From assembly GCA_963651445.1 (NCBI GenBank), contig CAVJPU010000002.1, positions 97,489-161,488 on the forward strand: a stretch of 64,000 bases of DNA, written 5' to 3'. The notes beneath the pieces were generated by a model, which had not been told where the DNA came from, searched no databases, and saw only the letters and a list, made by a program, of their open reading frames with translations. Shown one piece after another: positions 1 through 64,000 of this stretch. Position numbers and translations under genes: made by a program. Position 1 is the first letter of the stretch. The number at the start of each line of letters is the position of its first letter. This stretch comes from a bacterium. Its GTDB lineage: Bacteria; Bacillota_I; Bacilli_A; RFN20; CAG-826.

Positions 1-1
1 T

Positions 2-328
2 AGCCCTGTAGAATATGTTATTGCAGGTGTTAAAGATTATTACGGCGACAATGAATTAGTCGGTTCATTATTCTATGCTCCATATTCGGTTTATGAAGAA
101 GGTGATCCAGAAGAACATATTGGTGCATTTACAGTTATTAATGATTATGAATCATTACAACCACATGTTGCATTAATGGTCCGTTATGCTCTTTCCGTTA
201 ATCCGTACACAATGGGTTTAACTGACGACCAAGCACGTGTAATCGATTCTACAGATCTTGATAATTTTGTAGGCCAATCACAAATGTCTATGTACTTAGG
301 TTTAAAACTACCAGCAACAGTAAATTAA
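2..328 (+). CDS. 3' end of a late structural gene, gp23/gp24-family capsid protein (probably head vertex gp24, by position next to hoc)
   Basis: Frame is open from the window edge to TAA at 326-328 (...HVALMVRYALSVNPYTMGLTDDQARVIDSTDLDNF...LKLPATVN*). A palindromic terminator follows. T4 order is 24-hoc-inh-uvsW. Confidence 0.45.
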   Translation, partial: SPVEYVIAGVKDYYGDNELVGSLFYAPYSVYEEGDPEEHIGAFTVINDYESLQPHVALMVRYALSVNPYTMGLTDDQARVIDSTDLDNFVGQSQMSMYLGLKLPATVN

Positions 329-338
329 TAGATACAAA

Positions 339-362
339 AATGGGACTCAATTGAGTCCCATT
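339..362. terminator. Palindromic bidirectional intrinsic terminator AATGGGACTCAATTGAGTCCCATT flanked by A-run/T-run (copy 1 of 3)
   Basis: Perfect hairpin between convergent genes (capsid gene end on + strand, hoc end on - strand). A-tract lies 5' and T-tract 3', so it can work on both strands. Confidence 0.8.
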
Positions 363-364
363 TT

Positions 365-3300
365 TTATTTCAATTCGGATAACAATAAGATATACCCATT
401 TCTAGATTCTTGAATCTCTATATCTTCCCATGTATTAACATTTTTAGATAACGCTACAAGAACTCTAGGGTATTCAAATCTAGCATTAGTCGGATCAGCG
501 ATCCAATTAAAGCCATCATTTTTAGCACGTTGGATCTCATCAAGAATCCACCACCCCATCCATAAGAATCCTCTATCGCGCCCAGGTCTTAAATCGTGTA
601 TGTACACGTCATCCGACACTGGTGGTTGTGGAGTAGGATTATCACTAACGGTAACAATACACGGGCTAGATACATTTGAATCACCAGAAATAGTGACTTT
701 TAACGTATACGATCCGGTATCGGATGGCTCAGAATTGGCCTTTGTAAAGTTTTTGTTGGTTTGACCTACAACTTCGGCTCCATTTTTATACCATTGATAT
801 GTAGCGCCTTCAGAAGGAGTTACAGTAGAAACAATATTAATAGATGTGCCTGTTTTGTAGATTTGATTTGCGGGTAATTTAACATCTATTGGTGTAACAT
901 CAGCTACAGTAAACACGTGAGCAGGCGAAACTCTACTTATCGTTGGATCGATTTTCGAGAATATCTTATACGTATAAGTACCACCAGCATCTTTAGCGGC
1001 ATAAACACGAATAGAAGCACCGGTTCCTAATATTGTAGTTCCACGATACCATTCATACGTGTAGTTATCAACATCCAAAGTGTTAGAATCACGTGTACTG
1101 TCTGTTAAAGATAAATCAGCATGGAAAGTAACTCTATCTCCTAATTTTGCAGCATTTGGGCCATCTAATGCCAACGTCAAGTCTTCTACTGCGGTAACAC
1201 CCTTAATATTGACAATATTACTTTGGACATAATCATTTATGTATTGTTCATCGGTTGATTTTGCAATAACATAATAAATTGTGTCACCAACATCAACAGG
1301 ATTTATAATTGATGCATTAGATAACCCGTCAAGTTTAACCCCGTTGGCATACCATTCCCATGACAAGTTTATCGGATGGTAATCAGAAACAAATGAAAAG
1401 TATATTGTATTGGCCTTACCATCAGCCACAACAAACGATTCCGGTATTATTTTTAATGACAAATGCGGATTTCGTTTAACCACCAGTGTTTTAGCAATAG
1501 TTTGTTTTGTAGTTGCAGAAAATCCAGTAGCCGATGCGGTAACACTTAATTTATACGATCCACTATCATTTGCATATGATGCATTGGTAATGTATAAATC
1601 TTTATTAGTTGCACCAACAATTCCTGCGCCATCTTTATACCATTGATACTCATATACTATGCCGGATGTAGGATTAGTAGCATTTACAGTTCCTAATAAT
1701 GCGGTAGAACTACCTTCAGCCACAGGAACAATTATTGTACTAACCGTAAATGATATATTAGGATTAGCCGATAACGAAACGGTAACAATCTCCGAGATAT
1801 ATGTTCTTGTTGCAGGACCATCTGTGTACGTTACTTCAAAATGATATGCACCTAAATCCGCTTCAGTAACACTAGCAATGGTGTGAGAATACGTTAATGC
1901 TTTACCCCATTCTTCTACAACGGTCGTTCCATGCATTAATACACATTTAGAAATTGTGTTTGTAGGTATTGTAACAGAACCCATTATTACTACAGAACTT
2001 CCCAATGTTGCAGAAGGATTATCAACTAATACAGACATTGTTAATTCATTTTCTGTTGGGACATCTAGCACAAATGGGTTTGACGTGATTTTTATAAAGG
2101 AATCGGTTGCATGTGGAGTTGCCGGCCACATTGTGTAATCAACGGTATAAGTACCATTATTGTCGGCGGATGCACTATCAATTGTTAGGGTATTGCCTAC
2201 TTGATTAGTTAAAACAACACCATCCTTTTTCCAAACATAGTCCACACTCGCTACTTGCTCAATGATGGCGTTTTCAACATTAGAAATAATTTCTATTTTT
2301 TCTCCTGCTGCAATTTCTGATACCGTAGAAATTGTAATTTTCTCGCCGCCTGTTTTAATCAATGGCGCAACGTAGATTTCACTCATCATTTGAGGTTCAT
2401 AATACGCTTCAACTAAATTTTTGTTAACATACCATTTAGCAGGTGATGAAACATAATATTGAAATGGATTATTTAATACTGTTGATAAGTCTTGGATATA
2501 TCTAACTACGCCATTACCGATATAAACAGGACGGCCCGCTGGACCTTGGAATGTTCCAAATAATATAAAATCATCTGTTATCGTAGCTGGGTCATATAAC
2601 TTTAAGTCGTAATACGGTTTAGAGACATCAAGTGGTGGCATTGATAAAATAGGAAACGTGCTTTTAGGCAATTGATTAATCGTACAATTCACCGCCGTCA
2701 TTGTAGGTAAATCAATTGAATCTACATGCCCATATGGATTACTCAACACAACATTTCGTTTTACTAAATCCCCTGGTTTAACTTCTTCACTAGCAGCCAA
2801 ATTAGAAATGTGTGTTTCGGCATTTGTGCTTTCATCATTTAAGTCAAAAGATAAATTTGATGAGGTGTTTAGTTGATAGTCCGTTGTTCCATTAATATAA
2901 GAAGTATATGCCGTAGGTGCGTTATACGCCGCATCAGCAGGATACCATGAGTACGCAGGATTAGTTTCTGTATAAATCGTATTAATTAATGGTGATGATG
3001 TAATAGTCCCGTAATAGTTCATTTGAGTTTGCAATGTCGAACTAGGATATTTTAACGTAGGATTACCCAATGCGGTAACAAATGGATTATACGAAGTTAT
3101 TTCACTAATGTCATTACCGATGTATCTAATGTCATGTCCTAAATATGATGTTAGCGTATGTACATCAGAAGCATCTAATAAATTTTTAATTTTTAGTTCT
3201 GCCAACACAGTTTTTAATTTGTGGTGGTCAGGCGGAATAGACATATAATTTAATGTTATTTGAGCATTGCCAACTAATTGTTCTTGGCCAATAGTATCAT

Positions 3301-3820
3301 CAAAAAGAACAAATCCGGTTTCTTCCTCGTATATCTTAATAGTCTCTATTGAATAATAATTTGTCAAACTATCCCAGGTTGTTGATCTAGGCATTATTGT
3401 CATAGAATCATAATTAAGATTGATATCACTAGCCGGTACCAATTGGAAAATAGGTGCATCGGTAATAGCGATTATATCCAAGAACTTAACCGTATCTGTG
3501 ACAACCCATTCCGCAGAAGGATTTAGTGTTGGATCTTCTTGATACACTCTAAAGTGACAAGTGTCTTGGTCGGTATAATCCATAAATGCTGAAAGTATAC
3601 CGGAAGTTGTTGATGTTTGCGATGGGCGATACATTTGACCTTTTAGAGGTTTGCCGTATTGCACTCCGTTCTTGTATTGAACGTACCAATATGAATAGTA
3701 CATTGGAACTGGGTCCAAACCGGTGACTGTAAACAGCACCGATAAGTATTGTGTAGAAAATTTTGGATATCTACTAGTTGGTATCCATGGTCGGAATTCT
3801 ACTTTGGTTATATTCATCAA
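365..3820 (-). CDS. hoc: Hoc-like outer capsid decoration protein, greatly expanded (1151 aa)
   Basis: Repeated Ig-like modules carry the Y-x-W-Y/K-x-(D/N)-G motif (DYVWKKDGVVL, YEYQWYKDGAGI, LSWEWYANGVKL, YTYEWYRGTTIL, ATYQWYKNGAEV). The C-terminal WMGWWILDEIQ segment resembles the Hoc capsid-binding end. Position matches T4 hoc. SD AAGGA lies before the ATG. Confidence 0.6.
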   Translation of the reverse strand: MMNITKVEFRPWIPTSRYPKFSTQYLSVLFTVTGLDPVPMYYSYWYVQYKNGVQYGKPLKGQMYRPSQTSTTSGILSAFMDYTDQDTCHFRVYQEDPTLNPSAEWVVTDTVKFLDIIAITDAPIFQLVPASDINLNYDSMTIMPRSTTWDSLTNYYSIETIKIYEEETGFVLFDDTIGQEQLVGNAQITLNYMSIPPDHHKLKTVLAELKIKNLLDASDVHTLTSYLGHDIRYIGNDISEITSYNPFVTALGNPTLKYPSSTLQTQMNYYGTITSSPLINTIYTETNPAYSWYPADAAYNAPTAYTSYINGTTDYQLNTSSNLSFDLNDESTNAETHISNLAASEEVKPGDLVKRNVVLSNPYGHVDSIDLPTMTAVNCTINQLPKSTFPILSMPPLDVSKPYYDLKLYDPATITDDFILFGTFQGPAGRPVYIGNGVVRYIQDLSTVLNNPFQYYVSSPAKWYVNKNLVEAYYEPQMMSEIYVAPLIKTGGEKITISTVSEIAAGEKIEIISNVENAIIEQVASVDYVWKKDGVVLTNQVGNTLTIDSASADNNGTYTVDYTMWPATPHATDSFIKITSNPFVLDVPTENELTMSVLVDNPSATLGSSVVIMGSVTIPTNTISKCVLMHGTTVVEEWGKALTYSHTIASVTEADLGAYHFEVTYTDGPATRTYISEIVTVSLSANPNISFTVSTIIVPVAEGSSTALLGTVNATNPTSGIVYEYQWYKDGAGIVGATNKDLYITNASYANDSGSYKLSVTASATGFSATTKQTIAKTLVVKRNPHLSLKIIPESFVVADGKANTIYFSFVSDYHPINLSWEWYANGVKLDGLSNASIINPVDVGDTIYYVIAKSTDEQYINDYVQSNIVNIKGVTAVEDLTLALDGPNAAKLGDRVTFHADLSLTDSTRDSNTLDVDNYTYEWYRGTTILGTGASIRVYAAKDAGGTYTYKIFSKIDPTISRVSPAHVFTVADVTPIDVKLPANQIYKTGTSINIVSTVTPSEGATYQWYKNGAEVVGQTNKNFTKANSEPSDTGSYTLKVTISGDSNVSSPCIVTVSDNPTPQPPVSDDVYIHDLRPGRDRGFLWMGWWILDEIQRAKNDGFNWIADPTNARFEYPRVLVALSKNVNTWEDIEIQESRNGYILLLSELK

Positions 3821-3841
3821 CTATCCTTTTTAAAAAGGGTT

Positions 3842-4450
3842 TTAGGTCAGTGTAACAAATCGGGAATTTCTTGTTTCTCTAACTACTACGCTTCCATCCC
3901 GTTTAATGTAGTAAATTAGACTTTTAATGACATCAATGTTTGCTTGGCCACGTGGAAAACTTTCTGGGATTTCTTTCCAATTCTCATTTTCTAGAATCCA
4001 TGCGTAAATCCACCACTGAAGTGTATAAAATCCTGGTGTTGGGCCTATCAGCGAAAACACCGGAGAAAATTCTTTAGGCAATTCATATTGTACTTCTTGC
4101 GCAGTATTTTCTTCTATGCCTTCGATCTGATCGACAATTTCTGGTTCTTTTGGTTGTTTGACGACTTCTTCAACTAAGTCTTCTTTTGGTTTTTCGGCTT
4201 CTAGTTTTTCTTCTAACAAATTATCTTGTTCTGCATCCATCAATTCGGAAATTGACATGCCGCCTTGATCTTCAGGTAAAGGCTCATTGGCTAATTCTGT
4301 TAATTTATCAGAAAGGTCTGATACCATATTGTCAAACGATTTTGTTTTCTTTAATTGAATGTCAAATTGTTCTGCATATTTAGCCAGCTTTTCTTTAGAT
4401 TCTCTAATGTCAAGTTGTTTAATCTCTTCGATGTAGTTTGTATCTATCAT
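3842..4450 (-). CDS. Hypothetical acidic protein in the position of T4 inh
   Basis: 202-aa ORF directly upstream of hoc on the same strand, with a late promoter motif upstream. Function is suggested by synteny only. Confidence 0.55.
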   Translation of the reverse strand: MIDTNYIEEIKQLDIRESKEKLAKYAEQFDIQLKKTKSFDNMVSDLSDKLTELANEPLPEDQGGMSISELMDAEQDNLLEEKLEAEKPKEDLVEEVVKQPKEPEIVDQIEGIEENTAQEVQYELPKEFSPVFSLIGPTPGFYTLQWWIYAWILENENWKEIPESFPRGQANIDVIKSLIYYIKRDGSVVVRETRNSRFVTLT

Positions 4451-4481
4451 AATAGTCTCACAAAGGAATGTTGTATTATCT

Positions 4482-4493
4482 TATTTATAAATA
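4482..4493. promoter_or_regulatory. Back-to-back T4-type late promoters, TATTTATAAATA
   Basis: TATAAATA on + strand (4486-4493) lies 30 nt before the uvsW ATG. TATAAATA on - strand (4482-4489) lies upstream of the 4450 ORF/hoc. Confidence 0.65.
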
Positions 4494-4522
4494 ACTATAT
4501 CAAGTTGTTGGTAATTTACGAT

Positions 4523-6028
4523 ATGAGCGATATTAATGTACACTTTTATGATTATAGTTATGTAAAAATTGCCACAAAATCTAAAGGGCTAATTTTTGAA
4601 CTAAGAGACCATTTTGCATTTTATGCAGAAGGATATCAGTTTTCACCAAAATTTATGTATGGCGACTGGGATGGTAAAGTAAAATTACTTAACACAGATG
4701 ATCTTTTACCATTCGGCCTTTTGGATGCATTATGCAAATACGCATCAAGTAATATGTTGTCAATTTCTATCCACAATGATATTGCGCATAAAAATACTAT
4801 AACACGTGACGAATTGACCGCATGGGTCGACTCTAAAAAATATTATTCTGGCGGTAATGAAATTTACCCATATTGGTATCAATTAGATGCGGTATATGAA
4901 TCGTTAACCAATAAACGTCGAATTCTTAATTTGCCGACATCTGCCGGTAAATCAATGATCCAAGCACTATTAACTAAATTTACATTAGAACATTCTGATA
5001 AATCAGTATTAATTTTAGTTCCAACAGTTTCATTAGTGACTCAAATGAAAGACGATTTTGTGGATTATGGTCTTTTTGAGCCTGATGAGATTGCTGAAGT
5101 TATGGCGGGCAAAGCGCAAAAGCACCAACGTGTTGTTGTATCAACATGGCAATCTGCTATCAAAAAATCTAAAGATTGGTTCAATCAATTTGGTATGCTT
5201 TTATGCGACGAAATGCATTTAGCTATTGGTAAATCTATTTCTACCATTATTAATAAACTAACATATTGCGAATACAAAATAGGATTGTCTGGGTCATTGA
5301 GAGATGGTAAAGCCAATTTAATGCAATATGTTGGCTTATTTGGTGGAATTTATAATCCAGTAAAAACCAAAGATTTGATGGAAGAAGGACAAATAGCTAA
5401 GCTAAAAATTAATGTGCTTATGCTAAAATATCCAGAAAAAGTATCCACAGCTATTTCTAACACAGACTATGCAACAGAAATAAAATTTATTACATCTTTG
5501 AACAAAAGAACAGCATGGATATCTCGTTTGGCGGTCACATTAGGCAAACGAAATGAAAACGTCTTTGTTATGTTTAAACACATAGAACACGGCAAACAAA
5601 TTCTCAATAGTATTAAAGAATTGGGATATGAAAAAGTGTATTATGTTTCTGGGGAAATTTCCCCAGAACAACGAACATTTCTTAAGAAAATGGCTGAAGA
5701 ACAATCGGGTGTAATTATCATTGCATCATACGGTGTATTTTCTACAGGTATTTCTGTAAAAAATCTTCACCATGTCATTTTTGCTCACGGCGTAAAATCT
5801 AAAGTTATTGTGCTTCAAACTATTGGACGTGTACTTAGAAAGCATAAAACAAAAAGTACTGCAACAGTATGGGATTTGGTAGACGATATGTCAATAACCA
5901 AAGAATCCCAAGGTATAAAACGACGAGTAAATGTCAATTACTGTTTAAAGCATGGAATTGATAGACTTGAACGATATGGCCAAGAGCAATTTGATTATGT
6001 AATAAAAGACGTTGACTTTTTAAAATAA
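4523..6028 (+). CDS. uvsW: UvsW RNA-DNA/DNA-DNA helicase (SF2, DExH)
   Basis: Walker A LNLPTSAGKS, DEMH box, C-terminal helicase motifs. Start moved to ATG 4523 (MSDINVHFYDY...) because the upstream 56 codons of the track ORF overlap the divergent gene and promoter region. Confidence 0.9.
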   Translation: MSDINVHFYDYSYVKIATKSKGLIFELRDHFAFYAEGYQFSPKFMYGDWDGKVKLLNTDDLLPFGLLDALCKYASSNMLSISIHNDIAHKNTITRDELTAWVDSKKYYSGGNEIYPYWYQLDAVYESLTNKRRILNLPTSAGKSMIQALLTKFTLEHSDKSVLILVPTVSLVTQMKDDFVDYGLFEPDEIAEVMAGKAQKHQRVVVSTWQSAIKKSKDWFNQFGMLLCDEMHLAIGKSISTIINKLTYCEYKIGLSGSLRDGKANLMQYVGLFGGIYNPVKTKDLMEEGQIAKLKINVLMLKYPEKVSTAISNTDYATEIKFITSLNKRTAWISRLAVTLGKRNENVFVMFKHIEHGKQILNSIKELGYEKVYYVSGEISPEQRTFLKKMAEEQSGVIIIASYGVFSTGISVKNLHHVIFAHGVKSKVIVLQTIGRVLRKHKTKSTATVWDLVDDMSITKESQGIKRRVNVNYCLKHGIDRLERYGQEQFDYVIKDVDFLK

Positions 6029-6031
6029 AAA

Positions 6032-6055
6032 AATGGGACTCAATTGAGTCCCATT
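6032..6055. terminator. Palindromic bidirectional terminator AATGGGACTCAATTGAGTCCCATT (copy 2 of 3)
   Basis: Identical 24-nt palindrome to 339-362, between convergent uvsW and the 6066 ORF. Confidence 0.8.
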
Positions 6056-6065
6056 TTAGTATCTA

Positions 6066-6347
6066 CTACATAAGCAGTTCATCACAGTCTTCACAAACTG
6101 TCATAGAAGCAATTTGATTATGGATTCTAACATAAGGATCCTTCCAAATGTCGCAGTTCTCACAAAGAAATGCATATTGTTCTAAAGCATCAGTAAAATT
6201 CTGCGATTCTACAATATCTGTATCAAATCCTAGTTCTTCAACAATAGATCGAAGAGCGCCCTTTTTGCCATGTGCACCATAAGATTCTTGGCAATCTTGA
6301 AGCTCATTTGCAATTTCACGATATTGGTCGTCTGTAGGAAAGATCAT
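6066..6347 (-). CDS. Hypothetical small protein with C-terminal Cys cluster (CENC...CEDC)
   Basis: 93-aa ORF whose start overlaps the stop of the upstream ORF (ATGA-type coupling at 6347). Confidence 0.6.
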   Translation of the reverse strand: MIFPTDDQYREIANELQDCQESYGAHGKKGALRSIVEELGFDTDIVESQNFTDALEQYAFLCENCDIWKDPYVRIHNQIASMTVCEDCDELLM

Positions 6348-6676
6348 TATTTGTACTCCTTTGTGTCTACGTAAAACTCAATGTATGATTCTACGTCTTT
6401 TGAAATTGCATATACGGTAACAACACCACGATCAAAATCAAATGATTTAACTAATAGGCGCTCGCGCCATGGGTCTACGCCCCAACCCCAATCAAATTTA
6501 CGATATGGGCAAACATAATGAACATTACGTTCTTCTATACCATTAAAAATAAAACCAGGTGACCCAACAAATTGAACAACCCATCGTTCAGATGCATTGA
6601 GTACTGTACGCACATCGCAAGTCAATGTCACTTTAGTTGAATCGAAAGAAGTTACTTTAGGCATTTTAATTACCAT
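6347..6676 (-). CDS. Hypothetical protein
   Basis: 109-aa ORF with an early-type promoter upstream. No recognisable motif, and it does not resemble UvsY. Confidence 0.6.
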   Translation of the reverse strand: MVIKMPKVTSFDSTKVTLTCDVRTVLNASERWVVQFVGSPGFIFNGIEERNVHYVCPYRKFDWGWGVDPWRERLLVKSFDFDRGVVTVYAISKDVESYIEFYVDTKEYK

Positions 6677-6695
6677 TTGATTGTTGATAAAAGCT

Positions 6696-6724
6696 ATTCT
6701 ATCATGTTAGAAATTTAATGTAAA
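6696..6724 (-). promoter_or_regulatory. Early (sigma70-type) promoter TTTACA-N17-TAGAAT
   Basis: Minus-strand -35 TTTACA (6719-6724) and -10 TAGAAT (6696-6701) with a 17-nt spacer, upstream of the 6676 ORF. Confidence 0.55.
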
Positions 6725-6730
6725 TAGTTT

Positions 6731-6898
6731 TTAAAGCAATAATTCCGTCTCTGTAATAATATCATTGCTATTTTCGACTACTGGCAATTGTTCAATATGC
6801 TGTAGACATGGCCCAGGATGAACAGGACCTTTTTCTGTTTTAACTACTAATGCTGAATCTATAGGTTGTTTACAAACAACACAAATTGTATTTTCCAT
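6731..6898 (-). CDS. Hypothetical small Cys-containing protein (MENTICVVCKQP...)
   Basis: Start placed at internal ATG 6898, preceded by AAGGA. The 15 upstream codons of the track ORF are two GC-rich hairpins (GTGGCTTCGCCAC, TGGTGCGAAGCACCA) and so are probably leader RNA. Confidence 0.55.
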   Translation of the reverse strand: MENTICVVCKQPIDSALVVKTEKGPVHPGPCLQHIEQLPVVENSNDIITETELLL

Positions 6899-7004
6899 AC
6901 GGATATCCTTTATTATGGTGCTTCGCACCAGTGGCGAAGCCACATATTACTATTATTTAAATTTACTATATTATACATTCAATATATCTAATACATTTAA
7001 AACC

Positions 7005-7067
7005 TCTTCTATCCCTTAGCTTAGGTATTGAATGGAACTAAGGGGTGAACCCATTATATGTATAATA
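7005..7067. repeat. 63-nt exact direct repeat, copy A (partner at 34084-34146)
   Basis: TCTTCTATCCCTTAGCTTAGGTATTGAATGGAACTAAGGGGTGAACCCATTATATGTATAATA is identical at both loci. It contains a 7-bp stem CCCTTAG/CTAAGGG and the palindrome ATTATATGTATAAT. On the minus strand it reads TATAAT followed by a conserved ~50-nt segment. Confidence 0.9.
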
Positions 7068-7096
7068 CATCATTATTTTTGAAAGCACGGGTGCTG

Positions 7097-7104
7097 TATA
7101 AATA
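7097..7104 (+). promoter_or_regulatory. Orphan TATAAATA late-promoter motif pointing antisense into gene 25
   Basis: Exact TATAAATA on + strand. No + strand gene follows for about 1.1 kb. Confidence 0.3.
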
Positions 7105-7130
7105 TACACGTTTAGACGTCTATTTTTTGA

Positions 7131-7526
7131 TCAAGTAACGGATCCATTAAGCTCTAATTTAAGCTGTTCTAATGTATCTGGATTATCTAAAATGCTAAAC
7201 GTAATTGTTACTATGACAGAGTTTCTATCATAGTCTGCATTAACATCGACATTAAGTCTAACAATTCTAGGCTCATATGTTCTAACAGCAGATGTTATGC
7301 TTTTTTCTACTGTACTTGCAGTCAATGGCGTCATATTTTCAAACAAGCTGTCTGTAATATTGCAACCAAAATCAGGATCAAAAGGTCGAGTCCCCTTTTT
7401 AGTCATAATAATTCCTATCAATGAGTTTTTGACCGCTCGTGACCCAACAGCTGAAGCAACATCTTTATTCCAAGCCATGGTTAATTCTGGCGAAATGTCT
7501 TTATACATTTCGTTAATAGTTTGCAT
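7131..7526 (-). CDS. 25: Baseplate wedge subunit gp25 (GPW/gp25 family)
   Basis: Near-colinear match to remembered T4 gp25 (KDVASAVGSRAVKNSLIGIIMTKKGTRPFDPDFGCNITDSLFENMTPLTASTVEKSITSAVRTYEPRI). Confidence 0.95.
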   Translation of the reverse strand: MQTINEMYKDISPELTMAWNKDVASAVGSRAVKNSLIGIIMTKKGTRPFDPDFGCNITDSLFENMTPLTASTVEKSITSAVRTYEPRIVRLNVDVNADYDRNSVIVTITFSILDNPDTLEQLKLELNGSVT

Positions 7527-8170
7527 TATAAAACCTCTAAAAACTCTTTAAACCCAGATATTACATGCACATGTGATTTACCACAGTGTGGGCAGTTAAT
7601 GGCCACCGGTAATATAGGTTTAGGTGCTAATAGTATTTTTTTGATATTATTAATATCATCTTCACTTATAGCCGAGTATAAGTCAGTAATTTCTACATCC
7701 GATAAATCGTCAATAGTAAGGCGCTCGGTACCTACATAAATTGCTTTAATAGACTTTGCAATCATTCCAGGGATATCATCGTCATCCCATAATTTTGGCC
7801 ATTGTAGCTCTATTTTAAATTTTTTAAATGGATAAAATTTAGCTAAATTCGAGTCACCGTAATCAACATATGCATTTTTAACATTGATTTTAACTTTATG
7901 TGACTCACCACAAGTACATGTAAATTCTTGGGTTGGCGTATCTTCGTTCTCACTATTAGCCAATAAATTAATCAAAATTAGCTCTGCATCATGCTTAGCA
8001 AAATCTTTACCATTTGTACTATTTTTAATCAAATTAGAATATGCTTCTTTTAATGGTGATGACGAAGCATTGGTTTTGGCTATTGAAATCGCCAGATACT
8101 CTCTTAATGAGTATGTTTTGCAATCAACAAATCCGTCATTTAATTTGACTTTAAATTTTTTCTCAAACAT
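7526..8170 (-). CDS. 26: Baseplate hub subunit gp26
   Basis: 214 aa, divergent from gene 51 and upstream of 25 as in T4. A late promoter lies upstream. Confidence 0.8.
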   Translation of the reverse strand: MFEKKFKVKLNDGFVDCKTYSLREYLAISIAKTNASSSPLKEAYSNLIKNSTNGKDFAKHDAELILINLLANSENEDTPTQEFTCTCGESHKVKINVKNAYVDYGDSNLAKFYPFKKFKIELQWPKLWDDDDIPGMIAKSIKAIYVGTERLTIDDLSDVEITDLYSAISEDDINNIKKILLAPKPILPVAINCPHCGKSHVHVISGFKEFLEVL

Positions 8171-8197
8171 TTGTCTATCCTTAAAAGGAGTTTAATT

Positions 8198-8209
8198 TAT
8201 TTATAAATA
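8198..8209. promoter_or_regulatory. Back-to-back late promoters TATTTATAAATA (genes 26/25 leftward, 51-54 operon rightward)
   Basis: TATAAATA on + strand at 8202-8209 and on - strand at 8198-8205, in the 26/51 divergent intergenic region. Confidence 0.7.
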
Positions 8210-8238
8210 AATTAAAAATAGATAAGAGTACAAACTGT

Positions 8239-8994
8239 ATGGCAAATATCATTAGATGCAAATTGCCTGATGGACTTCATCGATTCTCACCGTTTCTTGT
8301 AAAAGACTATAGAGATTTTTTACTCATACGTAATGACATGGAAACTAAAGATGAAGATGAACAGGCGGATATAGTCAATGAATTGGCTGAAGAATACTTT
8401 CCTAGTTTTCCTAAAACTTGGCAACAATATATATTCCTAAATGTCTTTACCGGGTCCATCGGTAAAACAAAAATACCTATTGTGTTTAAATGCCCTATTT
8501 GTGGCAAATCACAAAAACGATTATTTAATATATCCCAGCCCCCATTAAAAGCTCCAGAAATAAAACTTTCGGATTCCGTTACACTAAGATTCAAATTCCC
8601 GGAAATTGATCAGAAATCGTTTGAACAATTAATTTTGGACAATATAGAAACGGTAGTCCACGAAAATGAAGAATACGCTTGGGAAACATTGGACCAATCT
8701 ACAAAAGATAGCATTATTGATTTGATAGATATTAATAAATTTGAAACTATTGTTAAGTCTTTAAAGCCAATTCATTTTGAATTAACCGTAAAATGCTGTG
8801 ACACACAAAAATTAGTATATGATAATCTATTTTCTATTTTCAAACTTCTAATAAACCCGGATGAAGTATTTCCATTTTATGAGATCAATAGTATTTTAAT
8901 TAAAAATGGCTATGATCAAAGAGCAATTATGGAAATGCTGCCGGCAGAAAGAAGTATTGCATTATCTCTAATTGAAAAGGATTCTAAAAAATGA
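8239..8994 (+). CDS. 51: Baseplate hub assembly catalyst gp51
   Basis: 251 aa (T4 about 249), position between 26 and 27, CPICGK zinc-type motif. Confidence 0.8.
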   Translation: MANIIRCKLPDGLHRFSPFLVKDYRDFLLIRNDMETKDEDEQADIVNELAEEYFPSFPKTWQQYIFLNVFTGSIGKTKIPIVFKCPICGKSQKRLFNISQPPLKAPEIKLSDSVTLRFKFPEIDQKSFEQLILDNIETVVHENEEYAWETLDQSTKDSIIDLIDINKFETIVKSLKPIHFELTVKCCDTQKLVYDNLFSIFKLLINPDEVFPFYEINSILIKNGYDQRAIMEMLPAERSIALSLIEKDSKK

Positions 8995-10577
8995 CAACCC
9001 AACAACGCCCTGGATTTCCTAATATCGATATTAGGCTTTATGAAGATTATGATGCGTGGACAGAAAATAGACATCTTGACCTTTCGGTAACATTTACCAC
9101 ATTGACTCTGCGTGACGGGCTATATGGTAGAAATGAAGGTATTTTACAATTTTATGATTCTAAAAATCTCCATGCAAAGTTAAGTGGTGAGCAAATTGTC
9201 CAAATATCAATGGCAAACGCCAATACTAAAAATGTAGTAAGCCGGTTTTATGGCTGTAAAGATACTTCTGTTTCGGTGGATGAAAAAGGTGACAACATCC
9301 TTGCCTTTAACCTTGCGCCGTTGCATGAAGTGGAAAATGTTAAATTCTCAAGAGCATTCTTTGCAAATGGCACAGAAACTATTCAAACAATGGTAAAATC
9401 ATTATACTCTAACAGAACAGAAATCATGCCAGCGGTTGATGGCATTAATGTGTATTGCCCTCGCGTTGCTTGGATCGGAACATTGACTGACTACATGGAA
9501 TATATTCGCGAAGTTGGTTTAGCTGTTGAATCAGAAACTCATGCTTTTGTTTGGGAAGATGTTAACGGGATTAACATATCTGATTATAAATCTATTATTG
9601 ACAAAGACCCAAAAGTAATGGTGGTAGGTGATCCTGCACAAATTGGCTCATACGTCCAAGATATGAAATATCCATTAGTATGGGATTTCGTTTGGGAAGC
9701 TAAAACAAATCGAAATGTTCGTAATCCTTTAGAAAATGTTACTGTATATGCCCATTCGTTTAACGATAAAGAAATCCAAAGAATTTCTGTAGGTGAAGGT
9801 ACAAATACTATTGTGGTCAGTAGATCCGGCGGCTATTCTGAAATGACATACCGAAATGGTTATGAAGAAGCATTTAGATTGTTGACAATGGCTCAATATG
9901 ACGGATACGCTACTTGTAAAACCTCTGGTGATTTTACAATAACCCCAGGTACAAAAATTAATTTTGGTGATACTAAAGGTCAATTTAGAACTGATTTTTA
10001 TGTAGACGAAGTCATCCATGTTATTTCTAATAATGCATCAGAAACTCACCTTTACATGTTTACAAATGGTAAAGACATTGTTCCGGTAGAAATCGAAAAA
10101 ATCAAAAACGAAATTGAGAACATTACACCACCTTCTGATACAACTGTCCCGGAAGCATCCGGCGATAGAAAAGGCGCCCAATGGGATTTAGATATAATGG
10201 CAACTGTTGTTACGCGCAATGCACAAGGTCGTAAAGCAACAGGTAAATGTGCGTTATATGTTCGTAAAGCATTACAAGCAGCCCAGTTGAATAATTATTT
10301 TGCCGGCGGCTTAGGCAATGCTAATGAAATGGCCCCTAAGTTAGTTAATATGGGATGGTTGGCTGTAGGACAAAATGTAACAAATGTACGAAAAGGCGAC
10401 ATTGCAATATTCCAGCGTACTAATACTCCATTGGGATCTAAATACGGGCATATTGCAATTTATAATGGATCACAATGGGTATCCGATTTTATCCAAAAGA
10501 GTGTACAACCAAATAGCAAAGATAATTTAACATATACATTATATCGTACTCGTTACGGGTACAGTGCCGGAGCATAA
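8991..10577 (+). CDS. 27: Baseplate hub subunit gp27 with C-terminal CHAP/NlpC-P60-like extension
   Basis: The N-terminal ~375 aa is colinear with remembered T4 gp27 (QRPGFPNIDIRLYEDYDAWTENR..., SRSGGYSEMTYRNGYEEAFRLLTMAQYDGYA..., FYVDEVIHVISNNASETHLYMFTNG). About 140 extra aa carry GKCALYVRKAL ... GDIAIFQ ... GHIAIYNG (Cys/His papain-like pattern). Confidence 0.9.
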   Translation: MTTQQRPGFPNIDIRLYEDYDAWTENRHLDLSVTFTTLTLRDGLYGRNEGILQFYDSKNLHAKLSGEQIVQISMANANTKNVVSRFYGCKDTSVSVDEKGDNILAFNLAPLHEVENVKFSRAFFANGTETIQTMVKSLYSNRTEIMPAVDGINVYCPRVAWIGTLTDYMEYIREVGLAVESETHAFVWEDVNGINISDYKSIIDKDPKVMVVGDPAQIGSYVQDMKYPLVWDFVWEAKTNRNVRNPLENVTVYAHSFNDKEIQRISVGEGTNTIVVSRSGGYSEMTYRNGYEEAFRLLTMAQYDGYATCKTSGDFTITPGTKINFGDTKGQFRTDFYVDEVIHVISNNASETHLYMFTNGKDIVPVEIEKIKNEIENITPPSDTTVPEASGDRKGAQWDLDIMATVVTRNAQGRKATGKCALYVRKALQAAQLNNYFAGGLGNANEMAPKLVNMGWLAVGQNVTNVRKGDIAIFQRTNTPLGSKYGHIAIYNGSQWVSDFIQKSVQPNSKDNLTYTLYRTRYGYSAGA

Positions 10578-10578
10578 T

Positions 10579-11127
10579 ATGGACACAATTCATTTAGACA
10601 TTAAGCCAATTGTTAAAAAAGTAACAATTAATAATAAAGAAGTAAGCGTTCCTATGCTTGGGCTAAAGCACAAAATGTTATTTGATGAAAATTTATCACC
10701 AAGTGCTAATTTAAAGAAACTTTTAAATTTTGTGCAGCCTAACTTATCTGTCGCTGAGCGTGATTTGCTTTGTTTACACATATTAGCTTTTAATGGGCGT
10801 TCTAAAGATAAAGTTATTGTGGATAACGTTACATATACATTAGATGATGTGTATATTAGCCAAAAACTTAAATTTAATATTGGTGATTACGAGTTTAAAT
10901 TTAAATCTCCGGATGTCGAAACTATTGACGGATCAGTGGATTTAATGCTTAAAAACTGCTGTGTATACGTTAAACACCTAGACGAAAAAATCAAAATTCC
11001 TGATTTTTTAGATTTGCCACCATTTGTTATTAATTGGGCAAATGATATTACAAATACAATTTCAATTAAAACTCATAACGGTATTATTGCCGGTATAAAT
11101 GATGTTTTGGAGTTCTTTAATGGATAA
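10579..11127 (+). CDS. 28: Baseplate hub distal subunit gp28
   Basis: Position and size (182 aa; T4 177). ATG 10579 preceded by GGAG is preferred over the GTG at 10564. Confidence 0.75.
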   Translation: MDTIHLDIKPIVKKVTINNKEVSVPMLGLKHKMLFDENLSPSANLKKLLNFVQPNLSVAERDLLCLHILAFNGRSKDKVIVDNVTYTLDDVYISQKLKFNIGDYEFKFKSPDVETIDGSVDLMLKNCCVYVKHLDEKIKIPDFLDLPPFVINWANDITNTISIKTHNGIIAGINDVLEFFNG

Positions 11128-12850
11128 GTTACAACGTATTCCGGCAACGTTGAGACGTCAGGCGCCAACTCAACCGGCCGCCAATGATAGTCAAGATGTG
11201 CCGCAAAATACAAAGGTTTCACAAATGGTAGAAGCTCTAGAAAAAACTAGAACTTCTCCACCGCCTGTGCCTAAAGATGACCCAAAGACATTTGATATTC
11301 CTTTGAATGGTGCAAATGATGCCGAAATAGGTAATCAAGAAACATTAATACAACAAGGCGAAGCTGCTAACGATAGTGCATTTGCAACAGCGACTAACAC
11401 CAAAGAAATTTCTTCTAAATTGACAACATTGTCTAATCAATTAAAAGAGAAATACACAGCGGCAAATGATTCTACAATAGAAAAACCTGATGTTGCAAAA
11501 GATACAACATCGGAAATTTTACAAAAACGTAAAATGGGCGAAGTAGAAACACCTAAATCAGCTGCAGTTGAAGTGGTTAAACAAGAACCAAAACCTTCTG
11601 AAGGATTGTTAGATCAGCCGAACCAAGTTAAAGGCGCCCCATCAGGAACTAATCCAGTGATTACTGCAGTCGATGCGGTAACAACTGCTGTTAAAACTGG
11701 CTTTGGCAAAATCACCGGCTTCGCAGATAAAATATCTTCATTTTTATTCAAAACTTCTATAACAGAAGCTGCTAAAGGCGCCATGATTGCAGCAGCAATA
11801 CTAGGTATTATTATTGCTCTTGATGTTCTTCAAGCGTTATGGCAAAAGTATGGCGACTTGATTTTAGCAAAAATCGAAGACTTAAAAACCGTTTTAGTTC
11901 AATGGTGGACCGAATTAAAAGATTGGGCCGCTTCATGGGTAGATATGAAAAACTCATTTGATATAATGGAAGGGTCATTAGATGAAATGAAGAAAATGTG
12001 GAAAGAAGGCAATTTAGCCGGATTGGCCGGTGCAGTGGGTAGAAGTCTCAAAGACGGAATCATGGCATTAGACGGTGTTTTTAGTAGATCTGTTGCAAAA
12101 TTGTTATCAACTGTCCTTGGTGCACTTGGCTTCAAAGATATGGCTAAGCGCATTGAAGCTTCTGGGCTACAAGATTGGTCAAATGGTACTAAAGGATCTA
12201 TGTCAAAAGATAATCAAACCAAATTAGCTAAGCAGCAAATTGAAGATGAAAAAGGAAGTGGTCGGACACCTACATCTTGGAAAACTAAATCATGGCTTCC
12301 TGATAAAGCAAATTACGAAATGGGATATATTTCCAAAGACGAATATGGTCAAATTGAAGCAGAAAAGAAAGATAAAGCACAACGCCAAGCTTTGCCTTAT
12401 GACCAACAAGTTCAAGTTGTTGCTGCAGGTAATGAAGCAAGAAATGCAATCGATAGATATAAAACTATTACTGCCCGTTTAGATCCAAAAGATCCGGCAT
12501 CGGCTAAGCGTATAAATGACTTAAAGCAAGAAGCGGTTACCGCAGTCAATAACCCTGCTCTTGATAATGCACCTAATGTTAAAGCAGAGCTTCAAAATCA
12601 AATAAATAATGTAGGAAAACAGGCTAGTGTGAGTCCAGAGACATCTGGTTCTAGTTTAGACACAATAAAAGCAAAAGCAATCAAAGCCGTAGATGCCGTT
12701 AAAGGTGCTGCTGCCACAGCTGGAGCGATTTTGACTACACCTGCTGCCATAACAACTAATATTATCAAAAACAGCAGAAGTGTAAATGTCCAAACTCCTG
12801 TTACAAATACTAGAGCACCTGGTGTGTATAAAGCAACTGGTGTAAATTAA
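11120..12850 (+). CDS. 29: Baseplate hub subunit / tail length determinator gp29
   Basis: About 576 aa (T4 590), low-complexity N-terminal half, hydrophobic central segment. Position is 28-29-48. ATG 11120 has GGAG 7 nt upstream. Confidence 0.8.
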   Translation: MDKLQRIPATLRRQAPTQPAANDSQDVPQNTKVSQMVEALEKTRTSPPPVPKDDPKTFDIPLNGANDAEIGNQETLIQQGEAANDSAFATATNTKEISSKLTTLSNQLKEKYTAANDSTIEKPDVAKDTTSEILQKRKMGEVETPKSAAVEVVKQEPKPSEGLLDQPNQVKGAPSGTNPVITAVDAVTTAVKTGFGKITGFADKISSFLFKTSITEAAKGAMIAAAILGIIIALDVLQALWQKYGDLILAKIEDLKTVLVQWWTELKDWAASWVDMKNSFDIMEGSLDEMKKMWKEGNLAGLAGAVGRSLKDGIMALDGVFSRSVAKLLSTVLGALGFKDMAKRIEASGLQDWSNGTKGSMSKDNQTKLAKQQIEDEKGSGRTPTSWKTKSWLPDKANYEMGYISKDEYGQIEAEKKDKAQRQALPYDQQVQVVAAGNEARNAIDRYKTITARLDPKDPASAKRINDLKQEAVTAVNNPALDNAPNVKAELQNQINNVGKQASVSPETSGSSLDTIKAKAIKAVDAVKGAAATAGAILTTPAAITTNIIKNSRSVNVQTPVTNTRAPGVYKATGVN

Positions 12851-12859
12851 GGAATTATT

Positions 12860-13954
12860 ATGCAAGTTAAAGAACTCACATCTTCTGGTGGATTTCTTGA
12901 ACAAGCCGGCAGTATTATTGCTGCCGGCCAAAGTCAGCAATCGAAAGAAGTGAAAACAAAGGTAATGACGGCCCAGTATCCTGCCGAGCGAGCGGCCTCG
13001 GTGGATACTGCTGATAATGTAGAAGTTGGCCAAACATATCAAAATGGATTATTATTTACTGCATACGAATACGCTTCTAGAACTACACCGGATTTACGTG
13101 CTATGAGAACCGCTCAACAATCGGCATCAAAAATCTTAAAAACGGTTCAAAAGGCAAAAACGGCCCTTCAAACAGTAACGAACAACGCAAAAAATAGTAC
13201 GAATACCACTACTAAAGAACCAGTGGCCAATATTTTGATGCCACGTTCAAAATCGGATAATGATACAACATCTCACAAATTTAACGATGTTGGTGAATCG
13301 TTGATCACACGTGGTAATGGTACAGCAACAGGTATTTTATCAAATATCGCATCTACGGCTGTGTTTGGTGCAATTGATGCAGCAACAAAAGGTGTAATGG
13401 CGGATTATGGTGAACAGATCTACAACACATCCCGATCAATGTATGCGGGTGCAGACAATAGAACTAAAACTTATACATGGGACTTGACACCTCGTTCAGC
13501 TGAAGATCTTATGCAAATTTTAAAAATCTATGAGATCTTTAATTTTTATTCTTATGGTATGACCGGCAATTCACAATTCGCTAAAAGCATTAAAGACCAA
13601 ATTGACAAAGCATATAGAACTAAAATCATAAAACCTATTAATGATGCTACGGGTACAACTACACAAAAGACTGTAATGGAATCAGTTACATCATTCTTGT
13701 CTAATGTTATTGTTGTATCTAACCCAACTGTATGGTTTATTCAAAATTTTGGTACTACATCTAATTTTGACGGCCTTTCAGATATATTTGGCCCGGCACA
13801 AATATCTAATATTCGTTTTGATAAAGCATCTGATGGTAATTTTAATGGCCTTGCGATTGCACCAAATATGCCGTCGTCATTTGTATTAGAGATTACATTT
13901 AGAGAAATTCTTACACTCAATAGAGCGTCAGTTTATGGAGAAGACATACTATGA
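12860..13954 (+). CDS. 48: Baseplate tail tube cap gp48
   Basis: 364 aa (same as T4 gp48); position. Confidence 0.8.
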   Translation: MQVKELTSSGGFLEQAGSIIAAGQSQQSKEVKTKVMTAQYPAERAASVDTADNVEVGQTYQNGLLFTAYEYASRTTPDLRAMRTAQQSASKILKTVQKAKTALQTVTNNAKNSTNTTTKEPVANILMPRSKSDNDTTSHKFNDVGESLITRGNGTATGILSNIASTAVFGAIDAATKGVMADYGEQIYNTSRSMYAGADNRTKTYTWDLTPRSAEDLMQILKIYEIFNFYSYGMTGNSQFAKSIKDQIDKAYRTKIIKPINDATGTTTQKTVMESVTSFLSNVIVVSNPTVWFIQNFGTTSNFDGLSDIFGPAQISNIRFDKASDGNFNGLAIAPNMPSSFVLEITFREILTLNRASVYGEDIL

Positions 13955-14829
13955 CAAATACTGCATTGGCGTTGACATTAGAAGAGTTCAATAGCCAAGT
14001 GGCAAATATGGATTTCCAAAGAACAAATATGTTTTCTATGCATTTTGCCACAAAACCATCGTCAAAATCACAAACATATCTAAGCACATTATCTTCTAGC
14101 AATTCGGATACAATTAAATCAACACTTAATTCATTGGGTGTAACAAACGAAAATATCCAAAATGCTTTAGTTTCTGTAATTACAATTGGTACTCAGAAAA
14201 TTGTAAGAAAGGCAGGAGTAAGCACGGTGCTTTTAGGTGCAATGACAAGCCGAGTAGTACAATCACTACTCGGCGCTTTGCCGGTAGGTACATTTTTATT
14301 AGATTATTTTAATTCGGCATTTCCTACTTCGGGACTAATGGTCCAATCATGTAAAATTCCAGACAATCATATTAATTTTGAAATGGACAGATTACATAAT
14401 GCTCCTAACATTAAGTTGATGGGAAGAGACTTTGAACCATTGGTTATTACGTTTAGGATGGATTCAGAAGCAGCTAATTGGCGAGCTATGAACGATTGGG
14501 TAAATGCAGTAGAAAATCCAATTAACGGTCTTAGAGCACTTCCTGTCGATGTAGAAGCAGATATTCAAATAAATTTGCACAATCGTAATGGATATCCTCA
14601 TACCGCATACGTTTTTACTGGGTGTGTTCCTGTGATTATAGGAGGTCCACAGATTTCTTATGAAGATAATAATCAAATTTCTGTGTTTGATATGACATTT
14701 GCATATAGAAGCGTATCTGTTGGTGCTGTGAGTGAAGCAGCTGCAAAAGAATGGATGGAAGATACAACAGTTGATATTATTAAAAGTACAACTAATCCAA
14801 ATATGAATGTTGCGAGTAGATTAGTATAA
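13951..14829 (+). CDS. 54: Baseplate tail tube initiator gp54
   Basis: 292 aa, overlaps the gene 48 stop (ATGA), last gene of the hub operon as in T4. Confidence 0.8.
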   Translation: MTNTALALTLEEFNSQVANMDFQRTNMFSMHFATKPSSKSQTYLSTLSSSNSDTIKSTLNSLGVTNENIQNALVSVITIGTQKIVRKAGVSTVLLGAMTSRVVQSLLGALPVGTFLLDYFNSAFPTSGLMVQSCKIPDNHINFEMDRLHNAPNIKLMGRDFEPLVITFRMDSEAANWRAMNDWVNAVENPINGLRALPVDVEADIQINLHNRNGYPHTAYVFTGCVPVIIGGPQISYEDNNQISVFDMTFAYRSVSVGAVSEAAAKEWMEDTTVDIIKSTTNPNMNVASRLV

Positions 14830-14836
14830 ACACCAA

Positions 14837-14860
14837 AATGGGACTCAATCGAGTCCCATT
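14837..14860. terminator. Palindromic bidirectional terminator AATGGGACTCAATCGAGTCCCATT (copy 3 of 3, one loop change)
   Basis: Same hairpin as 339-362 and 6032-6055, between convergent gene 54 and the 14865 ORF. Confidence 0.8.
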
Positions 14861-14864
14861 TTTA

Positions 14865-15053
14865 TTATCCTGGAAGTAATTTGGCTCGTCGATATACTTT
14901 GACGTCACCCAAATTTTCTTCATTAATAATAGATTCAATAAATCGTTCAGCCACCCTTTCTGATGGGAATTCGACTTGTTCTGTAGAAATAGATACACCT
15001 TGAGTTGATGCATTCGGCGAGTATGCAATTGTTTCATATAATACTGTTGTCAT
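14865..15053 (-). CDS. Hypothetical small protein
   Basis: 62-aa ORF immediately downstream of the ligase gene (stop/start adjacency at 15053/15054). Confidence 0.5.
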   Translation of the reverse strand: MTTVLYETIAYSPNASTQGVSISTEQVEFPSERVAERFIESIINEENLGDVKVYRRAKLLPG

Positions 15054-16565
15054 TTAAACCTCTAATTCATTTAATGCTGCTGGGAAAATATCTGCTAATG
15101 CATTCGTATCTGTTTTATCATAACGGATGCTTGTAATTACCGGTAAAAATAAACTTACGGAATCTTTACGACCAGCTGCCGTGATGTATCCATTACATTT
15201 AATTTCTACGATTGAACCAATAAGCTCATCCGCATTTAACCATAATTTTTCTCGGTTCAACTCATCGCGTTCTGACATTGGAATGTTGACAAGTATTTTA
15301 CCATCTTTTCGGGTATTGGTATCAGTAAACCCAGACCCACAACGAACTTTAATTAAGTTATCATCACTTGCTAGGTGAACTGCACCAAGTTTGCCCATAT
15401 CTTTACTATGTTCTTGGATATCTACAATTCGAAGATCTACTGTAATCTCTTCTTTGAATTTGACTTGATTTTTAGAACGTTTATTTTCCCATAACCCAAA
15501 AGTATTTTTAAGAATAATACCCTCAAGCCCTTGACTCACATACGATTTATAAATCGCTTTGGCTTCGTCAATATCTTCAACAAGCTCATTTTCAATTACG
15601 ATAATTCGTTTAGATTTATTGGCCATTTCTGTCAATTGTTCAAACCGTTTACTATACGTTAACGATTGTTCATTATCGTAAATCACTTTAAGCGGAACAA
15701 CATCCCAAACTTGGAAACTCATTGCAGAAGATTCTTGTTTAGTAATAGTTCCTTTAAGTGATTTATTCGCGATGCCGTTTGATTCAGAACGCAAGGCCAC
15801 TACAGGTTTGGTTTCTTTATCAGAAGTAACAATTGCGGTACCTGTAACTTCTTCATTATTCATCATCCATTCGATACCAACTGCTTGATTGCCGGTAGCT
15901 TTAGATGCAAAGTAAACCAGTTCACCATCAACCATACATGGTCCATGGACACCACGGTATGCAGCGGTCATTGAAATGAGCTCAGATTTTACCATATCTA
16001 AGTTCAAATATTCATTGCCGGCTCGGGAAAGCAATTTGACGTCGTCTAAAGTATCACCTCGGATTTCTGCAAAACATCGAGCGCCATCCGCTTTTAACTG
16101 GGCCATTGCCGGGAATGTAATGTTAGCTATTGCCTGTTCGCTCATAGATGATGCTAGCATTTGCGGTTGTTTTGGAATTAAATTTTTCCAAACTTTATTA
16201 GCTAATGTGCTAGAAGCACCACAGTTAAGATCACGTTTAATAATTAATTTTAGAACTTCTGCGTCATCGCTAGATAAACGCTCTAGAATTTCAACTAATT
16301 TGGAAATAGCTGCTCGACCAGTCAATTTCCGTGGCGATAACGTGAATTCTAAATAATCTAATGCATCTTCTAATGTTCCAGAACTATCAACTTGATCATA
16401 ATGCGGAATTTTCTTGATTCCGTATTGCAATCGTGGGTGATATGCCATTTTATATACACGTTTTAACAAATCATTATCTTCATATGTTTTCAAAATTGCC
16501 AATTTAGCATTTGTTGAATCATCCTTGCCGATAAGATTTAAAACAGTAAAAATAATACTACTCAT
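15054..16565 (-). CDS. 30: ATP-dependent DNA ligase gp30
   Basis: Adenylation motif AQLKADGARCF, EGIILK motif IV region, 503 aa (T4 487), position after gene 54. Confidence 0.9.
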   Translation of the reverse strand: MSSIIFTVLNLIGKDDSTNAKLAILKTYEDNDLLKRVYKMAYHPRLQYGIKKIPHYDQVDSSGTLEDALDYLEFTLSPRKLTGRAAISKLVEILERLSSDDAEVLKLIIKRDLNCGASSTLANKVWKNLIPKQPQMLASSMSEQAIANITFPAMAQLKADGARCFAEIRGDTLDDVKLLSRAGNEYLNLDMVKSELISMTAAYRGVHGPCMVDGELVYFASKATGNQAVGIEWMMNNEEVTGTAIVTSDKETKPVVALRSESNGIANKSLKGTITKQESSAMSFQVWDVVPLKVIYDNEQSLTYSKRFEQLTEMANKSKRIIVIENELVEDIDEAKAIYKSYVSQGLEGIILKNTFGLWENKRSKNQVKFKEEITVDLRIVDIQEHSKDMGKLGAVHLASDDNLIKVRCGSGFTDTNTRKDGKILVNIPMSERDELNREKLWLNADELIGSIVEIKCNGYITAAGRKDSVSLFLPVITSIRYDKTDTNALADIFPAALNELEV

Positions 16566-16819
16566 TTAAAGTCACCAATATCCGAATGTGATAGTGTAAT
16601 TGTACCAACATTTTCTAAAAAATGTTGATATGCTTTCATTTGGGTAATAGACTGTTCAAGACATGTTAGTAACAACTTATCATAAGTATTTGTTTCTGCG
16701 CGTCGTTCAATAATATCTTTAATAGAACATTTTGTGACGACATTCTTTGCATGAAAGTACTCAATAATCAAATCGCATGTTGATGTTTTAGGGCCTTTAG
16801 TCTTCACTATGCTCACCAT
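16562..16819 (-). CDS. Hypothetical protein
   Basis: 85-aa ORF overlapping the ligase start by 4 nt. Confidence 0.55.
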   Translation of the reverse strand: MVSIVKTKGPKTSTCDLIIEYFHAKNVVTKCSIKDIIERRAETNTYDKLLLTCLEQSITQMKAYQHFLENVGTITLSHSDIGDFK

Positions 16820-17285
16820 ATAAAAGTTCCAATGAAAGTGCGTGGTCTTTACGTAAATTGTCCAATTGAGTAATAAACTCTTTTTCGGTTAAAATAGTGT
16901 CAAATGGATCCGATTTGCCGATTTTATGAGTCAGAGTCATATGGCGTGTTTGATACAAATATTCTTGCATTTTCTCATTTTGAGAAAAACAAGTTGTATA
17001 TGCAGTCCGTAAAAGATTCTGATAAAATTCGCTATGTCTATTAAATGGCTTACCGATATAATATAATGTATCATTTTTAACAGAATATAGACGTCCAACT
17101 TGCTTTGCAAAAGGACCGTGCATTTCAAAAATTTGAGCTTGCTCTTCGATGTCCTGCGCTTTTAAGCCTTGCAGAAATCCTTCAATAGAAGCAAAAAAGT
17201 GCCCATCCATTAAGAAAGGCTTTTTAGTTAAATTACTTAAATATCCTGCTGCGCCTGGCCTATTGCTATTAATATCTAATTCCAT
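16797..17285 (-). CDS. NADAR (DUF1768/YbiA)-like protein, putative
   Basis: GYLSNLTKKPFLMDGHFFASIEGFLQGLKA resembles the YbiA N-terminal motif (FSNF...P...G..[FW].[ST].EH.FQA.K). It has its own early promoter and sits after a terminator. Confidence 0.4.
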   Translation of the reverse strand: MELDINSNRPGAAGYLSNLTKKPFLMDGHFFASIEGFLQGLKAQDIEEQAQIFEMHGPFAKQVGRLYSVKNDTLYYIGKPFNRHSEFYQNLLRTAYTTCFSQNEKMQEYLYQTRHMTLTHKIGKSDPFDTILTEKEFITQLDNLRKDHALSLELLYGEHSED

Positions 17286-17316
17286 ATTAAATCCATCGTA
17301 TTTTGATATTAGAAGT

Positions 17317-17345
17317 ATTATACTACAGATTTCTACCGTTGTAAA
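17317..17345 (-). promoter_or_regulatory. Early promoter TTTACA-N17-TATAAT
   Basis: -35 at 17340-17345 and -10 at 17317-17322 on the minus strand, directly after terminator 17357-17382. Confidence 0.65.
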
Positions 17346-17356
17346 TAATTAAATGC

Positions 17357-17382
17357 AAAAAGGAGCCAAAAGGCTCCTTTTT
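17357..17382. terminator. Intrinsic terminator AAAAAGGAGCC-AAAA-GGCTCCTTTTT
   Basis: 11-bp stem including A/T runs, overlapping the stop of the 17381 ORF. Confidence 0.75.
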
Positions 17383-17683
17383 ATTTGAAATATTTTAAAT
17401 CAGATTCATTGATCAGTACACTCTGACACCCATCACCAAATGCAGAGTACTCATTTACAAAAAACCCAGACTCGGACATTTTAATAAGTTTGAGATGGGT
17501 ATTCGATGCTTCTAAAATGATAAAGTCTTTAAGCTCTTTACCAGATTCGCTAATACAACTCATACCCGGTTCACGTTGTGAATTGGCTGCAATTAACTCG
17601 CGGCTCAATTGTTTAGGTGTTGCCGAGCGACCTTTGTTTAATGCGACTTTTGATTCTTCAAGAATTTGATTAAATGTTTTCAT
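17381..17683 (-). CDS. Hypothetical protein
   Basis: 100-aa ORF in the early gene array. Confidence 0.6.
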   Translation of the reverse strand: MKTFNQILEESKVALNKGRSATPKQLSRELIAANSQREPGMSCISESGKELKDFIILEASNTHLKLIKMSESGFFVNEYSAFGDGCQSVLINESDLKYFK

Positions 17684-17691
17684 TTACTTTC

Positions 17692-18003
17692 CTAACTCTG
17701 TGCATTATTTATAGGAATATGTATAGAATTCCATAAATCTCTATACATTTCCACTGATTCGAAATGATATTCGCTTTCTTCTTTTTCTATATGCGTATAT
17801 TGAAAAACTTGGTCCGTGTTTTGAAGGATGACACTTCCTTTAATAGGAGTACCGTCAAACTTAAGAACTTCAGATCCGACTTCACGGCCAGAATTTATCT
17901 TTACAAATCGATAATCTTTTTCGCCTAAACTCCTAGGAGTATACAACTCATGCGGATATCCGGCATCTCTAGCATCTTCGAAAAGAGATTTAAATGTAAT
18001 CAT
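17692..18003 (-). CDS. Hypothetical protein
   Basis: 103-aa ORF; its start overlaps the upstream ORF stop. Confidence 0.6.
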   Translation of the reverse strand: MITFKSLFEDARDAGYPHELYTPRSLGEKDYRFVKINSGREVGSEVLKFDGTPIKGSVILQNTDQVFQYTHIEKEESEYHFESVEMYRDLWNSIHIPINNAQS

Positions 18004-18251
18004 TTTAATGTCACTATGAAATGTCTAATTGATTTGTTTGCTTTTGAACATAACCGTTTAGCATATTTGGTTTCGTCCATTGCTTCTACTTTTGTTAGCA
18101 AATTCTTTTGGGCAGGGTTCAAATGTTTAAAACTCTGCAAGAAATGGATTGCTGAGGCCCAGATATCAATTTCAGCGCCATAGTTATCATGGCCTTTTGA
18201 CCATGCTTGGCGCTGGATATTTAAAATTGATTGTATTTTTGATTGGTCCAT
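18000..18251 (-). CDS. Hypothetical protein
   Basis: 83-aa ORF. Confidence 0.55.
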   Translation of the reverse strand: MDQSKIQSILNIQRQAWSKGHDNYGAEIDIWASAIHFLQSFKHLNPAQKNLLTKVEAMDETKYAKRLCSKANKSIRHFIVTLK

Positions 18252-18304
18252 TTTATAGATCCTTATGTTAGTTATAAGGATATTTATAAAATGTTTAAAA
18301 TTGA

Positions 18305-18628
18305 TTATTTATAGACACATGCAATATTACGATAATGGCACGTAATATATTTTTCATCTAAATCTTTTTCTTTAGCTGTTCCGTATGCTACATCGGGGTG
18401 TGGCACATTTAATTTTTCGCCTAGTGGAAATGGGCAGCTATCACCAATTTCGAATAAACCTTTTGGTACATTAGGCCCTAAAGCAAAGATTTCGCAAATT
18501 TTAGGAATTTCGCCTTGTTCACGAATCCCGATCACAATACCTGACGGAGAAGTGATTTCTGTACCTGCAGAACGCGCTACTGCCTTTAATACTACATATT
18601 CACCTAATGCAACGATTTCTTTTGACAT
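18305..18628 (-). CDS. 31: Head assembly co-chaperonin gp31 (GroES-like)
   Basis: Colinear with remembered T4 gp31 (GEYVVLK..., QGEIPKICEIFALGPNVPKG..., NVPHPDVAYG..., YITCHYRNIACVYK vs FVTCHYKAIPCLYK). Confidence 0.9.
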   Translation of the reverse strand: MSKEIVALGEYVVLKAVARSAGTEITSPSGIVIGIREQGEIPKICEIFALGPNVPKGLFEIGDSCPFPLGEKLNVPHPDVAYGTAKEKDLDEKYITCHYRNIACVYK

Positions 18629-18631
18629 GAT

Positions 18632-18964
18632 TTATCCTTCAATAATAATTTGAGCTTTTGTTAATAATGTATTGATATTTATACCATCTACACCAATAAG
18701 CCCACTAAATGAAAAGGACTTCCATGATTTGCTAGTAGTATCATACACACTAAGTTTATCTGTGCTTTCGGCAATTTGGCGAGTACCAGAAGTGTATTCT
18801 GTTAAAATTGAACGAGGATCGCGTGTTGCCTTTAGCACTCGAATTTCGCCATTTTTCTTTTCGAAAACTACTTCATGGACACCGGCCGAAAGAACGACTT
18901 TAAGGTATTCACGAAATTTAATTTTATCGGTTTCTGTTAATAAAACGTTCATTTTACTCTCCAC
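18632..18964 (-). CDS. Hypothetical protein (possible small SH3-like beta-barrel, VVFEKKNGEIRVLKATRDP)
   Basis: 110-aa ORF between cd and 31. The motif is reminiscent of DUF2693-type phage proteins, which is a weak basis. Confidence 0.5.
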   Translation of the reverse strand: MESKMNVLLTETDKIKFREYLKVVLSAGVHEVVFEKKNGEIRVLKATRDPRSILTEYTSGTRQIAESTDKLSVYDTTSKSWKSFSFSGLIGVDGININTLLTKAQIIIEG

Positions 18965-19502
18965 AATAATTGTTGATATACGTCCAGTCGAGATTCTTTA
19001 AATTCATTTTGTTTATTGAATATACAGTAATCCCAGCACTCAATAAGATTTCCTGCCATCCTGGTTCATTTTTGTCGTATAACTCAGAATACACTAATTG
19101 CTTTATTCCGGAATTGGCAATAGCTTTTGCACATTCCGAGCACGGGCTAAGAGTGACGTACATTGTTGCACCATCAATAGATGTGCCGTTTTTAGCTGCG
19201 TATAAAATGGCATTAAGCTCAGCATGAATTTCATTTAATTTACTCCAAGATGAATGGTCTGCTCTGCACTCGGATTTTAAAACCATACGGTTATTATGCG
19301 GTGGAACTGAAGTGTATCTTGGTGATAACCAATTTTCGTCTTTAGCGTGATCACAACAATTAATACCACCGCTTGGCGATCCATTATATCCAGTAGAAAT
19401 AATTCTACCGTTTTTTGCAATAACTGCGCCAACTTTCCAAGATACACATTTTGATTCTTGAGATACGAGATATGCAATTTGCATTAACGTGCTTGATTTC
19501 AT
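18954..19502 (-). CDS. cd: dCMP deaminase
   Basis: Zinc motifs HAELNAI and PCSECAKAI; T4 position between pseT and 31. Confidence 0.9.
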   Translation of the reverse strand: MKSSTLMQIAYLVSQESKCVSWKVGAVIAKNGRIISTGYNGSPSGGINCCDHAKDENWLSPRYTSVPPHNNRMVLKSECRADHSSWSKLNEIHAELNAILYAAKNGTSIDGATMYVTLSPCSECAKAIANSGIKQLVYSELYDKNEPGWQEILLSAGITVYSINKMNLKNLDWTYINNYCGE

Positions 19503-19762
19503 ATTTTTACACCTAAAGCATTTTCAATATTTGCAATAACTAGCGATGCCGCTTTAATCGTTTGCCATTGCACCTCGGATAAAGTGGTTTGACTACGTTC
19601 TTCCCATTTATACGTTCGACGATATTCGACTCGTTCATAAAGAATTCCATCAATGGCACGATATTCACCTAAAATATCATTCATAGCGCGAATAGTAATT
19701 TCTGCAAGTTTTGTGGATGGCAACTCAATTGTTTGTGGTATTGTTACAAAATGATTTGGCAT
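19499..19762 (-). CDS. Hypothetical protein
   Basis: 87-aa ORF with 4-nt overlap with cd. Confidence 0.55.
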   Translation of the reverse strand: MPNHFVTIPQTIELPSTKLAEITIRAMNDILGEYRAIDGILYERVEYRRTYKWEERSQTTLSEVQWQTIKAASLVIANIENALGVKI

Positions 19763-19790
19763 AGATAACCCTGGTTTACTTGGTATGACT

Positions 19791-19819
19791 ATTATATACC
19801 ATAATCATACCAAAGTTAA
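19791..19819 (-). promoter_or_regulatory. Early-type promoter TTAACT-N17-TATAAT
   Basis: -10 at 19791-19796 and -35 at 19814-19819 on the minus strand. Confidence 0.4.
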
Positions 19820-19824
19820 TTTAT

Positions 19825-20154
19825 TTAACAAATTATAATGAGTAAATATCTGGAGTTTGCAGTATCAACCACAGCGAGATCTGAGTCAATAGGTTCATAT
19901 GAAGTTATACGTGAAGTTGTGATAAAATCGGCATCCTCAAATCGTTCCGTTGAATCACTAAAAATGAATCCTGTCAAATAACTACCTAAACGTCTGCCGA
20001 TAACGACTGCATCACTGCCGGTATCACTTACGAGTTGTTCTATATCTAATTCGCTTCTGACAGTCTCCATAACTTCGGCAGAGTTATGATAAATGTTTCG
20101 ATTGTCATTGAAATCGTATGCGGTTATTAATGATTTTACTAATAATGTTGTCAT
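19825..20154 (-). CDS. Hypothetical protein
   Basis: 109-aa ORF. Confidence 0.55.
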   Translation of the reverse strand: MTTLLVKSLITAYDFNDNRNIYHNSAEVMETVRSELDIEQLVSDTGSDAVVIGRRLGSYLTGFIFSDSTERFEDADFITTSRITSYEPIDSDLAVVDTANSRYLLIIIC

Positions 20155-20155
20155 A

Positions 20156-20371
20156 TTAAACTCCTGTTAATAATTTGTAGGCTAATGCTACTGGTACAAA
20201 AATCAATACAATAGGCACTAGTACACACACAACTGCGAATCCGCCGTCTTGTAATGCCTCTATTGCGCGAGGCTTTAATTCTTCAAACGGGTTTGAAGCA
20301 AAGCTTATTGTAGTTATAGTAACAAATGTGGCCCATACTACTATAACAATTGCCGCGGCTAATCCTAACAT
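20156..20371 (-). CDS. Small membrane protein (two hydrophobic helices)
   Basis: 71 aa, LGLAAAIVIVVWATFVTITTI and FAVVCVLVPIVLIFVPVALAY. Confidence 0.55.
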   Translation of the reverse strand: MLGLAAAIVIVVWATFVTITTISFASNPFEELKPRAIEALQDGGFAVVCVLVPIVLIFVPVALAYKLLTGV

Positions 20372-21297
20372 TAAAATTCTCCAAAGTTACATTGTAAACA
20401 ATTTACGCCGATTCGTCTCCACATTTCCACTACTTGGTCACGATCATCTACAGCTACTTCAACGTTATATTTAGGTGCAATATGTTCCCAAAAGATTTCT
20501 TCCTTAACAATATCGTCTTTTCGAAAATCATTATGGGCTCGCATATATAACCCATGGAATGGGATATTATTACCAATTAACCATTGACTTGTTAGTTCCC
20601 GGAACTTGTTATTAGCTTGTTCATTTCCAGAATTTCTGCCACTTACACAAATGATTCGATAGCCTTGTTTATGATACATCACTGCTAGATTTTTAACGAA
20701 TTCAATTGGAGTATCATTTACCAATTTTTCATATTCGAATGCGCCTCGATGGTTATTATCAGCCAAGGTCCCATCTAAATCAAAAATGACGGCCTTCGGC
20801 AGTTGATCATCCGGTTCGTATTGTACATGCGATTCTGTATACTTACGCATTTTCAAATACATAGATCGCAAAACGTCTTTTGGAACAGCTTTGTCACCAC
20901 GTTTTTGGTTACGTTTTTCTAGCTCAATCCATGGTACTTCAAATGTTTTAGTTACAAGTGATACACCCATCATTTTAACACCGGATGCTCTGATGCGGGC
21001 ATTCTTTGCGTCAACAATCGTTTTGTAACCATTGCGAGTTGTTTCATTTAGGTTGGTATCTGCGATAATCATTGTTTCAAAATGATCTTGTTCCAAGAAT
21101 TGTTCGAGTGCCTGTTTGACATGAGCGGTAACCGCTTGTTCTTTTGCTCTCGAATATTTGTACTCTCCACCGAACATCATTTGGCGCAAATTATCGCGAC
21201 AAACAATAAACGTTTTAGGGTCTTTAGCTTGTTGCTCGGCCCATGTGGATTTTCCTGATCCAGGAGCACCAATTGTTAAAATTACAGTCTTTTTCAT
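20371..21297 (-). CDS. pseT: Polynucleotide 5'-kinase / 3'-phosphatase
   Basis: P-loop GAPGSGKST and HAD phosphatase motif IFDLDGTLA. 308 aa (T4 301). Confidence 0.9.
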   Translation of the reverse strand: MKKTVILTIGAPGSGKSTWAEQQAKDPKTFIVCRDNLRQMMFGGEYKYSRAKEQAVTAHVKQALEQFLEQDHFETMIIADTNLNETTRNGYKTIVDAKNARIRASGVKMMGVSLVTKTFEVPWIELEKRNQKRGDKAVPKDVLRSMYLKMRKYTESHVQYEPDDQLPKAVIFDLDGTLADNNHRGAFEYEKLVNDTPIEFVKNLAVMYHKQGYRIICVSGRNSGNEQANNKFRELTSQWLIGNNIPFHGLYMRAHNDFRKDDIVKEEIFWEHIAPKYNVEVAVDDRDQVVEMWRRIGVNCLQCNFGEF

Positions 21298-21306
21298 GTG
21301 TGGTCC

Positions 21307-21621
21307 TTAATACACTTCATGGTGTAATAACTCTTTATAGTGTTCAATAGTATTATATACCAAATCACAAGGAGCTTTTAAATCCGATACCCATACCTTA
21401 AATATAGTCGGCAATTCGCTATATCCATTGATTTTAAACGGAATATATTCTTTAGTAAAATCAATAGTGCCATCTATTGAGATGTGTCCGTCGCAAAATG
21501 AGCCATGCCATAATCCATTGATTGTATAAAACTTAAACTCGTCTTCATTATAATCAAATCCAGAAGAAGTAACCAATAAATGATGGTGGTCATCTAAGCA
21601 AGCTAGAACTAATACACTCAT
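21307..21621 (-). CDS. Hypothetical protein
   Basis: 104-aa ORF. Confidence 0.55.
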   Translation of the reverse strand: MSVLVLACLDDHHHLLVTSSGFDYNEDEFKFYTINGLWHGSFCDGHISIDGTIDFTKEYIPFKINGYSELPTIFKVWVSDLKAPCDLVYNTIEHYKELLHHEVY

Positions 21622-21836
21622 AATTTTAAGATGCCATCTTCAATATGCTTGATGACGTATGCATACGCATCTTCAGAAGTCCCGTTAATGATGCCAATAG
21701 GAAGTTTTTCTACTTTATCACCGAACTTCGCTACCATAACTTGGCCGAATGATCTAGGATTGTCAATATCTTCATCAAACAGATAGTTTGCATAAAGGTC
21801 AGCAATATCAAATAGTGTAATCATATTATTTTCCAC
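21618..21836 (-). CDS. Hypothetical protein
   Basis: 72-aa ORF with overlapping stop/start on both sides. Confidence 0.5.
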   Translation of the reverse strand: MENNMITLFDIADLYANYLFDEDIDNPRSFGQVMVAKFGDKVEKLPIGIINGTSEDAYAYVIKHIEDGILKL

Positions 21837-22311
21837 AAAGTAAGTTAATTAGGTCACGCGCTTGATCATATTTTAATGCATCAAACAAGATATGGCGTTT
21901 AGACGTAGAAGGACGTCCTTCAATGCCGGCAATTTGCTGCATTTCATCAAAAGTTAATTCAGAATGCATAATCCCCAATTGGATATATTCCGTTGGGCCA
22001 CAAATAATGTAACATTTACATCCATTTATATGAACATTTGGCTGTGTTCGGTTAATAAACACTTCGCCATTTTTAATATTTTCTTCAAAATATTTTTTGG
22101 CATCTTTGATACTATCATTTTTTAATAAGTCAGCGTGGAATTTCTGCTTTTCCTTTTTGTCGCAAAGCGCTTGAGTTTTCAAATATTCTTTACGAAGATC
22201 AGCAAAATAGCCAACGCGTTTACCATTTTTAAAAACGCTACACCAATCAGCCGAGTCGCCATAAATTTCTGTTAAAACTTCTGCTGTTAGAGTATATGCC
22301 GTGTGTTTCAT
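21826..22311 (-). CDS. Hypothetical protein (occupies the T4 alc position between pseT and rnlA)
   Basis: 161 aa. Position only; no motif recognised. Confidence 0.5.
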   Translation of the reverse strand: MKHTAYTLTAEVLTEIYGDSADWCSVFKNGKRVGYFADLRKEYLKTQALCDKKEKQKFHADLLKNDSIKDAKKYFEENIKNGEVFINRTQPNVHINGCKCYIICGPTEYIQLGIMHSELTFDEMQQIAGIEGRPSTSKRHILFDALKYDQARDLINLLCGK

Positions 22312-22344
22312 AATAATTCCTTCATTTCAATTTAGTATGAGGCT

Positions 22345-22373
22345 ATTATAAACAATAATGCGAATAAAGTAAA
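22345..22373 (-). promoter_or_regulatory. Early promoter TTTACT-N17-TATAAT
   Basis: -10 at 22345-22350; -35 at 22368-22373, lying in the loop/arm of the 17-bp hairpin. Confidence 0.5.
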
Positions 22374-22391
22374 CACTTTATTCGCATTATT
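22354..22391 (-). terminator. 17-bp perfect inverted repeat (AATAATGCGAATAAAGT-aaac-ACTTTATTCGCATTATT), likely terminator
   Basis: Immediately downstream of the 22392 ORF stop on the minus strand. Confidence 0.55.
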
Positions 22392-22604
22392 TTACAATTT
22401 AAATTTATCGAACCCACGTAATGTGCACGGTTCAACATTAATGTATACTATCTTAGGCTCACCACTATTTTTTAAATCAGTCCTAAGGCCAATTATTGTA
22501 CTCTTAGCTACAAATAACTCTATTTTAGCATTATCTACTACAGATTGCAATAGGACTATCTTTCGTAGCATTAAGCATATTATCACAACCAAGAGTACCA
22601 TCAT
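22392..22604 (-). CDS. Small membrane protein
   Basis: 70 aa with N-terminal hydrophobic helix MMVLLVVIICLML. Start overlaps the rnlA stop. Confidence 0.5.
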   Translation of the reverse strand: MMVLLVVIICLMLRKIVLLQSVVDNAKIELFVAKSTIIGLRTDLKNSGEPKIVYINVEPCTLRGFDKFKL

Positions 22605-23761
22605 TAAATTTCGCTCACTACAACATTAATGTATTCACTAGGGACATATTTTGAAGAATTCTTTAAGAATACTTCATTAATAGCTCCGACGATGTCATCC
22701 GCATCCAACGCTCCGGTGAATTGCTGCATAGAAATACCAAATAGCTCGAAGCGGCCCATTAGTTTAAATCGTTCTTGTGAATTTATTGCAAATGTTTTTC
22801 TATCTTTGCCTCTAAATTCTGCATAAAATTTATTCAACTCTAATAATGAATCGGTCAAGTATTTAAAGAATACTCGTTCGAATGCATCGATTTTAGTTAT
22901 TGATGCTTCATCATTAAACATGGTTTTTAAATCATCTGATGCACCGCCAACAACAGTCATGAATAAAGCTTCATTATTGTTTAGTGTATCCTTGACAGCG
23001 TGGAGAGATTTATACCAATCTGTTTTTAATTTGAATACCGTATCGTCTTCCATAACGAATACGTAGCCTTCAATACCTTCTGTGGCAATAATATCATTGA
23101 TTGTTTCTTCTGGGTTTTCGGAATTGAAAACAAATCGACCGACAAGATATTTTCTTAGGACCGGGTCTTTTCGTAATTCTTCATAAGAAACATATTCGCC
23201 AGTATTATTTTCTCGAACGTTTAAAAGAACTAAGTCCTTTTGAGAGTATTCGATAACAATTCGATTGTTTGGCGCAACGTATTCAAAGTTACAAGTGAAT
23301 CCATCTTTTGCTAGTTCAAGACATCGGTCATATAACTCTTTGTTATTGTAATCCAATAACACTTGATGAGATTCTACTGCTTGAGTCGAAAAAATAGAAG
23401 ATTTTGATTTGGTTCGAAGAGTCCCATTATCTTCATATGTAGAAATCAATGAGCCATCTTCTTTGGTTGTACCATACAAAATTTTAGAAAGATCAAGATC
23501 AATAGTAAATGGATTCTCATTTAAGTTAAAGAACTTTTGCATAGGGCGACTCATGATACGAACAGGTTCTTCGCCATCCATTTCAAACATGATGCCGCGA
23601 GATTCTAATGCGTTTGGCTTTAACCAATCTTCATATGAAGCATAGTTATATGTAAAAATACGAACATTAGTGCCAAACGGAGTAACAAAGTCTTTGTAGA
23701 AAAATTTAGTGTATGAACCTTTTTCTACAAGTGCAATTAAGTCATTATACAGTTCGTTCAT
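22604..23761 (-). CDS. rnlA: RNA ligase 1 (gp63 / RnlA)
   Basis: Colinear with remembered T4 RnlA (RIFTYNYASYEDWLKPNALESRGIMFEMDGEEPVRIMSRPMQKFFNLNENPFT, KEDGSLIS with lysine nucleotidyl-transfer motif, GFTCNFEYVAPNNRIV). Confidence 0.92.
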   Translation of the reverse strand: MNELYNDLIALVEKGSYTKFFYKDFVTPFGTNVRIFTYNYASYEDWLKPNALESRGIMFEMDGEEPVRIMSRPMQKFFNLNENPFTIDLDLSKILYGTTKEDGSLISTYEDNGTLRTKSKSSIFSTQAVESHQVLLDYNNKELYDRCLELAKDGFTCNFEYVAPNNRIVIEYSQKDLVLLNVRENNTGEYVSYEELRKDPVLRKYLVGRFVFNSENPEETINDIIATEGIEGYVFVMEDDTVFKLKTDWYKSLHAVKDTLNNNEALFMTVVGGASDDLKTMFNDEASITKIDAFERVFFKYLTDSLLELNKFYAEFRGKDRKTFAINSQERFKLMGRFELFGISMQQFTGALDADDIVGAINEVFLKNSSKYVPSEYINVVVSEI

Positions 23762-23773
23762 TGTGCCTCCTAA

Positions 23774-23792
23774 AAGAGGGCTAAGCCCTCTT
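23774..23792 (-). other. Stem-loop AAGAGGGC-tta-GCCCTCTT just 5' of the rnlA RBS
   Basis: 8-bp GC-rich hairpin between the glutaredoxin-like gene and rnlA. Could be a weak terminator or a processing/stability element. Confidence 0.4.
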
Positions 23793-23806
23793 GGTTTTAA
23801 TCAAGA

Positions 23807-24031
23807 TTAAACAGTTTTCAAAAGATTTGTCAATTGTGGTAAACTTCCTACCAGTACGCCGTCATTAAAAACTACAGGAAAACTTCGAACATTTGGAACT
23901 AATTCTTTTAATTCCGCTAATGTGAAGTCTTCTTCCTCCATCTTAACTTCGAATTCTTGATTTTTTAGCTCTAAAAGAACTTTAGCTTTGACGCAGTTTG
24001 CACAATCTTGACGGCTATATACTGTAAACAT
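23807..24031 (-). CDS. Glutaredoxin/NrdH-like redoxin
   Basis: 74 aa, N-terminal CANC (CxxC) after a beta-strand (FTVYSRQDCANCVKAK), adjacent to nrdB. Confidence 0.7.
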   Translation of the reverse strand: MFTVYSRQDCANCVKAKVLLELKNQEFEVKMEEEDFTLAELKELVPNVRSFPVVFNDGVLVGSLPQLTNLLKTV

Positions 24032-24041
24032 TTTATTTTCC

Positions 24042-25151
24042 TTAAAAGTTATAAATTACTGTTGCATCGTTATAATCAATAACGTTGACTTTGTACGCTG
24101 TGTTATTTGTTTCTTGGTTTGCTTGTTGAGATTTATTTATGTCAATCCAGTTGTCCATATGTGGTAATGGATTGTCTTTCGGCAATTCAAATCCAATCTC
24201 GTCTTCTGTAAAGCCAAAGTTTGTAGCAATAGGGCCCGCATTGTATAATGCCCATTTGAACAATAGATCAGAATTTAAACCAGTAATAGAACGAGTTCCA
24301 TTGCGGAAAATGTCATTTGAGAATTTTTGTTGGGCATTAATTACATCAACTAAAACTTCAATCATTAAAGGACGTAAGTTTTCAAATGCAAGTTTTCCTT
24401 CAGGAGTCGATAAAATTTGTTTAATGACTTCCAAACGATACTCACAATGAACTTCAAATTCATCTTGGCAAATCTTTTTGATAGCATTACCGATTGATTG
24501 GAAAACACCAGATTGGCAAATAGTAAATGTTACGCCGAATGATGACATGAACTGAAGTCGTTCAATAATATACATAACAAAATAAAATAACAGCATGTGT
24601 TCAACTTTTTCTAGATCAGTAAAATGATCAGGACCAAAGTAATTTAATGCTGCTGATTTTTTCTGTAAGTCAGCTAAAACTCGTCCAACAACACCTAAAA
24701 GTTCATGTGTATGGCGAAGATTCGTCATAGTCTTAAGGACTTCTTTTGGATCCTCAAAAGACATTTTAACAATTTCTGAATATGTGGCACTATGAATCGT
24801 TTCATTGTCATTGATACGAAGTTCTGCTGCAATAATTTCCGAACAAGGTTTATATGGACTAATTAGTGCAAATGGAACCTGTGTTGCAACCGAATCGGTT
24901 TCCCATTGGAATGCCAACTGTTCAATCATGATATCAGAAACATCACTATGAACTTTCTTAAAATCAATCAACGTTTGAGAATGATCGAATTCATCTTCTG
25001 ACCAATCCAAAACCTTCATTTCTTTATACAAATCCCAGATTTTATCGAATCGGCGATTAATTGTATCTACAAGTGCAACACCTTCATCGGAATTTCCAAA
25101 AAGGGTTACATTTGAATACTCTTCAACTGTTTTGTTAATATTAAAAATCAT
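24042..25151 (-). CDS. nrdB: Ribonucleotide reductase class Ia beta subunit
   Basis: 369 aa, iron-ligand-type helices (ETIHSATYSEIV, EFEVHCEY), position next to nrdA. Confidence 0.88.
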   Translation of the reverse strand: MIFNINKTVEEYSNVTLFGNSDEGVALVDTINRRFDKIWDLYKEMKVLDWSEDEFDHSQTLIDFKKVHSDVSDIMIEQLAFQWETDSVATQVPFALISPYKPCSEIIAAELRINDNETIHSATYSEIVKMSFEDPKEVLKTMTNLRHTHELLGVVGRVLADLQKKSAALNYFGPDHFTDLEKVEHMLLFYFVMYIIERLQFMSSFGVTFTICQSGVFQSIGNAIKKICQDEFEVHCEYRLEVIKQILSTPEGKLAFENLRPLMIEVLVDVINAQQKFSNDIFRNGTRSITGLNSDLLFKWALYNAGPIATNFGFTEDEIGFELPKDNPLPHMDNWIDINKSQQANQETNNTAYKVNVIDYNDATVIYNF

Positions 25152-25194
25152 ATGTTATACCTCTAAAATTATTATAATATGTTAAACTGAAAGC

Positions 25195-25214
25195 AATTGG
25201 GCCGAAGCCCAATT
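25195..25214 (-). other. Intercistronic stem-loop AATTGGGC-UUCG-GCCCAATT (nrdA-nrdB)
   Basis: 8-bp stem with a UUCG tetraloop on the mRNA strand. Confidence 0.5.
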
Positions 25215-25216
25215 TA

Positions 25217-27505
25217 TCATAACTTACATCCAGCACATTCACCATCACTAACTCCGTACTCATCGTTGACCAATACTTCCGTATCGGACAATGATTTTCC
25301 TTTACCAGTGAGGCTATTTAGATAATAACGTGTAGGTACACCATACTTAACCATTCCAAAGAATCCACGTAATAAATCATGAGACTTAACTTTGGTTGTT
25401 CCTTGAACGGCATAGTACAAATCAGCAGAGATTGTTTGATCTGTCCATTTTTGAATGATTGCATAGTCTTTAATAAGATCTTCTACATCAATGCTAAAGG
25501 CCATTTCGTAATCATCTCGCAATGTATCAGAATCTGGTACAACGTATGCATACGATAATGTATCATTGCCTTTCTTCAAATCGATATCACGTACTGGATA
25601 TACACCATTGGTTGTACCTGATTTGATAGATGAGCTTTCGGCTGGCATATGAGCTGCTAATACCGAGAATGCATGACCGCCATTAGCTTTAATTCTAGCT
25701 CTCATTTCTTCCCAATCAAATTGATTGGGGACAGTAACCAATTCATCTACTGATTTGCGATAAGTATCAATAGGTAACCAACCATCAGGCCAAGCGGTTT
25801 TGTGCATCCACGGTGCATTACCAAATTCTTTAGATAATTCTAGAGAAGCTTCTAATAAGTACCAATAGTGGCGTTCAGCAACTTGGTGAATAAAGTCTCT
25901 GCCTTCTTGAGTAGAATATTTTTTACCTTCTTTAGCCATAAGATGGGCCAAGTCTACAATACCAACTCCGGCTGACATACGAGCTTTAGAAGTAAATTCT
26001 ACTTGTTTGAATGGATAGCTTGTTTCTGTGATTGCTGTGTGGATCATATCCAAAGCAACCCATGCAGCTTCTTTGTTCTCTTCGAGAGAATTGATTTTAC
26101 CGTAAGAAATTCCGGCAATTGCACATGTTGCAACTTCACCATCGCCTTCGTCATAAGTATCTTTATACAATTCGATCACTGACTTATATGGTTTAGTAAC
26201 CAATGCAATTTCTTGGCATAAATTTGATTGACGAATAGGTTCTAAAAATGGCGTATGGCGATTTAACTCAGTCAAATTGGTCGTATACATTTGACCAACT
26301 TCTAGACTTTGAGTTAATGTTCTATTAAGAAGCGTACGGGCATTAATCGAAAGACGACTTGAAGGTCCATCAACTGCGGCTTTATACATTGCTTCGTATT
26401 TTGTAGGGTCTTTATCGCATAGGCCATCAAATAACTCTGGGTGGTCTTTAAATGAAAACAGGCAATATTCTAGACTTTTTGCTGCATAATTAGCAAAAAA
26501 CTCATTAAAACAGAATGAATAATCAAGACCACGCACTTGACGAGCAAGAGGCGTCATAGGATTTTTCATAGGAATAATAACAAGTGATTCTTTGTCAATA
26601 CAGTCAAAAAACTGATTTTCGGATCCACCACGTCCATTTTGCATGTTTGCATTAATCATTGCAACTTCTGCACGGTTGTAATTGATACGTCCTGCATGTG
26701 TGATAGTACCACCACGAACTTTATCACCGGATGCTCGTGTATAACTCTTAGAACCAATACCAGCGGATGCGGCAGTCATCATGTACGAAATATGATTGGC
26801 GGCAGCAAGTGATCCTAATGTATCAGTATTTGTATGTAAACAACATGATAAAAATCCTGATGAAGATGTTCCAGAATTCGTATAATATGGTGTTGGCACA
26901 TTGTTACGATCACTAGAATATCCATCATAATGACGTTTGATACGAGCAATACGAGAAGCACCTTTACCTTTATTCATACACATGCGCATAGCAACTCGCA
27001 TCATAGAAAATTGTGGAGTCTCGTAATAAATCTCATCTACACGATCCTTCAATGAATATTTTTCCATTGACTGTTTGATTTGGTAATGTGCAAGACCTAA
27101 ATCTCGGCTATGATCAATAATTTTGTTTAATTCTTCGTAATCTTTATATGAAAATGCATTAAAAAATGCTTTATCCATAATTCCGGCTTTAACAAGTTTT
27201 TTGAACACTGTTCTAATAGTAGGAATTTGGTCATTGTAAATCTGTTTGTACAATAAGCTAATATATAATCGCCCGGCCATTTGGTTGTATGCCCATGACG
27301 GCTTAGATAAACAATAATTGATTAATGTATTTTGTAACTCGGTTGTAGTTGTTTCTTCAGGAGATGTCGAAACGACATGAAGAACCGCATCAATCCAATC
27401 AACATTTGAATGGAGATTCTGCGAAGCCCAAATACCCCATCCGTTTAGTTTACTTGCATCAAATGCTTGTTTTTCACCGTTTCGCTTAATAATCGTCTTA
27501 ATCAC
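25217..27505 (-). CDS. nrdA: Ribonucleotide reductase class Ia alpha subunit
   Basis: ATP-cone start (IKTIIKRNGEKQAFDASKL), catalytic-region motifs, C-terminal CAGCKL redox pair. The track ORF begins at ATG 27571, but its first 22 codons look non-coding. GTG 27505 after AGGA is the likely start (uncertain). Confidence 0.9.
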   Translation of the reverse strand: MIKTIIKRNGEKQAFDASKLNGWGIWASQNLHSNVDWIDAVLHVVSTSPEETTTTELQNTLINYCLSKPSWAYNQMAGRLYISLLYKQIYNDQIPTIRTVFKKLVKAGIMDKAFFNAFSYKDYEELNKIIDHSRDLGLAHYQIKQSMEKYSLKDRVDEIYYETPQFSMMRVAMRMCMNKGKGASRIARIKRHYDGYSSDRNNVPTPYYTNSGTSSSGFLSCCLHTNTDTLGSLAAANHISYMMTAASAGIGSKSYTRASGDKVRGGTITHAGRINYNRAEVAMINANMQNGRGGSENQFFDCIDKESLVIIPMKNPMTPLARQVRGLDYSFCFNEFFANYAAKSLEYCLFSFKDHPELFDGLCDKDPTKYEAMYKAAVDGPSSRLSINARTLLNRTLTQSLEVGQMYTTNLTELNRHTPFLEPIRQSNLCQEIALVTKPYKSVIELYKDTYDEGDGEVATCAIAGISYGKINSLEENKEAAWVALDMIHTAITETSYPFKQVEFTSKARMSAGVGIVDLAHLMAKEGKKYSTQEGRDFIHQVAERHYWYLLEASLELSKEFGNAPWMHKTAWPDGWLPIDTYRKSVDELVTVPNQFDWEEMRARIKANGGHAFSVLAAHMPAESSSIKSGTTNGVYPVRDIDLKKGNDTLSYAYVVPDSDTLRDDYEMAFSIDVEDLIKDYAIIQKWTDQTISADLYYAVQGTTKVKSHDLLRGFFGMVKYGVPTRYYLNSLTGKGKSLSDTEVLVNDEYGVSDGECAGCKL

Positions 27506-27575
27506 TTTGTATAAATTCCTGCTTAAATTAATTAGTACTAAAAATAATTGGAAGTTAACAACTTCGATCAATTAT

Positions 27576-27616
27576 TTTATCGAGTAAAATTATTTATAGA
27601 TATTTTACTCGATAAA
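27576..27616 (-). other. Perfect 15-bp inverted repeat TTTATCGAGTAAAAT / ATTTTACTCGATAAA with 11-nt loop
   Basis: Lies in the td-nrdA intergenic region. On the minus strand the loop reads TATAAATA (27591-27598). Confidence 0.6.
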
Positions 27617-27674
27617 GGATTTTAAGTCATTTTAACATAAATTTCTTTTAAAAATATGCTTTAATAACAATACG

Positions 27675-28619
27675 TTATACCGCCATTTCTGCCTTAATTG
27701 TACTGTGCGAAATATAGTCAATTAATTTAAAATCATCTACACATGCATTTTCGAAATCTTCTAGAGTCTTTAATTTAGGATTAATCCATACTGTTGGCAA
27801 TTCGAATTCGTCTCGACTTAGTTGTTCTGTAACTTGGTCAACATGATTTTTGTATACATGAGCATCGCCAAGAGACCCAATTAATTTTCTAGGTTTTAAT
27901 CCAAGAATTCTGGCAAAGATATGAAGTAATAATGCGTATGAAGCAATGTTAAACGGCAAGCCTAAGAATGAATCTACACTTCGTTGGAACCAGAGTAAGT
28001 CAAGATGACCATTAGTTATTCGCAATTGATACAACATATGGCACGGCGGCAATGCTGCTGGGTTGACCGTGATGTTTGAATCTGAATATGTCCAAACTAC
28101 TTTAGGATTCCATGCCGAAACGATTAATCGTCGAGAACTAGGATTATTTTTTGCTTCTGTTAATACCATTCTAACTTGGTCAACGCCACTAATAGGATAT
28201 TCGTCATTATAAGCAACCTTAGAATTTTCTCGTTCAACTAGTAAGGTTTCTTTGCCGAAGTTACGCCATTGAACACCATAGATGTCGCCCATTTCGCCAT
28301 CGGTGTACCCTAAACCTTTTGCTTGGTTTTCGTAATTTGCATCCCAAATGGTTTTCTTTTCATAGTTTATTCGGTTAGTCTCACCATGAAGAATTGCACG
28401 AAGATCATTTACATTAGAAGAGCCTCGCAAGAACCAAATAAGTTCTGATACAACTCCTTTCCATGCTAATTTCTTAGTAGTAACGGCAGGAAACTTTTCG
28501 CTAATATCAAATGACAACTGTTCACCAAATAAAGAAATTGTACCTGTACCTGTACGTTCTGTATCTACTACGTCACCTTCGGTAATAATGCGTTTTAACA
28601 AATCATGATATTGCTGCAT
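27675..28619 (-). CDS. td: Thymidylate synthase
   Basis: LPPCHMLYQ active-site Cys motif, DAHVYKNH, 314 aa. Uninterrupted, with no intron evident. Confidence 0.93.
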   Translation of the reverse strand: MQQYHDLLKRIITEGDVVDTERTGTGTISLFGEQLSFDISEKFPAVTTKKLAWKGVVSELIWFLRGSSNVNDLRAILHGETNRINYEKKTIWDANYENQAKGLGYTDGEMGDIYGVQWRNFGKETLLVERENSKVAYNDEYPISGVDQVRMVLTEAKNNPSSRRLIVSAWNPKVVWTYSDSNITVNPAALPPCHMLYQLRITNGHLDLLWFQRSVDSFLGLPFNIASYALLLHIFARILGLKPRKLIGSLGDAHVYKNHVDQVTEQLSRDEFELPTVWINPKLKTLEDFENACVDDFKLIDYISHSTIKAEMAV

Positions 28620-28831
28620 TAAATAGCTCCTTTTAAATCGTATACCTTGTTTGCAATAAGCCCAATTGCGGTGGTAAGATTTTCATCGGTTTCAGAATAA
28701 ATCGACGTGCCATTTTCGTTTTTAAATGATAACTGCACAGTAAATTCATTATCTACAGAACAATATTGGATATTAATATTAGCCAATTCTTCATTTTTAA
28801 ATGCACGTAAGATATTTTTAGCGATGTTCAT
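28619..28831 (-). CDS. Hypothetical small protein (possible paralogue of 28878-29102)
   Basis: 70 aa, MNIAKNIL... Overlaps the td start by 1 nt. Confidence 0.5.
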   Translation of the reverse strand: MNIAKNILRAFKNEELANINIQYCSVDNEFTVQLSFKNENGTSIYSETDENLTTAIGLIANKVYDLKGAI

Positions 28832-28877
28832 TAACTTTATTTCCTAAAACTTTAACAATATTATAACTCAATTTAAA

Positions 28878-29102
28878 TTAAGCTCTAATAATTTTATCAA
28901 TTAAATTTCTAACTTCACGGTATGCAAGTTGATTACACAATCCTAAAAGGCCTTCTTCTACTGTTTCACAGCTAGTAATAGAACTTATAGGGCAGTCATT
29001 GATATATAACCCAACAACAAATTTGCCGTCTGGATCTAAATTCACTTTAATTTCGGCATTCTTAGTGCCCAATTGCTTTAAAATCTTATCGATAATATTC
29101 AT
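28878..29102 (-). CDS. Hypothetical small protein
   Basis: Start moved to ATG 29102 (MNIIDKILKQLG...). The longer track ORF would overlap frd by 230 nt. Confidence 0.5.
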   Translation of the reverse strand: MNIIDKILKQLGTKNAEIKVNLDPDGKFVVGLYINDCPISSITSCETVEEGLLGLCNQLAYREVRNLIDKIIRA

Positions 29103-29628
29103 ACTTGTCCTTAACCGTTTGTAGAATTGAACAATTTTCATCAATTCGGTAATAGTGCTCTTCAGTAGTATTTGAGAAAGTATCAATTTTATACAAAAAC
29201 CCTGAAGAGAGTTCAGCCGTAACGTCAAATTCATTTTTTGTACCCTTATACATGATGGATGTATACACAATACGATCTGCAAAATCAATGGCTTGTTCAA
29301 GAAGATTAACTCCACCGATAACAGAGTACATTGTTGGGGATTCTTGAATCGTCAACAAATACGTTTTTAGCCAATCCGTTGGAATGTAATGATCGGCTAC
29401 TTCGCCATTTTTTGTGACTGGCTTTTCTCTTGATGGATCATACACTACATAATGTAGGCGACCAGACAATTTGCGATCAAATGAAGCAAATGTTTTAGCT
29501 CCCATCACCATTACAGTATCTTTGGTGGTTTTAGCGAATTCTTGCATATCCTTTTTGATATGTGGCCAAGGCATGCCGGATTCGGTTCCAAACGCGCCTT
29601 TATTGTGAGCGAATACTAATTGAATCAT
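29086..29628 (-). CDS. frd: Dihydrofolate reductase
   Basis: MIQLVFAHNKGAFGTESGMPW...VMVMGAKTF pattern, 180 aa, adjacent to td. Confidence 0.88.
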   Translation of the reverse strand: MIQLVFAHNKGAFGTESGMPWPHIKKDMQEFAKTTKDTVMVMGAKTFASFDRKLSGRLHYVVYDPSREKPVTKNGEVADHYIPTDWLKTYLLTIQESPTMYSVIGGVNLLEQAIDFADRIVYTSIMYKGTKNEFDVTAELSSGFLYKIDTFSNTTEEHYYRIDENCSILQTVKDKYEYYR

Positions 29629-29693
29629 TTCAGTTCCATTAATCTTGAGTTGATACGGCTATTATATACTATTCATAATGAATAGTATACCGA

Positions 29694-30191
29694 TTATTCC
29701 AAATATTTCGTGGTTTTAAAGAAGTCTTTAGATAATTTAATAATATCTCGCCAGGTCTGTCTAGGGTCATGATCCTCACTAAGATGATCCGTTATTGCTC
29801 TAGTGGCTTGTCTAAAGTCATCATAAAAATACGAATCATCTTCGCAATACTTAGTGTATTCTCGTACTAGGTATAAAAATGATAATAAGCCATTAGGTGT
29901 TTTCCATTTTGTACAAAATGAGCAAGAGTCTGTTTTTATACTAATTATGTTTTCATTAAAATCTATATCAACATAGTGGGTTGACTTCAAAAATATAGCT
30001 AATGTCAAAATCATATGCGATTCGACCTTGAACATATTATAATTTGAATCCAATTTGCATACATACCAAATCAATCCAGCAAATTGATCATCGGCGTCCA
30101 TAGAATTCAATACGGACTCATCGAATTTACGTTCAACAATTCCGCTTTTTAGTGCCGTCACTATATCATGTCGCGATTCTAAAGTATCCAT
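29694..30191 (-). CDS. Hypothetical protein
   Basis: 165-aa ORF with its own early promoter. Confidence 0.6.
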   Translation of the reverse strand: MDTLESRHDIVTALKSGIVERKFDESVLNSMDADDQFAGLIWYVCKLDSNYNMFKVESHMILTLAIFLKSTHYVDIDFNENIISIKTDSCSFCTKWKTPNGLLSFLYLVREYTKYCEDDSYFYDDFRQATRAITDHLSEDHDPRQTWRDIIKLSKDFFKTTKYLE

Positions 30192-30219
30192 AATAATCTC
30201 TTTTTATAAATTAATATCT

Positions 30220-30248
30220 ATTATACCACAGATTTGGGTAGTTGTAAA
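30220..30248 (-). promoter_or_regulatory. Early promoter TTTACA-N17-TATAAT (with TGg upstream of -10)
   Basis: -35 at 30243-30248 and -10 at 30220-30225, directly after the gene 32 terminator. Confidence 0.65.
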
Positions 30249-30251
30249 TGC

Positions 30252-30279
30252 AAAAGAGAGGACCGAAGTCCTCTCTTTT
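30252..30279 (-). terminator. Gene 32 terminator AAAAGAGAGGAC-UUCG-GUCCUCUCUUUU
   Basis: 12-bp stem with UUCG tetraloop, 18 nt after the gene 32 stop. Confidence 0.8.
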
Positions 30280-30296
30280 TAAAAATTTATTTTAGA

Positions 30297-31214
30297 TTAT
30301 AGATCGTCTAAAAGCGATTTTAAGTCATCGGCTGCTTGTGACGGCGCTTGTTCAATTTTTACCGATTCATTTGTTTCTGTAGGCTCAGCACTAAACTCTG
30401 CCATACTTGCACTAAATTCATCTAATTGACTAGCAATTTCGTCGGCTTGACGTGATGCTTGAGCAGCAGTTCCACCTAAAGCAGCTGTACCCATAACTCG
30501 TTTAAATGATTCTTCATTTTTAGCGAAGTCATTAAATTGGTCTGGAGCAGCAATAGCGGCGATATCAGACATTTCCGATGCAAGTTTTTCTTGGAATGCC
30601 GGATCATCAATACCTGCGATTTTAGTTTGTTTTTGGAATTTAGATTCATCATAGTTACTGAATCCACCAACTTGTTTAACTTTTAAACTAAAATTAGCAC
30701 CAGTGAAAACACATGTTACATCAACTGGTTCTTCACCCATCGCTGGATCCACTTCAATCATAGATAAGATTTTATCCATAACTTTTTGGCCGAAGCGATA
30801 TTTAAACACTTTACCTTCATTGTCTGGATTAGCCGGGTCTTTAACAACTAAGATATTAGCCCAGTATGAAGTTTTACGTTTAAGTTTTTGATACAATGCA
30901 TTGTCTGTGTTAAACAAATCATTTTCTTTAATATATTTACAAACAGGGCAGTCATCGAAATGATCATTACCAAGTGTTGACGGGCAATTTTCGATATACC
31001 ATTTTGGACCAATTTGAGCGCCGTGGTTAATCAATTTAATAAACGGTAAATCATTTTCGGTTTTACCAGGTAAGAAACGAATAACAGCGGTACCATTTTT
31101 GGCGTTATCTAATGCCAACTTCCATTCTTTTGAATCAGATTCAGAGAAAGAATTGCCACCTTTGATTTTTTCTAATTGAGCGGCTAATTGAGCAGGGTCT
31201 TTACGTTGAAACAT
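30297..31214 (-). CDS. 32: Single-stranded DNA-binding protein gp32
   Basis: Colinear with remembered T4 gp32 ([19 protein letters not shown]...CPVCKY zinc motif, [46 protein letters not shown], acidic C-terminus ...DLKSLLDDL). Confidence 0.97.
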
Positions 31215-31277
31215 AATTTATTTCCTTTACAGTTTTTAACAGTTGTTTACAGATTTTAAAAGTTTTTAACAGTTGTT
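31215..31277 (-). promoter_or_regulatory. Gene 32 5' leader with two 17-nt direct repeats (putative translational operator)
   Basis: mRNA sense AACAACUGUUAAAAACU occurs twice (31231-31247, 31261-31277) in an A/U-rich leader just before the RBS. Confidence 0.45.
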
Positions 31278-31298
31278 GATGAGAGTTTCGAAGAATGA

Positions 31299-31442
31299 AT
31301 AAAGCTACATTCTTGATGACTTTTGTGTTTTGGCAATTTGAGCATTACTAATGATACGAGCAACTAATAAATCAGCACGATCTAACAATTCATTAGCTTT
31401 ATTAATTAAATGTTGACGATGAATTTCATTAAAACTTTGCAT
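31299..31442 (-). CDS. Small ORF (47 aa, MQSFNEIHRQHLINKANELLDRADLLVARIISNAQIAKTQKSSRM)
   Basis: Not in the ORF track (below 60 aa). Strong SD GAGGA 6 nt before the ATG. Lies between 59 and 32. Confidence 0.4.
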
Positions 31443-31486
31443 AATCATTCCTCTAAAAAGTTAATTTATTGCCATGGTTTACAGCT

Positions 31487-31520
31487 CTTATGTTAATTTG
31501 TACATCTAAATTAACATAAG
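31487..31520 (-). other. 13-bp perfect inverted repeat CTTATGTTAATTT / AAATTAACATAAG
   Basis: Downstream of gene 59. No U-run follows, so it is more likely an RNA stability/processing or protein-binding site than a terminator. Confidence 0.4.
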
Positions 31521-31576
31521 TTATACAATTATTATATATCAATGATTTCAAAGCAATGATACACTTTATTTATAAC

Positions 31577-32227
31577 TTAAAACTTGGCGGCCTTAATCGA
31601 AGCATTAAAACGAGTTATGGCTATTTCTTTATCTACGATAAATATTTTTCGATAGGCTTTCAATCTAGTAGAATAACTAGACCAGATAATACTATCGTAT
31701 TTATCATGATCTTCAATAATGCCAAGAAAACTATCGAGCATAATAAAAGTTTCAAATGATATAATTCCACTTTGAAGCAATTTGAAAATATATGAAGAAC
31801 CTTTAGATGAGTCATAATAAAACACATCTCGTAAAGCACTTATATCAATTTTCTTAGAAAAGTAATAAATGTTTTTGACGTCATCGTCATAACGAGTCAT
31901 TACTTGTTTAAGTCTAGCCAAATAAGTTTGATAAAAATTGACAGGGTCAGAATCGGATATTTCGCCGATCCATGCATCTTGGTTAGCCAATAGATTACTT
32001 ATAAAAATTAAACTCAATTCCTTTAAAGTGAACTTATCGGCAAGACGCTCAAAGAACATCTTGTCTTTACGCTTGGAATATGCGGCATCAGATACCGACA
32101 TATTCCAATTGGATTTAATTACATCTCGTCTACCGTTAAAATGATTTTTTAACTGGAGATATAAATTATAAACACTTTTACCATTAATTTTAATGCTATT
32201 ATTAGGCGGCAACAATAGCCTAACCAT
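31577..32227 (-). CDS. 59: gp59 loader of the gp41 helicase
   Basis: Colinear with remembered T4 gp59 (INGKSVYNLYLQLKNHFNGRRDVIKSNWNMSVSDAAYSKRKDK, LIFISNLLANQDAWIGEISD, IFKLLQSGIISFETFIMLDSFLGII). Confidence 0.95.
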   Translation of the reverse strand: MVRLLLPPNNSIKINGKSVYNLYLQLKNHFNGRRDVIKSNWNMSVSDAAYSKRKDKMFFERLADKFTLKELSLIFISNLLANQDAWIGEISDSDPVNFYQTYLARLKQVMTRYDDDVKNIYYFSKKIDISALRDVFYYDSSKGSSYIFKLLQSGIISFETFIMLDSFLGIIEDHDKYDSIIWSSYSTRLKAYRKIFIVDKEIAITRFNASIKAAKF

Positions 32228-32510
32228 ATAAAAAGTCCAATGACGAATGGGTGTTTTCTTTAGTTATTGAAGGTTTAAGAACTCGATCTTCAATAACTTC
32301 AGCTTTGAGTTGTTCAATTACAGGTTCCGGAATAAATCTAGAAAACTGTGATTCTGGGATACTGCGTTCTTCCATCCACCATGTTACCGCTTCTAAAACT
32401 GATAGATGATGTTCTTCTATCAGTTGTTCAATCTCGACAGCAATTTCTTGCTTAGATAAGGAAACGGTAGGTTGTTTTTCGGCTTCTTTATTTTCCAAAG
32501 ATTGCATCAT
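32220..32510 (-). CDS. 33: gp33 late transcription co-activator
   Basis: HHLSVLEAVTWWMEERSIPESQFSRFIPEPVIEQLKAEVIEDRVLKPS matches the remembered T4 gp33 core. Start set at ATG 32510 (MMQSLEN...); the longer track ORF overlaps dsbA. Confidence 0.85.
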   Translation of the reverse strand: MMQSLENKEAEKQPTVSLSKQEIAVEIEQLIEEHHLSVLEAVTWWMEERSIPESQFSRFIPEPVIEQLKAEVIEDRVLKPSITKENTHSSLDFLYG

Positions 32511-32754
32511 ATTTTTCCAAAATCTCTTCTGATTCGTTTTCGAATTTTTCACGTTGGTCTTTGTGATAAATTTGAAGAATTTTGTTAAATTCTTTACCAT
32601 CTACACCTAATTCTTCGTGAGCAGCTTTACGAATTTCTCGAATAGCTTCTTGAGCACCGGTGATGATTGCTAGATGATCCGAACATTCTTTTACGCTATG
32701 CTCTAATTGATCGCCATGAAGTTGTACATTAAATTCAACGTTTGATTTAGCCAT
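32488..32754 (-). CDS. dsbA: dsDNA-binding protein DsbA
   Basis: Colinear with remembered T4 DsbA (ELGVDGKEFNKILQIYHKDQREKFE...). Confidence 0.85.
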   Translation of the reverse strand: MAKSNVEFNVQLHGDQLEHSVKECSDHLAIITGAQEAIREIRKAAHEELGVDGKEFNKILQIYHKDQREKFENESEEILEKYDAIFGK

Positions 32755-32784
32755 TTCATTAACCTCTTTAATTTGGTATGATTT

Positions 32785-32809
32785 ATTATAACATTTTAAA
32801 TGTTAAGCA
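32785..32809 (-). promoter_or_regulatory. Possible MotA-dependent middle promoter (TTGCTTAA-N12-TATAAT)
   Basis: Near-consensus MotA box at 32803-32809 and -10 at 32785-32790, upstream of dsbA. Confidence 0.4.
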
Positions 32810-32810
32810 A

Positions 32811-33980
32811 TTAAAAGTTTGCAATTTCTGGAATTAATTTAGTTAGCCCAGATTTAACAAAGTATGGATACATTTTACCACGTGGTGCTGGTACAACAGT
32901 TCTATATGCTTCTAAAATATTTTCTCGAATATCTGTTCGAATATAATCAAAGTCAATTAAAACACGATTTTCGATGAATCGTTTCATTCGAATTTTTGCC
33001 AATAGCTCGCCAAGAGTTTCAATAGTATTCCGTTCAATAATACCAGAAACTTTGTCCTCATCCATACCATATAATGTAATAAGATTATATTTTATACGTT
33101 GTTTTATAACCATATCAGCCAAAGCTTCGGTAGATTCATTTTCTAATAACTCTTCTACACCTTCGGTTAAAAATGTTTTTAGTTCTGTTTCGATCCATTT
33201 CTTACCGGGCTTTTTGGCCAGAAGTTTTGTCATTACATCATCTTTAAAGACTTCAAAAATTTCGTCGTCTGACTTACCTACCATATCATTAATAAATGAT
33301 GCTGATGTTGATGGTGTTCGCACACCTAAATCGCAAAGATAAAAATCTCCACGAACTTTAATAGAAGCAACATTATCTTTTCTGTCGCCCTTTAAAACTT
33401 TAGTAAGGCAATCTTCCGCAGGTGAACCTGTTTTGATACTGACAAATTTTTTCTGTACAGGAGAATATTGGTCAACATTTTTATACTTATGGAGTTGTGT
33501 AAAGTCGCCATCCGACGAAATAATTCTAACTTTCCAATCCATTTCACTAAGATGTTTTGTTAAAACAGCAATAACGTCATCGGCTTCACAATGTTTAACA
33601 TTAATTAATGTATAGGGCATGTTTTGTTCTAATTCAGTGACAACTTCATTTAGACCGTTGAAGTATCCTTCCCAATCAAATTGATTAGCATTTTCTTCAC
33701 GAGAAATTGCACGATTGCGCTTATAATAATCTTGTTCCTGGCGACGCCAGTACCCGTACCGGGCATTATCTACTGCAATAATAACTTTTTCATATCCTTC
33801 ACTTTTAAATTTTAAAGCATTATGTTTTAATGTCGATAAAATCAGTTGTCTAACCAATGGAACCGTAAATTTCTTACCAGGCTCATCACCGTATGCTACC
33901 GCAGCTGTTGCTAGCGCAATTTGTGACAAATCGATAATAACTGCACCATTAGTATCACCATAAAAATGATCTAAACTCAT
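32811..33980 (-). CDS. rnh: RNase H / 5'-3' exonuclease (FEN family) with ~85-aa internal insertion
   Basis: Colinear with remembered T4 RNase H (IDLSQIALATA, GYWRRQ..YYKRNR, SSDGDFTQLHKY, KGDRKDNVASIKVR, LIDFDYI, YPYFVKSGLTKL). 389 aa vs 305 in T4. Confidence 0.92.
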   Translation of the reverse strand: MSLDHFYGDTNGAVIIDLSQIALATAAVAYGDEPGKKFTVPLVRQLILSTLKHNALKFKSEGYEKVIIAVDNARYGYWRRQEQDYYKRNRAISREENANQFDWEGYFNGLNEVVTELEQNMPYTLINVKHCEADDVIAVLTKHLSEMDWKVRIISSDGDFTQLHKYKNVDQYSPVQKKFVSIKTGSPAEDCLTKVLKGDRKDNVASIKVRGDFYLCDLGVRTPSTSASFINDMVGKSDDEIFEVFKDDVMTKLLAKKPGKKWIETELKTFLTEGVEELLENESTEALADMVIKQRIKYNLITLYGMDEDKVSGIIERNTIETLGELLAKIRMKRFIENRVLIDFDYIRTDIRENILEAYRTVVPAPRGKMYPYFVKSGLTKLIPEIANF

Positions 33981-34043
33981 ATACTTTAACTCCGTAAGTA
34001 AAACTCAATAAATATATCATATACTAAAATATTTTATAGCATC

Positions 34044-34079
34044 AAAAACGGGTCTAACGACCCGCGTGACTGCGTCACG
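34044..34079 (-). terminator. Twin GC-rich hairpins (CGTGAC-tgc-GTCACG; CGGGTC-taac-GACCCG) followed by a U-run on the minus strand
   Basis: On the minus strand the second hairpin is followed by UUUUU. They lie between repeat copy B and the rnh start. Confidence 0.5.
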
Positions 34080-34083
34080 TATA

Positions 34084-34146
34084 TCTTCTATCCCTTAGCT
34101 TAGGTATTGAATGGAACTAAGGGGTGAACCCATTATATGTATAATA
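34084..34146. repeat. 63-nt exact direct repeat, copy B (partner at 7005-7067)
   Basis: Identical to copy A. A second short conserved block, ACGTCTATTTTTT, follows at 34196-34208 (copy A: 7116-7128). Confidence 0.9.
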
Positions 34147-34236
34147 AACCAAAAAATTAAAAAGCATTGAATTTGCTTTATATTTTAGTGTTTGAACGTC
34201 TATTTTTTAACCAATTTCTATAATTTGGAATGCTTA

Positions 34237-34244
34237 ATATAAAT
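34237..34244 (+). promoter_or_regulatory. Late promoter TATAAATA for gene 34
   Basis: Exact motif 27 nt before the gene 34 ATG, followed by SD AAGGA. Confidence 0.75.
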
Positions 34245-34270
34245 AAAGAATATAATATAAAGGAACTCAC

Positions 34271-37200
34271 ATGTCTGAAATAAAAACAAGTTTCCGTGCT
34301 TCATACGGGCTAGATGCAGCCGGTGAAAAGGTCATCAATATGGCGATGGCCAATAAAGCTGTTCTTACGGATGGCGTTAACGTTGGGTATCTCATTCAAG
34401 AAAATACAACTCAAATCTATGATCCAACCCGTGGTTATGCTGAAGGGTTCATTGTCATGTATAATGATAGATTATGGATTTCTAGATCAGTTGTACCATC
34501 ACCATCCGGCACATTCAATGAAGGATATTGGCGCCCTGTTCGTACAGACCCAAAATGGTATCCTGTTGATGCCGGCGCAGCACAATTAAAAGTTGGTGAT
34601 TATATTACTGTAGATACTGCTCAAGGTAATGCGGTAACATTAACTTTACCGTCAAATGCGCAAGAAGGTGACAACATTATTGTAAAAGATATTGGTGGCC
34701 AAACAGGTTACGTTGATGTAATTGTTAAAGCCGGTCTTCAATCTATTTTTGATAAAGGTAACCGCTTAACCCAAGCCCAAATGACTATTCCGTATTCAGA
34801 ATGGGTTTTTGTATATGTAAACAAATTATGGAATCTATATAATGGTTCTGAAGCGGATTTAGGGCGATACATTAAAGGTGGCGCGACTGCACAAATCCAA
34901 GCCGGTGAAACTATTGTTCGCCAATACGATCAGCAAAAGCCTATTACTTTGACATTCCCTAAAAATGCAAATAATGGAGACATTATCCATTTTGTAGGTA
35001 TGGATGCAGTAACGACCCCGTATTATAATCTAGTTTTGAATTCATTTGATAATAATACCAGCATTATGACCCAAGGTCAGCATACAAAAACAATCCAACG
35101 CTCATTGTCTGGGTACTTTTTGTATAATTCTACAATTGCTACTTGGGTATTATATGACTCGGATGTTACAGATCGACTTCGTACAGTAAATTCGGATTCA
35201 TTGTTATTCCCTAATGAGACCGTTTCTGTTGTAGGCACAGATAATACCACAGTGTCTACGATTAAATTGACACTTCCGCAAAATGTTGAACCCGGTGATC
35301 AGATTACTATTGCATTAAATTATATGCGCCTTAATCAAACTGTAAATATCGTTCCATCTGGAACTGATAAAATTCTTACAGATAAGAACTTGCTGCAATT
35401 CCCTAAACGCTCAAGTTATCCGCCATCTTCTTCATGGGTAACTAGTACACAATTAACATTTAACGGTACTAGTGATTATCCACCTATCATTACATTTGCC
35501 TATGTTGATATGGGTTCTATTAAACAATGGATGGTCGTTCATAACGCTCCGATGTTAGAACGTGTTGACCCTACTTCAGATGCCACCAGAGCCCGTTTAG
35601 GTGTAGCGGCATTAGCAACTCAAACTCAGGCGAATTTGAACTGGGAAAATATAGATGCTCCGTCAAAAGAGGCTGTTATTACTGCAGAAACATTAGCAAA
35701 TAAAACTGCTACAGAAACACGTCGTGGTATCGCTAGAATTTCTACTAAAGCAGAAAATCAGTTAACATCTGACAATGCAGCATATTTAGATGATGTATTT
35801 GTAACTCCTAAAAAGCTAGATCAAAAACAAGCTACAGAAGTTATGCGTGGACTAGCAGAAATTGCTACCCAAGCAGAAACAAATAGCAATACCGATGATT
35901 CTAGAATTATCACATCACTTAAATTAGATGCACGTCGAGCTACTCCGACTCTTGCTGGTGTTGCACCGGTAGTTACAAGTGGTGGTGTTGCACCAGTACC
36001 AGATGGTGTTAATAATCCACGTGACTTAGCTGGTACATACATCTATAATTTTGCTGATTATTCTAATATTGTTACTCCAAAAACTTTACGTGAGTTCAAA
36101 TCAACAGTTAACGGTTTAGGTGTAGTATACTTAGCAACATCTGCAGAAACTATTGCAGGGACTGATGCCGGAGCATTATATCCATTAGCAGTTACACCTG
36201 CGGCATTACACACCAAAACTGCAACAGAAGATCGTATAGGATTTACTGAAATCGCTACACAAGCAGAAACAAATGCCGGCACAGACGATTTTAGATTTAT
36301 TACTCCTAAAAAATTATCTGGGCGTGCATCTAGTGAAACATTAACAGGTTTAGCAAGATATGCAACCCAAACAGAGTTTGATGCAGGTACCGCTAGCTTA
36401 ATTTCAGAACCGGCAAAAATTAAAACATTCTTTAGTCGAGTGGCTCGTACAACTGTTACTGCAGCAGCCGGGTTAACACAAACAGGTAACCTTTGGGATG
36501 GTATAACATTTAATATTTTAGATGCTACAACTACTCAAAGGGGTACAACTACCCTTGCGACTCAGGCCGAAGTCGATGCTGGTACAGTAACTACAAAAAT
36601 TGTTACACCGGCAACTTTACAAGCCAAAAAGGCAACTACAACTGCTGAAGGTATTATTGCTGTAGCAACAAATGCAGAAGTTGTAGCGGGCACAGTTACA
36701 AATAAAGCAGTAGTTCCAAGTTCATTAATCAATGCTATCCAAGTTGATACAACATGGCAAGGTACAACTACTTTACGTGGCACATTGCGAACATCTTCTG
36801 GCACTATTACATTTGTTGGTAATGATACATCTGGATCTACACAAGATCTTTCGTTGTACACCCAAGTTGGTTATGCAGTATCGCCATACGAATTAAACCG
36901 TGTATTAGCAAACTATTTGCCATTGAAAGCAAAAGCGGTTGATTCCGATCTTTTAGATGGATTAGATAGTTTACAATTTATTCGTAGAGATATCGCGCAA
37001 ACGGTTAATGGAGCTTTAACGTTAACTCAACCAACTATTGCTACCACAATTACTGCAAGTGGTAATATCGCATCTTCTACATATATTACTGGTACTAGCG
37101 GCATTGCGATAACATCAACTGCAGGAGATGGTCGTGGTATTTCTCTATTTGGTGCCGCTTACGATCAATCGGGTATTGGTCTGCCAACATACGGTATGGC

Positions 37201-38173
37201 AATGGGAACTACTGCTAAGTTTGGGACACATGGATATGTAACTGGTTCTCACGCTACATATTTTACAACTAATTCTGATTCATTACGTGGTTGGGTATTC
37301 AAGTATCCTACAGATTCGACCGCGTCAAATGGCAATGTTGCTTCTATTAATGCTGCTGGTGCAGCATGGTTTAATAGTTTTGTTAACTCGGCTTCAGGAT
37401 TCAAATTAAATGATATTAACGCTGTAGCATTAGAAAGTTTTGGCAACAATATTGCTGTAGGTAACACTACTAAACAATTGGTATTAAAATCTGCTGCGGC
37501 TGATACAGTTTTAGTTACAGAAGCAAGCGGTTCATCATACACAATGATAACTACTAAAAATCTTGTAACAGAATCTAACAAAACTTATGTTAGAAAAGAC
37601 GGCGATACTATGACCGGTCGTTTAACTAGTTCTGCGCCAATGGTAGCAAATATTAGTGAAACAGTCGCAGCACCATCAAATATCCCTACATCTACTAACT
37701 TTGGTTCATGGACTTCTAGTATTGTATCTTCAAGCATTTATAACTTACTTCCTGGTTACGTTGTAGGTGTTGCAGAAATTAATGCAGAAACAGGTTTGCC
37801 TACAGGATACATCGATCACTACGATGAATTTAAAGGCCCTGGTACATTAACCCAAACTGGTTGCTCGGCTACTGACGGAACAGGTACATATCAAATTTGG
37901 GCTCCACGCCCAACCGCAGCAAATTCATCTGTTGCCGGACATATGGCCCAAACATTCTGGACTCGCCAATGGAATCCTAGCACATCTAAATGGGATGGAT
38001 GGGGTCGTATGTACACATCAAACAATCCGCCAACCGCTAGAGATATTGGTGCAATGTCTGATAACGGATCAGTATTTTCTTCTCTTAGAATTCGTGACTG
38101 GATTCAAGTAGGACCATTGAGAATTTATGCTGACACGGTTAACAAAACTGTACGATTTGACTGGGTAGAATAA
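34271..38173 (+). CDS. 34: Long tail fibre proximal subunit gp34
   Basis: 1300 aa (T4 1289), first gene of the 34-37 cluster. Contains repeated fibre motifs (G.A.IATQAE...GTDD..IITP.KL). Confidence 0.9.
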   Translation: MSEIKTSFRASYGLDAAGEKVINMAMANKAVLTDGVNVGYLIQENTTQIYDPTRGYAEGFIVMYNDRLWISRSVVPSPSGTFNEGYWRPVRTDPKWYPVDAGAAQLKVGDYITVDTAQGNAVTLTLPSNAQEGDNIIVKDIGGQTGYVDVIVKAGLQSIFDKGNRLTQAQMTIPYSEWVFVYVNKLWNLYNGSEADLGRYIKGGATAQIQAGETIVRQYDQQKPITLTFPKNANNGDIIHFVGMDAVTTPYYNLVLNSFDNNTSIMTQGQHTKTIQRSLSGYFLYNSTIATWVLYDSDVTDRLRTVNSDSLLFPNETVSVVGTDNTTVSTIKLTLPQNVEPGDQITIALNYMRLNQTVNIVPSGTDKILTDKNLLQFPKRSSYPPSSSWVTSTQLTFNGTSDYPPIITFAYVDMGSIKQWMVVHNAPMLERVDPTSDATRARLGVAALATQTQANLNWENIDAPSKEAVITAETLANKTATETRRGIARISTKAENQLTSDNAAYLDDVFVTPKKLDQKQATEVMRGLAEIATQAETNSNTDDSRIITSLKLDARRATPTLAGVAPVVTSGGVAPVPDGVNNPRDLAGTYIYNFADYSNIVTPKTLREFKSTVNGLGVVYLATSAETIAGTDAGALYPLAVTPAALHTKTATEDRIGFTEIATQAETNAGTDDFRFITPKKLSGRASSETLTGLARYATQTEFDAGTASLISEPAKIKTFFSRVARTTVTAAAGLTQTGNLWDGITFNILDATTTQRGTTTLATQAEVDAGTVTTKIVTPATLQAKKATTTAEGIIAVATNAEVVAGTVTNKAVVPSSLINAIQVDTTWQGTTTLRGTLRTSSGTITFVGNDTSGSTQDLSLYTQVGYAVSPYELNRVLANYLPLKAKAVDSDLLDGLDSLQFIRRDIAQTVNGALTLTQPTIATTITASGNIASSTYITGTSGIAITSTAGDGRGISLFGAAYDQSGIGLPTYGMAMGTTAKFGTHGYVTGSHATYFTTNSDSLRGWVFKYPTDSTASNGNVASINAAGAAWFNSFVNSASGFKLNDINAVALESFGNNIAVGNTTKQLVLKSAAADTVLVTEASGSSYTMITTKNLVTESNKTYVRKDGDTMTGRLTSSAPMVANISETVAAPSNIPTSTNFGSWTSSIVSSSIYNLLPGYVVGVAEINAETGLPTGYIDHYDEFKGPGTLTQTGCSATDGTGTYQIWAPRPTAANSSVAGHMAQTFWTRQWNPSTSKWDGWGRMYTSNNPPTARDIGAMSDNGSVFSSLRIRDWIQVGPLRIYADTVNKTVRFDWVE

Positions 38174-38182
38174 GGAGTTACA

Positions 38183-39316
38183 ATGTCAACCGAAACATTT
38201 ATGGCTGGATTTAAACAGACGACTATTGAAGCTGATGTTTATTCCGAAGCTGATTCGGTTTCGTGGAAATATGAACTCGCTGGCGGTACATTGTACTCAC
38301 CAGCCGGGTACTTTAAACGAAACGGAGTTGCAGTAGGAAATCCTGCAAATAATGCGATAAATGTACGAAGTTTAGCTAGTATTGGTGCAACACCTGTAAT
38401 AACTTCGTATGTTTTATCATCAGACAATTCTTCGTCAATTAACACAGGATTCGTTAATGCTATGAATGCCCAAACGAATAAGTTAATTGTTTTATACACA
38501 ACAAACGGTATCAAATCATCCCAGGTTGTAGATGATTGGTTCGCTGCCGCCGGATCGGTAAATTGGCCAGGCGCATTTATGTGTAACAATTATTCTTGCG
38601 GATACGTGGGCTTTTATATGCCATCTAGAAAGAAAATTATTGCAGAAGCTGCAATTTTTTCCGATGGAAACGAACTTGGTACAGCTAATTACGTAGCAAT
38701 AGCGGACGAAGTTAATGATATTGGTGTTCTTGGGTTCCCAAAAAGAGTTGTTTATGATCTTACGGAATATTCTACAACTACAGGATATGAATACAAACGA
38801 TACTTATCTGATTCTGCTATATTAAAAACGGCTGATTACGGATTAACCGATGGCGCAACAGTCATGCTTGCCGGTGACTTGCTTCAATCGCAAAGTATGC
38901 TTGATGCCAGCATGAAAACAAGAATTAACCTTAGATGGTATTCCGGGACTACTCTTCTTGATGCTACAACAGTTCTAGAAGTAACAGGTACATCATACAA
39001 AAATGCTATCGGGTATTCTACAATGCCTGCCAACACAGACGGATTCACAATTGTGGTTTCAAGATATCCTAGAAATGACGCCATAACTGGTCTTTCTTCA
39101 GTTAAAAATGTTGTTTTTACCGAAGTTTCTAGAAATCCTAATAAAGCGAATTCTAGGGCTATTATTGGCGTAAATGGTATTAAATCTGGTGGCTTCATTG
39201 AAAGTCAAACTGATAATCACTTAATGGAATTAAAAATTAATTCTACTTCTGCTACAAATATTGTAAATATTGTAGGTATAACAGAAGGCGATTCCGGTAC
39301 ACCACCTAAAACATAA
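38183..39316 (+). CDS. 35: Long tail fibre hinge connector gp35
   Basis: 377 aa (T4 372); position. Confidence 0.8.
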   Translation: MSTETFMAGFKQTTIEADVYSEADSVSWKYELAGGTLYSPAGYFKRNGVAVGNPANNAINVRSLASIGATPVITSYVLSSDNSSSINTGFVNAMNAQTNKLIVLYTTNGIKSSQVVDDWFAAAGSVNWPGAFMCNNYSCGYVGFYMPSRKKIIAEAAIFSDGNELGTANYVAIADEVNDIGVLGFPKRVVYDLTEYSTTTGYEYKRYLSDSAILKTADYGLTDGATVMLAGDLLQSQSMLDASMKTRINLRWYSGTTLLDATTVLEVTGTSYKNAIGYSTMPANTDGFTIVVSRYPRNDAITGLSSVKNVVFTEVSRNPNKANSRAIIGVNGIKSGGFIESQTDNHLMELKINSTSATNIVNIVGITEGDSGTPPKT

Positions 39317-39321
39317 TAATT

Positions 39322-39345
39322 GGGCTCATTCGAGCCCTTTTGTTG
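39322..39345 (+). terminator. Terminator GGGCTC-attc-GAGCCC-TTTT after gene 35
   Basis: 6-bp GC stem plus T-run. Confidence 0.65.
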
Positions 39346-39353
39346 TATAAATA
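39346..39353 (+). promoter_or_regulatory. Late promoter TATAAATA for genes 36-37
   Basis: Exact motif 25 nt before the gene 36 ATG. T4 also has a separate late promoter before 36. Confidence 0.75.
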
Positions 39354-39377
39354 ATTTTAATAATTGGAGTTTTAATC

Positions 39378-40043
39378 ATGGCAGACTTAAAAGCCGGCAC
39401 AACAATAGGTGGTACACTTGTATGGACCCAAGGTAATTTCCCGTTATATCCTACCGGAAATACCCTTTTATATAAAACATTTAAAGTATATTCTGAAAAC
39501 GATAAGCCACAAGCAACGGACAACGACTTCGTTTCTAAAGCAAGCGGTGGAACATATAATGGCAATGTTATTTTCAATAAAGGCATTAATTTAATATCGT
39601 ATGCCGGAACATCTTCTGTTGCCGGCGGTGGTATAGCTACAGGTAACGGAGATAGTGCGACGTTATCGACAGCAAATATTGATATTACATCTTGGTATGG
39701 CGTAGGGTTTTATTGCACAAATACAAATACAAGAACAGTTGTTATTAATACAAGAACCGGTGACATCCAAAATACAGGTTCGATAACAGTTGCAAGTAAT
39801 GTTTTAGTTGGATTGACGCCAACGCAGCCATCACATGCGACTCGTAAAGATTATGTTGATGGCGCAGTAACATCTGCTAACTCTAATGCAAATACACGTG
39901 TTCTTAGAGCCGGCGATACTATGACCGGTAATTTAACTGCACCAAACTTTATTTCTTCTAATTTAGCCACAAGTTCTACGCAAGTTCCTCAATTGGGTCA
40001 AGTAGTTCAACGCGGTGTTATTTTAGATTATGGCACTTATTAA
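39378..40043 (+). CDS. 36: Long tail fibre distal connector gp36
   Basis: 221 aa (same as T4 gp36). MADLKAGTTIGGTLVWTQGNFPL start is typical of fibre subunits. Confidence 0.85.
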   Translation: MADLKAGTTIGGTLVWTQGNFPLYPTGNTLLYKTFKVYSENDKPQATDNDFVSKASGGTYNGNVIFNKGINLISYAGTSSVAGGGIATGNGDSATLSTANIDITSWYGVGFYCTNTNTRTVVINTRTGDIQNTGSITVASNVLVGLTPTQPSHATRKDYVDGAVTSANSNANTRVLRAGDTMTGNLTAPNFISSNLATSSTQVPQLGQVVQRGVILDYGTY

Positions 40044-40052
40044 GGAAAGATC

Positions 40053-43000
40053 ATGGCTATAGATGCTAATATCAACAGAATAAAATTTTTAAGATCGGGT
40101 ACGGCCGGTGCTAAGCCAACTACATCCCTTATTACTGCCGGCGAAATCGCTATCAACTACACCGATAGAACGATTTATACAACTGATGGTACTAATATTA
40201 TTGACTTAGGTTTTGGACTTGGCGGAACAGTAAATGGCAACATTATTACTAACGGATCTCTAAGCACAACTGGTAATATTTTATCGACAGGTACAACTGC
40301 CGCTACCGGGGGTTTAGGTGTTAATCATAATGCTGGCGCAGGCGTAGGCTTATCACTTTACGGTGGATATATTACACAAGTAGGTATCCCATCTTATGGT
40401 ATGGCATTTGCGTTAACTAGTACTTTTGGTAATCATGGCGATGTATCCGGCGATTATGCAACATACTTTACAACTACAAGTGGATCTAAGCGTGGATGGA
40501 TTTTCAAATATCTTAACGGTAGCGCTACCGCTACCAACGTTGCATCAATTTCTGCCGACGGCGTAGCAACATTTGCACGAGTAGTAGGACCATTAACCGG
40601 TAATGCGGATACAACAACTCGTTTACAGACTGCTCGTACAATCAATACAGTTTCATTCGATGGTACCAGTAATATTTCTACACCTGCTACACAAGATGTA
40701 CTATCAAGTGATTTACGTGTTTTAAAACCTAACAATGTAACAAACAAAGCATTAGGTGTATATTTTACAACTTCTGGTGGATTAGTTTCAACTGCTAACA
40801 CAACATACGGTGACTTCCTTTCGTTAAATACCTACGGTGATGCAACAGGCGGTCGTGTTAATGGGTTGTTCTTTAACAAAGGATCAATGAGTATCCAGCA
40901 TTACTTGGCAGATTTCGGTGCTAGTACGTGGGGAACTCCTAAAACTATTGCATATATTGATTCTGACAGTACTGGTAACTCTGCAACTGCAACTAAACTT
41001 CAAACTGCAAGAACTATCAATAACGTTGCATTTGATGGTACAGCTAATATTAGCGTAAACGCTAATTATTCTGAAGTTATACCTGCTAGTGCGGATTTGA
41101 ATAACTACAGAACTCCTGGTTTATATTATTGCCCTAGTGATGCGGACGCAAAAACTCAGTCAAATTTACCGTATGCGAGTGCATACTCTTTGTTTATCGA
41201 ACGAAGCGCAGGTTGGAAACAAACATTCACTGCTTACGATTCTAATCGTACATGGATCCGAAGATTTTATAATACCGCTTGGACCGCTTGGCGAGAATTA
41301 GCATTCTTAAATCCTAGTGATCAGACATTTACCGAAAATATTAATTTGGCAAAAACCAGCGGTGTTGCACAGGTAGTTGTCCAAACGGCAGATGCATCAA
41401 CAGCTCAATTAACTCTAGGAAATTCTGCTAGAACAATTGCATTAGCCGTTAATGCCACTAGTGGTGACTTGACTATTTGGGATGCAAAAAATTCAAAAAC
41501 TATTGTTAATTTTGCCACAGACGGTAATACTTCTACATTAAATCAATATTTGAATATTGTTACGCCTTTAGGTGTTAATAATGTTCAAGGAACTACTACA
41601 TTCTCTGTTACTGGTGGAGAAAGTTCTCCATTACGGTTTAAAATCAACAAAGCCGGCTCCATTACTACAAATTCACCAACATCTGGTACCGGTGCTATCA
41701 TGCATGCACTATCATTTAACTGGTATGCAACAGAATGGCAAATTGGTAATATTCGTGGTGGTTCTACTGATACTCAAGGCTTTGGTATTACTAAAGATGC
41801 TACAAATTTGGTTTGGAGACATGATGGAACTACACAATATAACTATGCCAATTACTACGGGACTGGCTATTTAATTACCACTGGTAATATCCAAGGTGCA
41901 AATTTAATCACAACTACCGGTATGATTTCTGCTCCAACAAGTACTGCTCACTACATTGATATCGGTAAAGACGGATCAGATAGAACTATTTTTGGCCAAT
42001 ATGGTGGTGTTTATAGATTTTATAACACAAGTTCTAATACGGATATAATGGTTATTAACCCATCTACGGTTAGTTTAGCTTCATCACAGTTCCAAACTAG
42101 ACAAGGTACATATACGGATACATTAGCTAATTTAGGAACTGGTTCAACCGCAGCTATTTTAGTACCAAGCATTGCAGCCCCACTAAATGCAACCGGGTAT
42201 GTCCCGTTCATTCACGGTTCTGTATCAACGGTTTCAAGTGGTTACGTGACACAAGTTTCAATTGGTGCATGGCGTGGATCTAATACTTGGTCGAGTTCCG
42301 GTGCGTATATTGCCATCGGTGGTAGTGATTCTCGTCCGGTAGAAGACTTTAGATTTATGTCTGGCGGATGGCTTGGTACATCAGGTGGTCAATTAAATAT
42401 CCTAGGAACATTGTATTCTCCAACATTTAGCGCAGGTTCAATGTCAGCATCTACGTTGACAACCACAAATGGTATTGCCGTTGGGACTACGTTGAGCGTG
42501 ACGGGTGTAACTTACCTGGCCGGCACATCAGTAAGCGGTACTTTAAGTGTTAATAATGCCGCAACATTCTCCTCGACTGTTAGTATTTCTGGAAGTTTGA
42601 CAATAACCAATGGCCAGTTGTTTACATCAAATCCGCAAATGCAGATATTGACCGGTTCTGGTTCGGCTAGAGGTTTGGCTGCAGGTGGTTTATTATCTTC
42701 AGATTCATATTCTGATTGGTCAAAAGTCCCAACAAATGGAATATATTCAAAGGGTGATATTACTAGCGCAACTTGGATGTACGCACAACGTTATATGATC
42801 AACGGTGAAGATGGGCTACAAATAAATGCTAGTGGGTATATGACACTTAGTAATACCAATAGAGCTCTCTCGTTGAGATGTAGTGATGCTAGTGCTGCCT
42901 TGTTGACTGATCCTAACGGGACTTATAATATTCTAAGCACTAAAAATGCCGTATCAACTTTAGATGCAACGTATCTAAGAAATTCCGGTAATAACACGTA

Positions 43001-43406
43001 CAACGGACAATTAACTGCTGTTAGCGGGTTTGTTACAACATATGGAATGTGGACTAGTTCACTTGCTGCTACAGGCTCTATTACTTGTCAATCATTGACC
43101 GCTAGTGGTGATGTAACCGCGTTTTCCGATAAACGCCTAAAAGAAAATATTAAAGCCATTGATAATCCTATTACTCGTTTAAATAAACTTAATGGTGTTA
43201 CATATACCCGTAATGATGTAGATGATAAAGAAACTAGACATGTGGGTCTAATTGCGCAAGATGTATTTGCCGCAATGCCTGAAGCAGTTAAAATAGCTGA
43301 TGATGAAATGAATACCATGAGTGTAAATTACCAAGGATTGGTAGGTTTACTTGTTGAGACTATTAAAGATCTTAATAATAGATTAGAAAAATTGGAGAAC
43401 AAATAA
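40053..43406 (+). CDS. 37: Long tail fibre distal subunit gp37 with C-terminal intramolecular chaperone (peptidase S74-like) domain
   Basis: 1117 aa. Shares a segment with gp34 (YGMA...FG.HG.V.G..ATYFTT.S...RGW.FKY). C-terminus SDKRLKENIKAI...GVTYTRND...HVGLIAQDV...VNYQGLVGLLVETIKDLNNRLEKLE is the auto-cleaving chaperone signature. Confidence 0.88.
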   Translation: MAIDANINRIKFLRSGTAGAKPTTSLITAGEIAINYTDRTIYTTDGTNIIDLGFGLGGTVNGNIITNGSLSTTGNILSTGTTAATGGLGVNHNAGAGVGLSLYGGYITQVGIPSYGMAFALTSTFGNHGDVSGDYATYFTTTSGSKRGWIFKYLNGSATATNVASISADGVATFARVVGPLTGNADTTTRLQTARTINTVSFDGTSNISTPATQDVLSSDLRVLKPNNVTNKALGVYFTTSGGLVSTANTTYGDFLSLNTYGDATGGRVNGLFFNKGSMSIQHYLADFGASTWGTPKTIAYIDSDSTGNSATATKLQTARTINNVAFDGTANISVNANYSEVIPASADLNNYRTPGLYYCPSDADAKTQSNLPYASAYSLFIERSAGWKQTFTAYDSNRTWIRRFYNTAWTAWRELAFLNPSDQTFTENINLAKTSGVAQVVVQTADASTAQLTLGNSARTIALAVNATSGDLTIWDAKNSKTIVNFATDGNTSTLNQYLNIVTPLGVNNVQGTTTFSVTGGESSPLRFKINKAGSITTNSPTSGTGAIMHALSFNWYATEWQIGNIRGGSTDTQGFGITKDATNLVWRHDGTTQYNYANYYGTGYLITTGNIQGANLITTTGMISAPTSTAHYIDIGKDGSDRTIFGQYGGVYRFYNTSSNTDIMVINPSTVSLASSQFQTRQGTYTDTLANLGTGSTAAILVPSIAAPLNATGYVPFIHGSVSTVSSGYVTQVSIGAWRGSNTWSSSGAYIAIGGSDSRPVEDFRFMSGGWLGTSGGQLNILGTLYSPTFSAGSMSASTLTTTNGIAVGTTLSVTGVTYLAGTSVSGTLSVNNAATFSSTVSISGSLTITNGQLFTSNPQMQILTGSGSARGLAAGGLLSSDSYSDWSKVPTNGIYSKGDITSATWMYAQRYMINGEDGLQINASGYMTLSNTNRALSLRCSDASAALLTDPNGTYNILSTKNAVSTLDATYLRNSGNNTYNGQLTAVSGFVTTYGMWTSSLAATGSITCQSLTASGDVTAFSDKRLKENIKAIDNPITRLNKLNGVTYTRNDVDDKETRHVGLIAQDVFAAMPEAVKIADDEMNTMSVNYQGLVGLLVETIKDLNNRLEKLENK

Positions 43407-43939
43407 TGACGCTTCCGTCAACTGGCATCCTGTCTATGGATATGATTAGACAGGAGATCCAAGAGCCAAATGCCACCAACATGACGCTAGAACACCCAAA
43501 AGTTCTAGCTATGGCAAATAAACAAGCAGGCCAAATGATAAGCTATTCTGATTTACGTGGCAAAAGTTATGCTTATGTATATTTCAGCTTCGTAAGTTAT
43601 GTCGCAAGTCAGCAAAACCAGCTAAGATTTAAGTTTTTGTGTAATATACCTAGTTTTTATTGGACTGTTCACGCAGTGGCTGCTGCCGATATGCCATTCT
43701 CTAGACAGCAAATAATATCCGGGGTTGAGCAAACATATAGCGCATCCACTATGATTACAACCGTTACACCTACTTGTACAGGTAATGCCGGTAATTTAAA
43801 TGAAAATTACTTGTATGACGGGTCAGGTGCTGGACGAAATTCTTGGTTTGACTATCTAATAAAAACGTATTCGGACTCAGCGCTAACCAACCTTGTAAAC
43901 ACGCAAACTATACGTATTTACAATAGACAAACACAATAA
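43406..43939 (+). CDS. Hypothetical protein in the gp38 position (not gp38-like by eye)
   Basis: 177 aa; start overlaps the gene 37 stop (TAATG). No glycine-rich adhesin motifs. Confidence 0.55.
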   Translation: MTLPSTGILSMDMIRQEIQEPNATNMTLEHPKVLAMANKQAGQMISYSDLRGKSYAYVYFSFVSYVASQQNQLRFKFLCNIPSFYWTVHAVAAADMPFSRQQIISGVEQTYSASTMITTVTPTCTGNAGNLNENYLYDGSGAGRNSWFDYLIKTYSDSALTNLVNTQTIRIYNRQTQ

Positions 43940-43943
43940 ATTA

Positions 43944-43968
43944 AAGGACACTTCGGTGTCCTTTCTTT
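43944..43968 (+). terminator. Terminator AAGGACAC-TTCG-GTGTCCTT-TCTTT
   Basis: 8-bp stem, UUCG loop, T-rich tail after the tail-fibre operon. Confidence 0.75.
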
Positions 43969-43969
43969 G

Positions 43970-43977
43970 TATAAATA
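43970..43977 (+). promoter_or_regulatory. Late promoter TATAAATA for holin t
   Basis: Exact motif 30 nt before the ATG at 44007. Confidence 0.7.
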
Positions 43978-44006
43978 CTGTTATTATATTAATAAATTGA
44001 CAACTC

Positions 44007-44696
44007 ATGACTACCGAAAAACCTAAATCCGATAGTCCAGAAAAAGAACAAAAGGCCTCATTACCTATATTTGACTTACTTTTTGGGCTCCTTGACAGAC
44101 TTTTCAAAGATAATGCCACAGGTAAGGTTTTGGCCTCACGTGTAATGGTGTTAATAGTACTATTCATAATGCTTATGATTTGGGTAAAAGGCGATGCAAT
44201 ATCCCAAGCATATAAAGAAGCATCATATGAAAATTACGCACAAGCACTTCAACTTGAACGAGATAAAAAATTCGATTCAACTATACAAGAACAACTTCAA
44301 TTCGTTCATATTGCATCAGGTGCAGATTTTTCTGCCGTATACGTTTTTAGACCTAAAAATTTAAACTATTTTGTTGATTTAGAAGTTTATGAAGGAAAGA
44401 TTCCTGATTCAGTAGATCCAAAAAATTTAGGTGGATATCCTATTGATAAAACATCAAATGAATACCAATCACATTTGGCTGGCCAATCATTTGATTCTAA
44501 TAGCGAGTTTGCGTATCTCCCAACAACGGATGATAATAAAAAAGTTTCGTATATGTACTCGTGTCCGTACTATAACTTAGATAACATCTATTCTGGAACC
44601 GTAACTATGTATTGGATCAATAAACCCCCTAAAGCCCGAAAACAACTTGATTCTATTTGCAACCAAGCTGCTCGGGCTATAGGACGTGCTAGATAA
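44007..44696 (+). CDS. t: Holin T (lysis inhibition-type holin)
   Basis: DLLFGLLDRLFKDNATGKVLASRVMVLIVLFIM and FSAVYVFRPKNLNYFVD, YMYSCPYYNLDNIYSGTVTMYW match remembered T4 gpT. Confidence 0.95.
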   Translation: MTTEKPKSDSPEKEQKASLPIFDLLFGLLDRLFKDNATGKVLASRVMVLIVLFIMLMIWVKGDAISQAYKEASYENYAQALQLERDKKFDSTIQEQLQFVHIASGADFSAVYVFRPKNLNYFVDLEVYEGKIPDSVDPKNLGGYPIDKTSNEYQSHLAGQSFDSNSEFAYLPTTDDNKKVSYMYSCPYYNLDNIYSGTVTMYWINKPPKARKQLDSICNQAARAIGRAR

Positions 44697-44999
44697 TTAA
44701 ACCAATCGTGGATTATTTAAAACCATTGTTAATTTACGATTGATTGGCTCATGGCCAACTAAAAATTCTTGGATGATTTCTTTCTTTTCGCGAGTGGTCA
44801 CATCAAGAGTTAAATCATTAAGTGACGCAAGCGTCACTTTTTTGTTATTAATAGTAATGCCAAGTTCGTTTAAGAACGCAATAAATAATGGACGGTTTTC
44901 TAAAATATCATCAGATCCGAATTTAATAAGAAGTGAGACCACTGCACAAATATCGCCTAGTGTATCTTTTAAGTTAGTGTTAGTCATAGTGTTCTCCAA
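44697..44999 (-). CDS. asiA: Anti-sigma70 factor AsiA
   Basis: VVSLLIKFGSDDILENRPLFIAFLNELGIT matches T4 AsiA VASILIKFSREDIVENRANFIAFLNEIGVT. Confidence 0.88.
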   Translation of the reverse strand: MENTMTNTNLKDTLGDICAVVSLLIKFGSDDILENRPLFIAFLNELGITINNKKVTLASLNDLTLDVTTREKKEIIQEFLVGHEPINRKLTMVLNNPRLV

Positions 45000-45695
45000 T
45001 TAACCTTTATAATATTCAGAAATAATGTCAACAATTAATTTAACATTATCGGTAGTTCTCGGCATATCGAAATATGTCTGAGAAGGGCCTTCCCGGTATT
45101 TCATTCCTATATTAACCAAGCTATCCAACAAGTCTTTAGATGGTTTTCGAATTACAAGTCGAATTTCCATTGCGTTTTTAATTTCAATAGTTTTTATACC
45201 ATTGAACCGTTTTGTAAATGCAATAATATAATTGCTTCGATCTTCGGTAACATTTTTAATTTCAATATTATATTCTTGTAGACATTCTAGTGTATAATCT
45301 TTAACACTATCCATTTCTGAAGAAATATCACGTTTCTTTGCGCCTTTATAATTAGTTTTAAATAACTCTTCGTTATCTTCAACATAAAATTTGACTGCTG
45401 TGTCTACAATGTCTAATCCTAAAATCGATATACAATATTTGTCATATGATTCATCTATCAATGATAGTTCAAACATAGTATTATATGCATTTGGTCTTTC
45501 GTTCGGGATTTCCAAAAATCCAAGTTTATACAGCCGTTCTAATTCTGTGATAACATCGGTATTAGCTTTTACAAAAACATCAGAACTTTCTTCCGTACAA
45601 AGGCCTAAAGCCACAAATGCTTTAGCATAGTAAAATAATTTATTCATCATTAGTTCCAATATTTCAATAAAAGCATTATATACCAAGTTATCCAA
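45000..45695 (-). CDS. motA: Middle-transcription activator MotA
   Basis: C-terminal half (RSNYIIAFTKRFNGIKTIEIKN...) resembles the T4 MotA DNA-binding domain. Position between asiA and 52. The true start may be ATG 45650. Confidence 0.75.
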   Translation of the reverse strand: MDNLVYNAFIEILELMMNKLFYYAKAFVALGLCTEESSDVFVKANTDVITELERLYKLGFLEIPNERPNAYNTMFELSLIDESYDKYCISILGLDIVDTAVKFYVEDNEELFKTNYKGAKKRDISSEMDSVKDYTLECLQEYNIEIKNVTEDRSNYIIAFTKRFNGIKTIEIKNAMEIRLVIRKPSKDLLDSLVNIGMKYREGPSQTYFDMPRTTDNVKLIVDIISEYYKG

Positions 45696-45734
45696 AAATA
45701 AACAGTATCAACCGTCTAATAGATTTTTAAATGA

Positions 45735-47072
45735 TCAAATAGACGCTAATTCTTTAAGATCGTTTAAATACTCAACTTCTGCCGTAGTACCCATCCAATA
45801 ATCTAATTGAGCCTTAGCCTCTTTAGCTCGCGTTTTTAAAGTTTCTACTTCATCATCGGTCATATGATAAATGTTCATTGACACAAGTTGATCTTCAAAT
45901 CCTACGAAAACTGAAGTTGATGACAATTCTTCTTTTAGTGCCGCCTTGGTCTTGCCTTTAATCACAATATTGTTTGCATTAACTTCTTTAATAAAAATAG
46001 CTTTTGCAATTGCCAATTTAAATGCAGCATCATATTTTTTGACCATAAAGCCAATTCGTTGATTAATAAACTCTAATCTAACTTTGACAAATTGTTCAAT
46101 TAACGGTGCGCAAGAATCAAATTCTCGTAGTTTGCCTGCTTCATCAATGACAACAATATTTTGAGACACTCGTTCGATTAATTTAAAATCGCGTTTAATC
46201 TTTTCGTCGGCTTCAAATGGATCAGCAGGAAGTTTATAGTCCTTCCGAAACTTGACTTTAAAGCCAAAACCAGTTTTAGAACAATCGTCATCATATGAAA
46301 TTAAACCAGCATCTTCCAACGGATCTAAAACCTTTTCAACATATTTCGCACGATCAAATTGTGGAGGAACATCACTGATATAAATCTGTGCTGGCGTTTT
46401 GACTTCATATACACCATGAAGTTCATATTTGCCTTTTTCTACTAAACGGATTTCACCAGAAAACTCAGGAAATTTAACTTCCGGTTCATTAATTTCTTCT
46501 TTTGCTAATGCAGCCATAGTGGATGCAATTACACTTTGCATACAATGCGGAAGAATTTTTGTAGAATAACCAGTAGCAATACCGCTAACGCCATTCAATA
46601 GAACAGTAGGAATAACAGGCAAATAAAACTTAGGCGGCAAATGTTCAACATCTTCATGTGCAGGTGCAATTTCGGCATCTTTATACACTTTTCGAAAATT
46701 ATCAGAAATTCGACAGAAAATATAACGCGATGCCGCTGCTTGCTGTACTAATCGAGTTCCAAAGTTACCTTGGCCATCTAAAAATGGAAAGTTATTATTC
46801 CATGTGTTAGCCATTAATGCGCCGGCTTCTTGGGCTGAGTTTTCGCCGTGATGATACCCGGCATCCGCTACACCACCGGCAACCGATGCTAATTTATGAA
46901 ATTTATCTTTATTGCCTTTTGACATTTCCAATGCTCGATAAATCATAAATCGATGCACCGGTTTAAATCCATCAATCATATTAGGAATTGCCCGGTTTTC
47001 GATTGTATACATGGCATAAGCCAATGCTTCATTGTCGATAATGTCGGTCAATTCACGGTTTACGTTATTCAT
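45735..47072 (-). CDS. 52: DNA topoisomerase II medium subunit gp52 (GyrA-like cleavage-religation subunit)
   Basis: AIPNMIDGFKPVHRFMIY, active-site region AASRYIFCR, 445 aa (T4 442). Confidence 0.92.
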   Translation of the reverse strand: MNNVNRELTDIIDNEALAYAMYTIENRAIPNMIDGFKPVHRFMIYRALEMSKGNKDKFHKLASVAGGVADAGYHHGENSAQEAGALMANTWNNNFPFLDGQGNFGTRLVQQAAASRYIFCRISDNFRKVYKDAEIAPAHEDVEHLPPKFYLPVIPTVLLNGVSGIATGYSTKILPHCMQSVIASTMAALAKEEINEPEVKFPEFSGEIRLVEKGKYELHGVYEVKTPAQIYISDVPPQFDRAKYVEKVLDPLEDAGLISYDDDCSKTGFGFKVKFRKDYKLPADPFEADEKIKRDFKLIERVSQNIVVIDEAGKLREFDSCAPLIEQFVKVRLEFINQRIGFMVKKYDAAFKLAIAKAIFIKEVNANNIVIKGKTKAALKEELSSTSVFVGFEDQLVSMNIYHMTDDEVETLKTRAKEAKAQLDYWMGTTAEVEYLNDLKELASI

Positions 47073-47133
47073 TTAAACTCCTAATAAGTCATTTGATTTT
47101 AAAATTACAATCTATCATTTAATGCAATACGCA

Positions 47134-47595
47134 TTAATATTTTTGAGCTAAAAACTTAAAGTTGTCATTTAGCATACGGTTCATTTCTTCTAGGTTTTGG
47201 AATTCTGCAGCATGTTGGCGAGTAAATTTCAATGCAAACTTACCTTTGCCAAAGCCATTTGTTAATGCCTTCATTTTATCTAAACTTACAAAATAAATAT
47301 CAAAGGCTTCTAATGTTTCGACAAGGATTTCGCCAGTAGTCGAACGCTTAAGTTGGATTTGCGAAACAATATTTTTAAGACCAGATTTAGAACGTTGGCG
47401 CCCAACGTAATATCTGGCATAGGTTGTTGCACGCTTAGCATGGACAAAGAAATAAAATCCAATTGCCGCTAAGTCTGATACCGGCGGCTCAGTAGTATGT
47501 GGTTCAAATAACTTTCCTGTTGCTGTCATTCGAGCGATATGTTGCGCCTTGCACAATTTCAAATCAGAAAGATTCAATGTTGATTTTTTATTCAT
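47134..47595 (-). CDS. ndd: Probable nucleoid disruption protein Ndd
   Basis: 153 aa from ATG 47595 (GGAG upstream); T4 Ndd is 151 aa and sits in the same position. The C-terminal GFGKGKFALKFTRQHAAEFQNLEEMNRMLNDNFKF agrees with my recollection of T4 Ndd, which is unverified. Confidence 0.5.
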   Translation of the reverse strand: MNKKSTLNLSDLKLCKAQHIARMTATGKLFEPHTTEPPVSDLAAIGFYFFVHAKRATTYARYYVGRQRSKSGLKNIVSQIQLKRSTTGEILVETLEAFDIYFVSLDKMKALTNGFGKGKFALKFTRQHAAEFQNLEEMNRMLNDNFKFLAQKY

Positions 47596-47621
47596 TTCAT
47601 TACTCCGTTTAAGATATACCA

Positions 47622-47650
47622 ATTATACCATAAAAATATTGACATGTAAA
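47622..47650 (-). promoter_or_regulatory. Early promoter TTTACA-N17-TATAAT
   Basis: -35 at 47645-47650 and -10 at 47622-47627, upstream of the ndd-like gene. This is why the track start 47622 is rejected. Confidence 0.65.
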
Positions 47651-48244
47651 CTAATTATAGCAAAAAATATTAAAATTTTCTTTTACATATGGTTTAAGAT
47701 ATGTATTAAGATAATGCCCAGAAAAATTAGATTTGGTTATAATTTGCTGTATACCTAGTTGATCAGCTATAACACGTGCTGTAAATAGCCATTTATGACG
47801 CTCAATTTCTGTTGTATCAAATATGATAATCAGATCCGCTATGTTCGATTCTAAAAATGGCACTAAATTAATACCGGATTCTGAAGTCGTCATAGTTTTA
47901 ACAGTAATGTATTTAGAATCTGACTGATGCGTTTTGACCTCTATTCGTTGTCCATAATACTCTGGGCCAGAAACTACATCAAATGCATATGTCCACGGAT
48001 CATCCGGAGTTTCTTCGCCATGCATAACGGCCCCGTTCATATGTTCCGCAACATATTGCTCTGCTAAAATTGCAATAATACATCTGGATAAAACTAGTTT
48101 GACATCGGTCTCATCGTTGTGTTCCATTGCATACATTGTTGTTTCTTGGACTTTGGCTTTCGTCTTAACAGTCAAATCAGAAACTGATAAAATTTTTGGT
48201 GGAATGCTAGCAAGGTGTTGTATAGCTTTATTTTTAATCATCAC
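47651..48244 (-). CDS. Hypothetical protein with PD-(D/E)xK-like motif, in the T4 denB position
   Basis: 197 aa. AFDVVSGPEYYGQRIEVKTHQ gives a D...E-x-K arrangement. T4 denB (endonuclease IV, 185 aa) lies between rIIB and ndd. Confidence 0.4.
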   Translation of the reverse strand: MMIKNKAIQHLASIPPKILSVSDLTVKTKAKVQETTMYAMEHNDETDVKLVLSRCIIAILAEQYVAEHMNGAVMHGEETPDDPWTYAFDVVSGPEYYGQRIEVKTHQSDSKYITVKTMTTSESGINLVPFLESNIADLIIIFDTTEIERHKWLFTARVIADQLGIQQIITKSNFSGHYLNTYLKPYVKENFNIFCYN

Positions 48245-48285
48245 ATAATCTCAAATGGACCAAAAGGCCCATTTTTAGTTATAAT

Positions 48286-49512
48286 TTAGTAATCATATAC
48301 TTCATCGAGTACCGTGTATTCACATGTACGCATTTTAGCATTACCGTAATCCAGCGGAATAGAAACTACATTTTTAGGATCTACAAGTACTCTAACTATT
48401 CGAACATCAGACGATCCACCAAAGTATGCCAAATATGATTTAGAACAAACATGGAGTCCGTGTGAACACGTCTGCTCATCATCTTCATCAACCATATTTC
48501 GTGCCATAGACACCGTAGTACCAGGGCTATTGTCAAATGTATTGGTTCTTATATCTCGATAATTTGATCGAATCTTTTTCCATGCAATAAAATTACCTTC
48601 ATCTGTGATTTCGATATCATTAGCTTCTAAGAAATCAAACAAACGGTTAATAGCTTTATTTGATGGATTTTCCATTAATTTTTCTAAGAAATTAGCGTAA
48701 CGGTCATAGCTGACACCGGAATACATTGAATCGACAATACGTGAAGTCAGCCCGTTCTTTAAATGGAGGCCTTTATAGTATAATTCATAATCTTTGACTT
48801 CAATATTTCCGTGAGTGTATTGGATAATACCTTGTTCTGGATTAATTAAGCCAATTGCAGTATCGAAATCCGATTCGATAAGAGCATTAAGGGCTTGTTT
48901 AAAATTAGAATGGCTTGAATCCGCATTGTATGTTTTACGACCTACGGTAATTGAAATAAAACGGTTCGAAGCATTCCAAATTGGTACTGGTGCTTCTTTT
49001 TTCTCGGCAATACCATTTAAAGCAGGTGGTACATCCGCAGGCTTAAGCTCAATGGTATACACAAATCCAGAGCCAGGTTCGCCAGAATATTCCGCACCGT
49101 ATCGTGTTTCGCGTTTGATCACCTTTCCTACAATTAGTGTTTTTAATGCCCCGATGTCACCGTCGCAAAAAGCCCAAGCTTCCGTTTCCGCTGCTTCTTT
49201 AGCACCCAATGGGCTATTGCCTGTATATTTGTAGGCGCTCTCACAATAAATAATACCATCTTTTGGATCACCGGTTTCAATAATGTCAAATGTGATTAAA
49301 TCGTTCTCAATTTCCAATTTTACACTAGGATTTCGTAAAGCCATTTTGCCGTCATCTAACATAGTAAACATATCTAGACGGCCTTGGTTCTTTTTGATAT
49401 GATATCTAACCGTATCAGAAGAACAGCCAAATGTTCTAGCAATGCTGGCATATGACACCCCGCTTAAGTGTAAAATAATTGCCTTATTTATTTCGTTGTG
49501 ACTTAATTTCAT
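48286..49512 (-). CDS. rIIB: rIIB membrane-associated protector from prophage-induced early lysis
   Basis: N-terminal HTH (SYASIARTFGCSSDTVRYHIKK) and colinear C-terminal two-thirds (IWNASNRFISITV...YNADSSHSNFKQALN..., NPSNKAINRLFDFLEANDIEITDEGNFIAWKK, TCSHGLHVCSKSY, AKMRTCEY). 408 aa vs 312 in T4. Confidence 0.9.
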   Translation of the reverse strand: MKLSHNEINKAIILHLSGVSYASIARTFGCSSDTVRYHIKKNQGRLDMFTMLDDGKMALRNPSVKLEIENDLITFDIIETGDPKDGIIYCESAYKYTGNSPLGAKEAAETEAWAFCDGDIGALKTLIVGKVIKRETRYGAEYSGEPGSGFVYTIELKPADVPPALNGIAEKKEAPVPIWNASNRFISITVGRKTYNADSSHSNFKQALNALIESDFDTAIGLINPEQGIIQYTHGNIEVKDYELYYKGLHLKNGLTSRIVDSMYSGVSYDRYANFLEKLMENPSNKAINRLFDFLEANDIEITDEGNFIAWKKIRSNYRDIRTNTFDNSPGTTVSMARNMVDEDDEQTCSHGLHVCSKSYLAYFGGSSDVRIVRVLVDPKNVVSIPLDYGNAKMRTCEYTVLDEVYDY

Positions 49513-49536
49513 ATTAATCTCCTTAAGATTTAACTT

Positions 49537-49565
49537 ATTATACCACTATTCGTATTTGATGTAAA
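49537..49565 (-). promoter_or_regulatory. Early promoter TTTACA-N17-TATAAT before rIIB
   Basis: -35 at 49560-49565 and -10 at 49537-49542. Confidence 0.65.
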
Positions 49566-49571
49566 CTACCA

Positions 49572-51725
49572 TTAAGGTAGTTTAATGCCATTTTTAATAT
49601 CAGAAAGCATAGGTTCTTCCAATGTACGGATACGGTATAAAACGAAATTTGCCATAGGATTTGTTGTTTCAAATTCTCGCAATCGTTCACCATGAAGATT
49701 CGTAGCTTCTAGGCGTTTACCGTCATATTTTTGTATAGTTTTTACTAATGTATGGTCACCTGGTAGCCCGGATACAATAGCTATCGTATCTATCAACGAA
49801 CTCAACATTCGTTCTTTTGGCGTCCATCCAAGATTTAGATATTCTTTTAATTTAGTAAATTCTTCATGAGCTAAAATATTTTTAACAAATACTTCGTCGT
49901 ATTCGACTTTAAACGTGTCAATAGAATTTACTAAATCTTCAATTATTTGAGAAAACTTTTCAAAAGCACATTTAACATTTTTGTTTTTAACAATTCGGTT
50001 AAATGTTGTCTTTTTGACTTGGTGGATTGGCTCTTTAGTGTACTTTGACAACACAGAAGAGATAGTAGAAAATTGAATATTAAAAACATTAGAAAAACCT
50101 AATGATGGGACCATATTAATGCCCGAGTTTACACCCATTACATAACCGGTCAATTCGGCTATCTCATCGGTAGAGCAACGTCGGCTTTGAGAAATATACA
50201 TATTTCTATTAGCATCCCAGGTATGCGTAATTACATTAGGAGTCGACGGTCTTGCACTATTACGTGCAACCTTCACTTTAATATAACCTGGTACAAGTTT
50301 TCGAATATCTTCCATTTCTGATGTCTTATACACCACTACTTCATCGCCTGCCATTACAGCTTGAATTTCTGGCAAAGCATCATCGATAACCGTTTCTGAT
50401 ACAACTGTAACAAGTGTACGTTCTTGCCATAACCCACTATGTACTAGCCCTTTCATAGAATAATGAAGCTTAGATTGATTATCTAAATCATTGATAATCA
50501 CAATAGCCTTTTTAACATTATACCCAAATAAGCTAATTAATTCTACTTGTGATGCTTTCGTATAGGAATACCGAGATGCCGTTACAACCGTTTTTAATCT
50601 GTTGGCACTCTCACCAATTTGATATACGCGACAGCCAAATCCTCTATAATATGGCTCTATGTGCTGCAGATTTAAGGTTTTGTTAATTTGACTTAACGTT
50701 TTGCCGTTAAATTCTACATTAGACCGTTCGAGAATATGATATTGATTAGAATGCATCGAATGGATTTTTCGAAGAAGTTCACGAATATTAGTAATAGATT
50801 TTAGATGTTTGATATCATCCGTCATCATTTTGTTGTTAACACTATTAACTCGATCACAAATATTTTTAATAGTGAATTCATCCATTTGGAGTTCTTCACG
50901 GCTAGGCTGTGGCAAAAGAGTTCCTAACGGAAAATGGAACATTAATGCATTATGCTTACCTCTGAGCCATTCGGCCTTTAATCCCGGAGTTCCATCAAGT
51001 GGATATACAATATTTCCATAGATGGCAAAGATGCCGTTCTTATAATGTGAATTAGAAGATGCACTATACCAGTCCGTAGAATAATTTGGGTCATCTGCCA
51101 ATGAACCTACTGCTGTCGAAAGATTCTTTAATTCGTATTTAGATTTATCAAATGGCAACAGCATTGTAGAAATTTCTTGCTGCCATTTAGCGACATCTGT
51201 TTCTTTTACCGGTACAGTAACTTCAATACCACTGCGGTCGCCGTCTTCAAACGGCCCACTGTATATTTTGACCAATGACGGTTGGCCATTAGCTACCATA
51301 GCATTATAAATTGTACATTGGCCTTCATAGTATGACGCAACTGTAAATGTGTCTGTATAAGCAAATGGCGATTTAGCGCCTAAGCCAAAAGCTCCGGTCT
51401 GTTCATTACAGTCAGCTTTAGTAGACTCGAAATAACGAGTGTACACTTCTGTCATATCTTCGTGAGAAAGCCCGGGACCAAAATCTCTAACAATAAACTG
51501 TAAATTTAATACTGTCGGTGACGTGATGATAAACTTTTCAGAAGTTTTTCCAAAAATATGAGCATCATTAGCATTACAAATAACTTCTCGCACAATAGCA
51601 CGGATTTTGTGTTTATAGATACCGCTAGATAAAATTTGAAACGCTTTAGCTGATGCAGAAATCGTAAATGATTTTGATTCGCCGGTATTTCCAAGAATAA
51701 CTTCATTCTCAATATGCATTTTCAT
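49572..51725 (-). CDS. rIIA: rIIA protector from prophage-induced early lysis (GHKL ATPase-like N-terminus)
   Basis: 717 aa (T4 725). N-terminal IRAIVREVICNANDAH Bergerat-fold motif and GAFGLGAKSPF. Confidence 0.9.
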   Translation of the reverse strand: MKMHIENEVILGNTGESKSFTISASAKAFQILSSGIYKHKIRAIVREVICNANDAHIFGKTSEKFIITSPTVLNLQFIVRDFGPGLSHEDMTEVYTRYFESTKADCNEQTGAFGLGAKSPFAYTDTFTVASYYEGQCTIYNAMVANGQPSLVKIYSGPFEDGDRSGIEVTVPVKETDVAKWQQEISTMLLPFDKSKYELKNLSTAVGSLADDPNYSTDWYSASSNSHYKNGIFAIYGNIVYPLDGTPGLKAEWLRGKHNALMFHFPLGTLLPQPSREELQMDEFTIKNICDRVNSVNNKMMTDDIKHLKSITNIRELLRKIHSMHSNQYHILERSNVEFNGKTLSQINKTLNLQHIEPYYRGFGCRVYQIGESANRLKTVVTASRYSYTKASQVELISLFGYNVKKAIVIINDLDNQSKLHYSMKGLVHSGLWQERTLVTVVSETVIDDALPEIQAVMAGDEVVVYKTSEMEDIRKLVPGYIKVKVARNSARPSTPNVITHTWDANRNMYISQSRRCSTDEIAELTGYVMGVNSGINMVPSLGFSNVFNIQFSTISSVLSKYTKEPIHQVKKTTFNRIVKNKNVKCAFEKFSQIIEDLVNSIDTFKVEYDEVFVKNILAHEEFTKLKEYLNLGWTPKERMLSSLIDTIAIVSGLPGDHTLVKTIQKYDGKRLEATNLHGERLREFETTNPMANFVLYRIRTLEEPMLSDIKNGIKLP

Positions 51726-51787
51726 GATTGTACACCTTCTTTACTAATAATATCTATTGCTGTATAAACACCAGTTTCACAAATCAT
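51722..51787 (-). CDS. 21-codon upstream ORF (MICETGVYTAIDIISKEGVQS) coupled to rIIA
   Basis: Strong SD GAGGA 7 nt before its ATG. Its stop overlaps the rIIA ATG (tcATGa). Not in the ORF track. Confidence 0.35.
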   Translation of the reverse strand: MICETGVYTAIDIISKEGVQS

Positions 51788-51826
51788 TTTAATTTCCTCA
51801 AGTCATTGTTCATTTGGTATGTGATT

Positions 51827-51854
51827 ATTATACCACGCCTTTTGCGGATGTAAA
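51827..51854 (-). promoter_or_regulatory. Early promoter TTTACA-N16-(TGg)TATAAT before rIIA
   Basis: -35 at 51849-51854 and -10 at 51827-51832 with a TG extension. Confidence 0.65.
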
Positions 51855-51857
51855 TAA

Positions 51858-52220
51858 TTAATTTACACTATTTTGGGCTTTGATACGCTTCTTTAAAATC
51901 TTTCTGATAGCCTTTGCGTGTTCAATCCAAATTTTGCCTTTAATAAACTGCCCGTTATATGTACCAAATAACTCAATGACGGTCGATCCTAATCCATTGC
52001 CATGGTCTTCAGAGGCTTTAATTTTAAATAACTCGTAAAACGTGTTAGACCATAAAATACTGTTAGGCATTCTGTGTCGAGTATAACTAATGTATTGTCC
52101 TAGAACATCATATTTGTATAATTGCATATCAAATATATGGTCCAACATATCTTGGTCTTTGATAAAGTTAATAATAGTTTTTAACGATTTTCTAATTAGA
52201 ATCATATCCGATGTAGTCAT
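51858..52220 (-). CDS. Hypothetical protein, tandem paralogue 2
   Basis: Start at ATG 52220 (GGAGGA upstream, ATGA overlap with the previous stop). Shares (K/R)K(T/S)(I/L)K.II..IK..DML.H.F.M and ...G...KG..WI..AK..RK.LK with the 52217-52585 product. Confidence 0.55.
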   Translation of the reverse strand: MTTSDMILIRKSLKTIINFIKDQDMLDHIFDMQLYKYDVLGQYISYTRHRMPNSILWSNTFYELFKIKASEDHGNGLGSTVIELFGTYNGQFIKGKIWIEHAKAIRKILKKRIKAQNSVN

Positions 52221-52585
52221 TTCAATTCCTCCAAATACTCTTTTAACAGTTTTCTGACAATTTTTGCACGTTTGATCCAAAGCGATCCTTTTACTGTGCC
52301 ACCGTCAACAGTACTAAACAAGATTTCTACAACTCGTTTATATTTCTCATTACTTAAATCTTCTTCCAATAACATACTTCTAAACCCAAAGTATTCTTCT
52401 GTATACTCTTTACAATTGAATCCGTTTACCGAAGATGATTTAGTGTCACGTATATACTTCCCGAACACACAGGCGGTATAAGAAAACATATTGAACTCAT
52501 GATTTAGCATATCATATTCTTTAATATGTTTGATAATATCCTTTATCGTTTTTCTAGATAATTTTATACTTGACTTAGCTGACAT
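52217..52585 (-). CDS. Hypothetical protein, tandem paralogue 1
   Basis: 122-aa ORF; see paralogue 2. Confidence 0.55.
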   Translation of the reverse strand: MSAKSSIKLSRKTIKDIIKHIKEYDMLNHEFNMFSYTACVFGKYIRDTKSSSVNGFNCKEYTEEYFGFRSMLLEEDLSNEKYKRVVEILFSTVDGGTVKGSLWIKRAKIVRKLLKEYLEELK

Positions 52586-52662
52586 GTTAATTTACTCGTT
52601 GTATTCGATGATTCATTATACTATCGGACAATTTAAATGTACATCATTATTTTAAATAAAAA

Positions 52663-52791
52663 CTAAAAAAGGACCCGTAGGTCCTTTTTAAATTTGTCTT
52701 TTCGTTTGTATTGTGTTTTATCTTCAACAACTTGAAGTTTGAATGCCGGAGTTCTAACGGCTTTTGCAACAGGATTACGTTTACCTTTCAT
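52663..52791 (-). CDS. ArfA-like (alternative ribosome-rescue factor A) mini-protein, putative
   Basis: 42 codons, MKGKRNPVAKAVRTPAFKLQVVEDKTQYKRKDKFKKDLRVLF. Own promoter and SD. The terminator hairpin lies inside the last 7 codons. Resembles the ArfA core ...NA[IV]xAL[LV]xxPxF[RK]x[RQ]VExxKKGKGSYxRKxK. Not in the ORF track. Confidence 0.45.
   Translation of the reverse strand: MKGKRNPVAKAVRTPAFKLQVVEDKTQYKRKDKFKKDLRVLF
52666..52689. terminator. Bidirectional intrinsic terminator AAAAAGGACC-cgta-GGTCCTTTTT
   Basis: 10-bp stem with flanking A/T runs. On the minus strand the U-run coincides with the last codons and stop of the ArfA-like ORF. Confidence 0.75.
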
Positions 52792-52826
52792 ATAATTTCC
52801 TTAAACAGTAATTGAAGTGATGAAGC

Positions 52827-52855
52827 TATTATATAATAACTTCATCACCATGTAA
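52827..52855 (-). promoter_or_regulatory. Early promoter TTTACA-N17-TATAAT for the ArfA-like ORF
   Basis: -35 at 52850-52855 and -10 at 52827-52832. The -10 sits in the loop of a 9-bp inverted repeat GTGATGAAG/CTTCATCAC (52816-52847). Confidence 0.65.
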
Positions 52856-52860
52856 ATATT

Positions 52861-53877
52861 TTATGAAATAACTTCTAACCATTTAGTGCGAATTTCTGCT
52901 TGGACCAATTTCTGCAATTCTGCTTTAAACTTACTAGGTTGTTGGGCATTATTGAGTACAATACCTTCACGTTCGGCTTCAACAAAAATATCTCGCATAG
53001 TAAGCCCAAGAACTTTGCCGAAGTCCTTTGAAGTCACTTCACCAATATGAGAAATAACATTTGATACTCGGTTCCATGTAACAAATTCGTTGAATTGCTC
53101 TAAAAGAGCTAAATCTTCTGGAGGAAGAGGTGTAGGAATTTTTGGAAGCTTACCTTTACTCTTTTCTTTAAATGCATCGGTTTTGTATTTAATAGCTAAA
53201 CGGCTTCCACCATGTAAGAACATCGGTTGATTTGGTTTAATAACTAAACCTTCTGCCGGGTTGCCTGCAGACGGAAGTTGTTTATGTTCAAAGTACATAT
53301 TTTGCCAAGTCAAAGTAGGCACTACAGATTCGAATTCCACAGGAAGTTTTAATAACTGTGTCAAAGGGCCTCGAGCAATTAATGGAGCGATTTTTAATCC
53401 ATAACGAGAACAAAATGTTTGTACATCACTATCAGGCCACCAGCCATGAGAAATCCCAGCGGATTCGCAGTCAAAGTAAACATCAAATACGTATAATGAT
53501 TTAATGTCGCCATAATTAACTTCTTTTTGGATTCCTGGGCCGGCATATTCACCAAAGATCTGAAGTGATTTAAACTCTGGTAGATTTTCGTTTAAATCTT
53601 TTTGGACCTTTTTTAATACAAAATCAAGGTCAGCCATTAAATCTTCATAACCAAAGAATTTTTCTGCTGGTTTAATTTCACCAGATCGTTTTGCCGGAGT
53701 AATAGCGTCTTTTGTAATGATAATAGAAAAATTAGTACCGTGGATTTTTTCTCGTGCAACAAACTCTACGGCATCACTGATTTGCGGACCAACGTTAATG
53801 ATATGCTCAAAACATTTTTCAATAAATTTGGCGTTAGTGTGGTTTTCTAGGCTAGGGTATTTTTTGAAGTTAGACAT
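52861..53877 (-). CDS. rnlB: RNA ligase 2 (RnlB)
   Basis: FKKYPSLENHTNAKFIEK, VAREKIHGTNFSII (KxHGxN adenylation motif), FGEYAGPGIQK, RVSNVISHIGEV..KDFGKVLGLTMRDI are colinear with remembered T4 Rnl2. Confidence 0.93.
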   Translation of the reverse strand: MSNFKKYPSLENHTNAKFIEKCFEHIINVGPQISDAVEFVAREKIHGTNFSIIITKDAITPAKRSGEIKPAEKFFGYEDLMADLDFVLKKVQKDLNENLPEFKSLQIFGEYAGPGIQKEVNYGDIKSLYVFDVYFDCESAGISHGWWPDSDVQTFCSRYGLKIAPLIARGPLTQLLKLPVEFESVVPTLTWQNMYFEHKQLPSAGNPAEGLVIKPNQPMFLHGGSRLAIKYKTDAFKEKSKGKLPKIPTPLPPEDLALLEQFNEFVTWNRVSNVISHIGEVTSKDFGKVLGLTMRDIFVEAEREGIVLNNAQQPSKFKAELQKLVQAEIRTKWLEVIS

Positions 53878-53935
53878 GATGAATTTCCATTTTAGATAAA
53901 AAGGACTCGGTGCAGGTTATGCACCGGATATTAAT

Positions 53936-54133
53936 TTACTTAATACAAATAATATTTCTAATAATTAAAATATCACCGTACTTTTTAGGTTTAAAGCTTT
54001 CCGAAGTTTTAAGTTCATTGACTAGATTAATATATTGTGTTTCGTCGATAAGATCGATTTTAACATGTTGTTGACTAGTTGAAATATGACCAGAAGCTAA
54101 ATTTGTTGCTACAACTTCAATAATAATATTCAT
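53936..54133 (-). CDS. Hypothetical small protein
   Basis: 65 aa; AAGGAG 6 nt before the ATG, directly after the gene 60 stop. Confidence 0.55.
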   Translation of the reverse strand: MNIIIEVVATNLASGHISTSQQHVKIDLIDETQYINLVNELKTSESFKPKKYGDILIIRNIICIK

Positions 54134-54143
54134 ATTTGGCTCC

Positions 54144-54662
54144 TTAAGCTGTCATCCAATCTTTACGTAATTGTGGATCGTTACCCATCAACATTTCGAA
54201 TTTATCTTTCCACAATTCTGGTAATTTGACTACATCAAAATGCGGATCATTAATAACTCGCTCATACTCATTCATTTCCAGACTTCCTAGCCCTTTGATA
54301 TATCGGGCACTCCAGCCTTTGAGATCATCTTTAACTTCTTCATATTCTTCTGAAGTATAGAACCATTTTTGATCTTTACCTTTCTGACAAATCCAAACCG
54401 GTGTTTTAACGAATTTAACTCGACCTTGCTCGAATAATTCTGGCCAATTTGAAAAGAATGCTAATAAAGATGGATAGATAGAACCTGTGCCTAAATTCTC
54501 TAATTAAATGATAGTAGGCTTTCGCCTACCATCTACGTCGGCGTCAGTCATAATAGCGATATTACGATAATTTGTAGAGCCGGTGAATACACGACGAACG
54601 TGTGTTTGAGCTGAGTATGTGTCCATATCGATATCAGTTTTTGCGATTGGAGTTAATTTCAT
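54144..54662 (-). CDS. 60: DNA topoisomerase II large subunit, C-terminal part (gp60-like), interrupted by an internal stop-containing gap (putative translational bypass)
   Basis: ATG 54662 (GAGGT upstream): MKLTPIAKTDIDMDTYSAQTHVRRVFTGSTNYRNIAIMTDADVDG. Then comes a 12-14 codon gap with TAA (54504-54506). The same frame then resumes (T)GSIYPSLLAFFSNWPELFEQGRVKFVKTP...GSLEMNEYERVI...MGNDPQLRKDWMTA*. Both halves are colinear with remembered T4 gp60 (46 + 114 aa; here 45 + 114). Confidence 0.8.
54489..54527 (-). other. Putative coding gap / bypass element (take-off GGU 54530-54528; landing GGC 54491-54489, or GGU 54485-54483)
   Basis: The gap is AGG CGA AAG CCU ACU AUC AUU UAA UUA GAG AAU UUA (GGC). 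A 10-bp stem GAUGGUAGGC/GCCUACUAUC (54533-54510) with a GAAA tetraloop includes the take-off codon. Confidence 0.6.
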
Positions 54663-55476
54663 TGTATACCTCATAAAAGTCATCGTCAGGGCACCAGCCC
54701 GATTTAAATTTAATAAAACATTTTCCAAATAATTTGGATTTGTTACTAATGTTATTATACCTCATCCATTTTGAAATACCCGTTGCTTTAGGACGGTCTT
54801 CATCGTAGTTGTTACAATACCAATCATATAGGCTAGGTATTAATAGAACAATTTGTTTAGAATGTTCCGAATTGTTTTTATAATACCAAGGTCGGGCCCT
54901 TTTGCGTTCTGCTGCTATTGCAGTTGCAGTCTCAAAATTACCAACGCCTTTAAGTCCGAGAGACTTGATTATAGGGTCATTACAGTCTAAAAAATATGTT
55001 TTACCAGTAGAATCTTTAAAGCATGTATGTCGCTTTTTTTATTGATCTTGGTATTTTCTTTGCATAGTTTACACCTTTCCATAAAGATGTATCCACTGTA
55101 TCAACTTTTAGAAGCTTGCAGTGTCCAGTGCTAACATTTCTAAACACTGTTTTGCCTGCCATAAATTCACTAGACCAATCGGAAACTATACTTGAATGTA
55201 TATTTCTTGCAATATCATATGTTCTAGAGCTAATAAACCCCATATGTTTAGAGTTTTCATTCTACCCAATGCAAAGGCCATTTGGCGGTTTTTGTGAATT
55301 TTATACAACAATATATGAGCAATAAAATGCTCTCTATACGTTAGTTTAACTAGATTAGATTTGTCATCCGATCCTCCCATAGAACGCGGCAAAATATGAT
55401 GCCATTCTCCACGTTCTACTTCTAATCGGCCCTGAGACCGTTTAATTAAGTTATTGTATACTACAGCATAATTCAT
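54634..55476 (-). pseudogene. mobA-like HNH homing endonuclease gene, disrupted into three reading frames
   Basis: Frame a (55476-55186) carries the HNH core EWHHILPRSMGGSDDKSNLVKLTYREHFIAH. Frame b is 55243-55016. Frame c (~55030-54634) starts after an A7 run (55034-55040) and ends overlapping the gene 60 start. Its ATG overlaps the stop of the gene 39 middle part (ATGA). Confidence 0.7.
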
Positions 55477-55910
55477 AATAGATCTTTAACTTTCTTCCAT
55501 TGCCCGTCAACTAAAATTTCGTCATTTTCGTTAACAATAGTCCCATCTTCCAGTGTAAAGAATTTACCTTCGCTAGAGTATTCACCGGCAGATCCACCAA
55601 TTGATAAGCCCATGATAGCGCAAATATCAAAAATCTCTTTATTTTTGAGCATATCAGCAGCACTCATACCCCAGGTATTCATTACTTTACCACGCAGCGG
55701 ATAACCACCATGGAGTTCACGATCACGTGTAGAAATCAAATAACCGATCGCACTATTATGAGAAACAGTACCATCAGCAAAACAAAAGCTTTCATCGTCT
55801 TCAACCTGGATGTCTACCATATTGTGATGCTGGCCAGTAGGTTCGTATTCGGTAATATCTTCAAGAATAAATGTAGCTTTGTCGATAAGATTAAAATTAG
55901 TAATATTCAT
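55473..55910 (-). CDS. 39: Split-intein C-fragment (52 aa) fused to the C-terminal 93 aa of gp39 (Toprim region)
   Basis: MNITNF...HHNMVDIQVEDDESFCFADGTVSHN|SAIGYLISTRDRELHGGYPLRGKVMNTWGMSAADMLKNKEIFDICAIMGL. Intein blocks F/G end in HN followed by Ser. The extein continues the GyrB-type EGD-SA.G...R...GYPLRGK motif. Own SD AGAGG. Confidence 0.85.
   Translation of the reverse strand: MNITNFNLIDKATFILEDITEYEPTGQHHNMVDIQVEDDESFCFADGTVSHNSAIGYLISTRDRELHGGYPLRGKVMNTWGMSAADMLKNKEIFDICAIMGLSIGGSAGEYSSEGKFFTLEDGTIVNENDEILVDGQWKKVKDLL
55755..55910 (-). other. IntC (C-terminal split-intein half)
   Basis: Blocks F (VDIQVEDDESFCFADG) and G (TVSHN/S). Confidence 0.8.
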
Positions 55911-57207
55911 TTGATACCTCTTTACCTTGTTTCAAATCATTTATGAATTTATTGACATTATACACCAATACACAATTGCGGAACTTAAGTGCTTTATATT
56001 CTACGTTGTTACAGTATTCCAAATTTTCGGCCTTTGAATTAAAACTGCACAACTCGATATAATATTCTTCACCGTGATACCGTATTTTGATGTCATAAAA
56101 TTTTCTTAACTTACCAGGGTATTTTTTATTGGTGTCTATAACAACCACATCTTCGATGGCCTTTAAAGATGTATACATATCCAATTCTAATGCCGATCTA
56201 AAGAAATGCCCATCAACTGATGATGAATAACTGTAAGAATTTTTAGCTACAAAATTTTTATATCTAATTCGGACTTCTTGAGGTATATCAAAATATTCGA
56301 ATAAATTTAATATTTTGAACGTGTGTTTAAATGCCACTACCCTAGAAACTTTTTTGTCGATTGCCGGATTCTTTGATATGTATGCATCTTCGGCCCTTTG
56401 TAATACTAGACAAAAGCCAATAATTGACATATTTTTACCAATTAAATCTAAACAGTAGCCCTTAAATTTATTTTCGTCATTGACAAATGATGCGTAATTT
56501 GATTGAATCCATGTCTCATTTATTTCGCCATTAACAAACTTCGGTTTAGGTTTAACTCTAGATTTTCTTTTACAAATCTCTTCTTTAGAAAATCTAGAAG
56601 GGTCAAAAATTGACCGTTGTGACCGTTGCAATTCGTTCCATTTGCCAATACCGTTTTTGGAAATAAATTTATTTTTATTTCTATAATATGATAGCTTCCA
56701 ATTAGCAGTTATCTCATTTTGACGACAAGCAGAACGCCCACTATGCGACTGGAATGTAGAATACGATGACACATCCTTATGATTTTTTCTATAAAACGGC
56801 GAGTTATTCCTGTCTAGTATCAATTTTGATGCGTCATCTTCGTTAAGATTATATGCAAATTTTACATACTCTACCGAGTTCGGATTTAATTTTTTAAGGA
56901 AACATCCAGGCTTCCCGCATGCAAAATATTTGCCATATGATTTGTCTCTGGCATGGGTAATATTAGTGCAATCAATTAATATCCCATTAGGAGTTTCTAC
57001 AAGTTCCATAGAATCTTTAAATCCTATGTAGTCCTGTAAATTGCCGCATGCGCATTTTCTAGAATGTTTGGCCTCAAACAACTCAATTAATTCCGGATAC
57101 CGTTTATAAATCATAGTAAACAAGTATTTCTTTAACCGTGGACCAGAATAATTTTTATCAGGTATGGACACCGAAGTGTCCATAAACTTAACGTTTAAAT
57201 GTTTCAT
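55897..57207 (-). CDS. Free-standing endonuclease-like ORF between the intein halves (putative homing endonuclease; Cys-rich N-terminus, PD-(D/E)xK- or Vsr-like C-terminus)
   Basis: 436 aa. ATG overlaps the IntN stop (gtATGA) and the 3' end overlaps the IntC start by 14 nt. N-terminal Cys motifs HSRKCACGN and FACGKPGC. C-terminal GHFFRSALELDMYTSL...FYDIKI...YYIELC gives an E...D...E-x-(K/C) layout. No LAGLIDADG, GIY-YIG or HNH motif seen. Confidence 0.5.
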   Translation of the reverse strand: MKHLNVKFMDTSVSIPDKNYSGPRLKKYLFTMIYKRYPELIELFEAKHSRKCACGNLQDYIGFKDSMELVETPNGILIDCTNITHARDKSYGKYFACGKPGCFLKKLNPNSVEYVKFAYNLNEDDASKLILDRNNSPFYRKNHKDVSSYSTFQSHSGRSACRQNEITANWKLSYYRNKNKFISKNGIGKWNELQRSQRSIFDPSRFSKEEICKRKSRVKPKPKFVNGEINETWIQSNYASFVNDENKFKGYCLDLIGKNMSIIGFCLVLQRAEDAYISKNPAIDKKVSRVVAFKHTFKILNLFEYFDIPQEVRIRYKNFVAKNSYSYSSSVDGHFFRSALELDMYTSLKAIEDVVVIDTNKKYPGKLRKFYDIKIRYHGEEYYIELCSFNSKAENLEYCNNVEYKALKFRNCVLVYNVNKFINDLKQGKEVSNEYY

Positions 57208-58931
57208 ACAATAATTACATCATTTAATGTAATATCTTTAAACTGTTTGAGTTTTAAACCATCGGTATCCATTACAATCATTTCATGAGTAGGACTTGAG
57301 TTAATTCTATGGGTTGTGCCTATAACAGATTTCACAACCATTGATGACTCCGTCAACTCAACAATTTGTCTAGATCTGTTAATAGGACCGCCTAATTCAA
57401 CTAATCGATTTTTTATGAGCTTATGACGGCCCTTTACTAACGAATCTACTCGAATATATTCTACTGTATCCAATACCGTATCATACGCATACAATTTATG
57501 CTCATTTGAATAAATCTTACCGTTAATCTTAATCCCTGGTTTAAGACGAATAGTTTTAGACACTACTTGTTTAAAGTTGTGTTTTGCGGTCATGACTGTA
57601 TCACCAACTTGGATATCTTTGGCCCGGATATTACCATCTAATGTAAAGATTTCGGTATTCTCATCAAAACAGTCACCTTCCGTAAGGAACAAAGTAGTTT
57701 CTAATTCAGAATTACCATATTTGTTTGCTTTGATGTGTTTAGATACTTTAGCTTTTTGAGCAGCTTTGTTGGCTTTAGTTTCGGCGGCTTTTTCGGCAGC
57801 AAGTTTACGAGCAAGTACAGCTTCAATGATTGGCATCAAAATTGATTCAGTATTCATAAATTGTTTGACAATTTTCTTAAAATCTAAATCAATGTGAGAT
57901 TTAATTTCTCCCCATGGCGATGTAAGCCGCTCTTTGGTTTGTGAGTCAAATCGAAGATTGGACATATCTTTTACGAATAATAAAAGTGTCACACATTCTT
58001 TAATTCTGGCTTTGTTTACATCGATTTTAAACTTACGTTTAATTAAAGGAATCAATTCGTTTGAAAGCTCGTCCATAACGTAATCAATATGAGAACCACC
58101 AACTTTAGTATGGATTGCATTTACATATGATAAATGCCTAAACCCATCTTCAGATGTCCCAATTGCTAATTGGACTTTATCACTTTCGTAGCATAAAGCA
58201 TTTTCGTCGTATTGCTTGGCATATTTTTTAAAGTTACCAATGATTCTGCTGCCGTTAAATTTAAACTGAATTTCTGGATAAACCACGGCTAGTGTTTGCA
58301 TTTGGTCTTCAATAATACTAACAATAACATCATCAATTGAATTGCATTCAAAATGACTAAAGTCAGGAATAAATTCTACTTTAGTTCCATGTTTACCACC
58401 GGCTTTAGATTTCCAGTCAATAGTGTCAATATTATTTGTACATTTTACTACAAGAGTATTAGTGCCGTCGCATGTGGTACCGATAAATGAAGTAGAAAAA
58501 ATATTTGTTAATGATGACCCTACACCATTCATACCTGATGTTTTTCGCTCAGAATCTTCACCGAAATTGCCGCCGGCTTTTGTCTTTGTCCATGCAGCCA
58601 CCGGACCGGGAATACTATCGCCTTCCGGGGTTGTAATCATTGCTTGCGGAATACCACGACCGTTATCTTCAACCGTGACAAGATTTTTTTCCGTATCGAT
58701 AGTTACAGAAATTTTATTCGCGAATTCGAAATTGGTTCTAACGGCTTCGTCAATGGAATTATCTCGAATTTCTTCAATTAATTTTACAATTGCTGGCACA
58801 TATTTTAATTTAACGTATTTGCCAAATTGGAACCGTTCATATTCTTCAGATGATGTACTACCAACGTACATCCCAGGACGCTTAATAACATGTTCTTTAT
58901 CACTAAGCATTTTAATTTCATTTTTAATCAA
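57204..58931 (-). CDS. 39: DNA topoisomerase II large subunit gp39, N-terminal 420 aa (GHKL ATPase + transducer), fused to split-intein N-fragment (155 aa)
   Basis: TTG start after GGAG: MIKNEIKMLSDKEHVIKRPGMYVGS, DEAVRTNF, VEDNGRGIP, GMNGVGSS, ...TLFLTEGD|CFDENTEIFTLDGNIRAKDIQVGD... The Toprim EGD is followed by Cys1 and Hint block A. A block B-like SSPTHEMIV lies near the end, then a stop. Confidence 0.88.
   Translation of the reverse strand: MIKNEIKMLSDKEHVIKRPGMYVGSTSSEEYERFQFGKYVKLKYVPAIVKLIEEIRDNSIDEAVRTNFEFANKISVTIDTEKNLVTVEDNGRGIPQAMITTPEGDSIPGPVAAWTKTKAGGNFGEDSERKTSGMNGVGSSLTNIFSTSFIGTTCDGTNTLVVKCTNNIDTIDWKSKAGGKHGTKVEFIPDFSHFECNSIDDVIVSIIEDQMQTLAVVYPEIQFKFNGSRIIGNFKKYAKQYDENALCYESDKVQLAIGTSEDGFRHLSYVNAIHTKVGGSHIDYVMDELSNELIPLIKRKFKIDVNKARIKECVTLLLFVKDMSNLRFDSQTKERLTSPWGEIKSHIDLDFKKIVKQFMNTESILMPIIEAVLARKLAAEKAAETKANKAAQKAKVSKHIKANKYGNSELETTLFLTEGDCFDENTEIFTLDGNIRAKDIQVGDTVMTAKHNFKQVVSKTIRLKPGIKINGKIYSNEHKLYAYDTVLDTVEYIRVDSLVKGRHKLIKNRLVELGGPINRSRQIVELTESSMVVKSVIGTTHRINSSPTHEMIVMDTDGLKLKQFKDITLNDVIIV
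57207..57671 (-). other. IntN (N-terminal split-intein half)
   Basis: Begins at Cys codon 57671-57669, immediately after the ...LTEGD extein residue. Ends at stop 57206-57204. Confidence 0.8.
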
Positions 58932-58963
58932 TTTACGACTCCAATAGTAATTAGGATAATGAT

Positions 58964-58988
58964 ATTATATTCAATAATCTATAAAGCA
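58964..58988 (-). promoter_or_regulatory. MotA-dependent middle promoter (TTTGCTTTA-N12-TATAAT) for gene 39
   Basis: MotA box at 58982-58988 and -10 at 58964-58969 on the minus strand. motA and asiA are encoded in this window. Confidence 0.6.
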
Positions 58989-59011
58989 AATGGAACCGAA
59001 GTCCCATTTAA

Positions 59012-59572
59012 TTATTGCTCGAAGTATTTGCGTTCTTTTGCGCGTCTATTAGTAAGACCAGCAATAACTTTGCCGCCAGCTTTATTCCAAACATCAAATT
59101 GTGCAGCTGCACCTGCATAGTCCTTGGCGTTAAGTTTCTTTAACAGTGTAGAATTAGAGAATGCAGAAGAACCAATATTGTATGTCAACGACACTAATGC
59201 ATCGAATTGGGTTTGCTTCAATGGAACTTTAACAGAAGATTTAACAGTATTAACGAATTCTATTAAGTCGTATTGCATATATGATACAGCTTGTTCTTTT
59301 GTGCAAGTGTCGCCTTTTTTAACTCGGACGCCATTAGGGTATTTGATAGTCCCATAGCCTATTGTCCAAATACCTACACTATCTTGGTATGCCGCAAGTC
59401 TCAAGCCTTCGAATCCACCAATGAGATCAATACCGGCTGTAGAAACACTTGTTGCTGATAACTGTTCTGGGCTAAGATACGAAACAACCTTATTAAGATT
59501 ATCGACTTGTTCTTGGGTTAACTTGCCGCCAGCTAAAACACGTGCAGCATCAAAAAAGTCTTTGGTTTCCAT
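59012..59572 (-). CDS. e: Endolysin, T4 lysozyme (GH24) family with ~45-aa N-terminal extension
   Basis: IDLIGGFEGLRLAAYQDSVGIWTIGYGT (catalytic E...D...T pattern), FDALVSLTYNIG, AGLTNRRAKE. Confidence 0.88.
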   Translation of the reverse strand: METKDFFDAARVLAGGKLTQEQVDNLNKVVSYLSPEQLSATSVSTAGIDLIGGFEGLRLAAYQDSVGIWTIGYGTIKYPNGVRVKKGDTCTKEQAVSYMQYDLIEFVNTVKSSVKVPLKQTQFDALVSLTYNIGSSAFSNSTLLKKLNAKDYAGAAAQFDVWNKAGGKVIAGLTNRRAKERKYFEQ

Positions 59573-59603
59573 AATACTTTCCTTAAAAGAAAGTATTTAT
59601 GAA

Positions 59604-60002
59604 TTATGCACAAATAGAAATTTGTTTAGAAGTTGATCTATATTGGATGCCGTCGAAGACATTTAACACTTGCTTAGATTTAGGTTTAGGAAACTGGATA
59701 ATACTATCAATTTCAGATTTTAATGGAGATGGGCCAGGGATGCTTAACGCTGCATCAACACCTAAAGGATACACTGGTGAAAAGTATTCTCGACATTGAG
59801 CATAAATATAACAATTTATTAATCTATCACCAAGTCTTATCCTTAGAACACTCCCGAGTTCATTTATATTTGTCACTGTCATCTCGCCGAAATTTGATAC
59901 GATTAGGTCAGCTAACTCGTTCTTATTTGGCGAAGTGAACCATGCGGAATTTCTAAATCCAGCTTCATCTATCAGTCGATATGTCATTGTTTCGAATTTC
60001 AT
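59604..60002 (-). CDS. Hypothetical protein
   Basis: 132-aa ORF. Confidence 0.55.
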   Translation of the reverse strand: MKFETMTYRLIDEAGFRNSAWFTSPNKNELADLIVSNFGEMTVTNINELGSVLRIRLGDRLINCYIYAQCREYFSPVYPLGVDAALSIPGPSPLKSEIDSIIQFPKPKSKQVLNVFDGIQYRSTSKQISICA

Positions 60003-60011
60003 AATAATTCC

Positions 60012-60263
60012 TTAAATTTCTTTAAAAATTTTAGTACCTTCAGAAGTAATTTCTTTTACGAAAACTGTATCGATTTCGCCATTTTTGATCACAAATAAAA
60101 CTTGATTAGTTTCTAATTGAGAATGGAAATGTTTTTCTACTACCATCAATTCTGGATTCATAAGAACTGAATCAAACTCTTCTTGAGAAACCGCAATTTT
60201 ATTAGAAACTTCAGGCATTTTAGAAGTTTTTGATTTAAGAGTAGTTAAAGTGCGAATATCCAT
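60012..60263 (-). CDS. Hypothetical protein
   Basis: 83-aa ORF with an early promoter upstream. Confidence 0.55.
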   Translation of the reverse strand: MDIRTLTTLKSKTSKMPEVSNKIAVSQEEFDSVLMNPELMVVEKHFHSQLETNQVLFVIKNGEIDTVFVKEITSEGTKIFKEI

Positions 60264-60301
60264 GGCAATTTCCTCATTTGGATGTTTGATTTGATAAAGC
60301 T

Positions 60302-60330
60302 ATTATACATCGTAAATGATCGGATGTAAA
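60302..60330 (-). promoter_or_regulatory. Early promoter TTTACA-N17-TATAAT
   Basis: -35 at 60325-60330 and -10 at 60302-60307. Confidence 0.65.
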
Positions 60331-60346
60331 CCAATTCCGATCATTT
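60314..60346 (-). terminator. 11-bp inverted repeat AAATGATCGGA / TCCGATCATTT downstream of dexA, with the next promoter's -35 in its loop
   Basis: Perfect stem; the loop tgtaaaccaat contains TTTACA (minus strand). Confidence 0.5.
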
Positions 60347-60359
60347 ATTTCAAATTAAT

Positions 60360-61016
60360 TTATGATTTAATTGTTTGCGGATCAATATCTTCATCACTAG
60401 GCATATCTTCAAGACCATATGCATAACGTTGAGCTGTTTTAAGCATAATAACATCTTTAGCGCAATCATGTACGGAGTCATGTGCAACAAATCCGTCAAG
60501 AATACCTTTACGCAATGGTGTCATTGCTAGCCCGCGAACCAACGAATACGCTTCGATAGCTGTTCGGATATCTCGTTGAGCCCAGAATTTAACAGGTTCT
60601 AGTTTATCGGTATCAATTGTGTTGTACGTTTCTGAAATCATATTTACAAAAATAGGAAAGTCAAAAGACATACCACGACACCAACCTTGAGATTTCCAAG
60701 CATCAACACCGTTATCTTTTAGAAACTTTAATACTTCAGGAATGGCATCTTTAATTAAATAATCGCCGGCAGCTGGCTTGAGATTAATTTTAGCTTCATC
60801 GGACTGGCTCTTCCACCAATCAACAGTTTTCGGGTTAACCGTTCGAATACCTTTTTGCGAATTAAGATCTAATTTAAACCGTTTACCGGCTTTGATTAAT
60901 TCATCAAATGGCTGGACAACCGTTGGGTCCGGATCAAATACCAAAACCGAGATATCCACAACAATAGAATCAGGACGAGAACCTAATGTTTCTAAATCAA
61001 TAATAAAATCTTTCAT
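60360..61016 (-). CDS. dexA: Exonuclease A (DEDD 3'-5' exonuclease)
   Basis: FIIDLETLG Exo I motif, HDSVHDCAKD Exo III-like motif, 218 aa (T4 227), adjacent to dda. Confidence 0.8.
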   Translation of the reverse strand: MKDFIIDLETLGSRPDSIVVDISVLVFDPDPTVVQPFDELIKAGKRFKLDLNSQKGIRTVNPKTVDWWKSQSDEAKINLKPAAGDYLIKDAIPEVLKFLKDNGVDAWKSQGWCRGMSFDFPIFVNMISETYNTIDTDKLEPVKFWAQRDIRTAIEAYSLVRGLAMTPLRKGILDGFVAHDSVHDCAKDVIMLKTAQRYAYGLEDMPSDEDIDPQTIKS

Positions 61017-61028
61017 TTCGCATCCTCT

Positions 61029-61298
61029 TTAGATGGTTTTGTTTACCATATCGCAAAATTGTTTGTGGCGTTTAAGAATTCGCACTATATCAAGATATAT
61101 ACCTTCTGGTATAGTAATCTTAATTTCATTAGTAAAAATTACAGAATTTACCATTTCGGCGGAATCGATAAGATCATTCAAAAATATCAATACCGGATCA
61201 ATGAGATGAGACGGCATTGATGGCGAAGATTTAATTTCTTCAAGCTTTAATGACAGCACCGAAGCCGACTTAACACTTAATGTTTGTGCTTGAGACAT
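61029..61298 (-). CDS. Hypothetical protein
   Basis: 89-aa ORF. Confidence 0.5.
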   Translation of the reverse strand: MSQAQTLSVKSASVLSLKLEEIKSSPSMPSHLIDPVLIFLNDLIDSAEMVNSVIFTNEIKITIPEGIYLDIVRILKRHKQFCDMVNKTI

Positions 61299-61333
61299 TT
61301 TACTCTCTTTAATTAATAAATTAAGATAATGTG

Positions 61334-61362
61334 ATTATACTATTTTTTATAGCTAAAGTAAA
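61334..61362 (-). promoter_or_regulatory. Early promoter TTTACT-N17-TATAAT
   Basis: -35 at 61357-61362 and -10 at 61334-61339. Confidence 0.55.
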
Positions 61363-61366
61363 TAAA

Positions 61367-61612
61367 TTAATTCAACTGTTTAATAATATTTGCTAATGTC
61401 TCTAAATCATCCGGCAATACCACGCCAAATTGATATAAATCCTGAAGGTCAACAAAAGAATTTATACACTCTACACTTTTGATTTGCGATGACAAAAATG
61501 TTTTAATGTTTTCTAATTCTTCGGCTGGCTCTGTACAAAGAGTAGAACTATCTAAACAATTTAACTTGCTGAGTAAAACTTTAGCAACTATATCAGGAAC
61601 TATTCTAGACAT
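61367..61612 (-). CDS. Hypothetical protein
   Basis: 81-aa ORF downstream of dda. Confidence 0.5.
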   Translation of the reverse strand: MSRIVPDIVAKVLLSKLNCLDSSTLCTEPAEELENIKTFLSSQIKSVECINSFVDLQDLYQFGVVLPDDLETLANIIKQLN

Positions 61613-61621
61613 ACTAAATCC

Positions 61622-62977
61622 TCAAATAAAATAAACATCGTTTTTGGCACGTGTGGCTGCCACATACAATAATTGTTGTGCTAAATCCGGATCTGCTTTG
61701 TGAATACAAGCCGTAAACAAAAACGAGCTGTCAACCGTACTGCCCTGTGACTTATGGATTGTCCCACAAGGCAAAGCTTTTACCTTTTGGAATTGACCTT
61801 TTAATTTCCACCAGCCTTTCCAATTTGGTCGTGGTCCCGTTTTAGAACTTTTAAATTCTTCTGCCGCCTTTGCCATGTAGAATTGGAAAATATTTTGTTG
61901 ACGCTCATCATAGATAACTTGCAATTCGGCAATAACTGGGCTATCGACACCTTGGACTTGAAGATGCCAAACTTTAATTTGTTCTTTAGCATCAATGCCT
62001 TTAATAAACAAAGGAACCGTAGTTTCTACACAATCTAAAATTCGGACCAATTCGCCATTATTAAAAAGAATTTCGGAGAACGATTTTCCATTCATCGAGT
62101 ACGTCTTGATTAATGGCTCTTGCATAACCAAGACTTCATGTTTAATAAATGGAGCTTGTGTATCATATAATCGTTGACGAATAACTTTGTTAAGATTGTC
62201 TACAGATTTATTTGTATATGCCAGCATTCTATTATCAAAAAGCATATCGGCATCTTTTACAATGCTAAAATATTTACTCATGAAATTAGATACGGATTTA
62301 CCTACTTCCGAAAGATCATGGACCCCATGCCCATCAATAATATTTTCTCGGATCCATCCGCCATTTCGAATTTCTGTTGCAACTTCAATAATTGGAGCAT
62401 TAGATCGCATAACCTCGGTTAATGAAACCTGTTTAAACTTTTTGTTAAAGAAAAAAGCGGAAAGTTCTGGACGAGATGAACCAGGAGCTACAGGTCGAAT
62501 TTGTGCGATATCGCCTAGACCAATAATTGTACACCAACTTGGGACAGAAGCCATTAGAATTTTAAATAATTCGCGATCATACATTGATACTTCATCGCAA
62601 ATTAAAATTCGGCATTCCGAAAAATCCGGTGCATCTGATTGCTCAAACGCTGTAGAATCTTCATAAGTTGTTGGGTTAATTTTAAGCAATGAATGAATAG
62701 TTACTGCATCCATACCAGAAAGTTTAGATAATACTTTCTTTGCTTGGTGCGTTGGTGCAGCTAACATTACACCATTTTCACCTTTAGAAATTAAGTGATC
62801 AATCAAAAACTTTGTTAACGTTGTTTTACCAGTTCCGGCAGGGCCATTCACTGTGATATGTTCCGGTTCATTTGCCATTAATGCAGATTTAGTACCGGTT
62901 TTTATTGTAGAAATAATAGATTCAAATGCATGACGTTGGCCTTCATTCAAATCATCAATTGTCAAATCAGTCATCAT
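61622..62977 (-). CDS. dda: Dda DNA helicase (SF1B)
   Basis: LNEGQRHAF, GPAGTGKTTL Walker A, ILCDEVSM Walker B, TIHKSQGST, YVAATRAKNDV. 451 aa (T4 439). Confidence 0.92.
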   Translation of the reverse strand: MMTDLTIDDLNEGQRHAFESIISTIKTGTKSALMANEPEHITVNGPAGTGKTTLTKFLIDHLISKGENGVMLAAPTHQAKKVLSKLSGMDAVTIHSLLKINPTTYEDSTAFEQSDAPDFSECRILICDEVSMYDRELFKILMASVPSWCTIIGLGDIAQIRPVAPGSSRPELSAFFFNKKFKQVSLTEVMRSNAPIIEVATEIRNGGWIRENIIDGHGVHDLSEVGKSVSNFMSKYFSIVKDADMLFDNRMLAYTNKSVDNLNKVIRQRLYDTQAPFIKHEVLVMQEPLIKTYSMNGKSFSEILFNNGELVRILDCVETTVPLFIKGIDAKEQIKVWHLQVQGVDSPVIAELQVIYDERQQNIFQFYMAKAAEEFKSSKTGPRPNWKGWWKLKGQFQKVKALPCGTIHKSQGSTVDSSFLFTACIHKADPDLAQQLLYVAATRAKNDVYFI

Positions 62978-63001
62978 TTTGCCTTACATATGGTTTAATA
63001 A

Positions 63002-63025
63002 ATTATATTACAAATAATTAAAGCA
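63002..63025 (-). promoter_or_regulatory. MotA-dependent middle promoter (AATGCTTTA-N11-TATAAT) for dda
   Basis: MotA box at 63019-63025 and -10 at 63002-63007. Confidence 0.55.
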
Positions 63026-63323
63026 TTTGGACGCGTTTAACAAAAACGGTCTTTAGCTGTCGATTAATTAATTCGACTCTAACTGGATCCAGAGTATATA
63101 CTGGCGGTTCTTTTTTGATTTGGGGATAAAGCCAATGCATAATAGGCCGACGGGTATTTTGCTCTATTTTTGGATTTAATAAATCAGTTAAATCCTTTTT
63201 AACATCTTCTAAATGCTTATTTGCTCTAGATTCGTTAAAGAAAACAGATGCAATACCGAATTCTGTAATGGGCATTTCAAAGCCGTCTTTATCTTTATAA
63301 TATACTGCAAATCCTATATTCAT
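63018..63323 (-). CDS. Hypothetical protein
   Basis: 101-aa ORF. Confidence 0.55.
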   Translation of the reverse strand: MNIGFAVYYKDKDGFEMPITEFGIASVFFNESRANKHLEDVKKDLTDLLNPKIEQNTRRPIMHWLYPQIKKEPPVYTLDPVRVELINRQLKTVFVKRVQML

Positions 63324-63330
63324 AATAACC

Positions 63331-63681
63331 TCATTTAATCAAATCATTTACTTTACGCCAAAGTTCTGTAGTTTTGCCATTTGTTTTATCTGGGTGTATT
63401 GCAAAACGAATACGTTTCAATTCATCATTGGTAAATGTATTGGGCTGTCCACCAGAATTGGTTTGGATACTCAATAATTTAGAAATTGTTTCTTGGTGTT
63501 GAAGTAAACGCACTTTTGCTTCAAAAATCCAACGAGTACTATTGTCCAAGTCACGTTTGAGTGAGTTGATCTCTGCTTCTAGAGAAGCCTTAGTTTTTCT
63601 CTCAAACTTTTTTCTGGTTACATTATCTAACGATACTAGACTACCTAGTACAATACATGTCAACACTATAACTGTAAGCAT
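63331..63681 (-). CDS. Membrane-anchored protein with J-domain-like HPD segment
   Basis: N-terminal TM helix (LTVIVLTCIVLGSLV), a coiled-coil-like middle, and C-terminal ELKRIRFAIHPDKTNGKTTELWRKVNDLIK. Confidence 0.45.
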   Translation of the reverse strand: MLTVIVLTCIVLGSLVSLDNVTRKKFERKTKASLEAEINSLKRDLDNSTRWIFEAKVRLLQHQETISKLLSIQTNSGGQPNTFTNDELKRIRFAIHPDKTNGKTTELWRKVNDLIK

Positions 63682-63691
63682 AATTTACTCC

Positions 63692-63997
63692 TTATAATTT
63701 AACACTAATTAAATTATAACCAATTTTGTTTTTAAGCAATGTAAATAAAGAAGCATTTAAAGGCAATCCTAATTTTAACTTTTGTTTATCCATTGCACTC
63801 AAGTTTTCAAATTTGCGTAAGCCTTCCATAACCAATTTAAGGTTTTCGATGTTTATAACTGCATTTTCTAAACTTTTGACTGTGTTAGAATAAAGCTTTT
63901 GCTTTTTAGCAATCTCGGCGCTTATTTGGCGGATTTTAGGGTTTTCTACACTTACAGGTCTTGTTCTAGTCTCAAGGCCTTTAAATGCTTTAAACAT
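63692..63997 (-). CDS. Hypothetical protein
   Basis: 101-aa ORF whose start lies 3 nt from the window end. Confidence 0.45.
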   Translation of the reverse strand: MFKAFKGLETRTRPVSVENPKIRQISAEIAKKQKLYSNTVKSLENAVINIENLKLVMEGLRKFENLSAMDKQKLKLGLPLNASLFTLLKNKIGYNLISVKL

Positions 63998-64000
63998 AAC

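Follow-up and report, generated by a model that had tools for sequence, protein, structure and literature searches.

What does a 42-codon open reading frame on the minus strand of a phage early region encode, and does the terminator hairpin inside its 3′ end leave its mRNA without a stop codon? The initial annotation of this locus had proposed an ArfA-like ribosome-rescue gene with a built-in non-stop mRNA. We analysed this mini-gene within its window, the whole 64-kb stretch of DNA under study, and identified the following features:

52828..52856, minus strand: promoter-like TTTACA-N17-TATAAT of sigma-70/T4-early type, 11/12 matches, putative function
52798..52802, minus strand: Shine-Dalgarno AAGGA read from the sequence, spacing to the ATG of 6 nt
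52663..52791, minus strand: DUF7230-type ORF, predicted divergent member of the ArfA family, 42 codons, ATG start, product MKGKRNPVAKAVRTPAFKLQVVEDKTQYKRKDKFKKDLRVLF
52684..52782, minus strand: conserved core, codons 4-36, KRNPVAKAVRTPAFKLQVVEDKTQYKRKDKFKK, aligning with E. coli ArfA ~12-47
52666..52689, minus strand: hairpin AAAAAGGACC-TACG-GGTCCTTTTT, codons 35-42, encoding K35-F42
52684-52680 and 52675-52671, minus strand: G+C core of the hairpin, from a pattern scan
52654..52670, minus strand: T-run TTTTTTAGTTTTTATTT in the sequence, including the stop TAG (52665-52663)
52615..52643, minus strand: second promoter-like site TGTACA-N17-TATAAT, 10/12 matches, putatively for a downstream 122-aa ORF

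The 42-codon ORF claimed at 52791-52663 was present and encoded the peptide exactly as quoted, and the claimed Shine-Dalgarno sequence was found upstream of its ATG. The promoter sequence also stood, with the highest score of all sites in the 6 kb scanned (50000-56000), and only its coordinates had to be shifted by one, to 52856..52828. A terminator hairpin and U-run had been claimed within the ORF end, and we found 10 pairs and a T-run there, covering the last eight codons. Folding of the hairpin gave -16.4 kcal/mol (z = -3.5 relative to shuffled sequences); G-C pairs made up only 5 of the 10, and the others were A-U pairs joining an A-run with a T-run. Directly 3′ of it came TAG (52665..52663), followed by TTTTTATTT. 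With its G+C-rich stem-loop and U-run, the element is a predicted intrinsic terminator, and the equivalent hairpin of phage AB-Navy1 carries a terminator annotation. Since a second promoter-like site follows, the mini-gene seems to be a self-contained one-gene transcription unit, whose early expression and transcript 3′ end are both predicted. No known RNA family in Rfam was matched at the locus; the only hit, MicX, is noise, its 17 bits falling far below the gathering score of 75.

The region of the window that holds the mini-gene is the rIIA/topoisomerase/dda early region of a T4-like phage. The upstream neighbour encodes a T4 Rnl2-type RNA ligase (PF09414 and PF18043), and two ORFs without assignment lie downstream, with rIIA next. 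Other genes in the window encode gp39-like and gp52-like topoisomerase subunits, Ndd, MotA, a lysozyme, a DexA-like exonuclease and Dda. Three RNA-repair neighbours had been claimed; the adjoining ligase agrees with rnlB, but neither pseT nor rnlA was found among the ORFs scanned from 43.4 to 63.7 kb. The neighbouring ligase suits an RNA-damage theme, as an association only. A near-identity DNA search of the locus against a phage collection returned no match, and the phage is therefore new at the DNA level. Its rIIA protein had at most 42% identity to that of any known phage, with Acinetobacter phages as the best matches. The phage is T4-like, belongs to the Straboviridae and is related to the Twarogvirinae, and its host is deduced only through these relatives.

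The initial annotation had made its reading depend on conservation of the ORF in related phages, and tblastn detected a homologous peptide in 69 Acinetobacter T4-like phage records. At the loci examined in Acj61, Ac42 and AB-Navy1, the homologue likewise lay upstream of rIIA and was annotated as hypothetical. The peptide was 83-93% identical to most Acinetobacter-phage homologues, while rIIA identity was 37-42%. Synonymous codon differences outnumbered non-synonymous ones against seven relatives (14:3 with Acj61, 18:5 with Ac42). This substitution pattern, together with the conservation, ruled out a chance ORF. These results demonstrate that the mini-gene is a real and strongly conserved coding gene.

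The peptide matched Pfam DUF7230 (PF23876) over residues 4-37 with 46.4 bits and E 4.4e-12, above the gathering cut-off of 27 bits, and phrog_2701 with E 1e-15; both families are annotated "unknown function". A DUF7230 profile search yielded 2,010 clusters at E<=1e-3, almost all metagenomic, and the name ArfA appeared on none of the best 120 of them. The family is mostly viral, with only 40 loci across 185,579 species genomes, nearly all of them in Thiobacillaceae, Hydrogenophilales or Gallionellaceae and in a conserved ispD-DUF7230-TPP-enzyme order. The tail of this betaproteobacterial branch is acidic, unlike that of ArfA. No conserved in-ORF hairpin of arfA style was found in 35 betaproteobacterial DUF7230 genes, whose best hairpins were scattered or fell within the conserved, G+C-rich part of the coding sequence; this result speaks neither for nor against ArfA-like regulation in that branch. 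No mention of DUF7230, biochemical or genetic, was found in the literature searched.

We assessed the relationship of the peptide to ArfA by direct and by profile-based comparison. The initial annotation had proposed a search with the Pfam ArfA model PF03889, but this model left the window peptide unmatched even at E<=10. An NCBIfam search with the peptide gave nothing, and E. coli ArfA reached DUF7230 at E 0.11 only. Against a home-made ArfA core HMM, the peptide scored a low 4.2 bits (E 0.0016, as a single comparison). Together with the short, Lys/Arg-rich character of the peptide, the low score and the missing Pfam match would suit convergence, in which a generic basic nucleic-acid-binding protein or an unrelated small early protein merely resembles ArfA and the hairpin is the plain terminator of a compact early unit. 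Profile-profile comparison argued otherwise. We reduced 149 diverse ArfA representatives to a 111-sequence core profile and built a DUF7230-type profile (A3) from 40 sequences, with KGKGS-containing members deliberately left out. Using hhalign, A3 aligned with the ArfA core at a probability of 93.8% (P 1.8e-7, score 32.2). Among 600 column-permuted controls the mean score was 7.9 (sd 1.9) and the maximum 16.6, so that 0/600 reached 32.2, and the reversed A3 profile scored 13.3. A phage-only DUF7230 alignment scored 25.4 against the ArfA core (P 1.2e-5), and its 600 column-permuted controls had a mean of 8.8 and a maximum of 18.4. These composition-preserving permutations never came near the observed scores. 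A less diverse DUF7230 profile (A1) had given a probability of 10-15% against ArfA prior to column restriction and profile diversification, and a PDB search with A1 returned no match up to E<=10. When A3 was searched against 177,635 PDB sequences, the six best matches were all ArfA chains (E 5e-4 to 1.6e-3), and the first non-ArfA match had E 0.19.

Intermediate sequences formed a continuum between DUF7230 and ArfA. A DUF7230-motif scan of viral contigs found 61 loci, among them L036 (...NPIAKEVRTPKFKLQVVKPKKGKGSFKRKKGL) and L066. Like peptides of CRP-212 and Cr30, L036 and L066 are bridging peptides in which a KGKGS[FY] tail follows a DUF7230 N-half, and all four exceeded the Pfam ArfA gathering score of 25.5 bits (CRP-212, 33.3; L066, 31.3; L036, 30.5; Cr30, 27.2 bits). 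BLASTP of the window peptide gave E 2e-10 against L036, with a single 3-residue gap exactly at KGK, and E 2e-6 against the unannotated bridging ORF of Caulobacter phage Cr30. In one pelagiphage-like orthologue pair (E 4e-20), one member has KKVYNRKK and the other KKGRGSFKRD. The annotated ArfAs of Brevundimonas phages and of pelagiphage HTVC027P carry an NP-x-A...TP-x-[FY] N-half as in DUF7230. Because the peptides of Roseobacter phages CRP-9 and CRP-212 are read in another frame within annotated large CDSs and may not be genuine genes, the main weight of the bridge falls on Cr30, L036, L066, Kikimora, Kabachok, HTVC027P and RXM. The register between the window peptide and ArfA was identical throughout all comparisons and equal to that of the alignment in the initial annotation. 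Convergence is therefore highly improbable, and homology of the DUF7230 peptide to ArfA is well supported by these sequence comparisons. The ArfA-like assignment thus survived by way of profile-profile scores, PDB matches, bridging sequences and its original register, but not through a direct match to PF03889.

We then mapped the peptide onto the structure of E. coli ArfA (YhdL, PF03889; 5MDV, 5U4I, 5H5U, 5MGP). Both proteins are small and basic, and they have in common the motif Asn...Pro-x-Phe-(Arg/Lys)-x-x-Val...Lys...Tyr-x-Arg-Lys-x-Lys with one 3-residue gap. N6, P15, F17, K18, V21, K25, Y28, R30, K31 and K33 of the window peptide aligned with N14, P23, F25, R26, V29, K33, Y39, R41, K42 and K44 of ArfA, respectively. 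In ArfA, His21-Glu30 occupy the A site, where Pro23 contacts A1492/A1493 by packing, and residues 31-48 fill the mRNA tunnel (PMC5378476). The window peptide retains the Asn, Pro-x-Phe, Val and Tyr-x-Arg-Lys-x-Lys elements as well as the basic tunnel tail, and P15 and F17 of the A-site motif are at least 90% conserved across the DUF7230 family. In the KGKGSY-x-RK-x-K motif, the 3-residue deletion removes KGKG, while Y28-x-R30-K31-x-K33 and the basic character are kept. The window peptide also lacks the first ~8 residues of ArfA, a segment that contacts h44 and S12, and it lacks the KGKG(S) turn. ArfA cut at Asn47 is still active, whereas ArfA cut after Met40 is inactive (PMC5378476). Residues 1-36 of the window peptide, which hold its conserved part, are the counterpart of minimal active ArfA (1-47), so that the DLRVLF encoded by the hairpin falls outside the functional core. 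These findings support membership of the peptide in the ArfA family well, as judged from sequence. ArfA has no autonomous fold.

The contacts with RF2 were less well kept. ArfA Leu19, Leu24 and Phe25 bind RF2 Trp319 (PMC5378476); the window peptide keeps only the Phe of this patch and has Ala11 and Ala16 in place of the two Leu residues. Position 16 is variable, with Lys in many viral DUF7230 members. ArfA Ala18, in the core of the N-terminal minidomain, is replaced by Lys10, which is nearly invariant (at least 90%) in the family, and the ArfA A18T substitution lets RF2 bind but abolishes its activation (PMC5378476). These changes would fit a mimic that does not rescue but fills the channel and the A site, blocking tmRNA-SmpB or sequestering RF2 for take-over or anti-defence: Lys10 stands at the A18T position, the peptide is shortened in the N-terminal segment that folds in concert with RF2 opening, and the hydrophobic patch has lost two of its three residues. 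Against this, the ArfA model accepts bridging phage proteins that have an NP[VI]AK N-half and in other respects look canonical, and an early block of ribosome recycling would also harm phage translation. To our knowledge, no inhibitor of this kind has been described. We consider such a mimic improbable and infer, by analogy, that the window peptide may activate RF2 in the manner of ArfA.

Taken together, the mini-gene is probably, though not assuredly, an early gene for a minimal, divergent ArfA-family alternative ribosome-rescue factor, its binding to the ribosome and recruitment of a release factor being predicted from ArfA. On a ribosome stalled where a truncated mRNA ends, the Lys/Arg-rich C-terminal half (D24...K36, with Y28-x-R30-K31-x-K33) would enter the vacant mRNA entry channel. 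The A site would be taken by the mid-region R13-T14-P15-x-F17-K18...V21-V22, which may recruit and activate a class-I release factor there, RF2 being the likeliest; hydrolysis of the peptidyl-tRNA by that factor would free the ribosome. Made early, when destruction of host mRNA would cause non-stop complexes to pile up, the factor could recycle ribosomes from degraded host mRNA or from mRNA cut by defence nucleases. The hairpin over the last eight codons would terminate the one-gene transcription unit.

Other phage proteins and rescue systems offer comparisons for this proposed factor. Phage-encoded ArfA is already known as an annotation in a few genomes and is mentioned for Citromicrobium phage RXM (PMC8953757) and for HTVC027P gp30 (PMC12753301); the Brevundimonas jumbo phages Kikimora and Kabachok also carry the annotation. 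These annotated proteins (RXM g10, HTVC027P gp30, Kikimora, Kabachok) are short like the window peptide (36-60 aa), have the N-half NP[VIAL]A...(R/A)TP.[FY](R/K).(R/Q)V in common with it, and belong to phages of a host class reportedly without arfA. They keep KG[KR]GS[YF] and pass PF03889, whereas the window peptide has a shortened K-T-Q-Y tail and falls into DUF7230. Expression of HTVC027P gp30 has been reported early and then again late (PMC12753301). We found no functional work on phage-encoded ArfA in the literature searched. Unlike E. coli arfA, the window gene is phage-encoded, and its rescue activity is presumed by analogy. BrfA of B. subtilis and ArfT of Francisella are also small and bring a class-I release factor to non-stop ribosomes, but they are non-homologous; ArfT uses RF1 or RF2, while RF2 would be the presumed partner of the DUF7230 peptide.

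The position of the hairpin bears on the second question. Compatibly with a rescue function, transcription could end within the ORF, the product could be SsrA-tagged and degraded, and the factor would accumulate only when trans-translation is saturated. Expression of this type is known for arfA and brfA, and the brfA mRNA ends at an intrinsic terminator located before its stop codon (PMC8012679). In the mini-gene, as in E. coli arfA, a hairpin lies inside the 3′ end of the ORF, here over codons 35-42 with the UAG within the U-run, and the DLRVLF tail falls outside the equivalent of minimal ArfA. In a survey of the window, the mini-gene alone had its stop 3′ of its own terminator hairpin; at ~10 other strong terminator-like hairpins, the preceding stop came 22-44 nt before the G+C core ended. 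In the annotated ArfA gene of phage RXM (g10), a strong 11-bp hairpin occupies the corresponding part of the ORF (codons 35-43), and a hydrophobic tail comes after it. The hairpin layout of the RXM gene is the canonical arfA arrangement. The window gene differs from arfA in having no hydrophobic C-terminal tail past the hairpin, the stop codon coming immediately.

We compared 12 Acinetobacter-phage loci. An in-ORF GGACC/GGTCC hairpin was present at five (the window, Acj61, AbTZA1, AB-Navy1 and L076), the stop preceded a separate terminator at six (Ac42, Acj9, 133, L074, L075 and L077), and one (L013) had no terminator. The loops of the GGACC/GGTCC hairpin differed among the relatives. In L076, a 6-nt loop shifts the frame of the 3′ arm, which encodes KWSF instead of RVLF; retention of the hairpin in a changed frame indicates selection on the RNA hairpin rather than on the peptide tail, in favour of gated expression. 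Phage 133 has an identical GGACC/GGTCC hairpin, but it is placed 3′ of the stop codon.

Intrinsic termination usually occurs ~7-9 nt past the stem. The TAG of the window occupies +6..+8 counted from the last G-C pair of the stem, whereas the stops of Acj61, AbTZA1, AB-Navy1 and L076 lie at +3..+6 from the G+C core, the difference being due to an extra TTT codon in the window. Because its stop falls in the expected termination zone, the 3′ ends of window transcripts may fall shortly before the UAG, inside it or past it, and many transcripts may hold it complete. The stop of the in-ORF relatives would normally be transcribed, and their transcripts would mostly include it; the T-run of Acj61 is poor. 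In all five in-ORF cases an in-frame stop directly follows the hairpin, in two different frames, which suggests that the stop is used. Elsewhere, ~50 viral family members, most of those examined, have no hairpin, and an ordinary stop codon closes most phage ArfA-like genes, which are "pre-truncated". The arrangement is missing in 7/12 loci and in most of the family, which indicates that non-stop expression is not a conserved requirement. The "built-in non-stop mRNA" of the initial annotation thus stands as to the placement of the stop 3′ of the hairpin, unique in the window, but has to be weakened as to its consequence, with the stop in the termination zone and seven of the 12 loci built differently. 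Transcripts of the mini-gene are probably a mixture with and without a complete UAG, and gating by tmRNA as in bacterial arfA is for this phage a possibility to which we give somewhat less than even credence.

The host context gives the proposed rescue factor a possible role. In 188 A. baumannii genomes, no ArfA, ArfB or RQC was found, and tmRNA was the only system (PMC8522692). A. baumannii is the best-studied host species of the relatives of this phage. Among the Alphaproteobacteria, arfA was present in 0/2,376 (PMC11633108); ArfA-like genes are present in phages of Caulobacter, Brevundimonas, Citromicrobium and Pelagibacter, and Agrobacterium phages have a DUF7230-type gene. On this basis we tentatively suggest, as a rather doubtful extension, that DUF7230 is a hidden minimal branch of ArfA that imports release-factor-dependent rescue into tmRNA-only hosts such as Acinetobacter and many Alphaproteobacteria, with a self-limiting, SsrA-tagged product added in the clade of this phage. 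If this extension holds, a ribosome closely behind RNA polymerase could suppress the hairpin, and the same 24 nt could couple ribosome availability to the 3′ end of the transcript and the fate of the rescue factor. The literature searched contained no earlier description of the proposed DUF7230-ArfA link, of the minimal architecture without KGKG or of its spread among Acinetobacter T4-like phages.

Should the peptide prove active, ~36 residues would suffice for ArfA-type rescue, with neither the KGKG turn nor the N-terminal segment, and this smaller functional core would be of use in studies of stop-codon-independent RF2 activation. The 2,010 clusters of a large, mostly viral "domain of unknown function" would be reassigned to a known pathway, and phages would routinely bring a rescue backup to hosts reportedly without one. 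Such a backup would be relevant to the trans-translation inhibitors under development as antibiotics for these hosts, and to therapeutic Acinetobacter phages of the Lazarusvirus group, which carry the DUF7230 gene.

We compared the 42-aa peptide encoded by the mini-gene (window 52663-52791) with its Acinetobacter phage homologues and found 83-93% identity with most of them, whereas the nearby rIIA protein (window 49572-51725) showed only 37-42%. This comparison of peptide and rIIA identities indicates that the mini-gene is under extreme constraint. With an A5 run at one side and T5+ at the other, the hairpin at window 52666-52689 gets a terminator score on either strand and has the shape of a bidirectional terminator.

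Between the mini-gene and rIIA lie two overlapping ORFs, each with a promoter-like site upstream:

window 52217-52585, minus strand, ORF of 122 aa
window 51858-52280, minus strand, ORF of 140 aa

Neither matched in a Pfam search. Their common motifs include K.IKDII.HIKEYDMLNHEFNM and KSLKTIINFIKDQDMLDHIFDM, and from these sequences the pair look like tandem paralogues. Relatives have rIIA.1-type genes at this position.

Elsewhere in the window, the topoisomerase gene carries a weak Hint_2 match (residues 421-458, E 3e-5), which may mark the junction of a split gene or what is left of an intein:

window 57204-58931, minus strand, gp39-like topoisomerase II subunit with GyrB/HATPase domains

Bacterial DUF7230 genes (L071/L072 4001-4174; L078-L114) were almost all found in Thiobacillaceae, Hydrogenophilales and Gallionellaceae, and those loci of Thiobacillus and Parasulfuritortus that were inspected share the conserved order ispD-DUF7230-TPP-enzyme. 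At the N-terminus their proteins are extended by an Arg-rich stretch (KRxSGPPRRPR); the tail is acidic and variable, and differs from that of ArfA. A search of these bacterial loci for a conserved in-ORF hairpin found none.

ArfA-like reading frames were also located in other phages:

L004 571-726, Roseobacter phage CRP-9, DUF7230/ArfA-like frame
L005 583-720, Roseobacter phage CRP-212, DUF7230/ArfA-like frame
L007 532-696 (KF301602 around 11142-11234), Caulobacter phage Cr30, unannotated ORF lying in an intergenic gap
L008 589-771, Citromicrobium phage RXM g10, annotated phage ArfA

Both Roseobacter phage frames lie within large annotated CDSs in a different frame; either the genes overlap or the large CDS is mis-annotated. 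The Cr30 product, ending in ...SKRNPIAKALRSSHLQPKIVKPRKGKGSFTRKGK*, scored 27.2 bits, above the Pfam ArfA threshold. An RNA ligase gene lies two genes downstream, an arrangement resembling that of the window mini-gene, which adjoins Rnl2. In RXM g10, an 11-bp in-ORF hairpin (AAGGGCAGGTC-GAAG-GGCCTGCCCTT, -21.7 kcal/mol, codons 35-43) lies directly 3' of GSYTRKGR and is followed by the hydrophobic tail LPFPYLAQVFVNL. This phage gene has the canonical non-stop layout of bacterial arfA.

Follow-up and report, generated by a model that had tools for sequence, protein, structure and literature searches.

Long-range programmed translational bypassing has been dissected experimentally in T4 gene 60 alone, and natural variants reveal which elements it requires; in the searchable literature we found no experimental test of bypassing in any non-T4 cassette. 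In the T4 reference sequence (GenBank AF158101, misc_feature 2803–2852), the bypass covers 50 nt and the take-off stem is GGAUAGCC-UUCG-GGCUAUCU. [quoted passage not shown] The same preprint gives the bypass residues of the T4 nascent peptide as Y16, Q19, V22, R24, Y33, M39 and T40, describes the overlapping extension/MobA/extension layout of the MobA element, and raises the 'hungry codon' idea as a proposal.

Here we analyze a gp60-like gene (ORF2) whose reading frame is broken directly after the Gly of its DADVDG motif; it lies in the window, the 64-kb stretch of DNA under study. Judged from sequence, the insert is very probably a T4 gene 60-type programmed translational bypass cassette, which a MobA homing-endonuclease element carried into the gene for the topoisomerase II large subunit in a T4-like phage. 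This phage is likely a previously unsequenced one, with Acinetobacter or a close relative as host. The elements of ORF2 and its insert are as follows.

54669–54672, minus strand: Shine-Dalgarno sequence GAGG of ORF2, 6 nt 5' of the ATG, read directly
54662–54660, minus strand: start codon ATG of ORF2, read directly
54528–54662, minus strand: proximal segment of ORF2, 45 codons, from the ATG at 54662 to the take-off Gly
54510–54533, minus strand: take-off stem-loop, a 10-bp stem GAUGGUAGGC/GCCUACUAUC with a GAAA tetraloop
54528–54530, minus strand: putative take-off codon GGU (Gly45), an invariant GGT in all AGG-type cassettes
54525–54527, minus strand: A-site codon AGG (rare Arg), at the position of the T4 UAG and invariant in the AGG-type class
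54489–54527, minus strand: coding gap of 39 nt, measured against the unsplit GGT ACT GGC
54504–54506, minus strand: in-frame UAA, 7 codons past take-off, read directly and from the ORF list
54498–54500, minus strand: mini Shine-Dalgarno GAG in an AU-rich context, separated from the downstream landing codon by 6 nt
54489–54491, minus strand: putative landing codon GGC, with no GGY triplet between it and the hairpin
54144–54488, minus strand: distal segment of ORF2, 114 codons plus TAA (54146–54144), TGSIYPSLL...DWMTA

Up to the break the minus strand encodes ...NIAIMTDADVDG, the last Gly being GGT 54530–54528, and then continues AGG CGA AAG CCT ACT ATC ATT TAA. The proximal segment, MKLTPIAKTDIDMDTYSAQTHVRRVFTGSTNYRNIAIMTDADVDG, consists of an N-terminal extension encoded by the element and a homology region, and it matches PHROG 19082 'DNA topoisomerase II' (E = 5.5e-20); the distal segment carries Pfam TOPRIM_C. 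Gap lengths follow the T4 convention, in which counting begins at the base just past the take-off codon and includes the landing codon. The coordinates and bases of the break, which an earlier note on this DNA had read from the letters, were all confirmed on the minus strand, and comparison with the T4 sequence bore out its statement that the halves measure 45 + 114 codons, against 46 + 114 in T4. That note had also held that the distal part lacks a start of its own, and this is correct: according to the ORF listing, the distal frame contains no ATG, GTG or TTG from the TAA at 54504 to the ATG at 54275, a run of 76 codons. The same observation bears on the possibility that ribosomes terminate at UAA 54506–54504 and reinitiate, aided by the GAG, at a non-canonical codon to make a separate C-terminal polypeptide. 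The GAG does follow the stop and precede the point of resumption, where the AU-rich sequence resembles an initiation region, and division of this protein into several pieces is already tolerated; however, besides the lack of start codons, the sole nearby AUU is out of frame with UAG next to it, and the DxDxDG motif would be cut from the residues directly after it. Reinitiation is thus a very unlikely account of this locus.

The earlier note had left the landing site as either GGC or GGU, with a gap of 39–45 nt, and of these only the GGC with its 39-nt gap stands. A hop from GGU to GGC would give DADVDG TGSIYPSLL, identical to the products of the unsplit homologues in Acinetobacter phages PhT2 and Apostate (GAT GGT ACT GGC TCG), so that the uninterrupted protein is exactly restored. 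Downstream of GGC 54491–54489 come ACA and a second Gly codon, GGT 54485–54483. Landing at the latter (45-nt gap) was rejected, since this codon varies among AGG-type cassettes (GGT, GGC or GGA) and its product would lose the conserved TG. The landing codon is therefore taken to be GGC, which is invariant across the class and alone reproduces the unsplit DGTGS. All four Gly codons occur at the insertion site among unsplit genes, and the take-off/landing pair is fixed as GGT/GGC in the AGG-type class; matched pairs are also found in other classes, namely GGA/GGA in T4, GGG/GGA in L087 and GAU/GAC, one codon upstream, in phi1_092060. The GAG precedes the landing codon by 6–7 nt in all AGG-type cassettes and by 6 nt in T4; the spacer in the window is AAUUUA (6 nt).

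The take-off codon lies within the stem of a GAAA-capped hairpin, and the 10-bp stem proposed earlier around it was confirmed at 54533–54510, as was the T4 stem given there for comparison, here checked against the T4 sequence. The fold has a predicted energy of -17.1 kcal/mol (z = -7.4; 0/200 shuffles equally stable), and its 17-mer occurs once in the window with 2 mismatches allowed (0.00 expected). This perfect stem is the strongest of the class, the others ranging from -11.4 to -13.8 kcal/mol. In an alignment of 10 cassette variants, 88% of stem cells are paired, compared with 24–41% in slid controls. Compensatory changes affect 5/10 stem pairs and 0/500 shuffles reach the observed score, a significance that the shuffle control overstates because the covariation is mostly between classes and the sequences are related. 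Next to the take-off codon, AGG is the second-rarest sense codon of the window (10/16,346 codons, or 0.061%, in ORFs of 150 aa or more). Its usage in Acinetobacter is 0.08% (bioRxiv 10.1101/2022.08.31.505936).

The nascent peptide and both coding segments are conserved. Y16, Q19, V22, R23, R24, Y32, M38 and T39 are invariant between the window, T4 and MGS1; the window's Y32, M38 and T39 correspond to T4 Y33, M39 and T40, the numbering being shifted by a one-residue deletion, so that all residues implicated in T4 are kept. Purifying selection acts on both halves: dN/dS is about 0.03 over the proximal 33 codons (versus LemonAid) and 0.06–0.11 over the distal 114 codons (versus LemonAid, Stupor and PhT2), at dS above 1 in the distal comparison. 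Such conservation would be unexpected if the distal part went untranslated, and no stop or indel was found there in any cassette-bearing lineage with a readable distal part. These observations make it improbable in the extreme that the insert killed the gene and left a decaying pseudogene from which the truncated 52-aa peptide alone is made, although the neighbouring MobA is itself a pseudogene and annotations of related phages give the pieces as separate broken ORFs.

Searching a protein database with the 52-aa truncated product, and then examining the encoding contigs, recovered at least seven AGG-type lineages beyond those of the preprint. The window and eight further AGG-type versions (the Stupor/Abraxas/LemonAid/AB-Navy group, MGS1, L114/115, L116, L117–119, L120/L124, L121 and L122/123) share GGT-AGG-CG[A/C]AA-GCC-TA, an in-frame TAA, the GAG, a 6–7 nt spacer and GGC. 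The TAA lies 5–7 codons past take-off in every AGG-type cassette. Gap lengths are 39, 40, 41, 42 and 47 nt and cover all three frames, the gap being in frame in the window (39 nt) and in the Stupor group (42 nt). Only a hop that is independent of frame would account for all of them, and the in-frame gap of the window is thus a coincidence. The multiple-of-three gap emphasized in the earlier note is thus true of the window, whereas it does not hold for the class, in which 40-, 41- and 47-nt gaps exist; an in-frame gap as a functional property of the class was ruled out. These lengths also weigh on in-frame readthrough of AGG...AUU and UAA, which would insert 13 residues (RRKPTII-X-LENLG) after DADVDG. 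The 39-nt gap of the window and the 42-nt gap of the Stupor group would both permit it, but in sister cassettes with the same elements and gaps of 40, 41 or 47 nt it would lead into the wrong frame. Moreover, UAA is the strongest stop and also terminates ORF2, and the insertion would fall inside the invariant Toprim motif, leaving readthrough highly improbable.

Four phage genomes from GenBank carry the same cassette architecture, as do at least seven metagenome assemblies of independent origin, and this recurrence argues against an assembly error as the source of the 39 nt. For removal from the transcript, the segment is far below the size of a self-splicing intron and would not be expected to carry Rfam-type intron features. 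We found no point in favour of either explanation, and we regard the chance of an artefact or RNA-level removal as negligible. Pattern-based scans of other collections added no AGG-type cassette: an exact-pattern scan of IMG/VR for GGTAGGCGNAAGCCTAC returned 36 matches, all unrelated intergenic GNRA hairpins and none in a topoisomerase gene, and JGI metagenome contigs scanned for GAYGGTAGGCGNAAGCNTACTAT gave no match. IMG/VR loci found by ORF2 alignment likewise held no AGG-type cassette, and those that could be classified were unsplit except for one, a Proteus-type cassette (L087).

Translational bypassing therefore remains the preferred reading, and its course can be proposed by analogy with T4. 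Translation would begin at AUG 54662, and the nascent peptide, 45 residues long, keeps the residues priming bypass in T4. With peptidyl-tRNA-Gly on GGU in the P site and AGG in the A site, decoding would stall much as it does at the T4 UAG, since AGG is among the rarest codons. The GAAA-capped hairpin, including the take-off codon, would then form, the tRNA would unpair from GGU, and the ribosome would slide over 39 nt without decoding until the same tRNA-Gly, which reads both GGU and GGC, re-pairs at GGC 54491–54489 and translation restarts at ACA. The product would be a gp60-like subunit of 159 aa, joined as DADVDG-TGSIYPSLL, for which the predicted junction peptide is ...IAIMTDADVDGTGSIYPSLLAFFSNWPELFEQGR; NIAIMTDADVDGTGSIYPSLLAFFSNWPELFEQGR. 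Ribosomes failing to hop would decode AGG and terminate at the UAA 7 codons on, yielding the 52-aa product; since AGG is a sense codon, some ribosomes may read on in this way and efficiency could be low. For the hop itself, its efficiency and the part played by AGG, the argument runs through homology with T4. A tRNA scan that included phage tRNA-Arg and tRNA-Gly detected no tRNA gene within the 64-kb window, which is part of a 167-kb genome.

Upstream of ORF2, the remainder of the topoisomerase gene and its mobile element occupy the following positions.

57204–58931, minus strand: piece A of ORF1, 575 aa, comprising residues 1–417 of the topoisomerase II large subunit (...LFLTEGD) followed by a putative intein N-terminal half (CFDENTEIF...)
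55897–57207, minus strand: ORF of 436 aa, free-standing and in another frame, flanked by the two intein halves
55473–55910, minus strand: ORF1 piece C, 145 aa, putative intein C-terminal half (...VSHN/S), topoisomerase residues 418–474 and the MobA-element extension
54634–55476, minus strand: pseudogene of the HNH homing endonuclease MobA, in which three-frame translation shows two frameshifts, from frame 1 to frame 0 and back to frame 1

The layout of the MobA element is kept, with a C-terminal extension on ORF1, an out-of-frame HNH MobA overlapping both neighbours (the ORF1 end by ATGA, the ORF2 start by 29 nt) and an N-terminal extension on ORF2. The extension on piece C is GEYSSEGKFFTLEDGTIVNENDEILVDGQWKKVKDLL; it resembles that of LemonAid and, more distantly, that of T4. 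The MobA pseudogene is 57% identical to LemonAid MobA (tblastn), and its HNH match falls under the Pfam cut-off.

ORF1 appears to be divided by a split intein. Pfam HATPase_c and DNA_gyraseB score above their cut-offs in piece A; the N-terminal intein half matches Hint_2 below threshold (E = 3e-5, 24.9 bits against a cut-off of 28.4), and the C-terminal half matches TIGR01443 intein_Cterm at 16.0 bits, against a 15.6-bit cut-off. The boundaries TEGD/CFDEN... and ...VSHN/SAIGYL supply the intein hallmarks Cys1, His-Asn at the C-terminal end and Ser at +1, and unsplit PhT2 has TEGDSAIGYL contiguous. Splicing of the two pieces would give the junction ...LFLTEGDSAIGYLISTR. PDB sequence and profile searches with the intein gave no match, and a single-sequence AlphaFold model of the fused halves (pLDDT 28) was left unused. 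Piece A, the 436-aa ORF and piece C lie in frames 0, +2 and 0, with overlaps of ATGA and 14 nt. The 436-aa ORF probably encodes a homing endonuclease whose family is unclassified: searches of Pfam, PHROG, NCBIfam and PDB gave no match for it, only five relatives were found, and its residues ~90–205 correspond to a module also present in MGS60 and MGS65 of the preprint's endonuclease alignment. The same split-intein layout recurs in two further contigs (L124 and L125), and a third (L126) shows it as far as its second ORF, where the contig ends. This arrangement resembles the 'fractured genes' in which a free-standing homing endonuclease gene separates the halves of a split intein (Dassa et al. 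2009, PMC2677866): an ORF of N-extein plus IntN, a separate ORF in another frame and an ORF of IntC plus C-extein, with Cys1, a His-Asn end, a +1 Ser and insertion inside a catalytic motif (TEGD/SAIG). Unlike in those genes, the middle ORF has a C-terminal half without a match among described endonuclease families. Selfish elements are thus stacked in this topoisomerase gene, where the putative split intein and its ORF are joined by a decayed MobA and by the hop.

The AGG-type lineages offer experiments a ready natural mutational series, and the window contributes to it an independent, well-preserved case of the variant that combines a rare sense codon with a GNRA loop. Fixed in this variant are GGU-AGG, the stem, the in-frame UAA, the GAG with its 6–7 nt spacer and GGC; gap length (39–47 nt), reading frame and the 3' gap sequence are free. 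One speculative interpretation, to which we give limited credence, is that AGG-type cassettes constitute a mechanistically distinct, tunable bypass in which take-off results from scarcity of the AGG-reading tRNA, not from a stop competing with release factor, with the window, whose gap is the shortest and whose hairpin is the strongest in the class, as the minimal natural hairpin-containing example. If so, the amount of full-length subunit relative to the 52-aa dead end would track the translational state of the host or a phage-supplied tRNA-Arg.

Compared with T4 gene 60, the window has the insertion after the Gly of DADxDG, the GAG 6 nt before landing, the AU-rich 3' gap, the conserved nascent-peptide residues, the 114-codon distal part and the MobA pseudogene upstream in common. 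The two differ in codon pair (GGA/GGA in T4, GGU/GGC in the window), A-site codon (UAG stop versus AGG), loop (UUCG versus GAAA) and gap (50 versus 39 nt). The 5' arm in the window is one base shorter, turning GGA-UAG into GG-UAG, and at the second pair below the loop the window has G-C where T4 has C-G. The Asp-take-off cassettes of phi1_092060, fHyAci03, AC4 and KARL-1 share the host group, the MobA element and the restored junction DADVD-GTGSIYP, but hop from GAU to GAC one codon earlier and combine an A-site UAG with a UUCG loop and a gap of 43 nt.

The closest match is clade 5, with which the window shares GGU/GGC, the rare AGG in the A site, the UAG one nt out of frame, the in-frame stop, the GAG mini-SD, the 45-aa N-terminal extension and the MobA context. 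Its GAAA loop is that of MGS1, whereas Stupor has GCAA; the cassette region is 80–81% identical to those of Stupor, Abraxas, LemonAid and AB-Navy. The window cannot be MGS1 itself, as its gap has another sequence and another length and the ORF2 proteins are 66% identical. Relative to clade 5, its MobA is frameshifted and its ORF1 is additionally split by the putative intein, and its 39-nt gap is the shortest of the AGG-type class (40–47 nt in the others). The window cassette is accordingly a further example of a described class and not a new phenomenon. The mechanistic reading of the earlier note, a gene 60-type bypass with take-off at GGU, is strongly supported by the comparison. That note had also presented the cassette as a second variant of something known essentially from T4, with AGG, the shifted UAG and the GGU/GGC pair as novel aspects; that claim fails because Manning & Atkins had described the class in their 2022 preprint, these three features included, and for the same reason the picture held by specialists is unchanged. 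What the comparison does correct is the preprint's frame statement: its 'shift frame' wording fails for the window (39 nt) as it does for Stupor and Abraxas (42 nt).

The gp60-like topoisomerase II gene (ORF2) is read on the minus strand and is organized around the probable bypass cassette as follows.

54662, minus: ORF2 start ATG, with GAGG 6 nt 5' of it
To 54530-54528, minus: ORF2 proximal peptide MKLTPIAKTDIDMDTYSAQTHVRRVFTGSTNYRNIAIMTDADVDG, final codon GGT
54533-54510, minus: take-off hairpin, stem GAUGGUAGGC/GCCUACUAUC, loop GAAA
To 54506-54504 (TAA), minus: first part of the gap, read directly as AGG CGA AAG CCT ACT ATC ATT TAA
To 54491-54489 (GGC), minus: second part of the gap, read directly as TTA GAG AAT TTA GGC
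To 54146-54144 (TAA), minus: ORF2 distal part, ACA GGT TCT ATC TAT CCA..., 114 codons of conserved topoisomerase (TGSIYPSLL...)

This reading reproduces exactly the break, codons, stem and start-less distal frame described in the earlier note. The hairpin folds at -17.1 kcal/mol (z = -7.4), equalled by none of 200 shuffles, and the cassette motif occurs once in the window versus 0.00 expected. AGG, the codon following take-off, is the second-rarest sense codon in window ORFs of at least 150 aa (10/16,346 codons, 0.061%), and all nascent-peptide residues highlighted in T4 (Y16, Q19, V22, R24, Y33, M39 and T40) are kept in ORF2. Reinitiation past the UAA would have to proceed without a start codon, the ORF listing containing no ATG, GTG or TTG in the distal frame over 76 codons past TAA 54506-54504, and would leave the matched take-off and landing codons unexplained.

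The nearest annotated relatives are T4-like Acinetobacter phages. In two of these, PhT2 and Apostate, the '60plus39' gene is unsplit and reads ...NYRNIAIMTDADVDGTGSIYPSLLAFFSNWPELFEQGR (GAT GGT ACT GGC TCG), and taking 39 nt out of the window (AGG through GGC, 54527-54489) recreates their sequence exactly, which identifies GGC as the landing codon. Landing had been placed at either GGC or the GGT two codons further on; this match upholds the former and rules out the latter. Across the distal 114 codons, dN/dS is 0.06-0.11 for the window versus LemonAid, Stupor or PhT2 (dS >1), and in the proximal part it is ~0.03 versus LemonAid (33 codons, dS >1). These low values indicate that both halves are translated in gap-carrying lineages and contradict a pseudogene.

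Manning & Atkins (bioRxiv 2022, doi 10.1101/2022.08.31.505936) described bypass cassettes, 28 of them genomic and 13 metagenomic, and every one belongs to a ~1.1-kb 'MobA element' composed of an ORF1 C-terminal extension, the MobA HNH endonuclease, an ORF2 N-terminal extension and the cassette. Their Acinetobacter 'clade 5', comprising Stupor, Abraxas and the metagenomic sequence MGS1, already combines GGU take-off, GGC landing, a rare AGG in place of the stop and an out-of-frame UAG with GNRA loops (GCAA in Stupor/Abraxas, GAAA in MGS1), so these features are not novel to the window. Identity of the window with MGS1 (gap AGGCGAAAGCGTACTATACTGTAACTTCGAGATGATTGGC in Table S2 of the preprint) was ruled out by the latter's 40-nt gap and stem mismatch and by 66% identity between the ORF2 proteins. 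The window cassette adds a rather divergent new member to this variant class. Stupor, Abraxas, LemonAid and AB-Navy-v2 carry the same cassette at 80-81% identity, with a GCAA loop and a 42-nt gap, annotated as broken 'topoisomerase II' fragments adjoining a homing endonuclease. By our own count, from the first base past take-off through the landing codon, the gap in the Stupor/Abraxas cassettes (database loci L002/L005, region 4464-4514) is 42 nt and in frame; only MGS1 (40 nt) among the preprint's three AGG-type cassettes changes frame. The preprint's statement that all three 'shift frame' is thus incorrect for Stupor and Abraxas, and does not hold for the window (39 nt) either. Apart from T4, our literature search found no cassette that had been tested experimentally.

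No further cassettes of this AGG type, which have the rare AGG codon in the A site, emerged when IMG/VR and JGI metagenomes were scanned by pattern and profile. Seven additional distinct variants came from using the truncated product ...DADVDGRRKPTII as a protein-database query, and their DNA contributed to the gap lengths below.

Gap lengths of AGG-type cassettes (L-numbers, relatives' contigs)
39 nt: window
40 nt: L114/L115, MGS1
41 nt: L121, L122/L123
42 nt: Stupor group, L117-L120, L124
47 nt: L116

The gaps cover all three frames. The in-frame gap of the window, counted as a novel aspect in the earlier note, is thus a coincidence, and readthrough of the gap, which breaks down in out-of-frame sister cassettes, is excluded as a general mechanism. 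At least 11 independent assemblies contain the cassette, which argues against an artefact or removal at the RNA level. Invariant across the class are the core GGT-AGG-CG(A/C)AA-GCC-TA, an in-frame TAA 5-7 codons past take-off, GAG followed by an AU-rich spacer of 6-7 nt, and landing on GGC, always the first GGY 3' of the hairpin; the protein junction always joins DG to (T/L)GSI(Y/F)P. Unsplit genes use GGT, GGC, GGA or GGG for this same Gly, so the restriction to GGT/GGC comes from the cassette itself. No other member of the class has as short a gap or as stable a hairpin as the window (others, -11.4 to -13.8 kcal/mol). When ten cassette variants are aligned on the loop, 88% of cells are paired versus 24-41% with slid partners, 5 of 10 hairpin pairs show compensatory changes and 0/500 shuffles reach the observed covariation score; most of the signal comes from differences among classes, and the sequences share ancestry, so the covariation is supportive, short of proof. 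The value of the window lies in providing an extra natural variant within the wider set that defines the invariant AGG-type core.

The upstream gp39-like gene (ORF1) and MobA are arranged as follows.

58931-57204, minus: ORF1 N-extein and putative IntN, 575 aa; topoisomerase 1-417 (58931-57672), then CFDENTEIF...
57207-55897, minus: free-standing ORF, 436 aa, in a different frame between the putative intein halves
55910-55473, minus: putative IntC and C-extein, 145 aa; the intein part ends ...VSHN, followed by SAIGYL
55476-54637, minus: MobA HNH homing endonuclease pseudogene, two frameshifts (frame 1 to 0 to 1)

ORF1 (58931-55473) ends in the C-terminal extension expected for a MobA element (GEYSSEGKFFTLEDGTIVNENDEILVDGQWKKVKDLL) and looks like a gene interrupted by a split intein. 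TIGR01443 scores above cut-off on the C-terminal intein half and Hint_2 below cut-off on the N-terminal half; the split falls between D and S of the Toprim motif TEGD-SAIG, and TEGD-SAIGYL is uninterrupted in the unsplit gene. The three-ORF layout recurs in the metagenomic relatives L124 (intact MobA and hop) and L125 (no MobA, no gap), and in L126 the contig ends after the first two ORFs. Since the layout occurs with and without MobA and gap, it is probably a mobile element in its own right, of the kind called 'fractured genes' (Dassa et al. 2009, PMC2677866). If the split intein is real, making the large subunit would take a ribosome hop on top of trans-splicing and subunit assembly. For the 436-aa ORF, Pfam, PHROG, NCBIfam and PDB gave neither a family nor a structure match, and a 5.8-billion-cluster database contained only five relatives. 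Its residues ~90-205 form a module shared with MGS60 (37% identity, E = 2e-16) and MGS65, both members of the endonuclease alignment in File S5 of the 2022 preprint. The ~230 aa at its C-terminal end belong to no recognized class, and the ORF may thus encode a homing endonuclease whose catalytic domain is undescribed. The window MobA shares 57% identity with that of LemonAid; it is decayed, as in T4, and adjoins a perfectly preserved cassette. L124 MobA is intact (279 aa).

The contig that holds the window is 167,038 bp long and belongs to a T4-like phage distant from sequenced phages: when a 20-kb segment was searched with megablast, the top match was Acinetobacter phage Acj61, at ~75% identity across 6% of the segment. 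GC content is 35.4%, and no tRNA genes were found within the 64-kb window. The RNA ligase 2 ORF of L125 (7671-9722, 683 aa) holds an intein with a LAGLIDADG endonuclease, unlike the uninterrupted window Rnl2 (52861-53877, 338 aa). The exact hairpin GGTAGGCG[A/G]AAGCCTAC occurs in several intergenic copies per genome in unrelated large phage contigs from IMG/VR (L011, L012, L027, L031, L032, L034, L036 and L037, mostly ~178 kb), with a GAAA loop except for GGAA in L036. T4 has recurrent CUUCGG hairpins, and the intergenic hairpin may likewise be a recurrent terminator or RNA-stability element.

Comparison with relatives leaves the gene-60-type bypass proposed in the earlier note well supported at the sequence level: ribosomes very probably bypass the gap, and reinitiation, readthrough, a pseudogene and artefact or RNA-level removal are, even jointly, improbable. 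By homology with T4, a ribosome primed by the nascent peptide would hold peptidyl-tRNA-Gly on GGU with slowly decoded AGG in the A site; the hairpin would fold, the tRNA would leave GGU, and the ribosome would slide 39 nt, its anti-SD paired by GAG, before the tRNA pairs again at GGC and decoding restarts at ACA. Ribosomes that do not hop would terminate at UAA, yielding a 52-aa peptide. A more T4-like cassette in phi1_092060, fHyAci03 and AC4, with UAG and a UUCG loop, lies one codon earlier (take-off GAU, landing GAC, 43-nt gap) and leaves the protein junction unchanged. T4 itself (AF158101) uses GGA/GGA, UAG, UUCG and a 50-nt gap, whereas the window has GGT/GGC, AGG, GAAA and 39 nt; the T4 hairpin is less stable (-14.7 kcal/mol). 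Alignment with T4 gene 60 and unsplit phage genes, suggested earlier as a check, bore out the kinship: the GGC junction equals the unsplit one, the 3' gap parts of window and T4 are visibly homologous (TTAATTAGAGAATTTAGGC versus TAATTAAGAGATTATTGGA), and in each a GAG stands 6 nt 5' of the landing codon. According to the abstract of a 2024 preprint, the T4 hairpin holds an unscanned cognate GGG, which the GGC in the 5' arm of the window stem (G-GUA-GGC) parallels.

Follow-up and report, generated by a model that had tools for sequence, protein, structure and literature searches.

A T4-like phage topoisomerase II large-subunit gene in four translated pieces, interrupted by a putative split-intein cassette and a putative MobA cassette

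The minus strand of the window (the whole 64-kb stretch of DNA that was analysed, 38% of a 167-kb genome) encodes, at 58931-54144, the large subunit of topoisomerase II in four translated pieces. The first joins the N-terminal part of gp39 to the N-half of an intein in one ORF and is followed by a free-standing nuclease-like ORF; the second consists of the intein C-half, a further part of gp39 and a T4-like C-terminal tail, and is followed by an HNH mobA-like gene; the third and fourth constitute gp60, split by an in-frame 39-nt gap (Table 1). All five segments listed in the earlier note were located in this order, which confirms its account of the anatomy, and its interpretation is supported overall. 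The note had counted three stacked elements. Every insertion is present, but since the HNH gene and the coding gap form one mobile cassette, the count of independent insertions falls from three to two. From the observed anatomy, homology, conserved signals and purifying selection, we infer that two mobile cassettes were inserted in one large-subunit gene, the product of which would be made by protein trans-splicing, ribosomal bypassing and subunit assembly (probability of roughly 0.8).

Table 1. Features of the large-subunit locus and of the partner gene gp52
Feature	Position	Strand	Description
ORF1	58931-57204	-	575 aa; residues 1-420 gp39, then C421...V575 with Hint matches
gp39 N-extein	57672..58931	-	420 aa; GHKL ATPase, transducer, start of Toprim; ends ...TLFLTEGD
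Intein N-half	57204..57671	-	155 aa + stop; starts with Cys1, block B S55-x-x-H58; in frame with N-extein
ORF2, homing-endonuclease-like	55897..57207	-	436 aa; free-standing, in another frame than ORF1
ORF3	55910-55473	-	145 aa; 52 aa ending ...VSHN, then SAIGYLISTRDREL..., then 37-aa tail
Intein C-half	55755..55910	-	52 aa, acidic; ends ...DGTVSHN
gp39 middle extein	55587..55754	-	56 aa, SAIGYLISTRDRELHGGYPLRGKV...; Toprim
C-terminal extension (CTE) of split gp39	55473..55586	-	37 aa, ...TIVNENDEILVDGQWKKVKDLL, + stop; supplied by MobA cassette
mobA-like HNH homing endonuclease gene	54634..55476	-	3' end overlaps gp60 start by 29 nt
gp60 first segment	54528..54662	-	45 aa, MKLTPIAKTDIDMDTYSAQTHVRRVFTGSTNYRNIAIMTDADVDG; last codon is take-off GGT (54530-54528)
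Coding gap	54489..54527	-	39 nt; AGG, stem-loop, TAA, GAG, landing codon
gp60 second segment	54144..54488	-	114 aa, TGSIYPSLLAFFSNWPELFEQ...RKDWMTA, + stop
gp52, topoisomerase II medium subunit	45735..47072	-	445 aa, intact; partner of the split large subunit

The locus belongs to a T4-like phage related to Acinetobacter phages. In Acinetobacter phage ZZ1, the large-subunit gene is uninterrupted (gp60plus39), and its sequence fits both predicted joins, TEGD/SAIG and DVDG/TGSIYP (in longer context, TLFLTEGD-SAIGY and DADVDG-TGSIYP), with no insert at either. Residues 1-420 of ORF1 were 82% identical to residues 1-420 of the ZZ1 protein (tblastn E=0), the middle extein was 86% identical to residues 420-476, and gp60 was 72% identical, across the gap, to residues 478-608. 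The N-extein, which starts with TTG preceded by GGAG, matched phrog_543 (8e-174) and Pfam HATPase_c and DNA_gyraseB; the middle extein also matched phrog_543 (8e-25), and the spliced gp60 reading matched phrog_7229 (5e-63). These E-values, and junctions that recur unchanged at further loci, exclude a chance origin.

The downstream insertion, cassette B, had been likened to the T4 39-mobA-60 arrangement, and the break between genes 39 and 60, the C-terminal tail, the N-terminal extension and the HNH gene all correspond. The CTE is missing in ZZ1; it shows 80% nucleotide identity to Lazarusvirus phages and is similar to the tail of gp39 in T4, TIIVNENDEVQINGKWITVGEL; the middle extein and CTE together gave a dN/dS of 0.08. 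The mobA-like gene was homologous over 280 aa to an intact 282-aa Lazarusvirus endonuclease (tblastn E=3e-105) and matched phrog_655 (1e-36), with a weak Pfam HNH match. Cassette B was 74-80% identical in nucleotides to the Lazarusvirus copies, compared with 71-83% over four segments of the flanking gene. Because the two divergences are similar, there is no sign of recent transfer. The choice between an ancient and a horizontally moved cassette, posed in the earlier note, is largely answered in the literature, where MobA cassette insertions are repeated events (Manning & Atkins 2022, bioRxiv 10.1101/2022.08.31.505936).

As the note had claimed, the mobA-like gene is frame-disrupted. The damage amounts to exactly two single-base homopolymer changes: a -1 change in an A4 run (55257-55254) throws the gene out of frame, a +1 change in an A7 run (55040-55034) brings it back, and the HNH endonuclease gene would thereby be inactivated. 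An assembly or sequencing error at the two homopolymers is a possible, though less probable, explanation, under which an active 280-aa MobA would be intact and both cassettes would be live. Both changes are single-base, of opposite sign and in A-runs, and their reversal gives an uninterrupted 280-aa protein without other defect, with 71% identity to the Stupor MobA and a dN/dS of 0.14. However, each of five neighbouring genes (rIIA, rnlB, lysozyme, dexA and dda; ~2,400 aligned residues in total) can be aligned to its ZZ1 protein in one frame, and no interruption is seen in the long ORFs of the locus itself. Homopolymer miscalls usually affect runs longer than A4, and MobA pseudogenization is common in other phages, including laboratory T4.

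The gp60 reading (54662-54144, minus strand) contains one internal TAA; its start at 54662, which corrects an earlier finding, is an ATG with GAGG 6 nt ahead of it. The first segment matched phrog_19082 (1e-18) and, compared with the T4 sequence and the residue list of the preprint, keeps the bypass-relevant Y16, Q19, V22 and R24 together with equivalents of Y, M and T. The gap directly follows the invariant Gly that also precedes the gap of T4. It is exactly 39 nt long and in frame, and the TAA at 54506-54504 is thus the sole block to ordinary reading. The take-off codon is GGU and the landing codon GGC (54491-54489). AGG, the second-rarest sense codon in the long ORFs of the window (10 of 16,346 codons, 0.061%), occupies the A-site at take-off. 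A take-off stem-loop (54533-54510) has 10 bp and a GAAA (GNRA) loop; the folding energy was -17.3 kcal/mol for the 25-nt stem-loop and -18.3 for a 63-nt region (z=-3.3). GAG (54500-54498) stands 6 nt ahead of the landing codon, as in T4, and Stupor, AB-Navy-v2, MGS1 and T4 all have a homologous gap.

These signals suggest that ribosomes probably hop over the 39-nt stretch. During translation of gp60, a ribosome would pause when peptidyl-tRNA-Gly sits on GGU and its A-site holds the very rare AGG; the take-off hairpin would form and the tRNA unpair; the ribosome would then slide 39 nt, aided by pairing of GAG to 16S rRNA, re-pair on GGC and restart at ACA. The product would be a 159-aa gp60 reading ...DVDG-TGSIYP..., as in the uninterrupted ZZ1 gene. 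Since the gap is in frame, readthrough of UAA would likewise yield full-length gp60, with a 13-aa insert, or termination and re-initiation might give two gp60 polypeptides. In favor of such readings, the gap, with 39 nt here and 42 nt in Lazarusvirus phages, is in frame and has a single TAA in both. Yet the related MGS1 has a gap of 40 nt, which shifts the frame, so an in-frame gap is not a property of the family. Beyond the TAA, the encoded protein sequence lacks conservation (LENLG versus FSRIFG), in contrast to the hairpin, the GAG and the landing GGC; the landing GGC is fixed, whereas a second downstream Gly codon varies synonymously (GGT, GGC, GGA). Of the stop codons, UAA is the least prone to readthrough, and the insert would sit directly behind the invariant DxDxDG metal site. 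Re-initiation would face 71 codons past the gap before the first in-frame ATG, with no in-frame start codon before it. We therefore consider translation without bypassing improbable.

The upstream insertion, cassette A, falls precisely at the D420/S421 boundary of the uninterrupted protein and carries a canonical class-1 intein (Cys1, terminal His-Asn, +1 Ser). Both the insertion and its split nature, with two halves encoded around a separate ORF, bear out the earlier note. Hint_2 matched at ORF1 residues 421-458, the N-half aligned to blocks A and B of the gp41-1 intein, and the C-half pattern NMVDI..DDE.F..G..SHN, followed by the +1 S, was invariant in four homologues. When the halves were joined, Pfam Intein_splicing matched across the split (residues 111-207, E=1.5e-5), with Pfam scores below the curated cutoffs. 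A search of PDB sequences returned weak matches (E>0.08), nearly all of which were inteins (gp41-1, CDC21, DnaE), the best being gp41-1; AlphaFold gave no usable model of the joined halves (pLDDT 28). In the sequence ATGA, the ATG of ORF2 overlaps the stop codon of ORF1, and a further overlap, of 14 nt, joins the 3' end of ORF2 to the start of ORF3. The two overlaps recur in L005 and L006, two intein-split loci without MobA and without bypass, in which the homing endonuclease gene (HEG) product is 49-50% identical to that of ORF2. This conservation indicates that the split is real. The same intein site and layout are also found in L011 and in MGS5 (L050).

Cassette A would thus be a "fractured gene" element, in which class-1 intein halves surround a free-standing nuclease gene. 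ORF1 and ORF3 would be translated separately, the intein halves (net charge +4 for the N-half and -10 for the C-half) would associate, and trans-splicing would yield a 513-aa gp39. Alternatively, the halves may no longer splice, and the products of ORF1 and ORF3 may only dock non-covalently. The N-half is unusually long, at 155 aa much longer than that of gp41-1, which has 88 aa, and the intein family scores are sub-threshold. There is also the precedent of Aeh1 NrdA, in which a phage gene product split by a homing endonuclease assembles without splicing (PMC3045599). Against docking alone, Cys1, the block-B S55/H58, H206-N207 and the +1 Ser do not vary among four homologues with identities of 32-67%, and purifying selection acts on the intein halves (dN/dS 0.10-0.26 for both; 0.10 for the C-half versus L006). 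In addition, the break interrupts the conserved EGDSA motif of Toprim, a place where the enzyme is unlikely to accommodate two extra domains of 155 and 52 aa. Loss of splicing appears quite unlikely.

ORF2, between the intein halves, combines an N-terminal domain bearing NPNS/RNxSPFY motifs with a PD-(D/E)xK-like nuclease domain at the C terminus (invariant residues S338, E341, D372, E385). Its family profile matched the Bax1 nuclease domain at a borderline E of 0.005; Pfam and PHROG searches gave no match, and the top Foldseek matches were restriction-endonuclease-fold proteins, none of them significant (best E=0.05). The motifs and the one borderline profile match suggest that ORF2 is nuclease-like, and it may act as a nuclease.

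Compared with relatives, dN/dS was 0.07-0.10 in all four topoisomerase pieces, with synonymous sites near saturation (0.09 for the N-extein versus ZZ1 and 0.09 for the second gp60 segment), and gp52 matched phrog_551 (3.5e-192) over residues 1-443. A decaying, unexpressed pseudogene in a phage relying on host gyrase or on another copy, which four interruptions in one gene, a visibly damaged mobA and inspection of 38% of the genome might suggest, is very improbable given this selection on every piece, the intact gp52, the lack of stops and frameshifts besides mobA and the gap, the single matching place in each related phage record listed by a DNA-level search, and the finding of no second gene 39 in the 64-kb window, a copy that the earlier note had named in advance as refuting evidence. 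These results indicate that the locus is not decaying, and gp39, gp60 and gp52 would assemble non-covalently, as in T4.

One of the closest known counterparts is the T4 gene 39-mobA-gene 60 cassette, which reportedly includes a 50-nt translational bypass (Huang et al. 1988; Bonocora et al. 2011). Cassette B, 56 codons downstream of cassette A, would be this MobA element, bringing the gp39 tail, the HNH gene, a new gp60 N-terminus and the coding gap. Shared with T4 are the Toprim break point, the homologous gp39 tail, the HNH gene between the halves, Y16, Q19, V22 and R23-R24 of the gp60 N-terminus, the invariant Gly before the gap, the 10-bp take-off hairpin and the position of GAG. The loop, however, is UUCG in T4 and GAAA here, and T4 has no intein. 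Also close are the predicted bypass cassettes of Clade 5 (Stupor and Abraxas, both Acinetobacter phages, and the metagenomic MGS1), a variant described by Manning & Atkins (bioRxiv 10.1101/2022.08.31.505936) with an AGG hungry codon, GGU/GGC and a GNRA loop, all shared here together with an HNH MobA of ~280 aa and overlapping ORFs; MGS1 also has the GAAA loop. The gap is 39 nt here, 42 nt in Stupor and 40 nt in MGS1, and the Lazarusvirus phages have an intact mobA in place of the frameshifted one. No upstream split intein was found in the Lazarusvirus loci examined (L001, L002), and the MGS1 scaffold excludes the ORF1 region; the gp60 sequences of MGS1 and the window differ, so the window is not MGS1.

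Stacking of this kind is already described in the same 2022 preprint, which reports the same composite in the bovine rumen virus MGS5 (IMGVR_UViG_3300028048_000060, Table S2; re-read here as L050). MGS5 shares the order ORF1a with Hint (this domain as given in Table S2, outside the L050 stretch), free-standing HEG, IntC+ORF1b+CTE (143 aa, versus 145 aa here), second endonuclease and ORF2 with bypass, as well as the intein site (..THN/SA), a homologous N-terminal HEG domain and an HEG 3' end overlapping the IntC ORF. It differs in its distant phage lineage, its GIY-YIG rather than HNH second endonuclease, the Vsr-like nuclease domain of its intein HEG (IIEFHGSLYH, versus the ExCG/S type here) and a bypass that uses GAC/GAC with UAG. 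An HNH MobA cassette together with this intein was found in no other genome of the collections searched. In fractured genes such as gp41-1 (Dassa et al. 2009, PMC2677866), a free-standing HEG likewise lies between split intein halves, the three genes are separate ORFs, and the host gene encodes a phage DNA-metabolism enzyme; the HEG/IntC overlap is 6-69 bp there and 14 nt here. Topoisomerase is absent from the eight host enzymes of that study, and the HEG nuclease domain here is neither GIY-YIG nor clearly Vsr-like. In Aeromonas phage Aeh1, nrdA is split by mobE, so that an HNH Mob-family endonuclease also divides an essential enzyme gene, although the host gene is another one and neither intein nor bypass is present. 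Element-derived tails are thought to restore assembly in that case (PMC3045599), and by analogy we propose that the gp39 tail and the gp60 N-terminal extension may have a role in assembly here.

The topoisomerase II large-subunit gene proved to be segmented, as the earlier note had claimed, and all of its ORFs were found on the minus strand between 58931 and 54144 (see the table). As an uninterrupted reference we used Acinetobacter phage ZZ1, in which the entire large subunit (gp60plus39) is encoded in a single 608-aa ORF. ZZ1 reads TLFLTEGD-SAIGY at the position of the first interruption and DADVDG-TGSIYPSLL at that of the last. Because it reads through both positions without an insert, both predicted joins are fixed to the residue. 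Residues 1-420 of ORF1 were 82% identical to ZZ1 gp60plus39 and 64% identical to T4 gp39, and this N-terminal part matched phrog_543 (8e-174) together with the Pfam families HATPase_c and DNA_gyraseB; homology to the large subunit ended at ...TLFLTEGD. In ORF3, ...DGTVSHN closes residues 1-52; 56 residues (SAIGYLISTRDRELHGGYPLRGKV...) with 86% identity to ZZ1 residues 420-476 follow, and the final 37 are similar to the T4 gp39 C-terminal tail. ORF1 starts at 58931 with TTG, preceded 7 nt upstream by GGAG, and the equivalent position in the ZZ1 and T4 proteins is Met (MIKNEIK); with a TTG start, the N-fragment may be expressed at a lower level. The T4-type late promoter motif (TATAAATA) was absent from 53-60 kb of the window, and sigma-70-like promoter matches occurred at chance frequency. 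No tRNA genes were found within the window. Elsewhere in the window, the rIIB homologue (48286-49512, 408 aa) carries, before its RIIB region, 40 N-terminal residues matching the DNA-binding-protein family phrog_664 (E=9e-5).

Features of the interrupted large-subunit gene and of its coding gap, in the 5' to 3' order of the minus strand
Feature	Coordinates	Strand	Remarks
ORF1, 575 aa	58931-57204	-	topoisomerase II large-subunit N-part, then 155 residues from Cys with Hint-domain matches
ORF2, 436 aa	57207-55897	-	frame differs from that of ORF1 and ORF3; ATG overlaps ORF1 stop (ATGA)
ORF3, 145 aa	55910-55473	-	same frame as ORF1; 14-nt overlap with ORF2 end
HNH gene	55476-54634	-	between ORF3 and gp60
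gp60	54662-54144	-	last in order; one internal TAA
10-bp hairpin, GAAA loop	54533-54510	-	includes take-off codon
Take-off codon GGT	54530-54528	-	last codon before gap
AGG	54527-54525	-	directly after take-off codon
TAA	54506-54504	-	in gap
GAG	54500-54498	-	then six A/U bases
Landing codon GGC	54491-54489	-	then ACA GGT TCT..., encoding TGS...

The first interruption lies between D420 and S421, where the insert begins with Cys and ends with His-Asn followed by Ser (junctions TEGD/C...SHN/S). Judged by these residues, the insert is a canonical class-1 intein that is naturally split. When the two halves were joined, identity among four homologues (the window, the metagenomic T4-like contigs L005 and L006, and the viral locus L011) was 32-67%, with C1, S55/H58, H206-N207 and the +1 Ser invariant in all four. 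The joined halves matched Pfam Intein_splicing across the split point (25.3 bits, E=1.5e-5, below the curated cutoff of 35.8) and Hint_2 (27.3 bits, against a cutoff of 28.4). Searched against the PDB, a profile built from these homologues gave nine weak matches (E 0.09-0.85), six of them inteins (gp41-1, CDC21, DnaE), aligning at blocks A/B and F/G. No PDB match came from phmmer with the intein, and AlphaFold, run on the joined halves as one sequence, gave an uninformative model (pLDDT 28). The net charge of the N-half is +4 and that of the C-half -10. From the conserved catalytic residues and this charge complementarity, we infer protein trans-splicing. The 155-aa N-half also has ~67 residues more (~89-155; window 57471-57207) after block B, which itself aligns with the gp41-1 intein at S55-H58. 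This extra segment holds a second TxxH-like motif (SSPTHEM), to which Pfam Intein_splicing aligns instead.

Both overlaps of the window locus, ATGA and the one of 14 nt (...NEYY-stop/MNI...), recur in L005 and L006, and in L050 (metagenomic sequence MGS5) the 3' end of the endonuclease gene runs into the intein C-half in a comparable way. A contiguous intein broken by sequencing errors was rejected, since the stop/start overlaps recur in three loci, although the middle ORF of L005 and L006 is only 49-50% identical to ORF2. Downstream, these two contigs encode the remainder of the large subunit with neither MobA nor a gap; therefore, the intein cassette occurs independently of the MobA cassette. 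In L005, the RNA ligase 2 gene (8671-10722, 683 aa) contains Intein_splicing and LAGLIDADG_2 domains, that is, an intein in rnlB, unlike the window rnlB (53877-52861, 338 aa), which has none. L011 (IMGVR_UViG_3300025121_000014, 233 kb) encodes at 3136-8391 a viral type II topoisomerase of a very different kind, a GyrB+GyrA-like fusion, with a split intein at the same TEGD/S site as the window and a free-standing endonuclease between the halves.

Neither Pfam nor PHROG gave a match to ORF2 or to 33 members of its family. An exhaustive profile search defined the family (194 representatives at E<0.001), and 33 sequences were aligned, 29 near full-length and four shorter ones covering the C-terminal region. 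In the C-terminal domain, S338, E341, D372 and E385 were invariant among all 33 (FRS..E..FY...YDF.I...YIEICG), and these residues form a PD-(D/E)xK-like pattern. The ORF2-type profile matched the nuclease domain of archaeal Bax1 (E=0.005). A Foldseek search of the PDB with the medium-confidence ORF2 model (pLDDT 76) returned mostly restriction-endonuclease-fold proteins, none at E<0.01. The motif of the N-terminal, presumably DNA-binding domain (C..KKLNPNS..F....Y......A..LI..RNKSPFY) is common to ORF2 and to the Vsr-type homing endonuclease genes of L011 and MGS5, which occupy the same topoisomerase intein site; in L011, the N-terminal domain matches ORF2 and the nuclease domain is Vsr-like (IIEYNGKIWH). 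Family members sharing the ORF2 N-terminal domain include ones with a Vsr-like C-terminal domain (...IIEFHGSxWH...). Among 153 family proteins (P0001-P0153), the Vsr-like motif was present in at least 36 and the ExCG/S type of ORF2 in at least 20. The family is modular, one N-terminal domain (NPNS...RNKSPFY) being combined with either a Vsr-like or an S..E/D/ExCG PD-(D/E)xK-type nuclease domain, and neither set of modules is covered by Pfam or PHROGs. ORF2 itself lacks the catalytic core of the Vsr-like homing endonucleases (Dassa et al. 2009; 'VSR' in Manning & Atkins 2022), namely (F/Y)E(F/Y)xGxxWH with Asp/His/Asp residues, reading ...YDIKI...YYIELCS... with no His and no Pfam match; we withheld the Vsr-family label because there was no Pfam or PHROG match and no Foldseek match at E<0.01. 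We conclude that the intein cassette very probably has ORF2 as its homing endonuclease. A tblastn search of 50,697 GenBank phage records with ORF2, the N-half and the C-half found no phage with the intein or endonuclease of the window.

Further downstream, the window matched Lazarusvirus phages (Stupor, Abraxas, AB-Navy-v2, LemonAid and phi1_092060) at 75.5-76.4% nucleotide identity over the gp39 middle extein, the HNH gene and gp60. In the two loci examined, AB-Navy-v2 and Stupor, gp39 is separated from a gp60 in two pieces by an HNH gene that is intact (282 aa). The window gene aligned over 280 aa (E=3e-105) with its middle 72 codons out of frame. The earlier note had called this gene frame-disrupted, and the disruption was traced to two 1-nt frameshifts, one in four A's at 55257-55254 (A4) and one in seven at 55040-55034 (A7), which cut the product short at 96 aa. 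With one A added to the A4 run and one removed from the A7 run, the gene would again encode an uninterrupted 280-aa MobA with 71% identity to Stupor MobA and a dN/dS of 0.14. The gene overlaps the ORF3 stop with its ATG (ATGA) and gp60 with its 3' end (29 nt). The gp60 N-terminal extension (NTE) is 45 aa and the gp39 C-terminal extension (CTE) runs 37 aa past the ZZ1 homology. The locus fits the MobA-element pattern of an HNH ORF of ~270-280 aa that lies between the gp39 and gp60 ORFs, out of frame with both and overlapping both, a CTE of ~44 aa and an NTE of 44-45 aa, but lacks the intact endonuclease frame of that element. Either the damage to mobA arose very recently or it reflects a sequencing error in the homopolymers. 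Because the neighbouring genes are free of frameshifts, we regard the frameshifts as probably real mutations and sequencing error in the A runs as the less likely explanation. Decay of MobA is common elsewhere, laboratory T4 included (bioRxiv 10.1101/2022.08.31.505936).

The last interruption consists of 39 extra nt that immediately follow the invariant Gly codon of DxDxDG in Toprim; the otherwise collinear ZZ1 gene (DADVDG-TGSIYP) does not have them. Skipping 39 nt from GGT to GGC gives exactly the ZZ1 protein. AGG is the second-rarest sense codon in the long ORFs of the window (10/16,346; 0.061%). The take-off hairpin has a predicted energy of -17.3 kcal/mol for 25 nt with its GAAA loop, compared with -14.0 kcal/mol for the T4 hairpin of 10 base pairs with a UUCG loop, and the 63-nt region around the gap scored z=-3.3 against shuffled sequences. 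The Shine-Dalgarno-like triplet GAG lies in A/U-rich sequence 6 nt before the landing codon, at the T4 spacing, and homology to the T4 gap can be seen in the 3' half of the gap. The nascent-peptide signal of T4 is retained in the gp60 NTE at Y16, Q19, V22 and R23-R24, and Y32, M38 and T39 are the equivalents of T4 Y33, M39 and T40. An exact-pattern scan of IMG/VR found no copy of the take-off hairpin, GGTAGGCGNAAGCCTACTAT. Bypass would yield a 159-aa gp60 with the join ...IMTDADVDG-TGSIYPSLLAFF....

In-frame readthrough of the UAA, instead of bypass, would accord with the gap length by direct count, which is in frame both in the window (39 nt, 54527-54489) and in Stupor and AB-Navy-v2 (42 nt; 4890-4849 of each locus). 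However, the window, AB-Navy-v2, Stupor and MGS1 all have GGC at the landing site, with synonymous changes in the Gly codon that follows, the codons past the TAA are not conserved as protein among the window, Stupor and AB-Navy-v2, and the 40-nt gap of MGS1, the sole frame-shifting gap of the four, changes the frame. We argue against readthrough because of the evidence on the gap given here and the frame-changing MGS1 gap. The region after the gap offers no in-frame start codon for re-initiation over 71 codons, which, with the dN/dS of 0.09 in the post-gap segment, supports bypass indirectly. To our knowledge, there has been no experimental test of the stop-less, AGG-dependent, in-frame bypass variant, for which this locus is a natural test bed.

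We then considered whether the locus is functional. dN/dS was 0.07-0.10 in all four topoisomerase pieces, with synonymous sites near saturation. The post-gap gp60 segment is probably translated, because its dN/dS of 0.09 equals that of the N-extein. The partner subunit gp52 is intact (47072-45735), and within the 64-kb window there is no second copy of gene 39, which would have marked the locus as a decaying one in the earlier note. In the proposed mechanism, trans-splicing would produce a 513-aa gp39 and free the intein halves of 155 and 52 aa; the 39-nt bypass and non-covalent assembly with gp52 would follow. Comparative evidence supports this combination of trans-splicing, bypass and assembly well as the predicted mechanism, in agreement with the interpretation proposed before. 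If it holds, one essential enzyme subunit needs trans-splicing, ribosome hopping and gene-fragment assembly.

The 39-mobA-60 cassette had been suggested to be either ancient or horizontally acquired. The N-part of gp39 is closer to ZZ1 (76.5% nucleotide identity) than to Lazarusvirus (70.8%), and the 168-nt middle extein slightly closer to Lazarusvirus (83%) than to ZZ1 (78%). The MobA cassette is 74-80% identical to the Lazarusvirus copy, and four flanking segments 71-83%. Recent transfer from sequenced Lazarusvirus phages was rejected, as the cassette has diverged about as much as its flanks; an older acquisition or an unsampled donor is compatible with the identity pattern.

The two cassettes may also interact. 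The intact ORF2 endonuclease would cut intein-less topoisomerase alleles ~170 bp from the MobA insertion site, and a repair tract from so close a cut would therefore co-convert the MobA/bypass cassette. The joint reading, that ORF2 of the intein drives the spread of the MobA/bypass cassette and is itself a previously unclassified nuclease-domain variant, is tentative, and we give it a probability of roughly 0.2. If true, a dead MobA element and its bypass could go on spreading as a hitch-hiker of a second selfish element, and the ORF2 variant (S..E...D...E-x-C, Bax1-like) would belong within a modular endonuclease family of fractured genes. The locus lies on a 167,038-bp contig, approximately the size of related complete phage genomes and not a metagenomic fragment, and shows how selfish elements accumulate and decay next to one another within a conserved motif, a 'safe haven'. 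As a tool for protein ligation, the new split intein, which has Ser at the +1 junction, may be of some value.

Dozens of MobA/bypass cassettes have been reported (Manning & Atkins 2022, bioRxiv 10.1101/2022.08.31.505936), including one clade (Stupor, Abraxas and metagenomic MGS1) whose members have AGG as the hungry codon, the pair GGU/GGC and loops of GCAA or GAAA (bioRxiv 10.1101/2022.08.31.505936). The bypass variant of the window is exactly that of this clade; identity of the window with MGS1 was rejected, as the gp60 and gap sequences differ. The 146-aa 'ORF1' of another metagenomic sequence, MGS2, was flagged by its authors as a possible misassembly (bioRxiv 10.1101/2022.08.31.505936, Table S2). 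It begins with an intein C-half (...FLLGNGIISHN/SALGG...) and so has a simpler explanation: like ORF3, it would be the downstream half of a split-intein gene. Scans of IMG/VR and the JGI metagenomes with ORF3 matched the extein alone, from residue 52 or 53 onwards, and gave no second composite of intein C-half and CTE among close relatives. The HNH MobA cassette of the Acinetobacter-phage clade together with the intein of the window is in no other genome of the collections searched. In fractured genes, the endonuclease 3' end typically overlaps the gene of the intein C-half (Dassa et al. 2009, PMC2677866), and the intein cassette of the window has this layout, the typical overlap included. MGS5, when re-read, has the same element order and intein site (..THN/SA) as the window, with a 143-aa ORF of intein C-half, ORF1b and CTE and an endonuclease N-terminal domain homologous to that of ORF2. 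The composite of two cassettes is not new in kind, and the locus introduces no new principle; each element and their stacking have already been reported.
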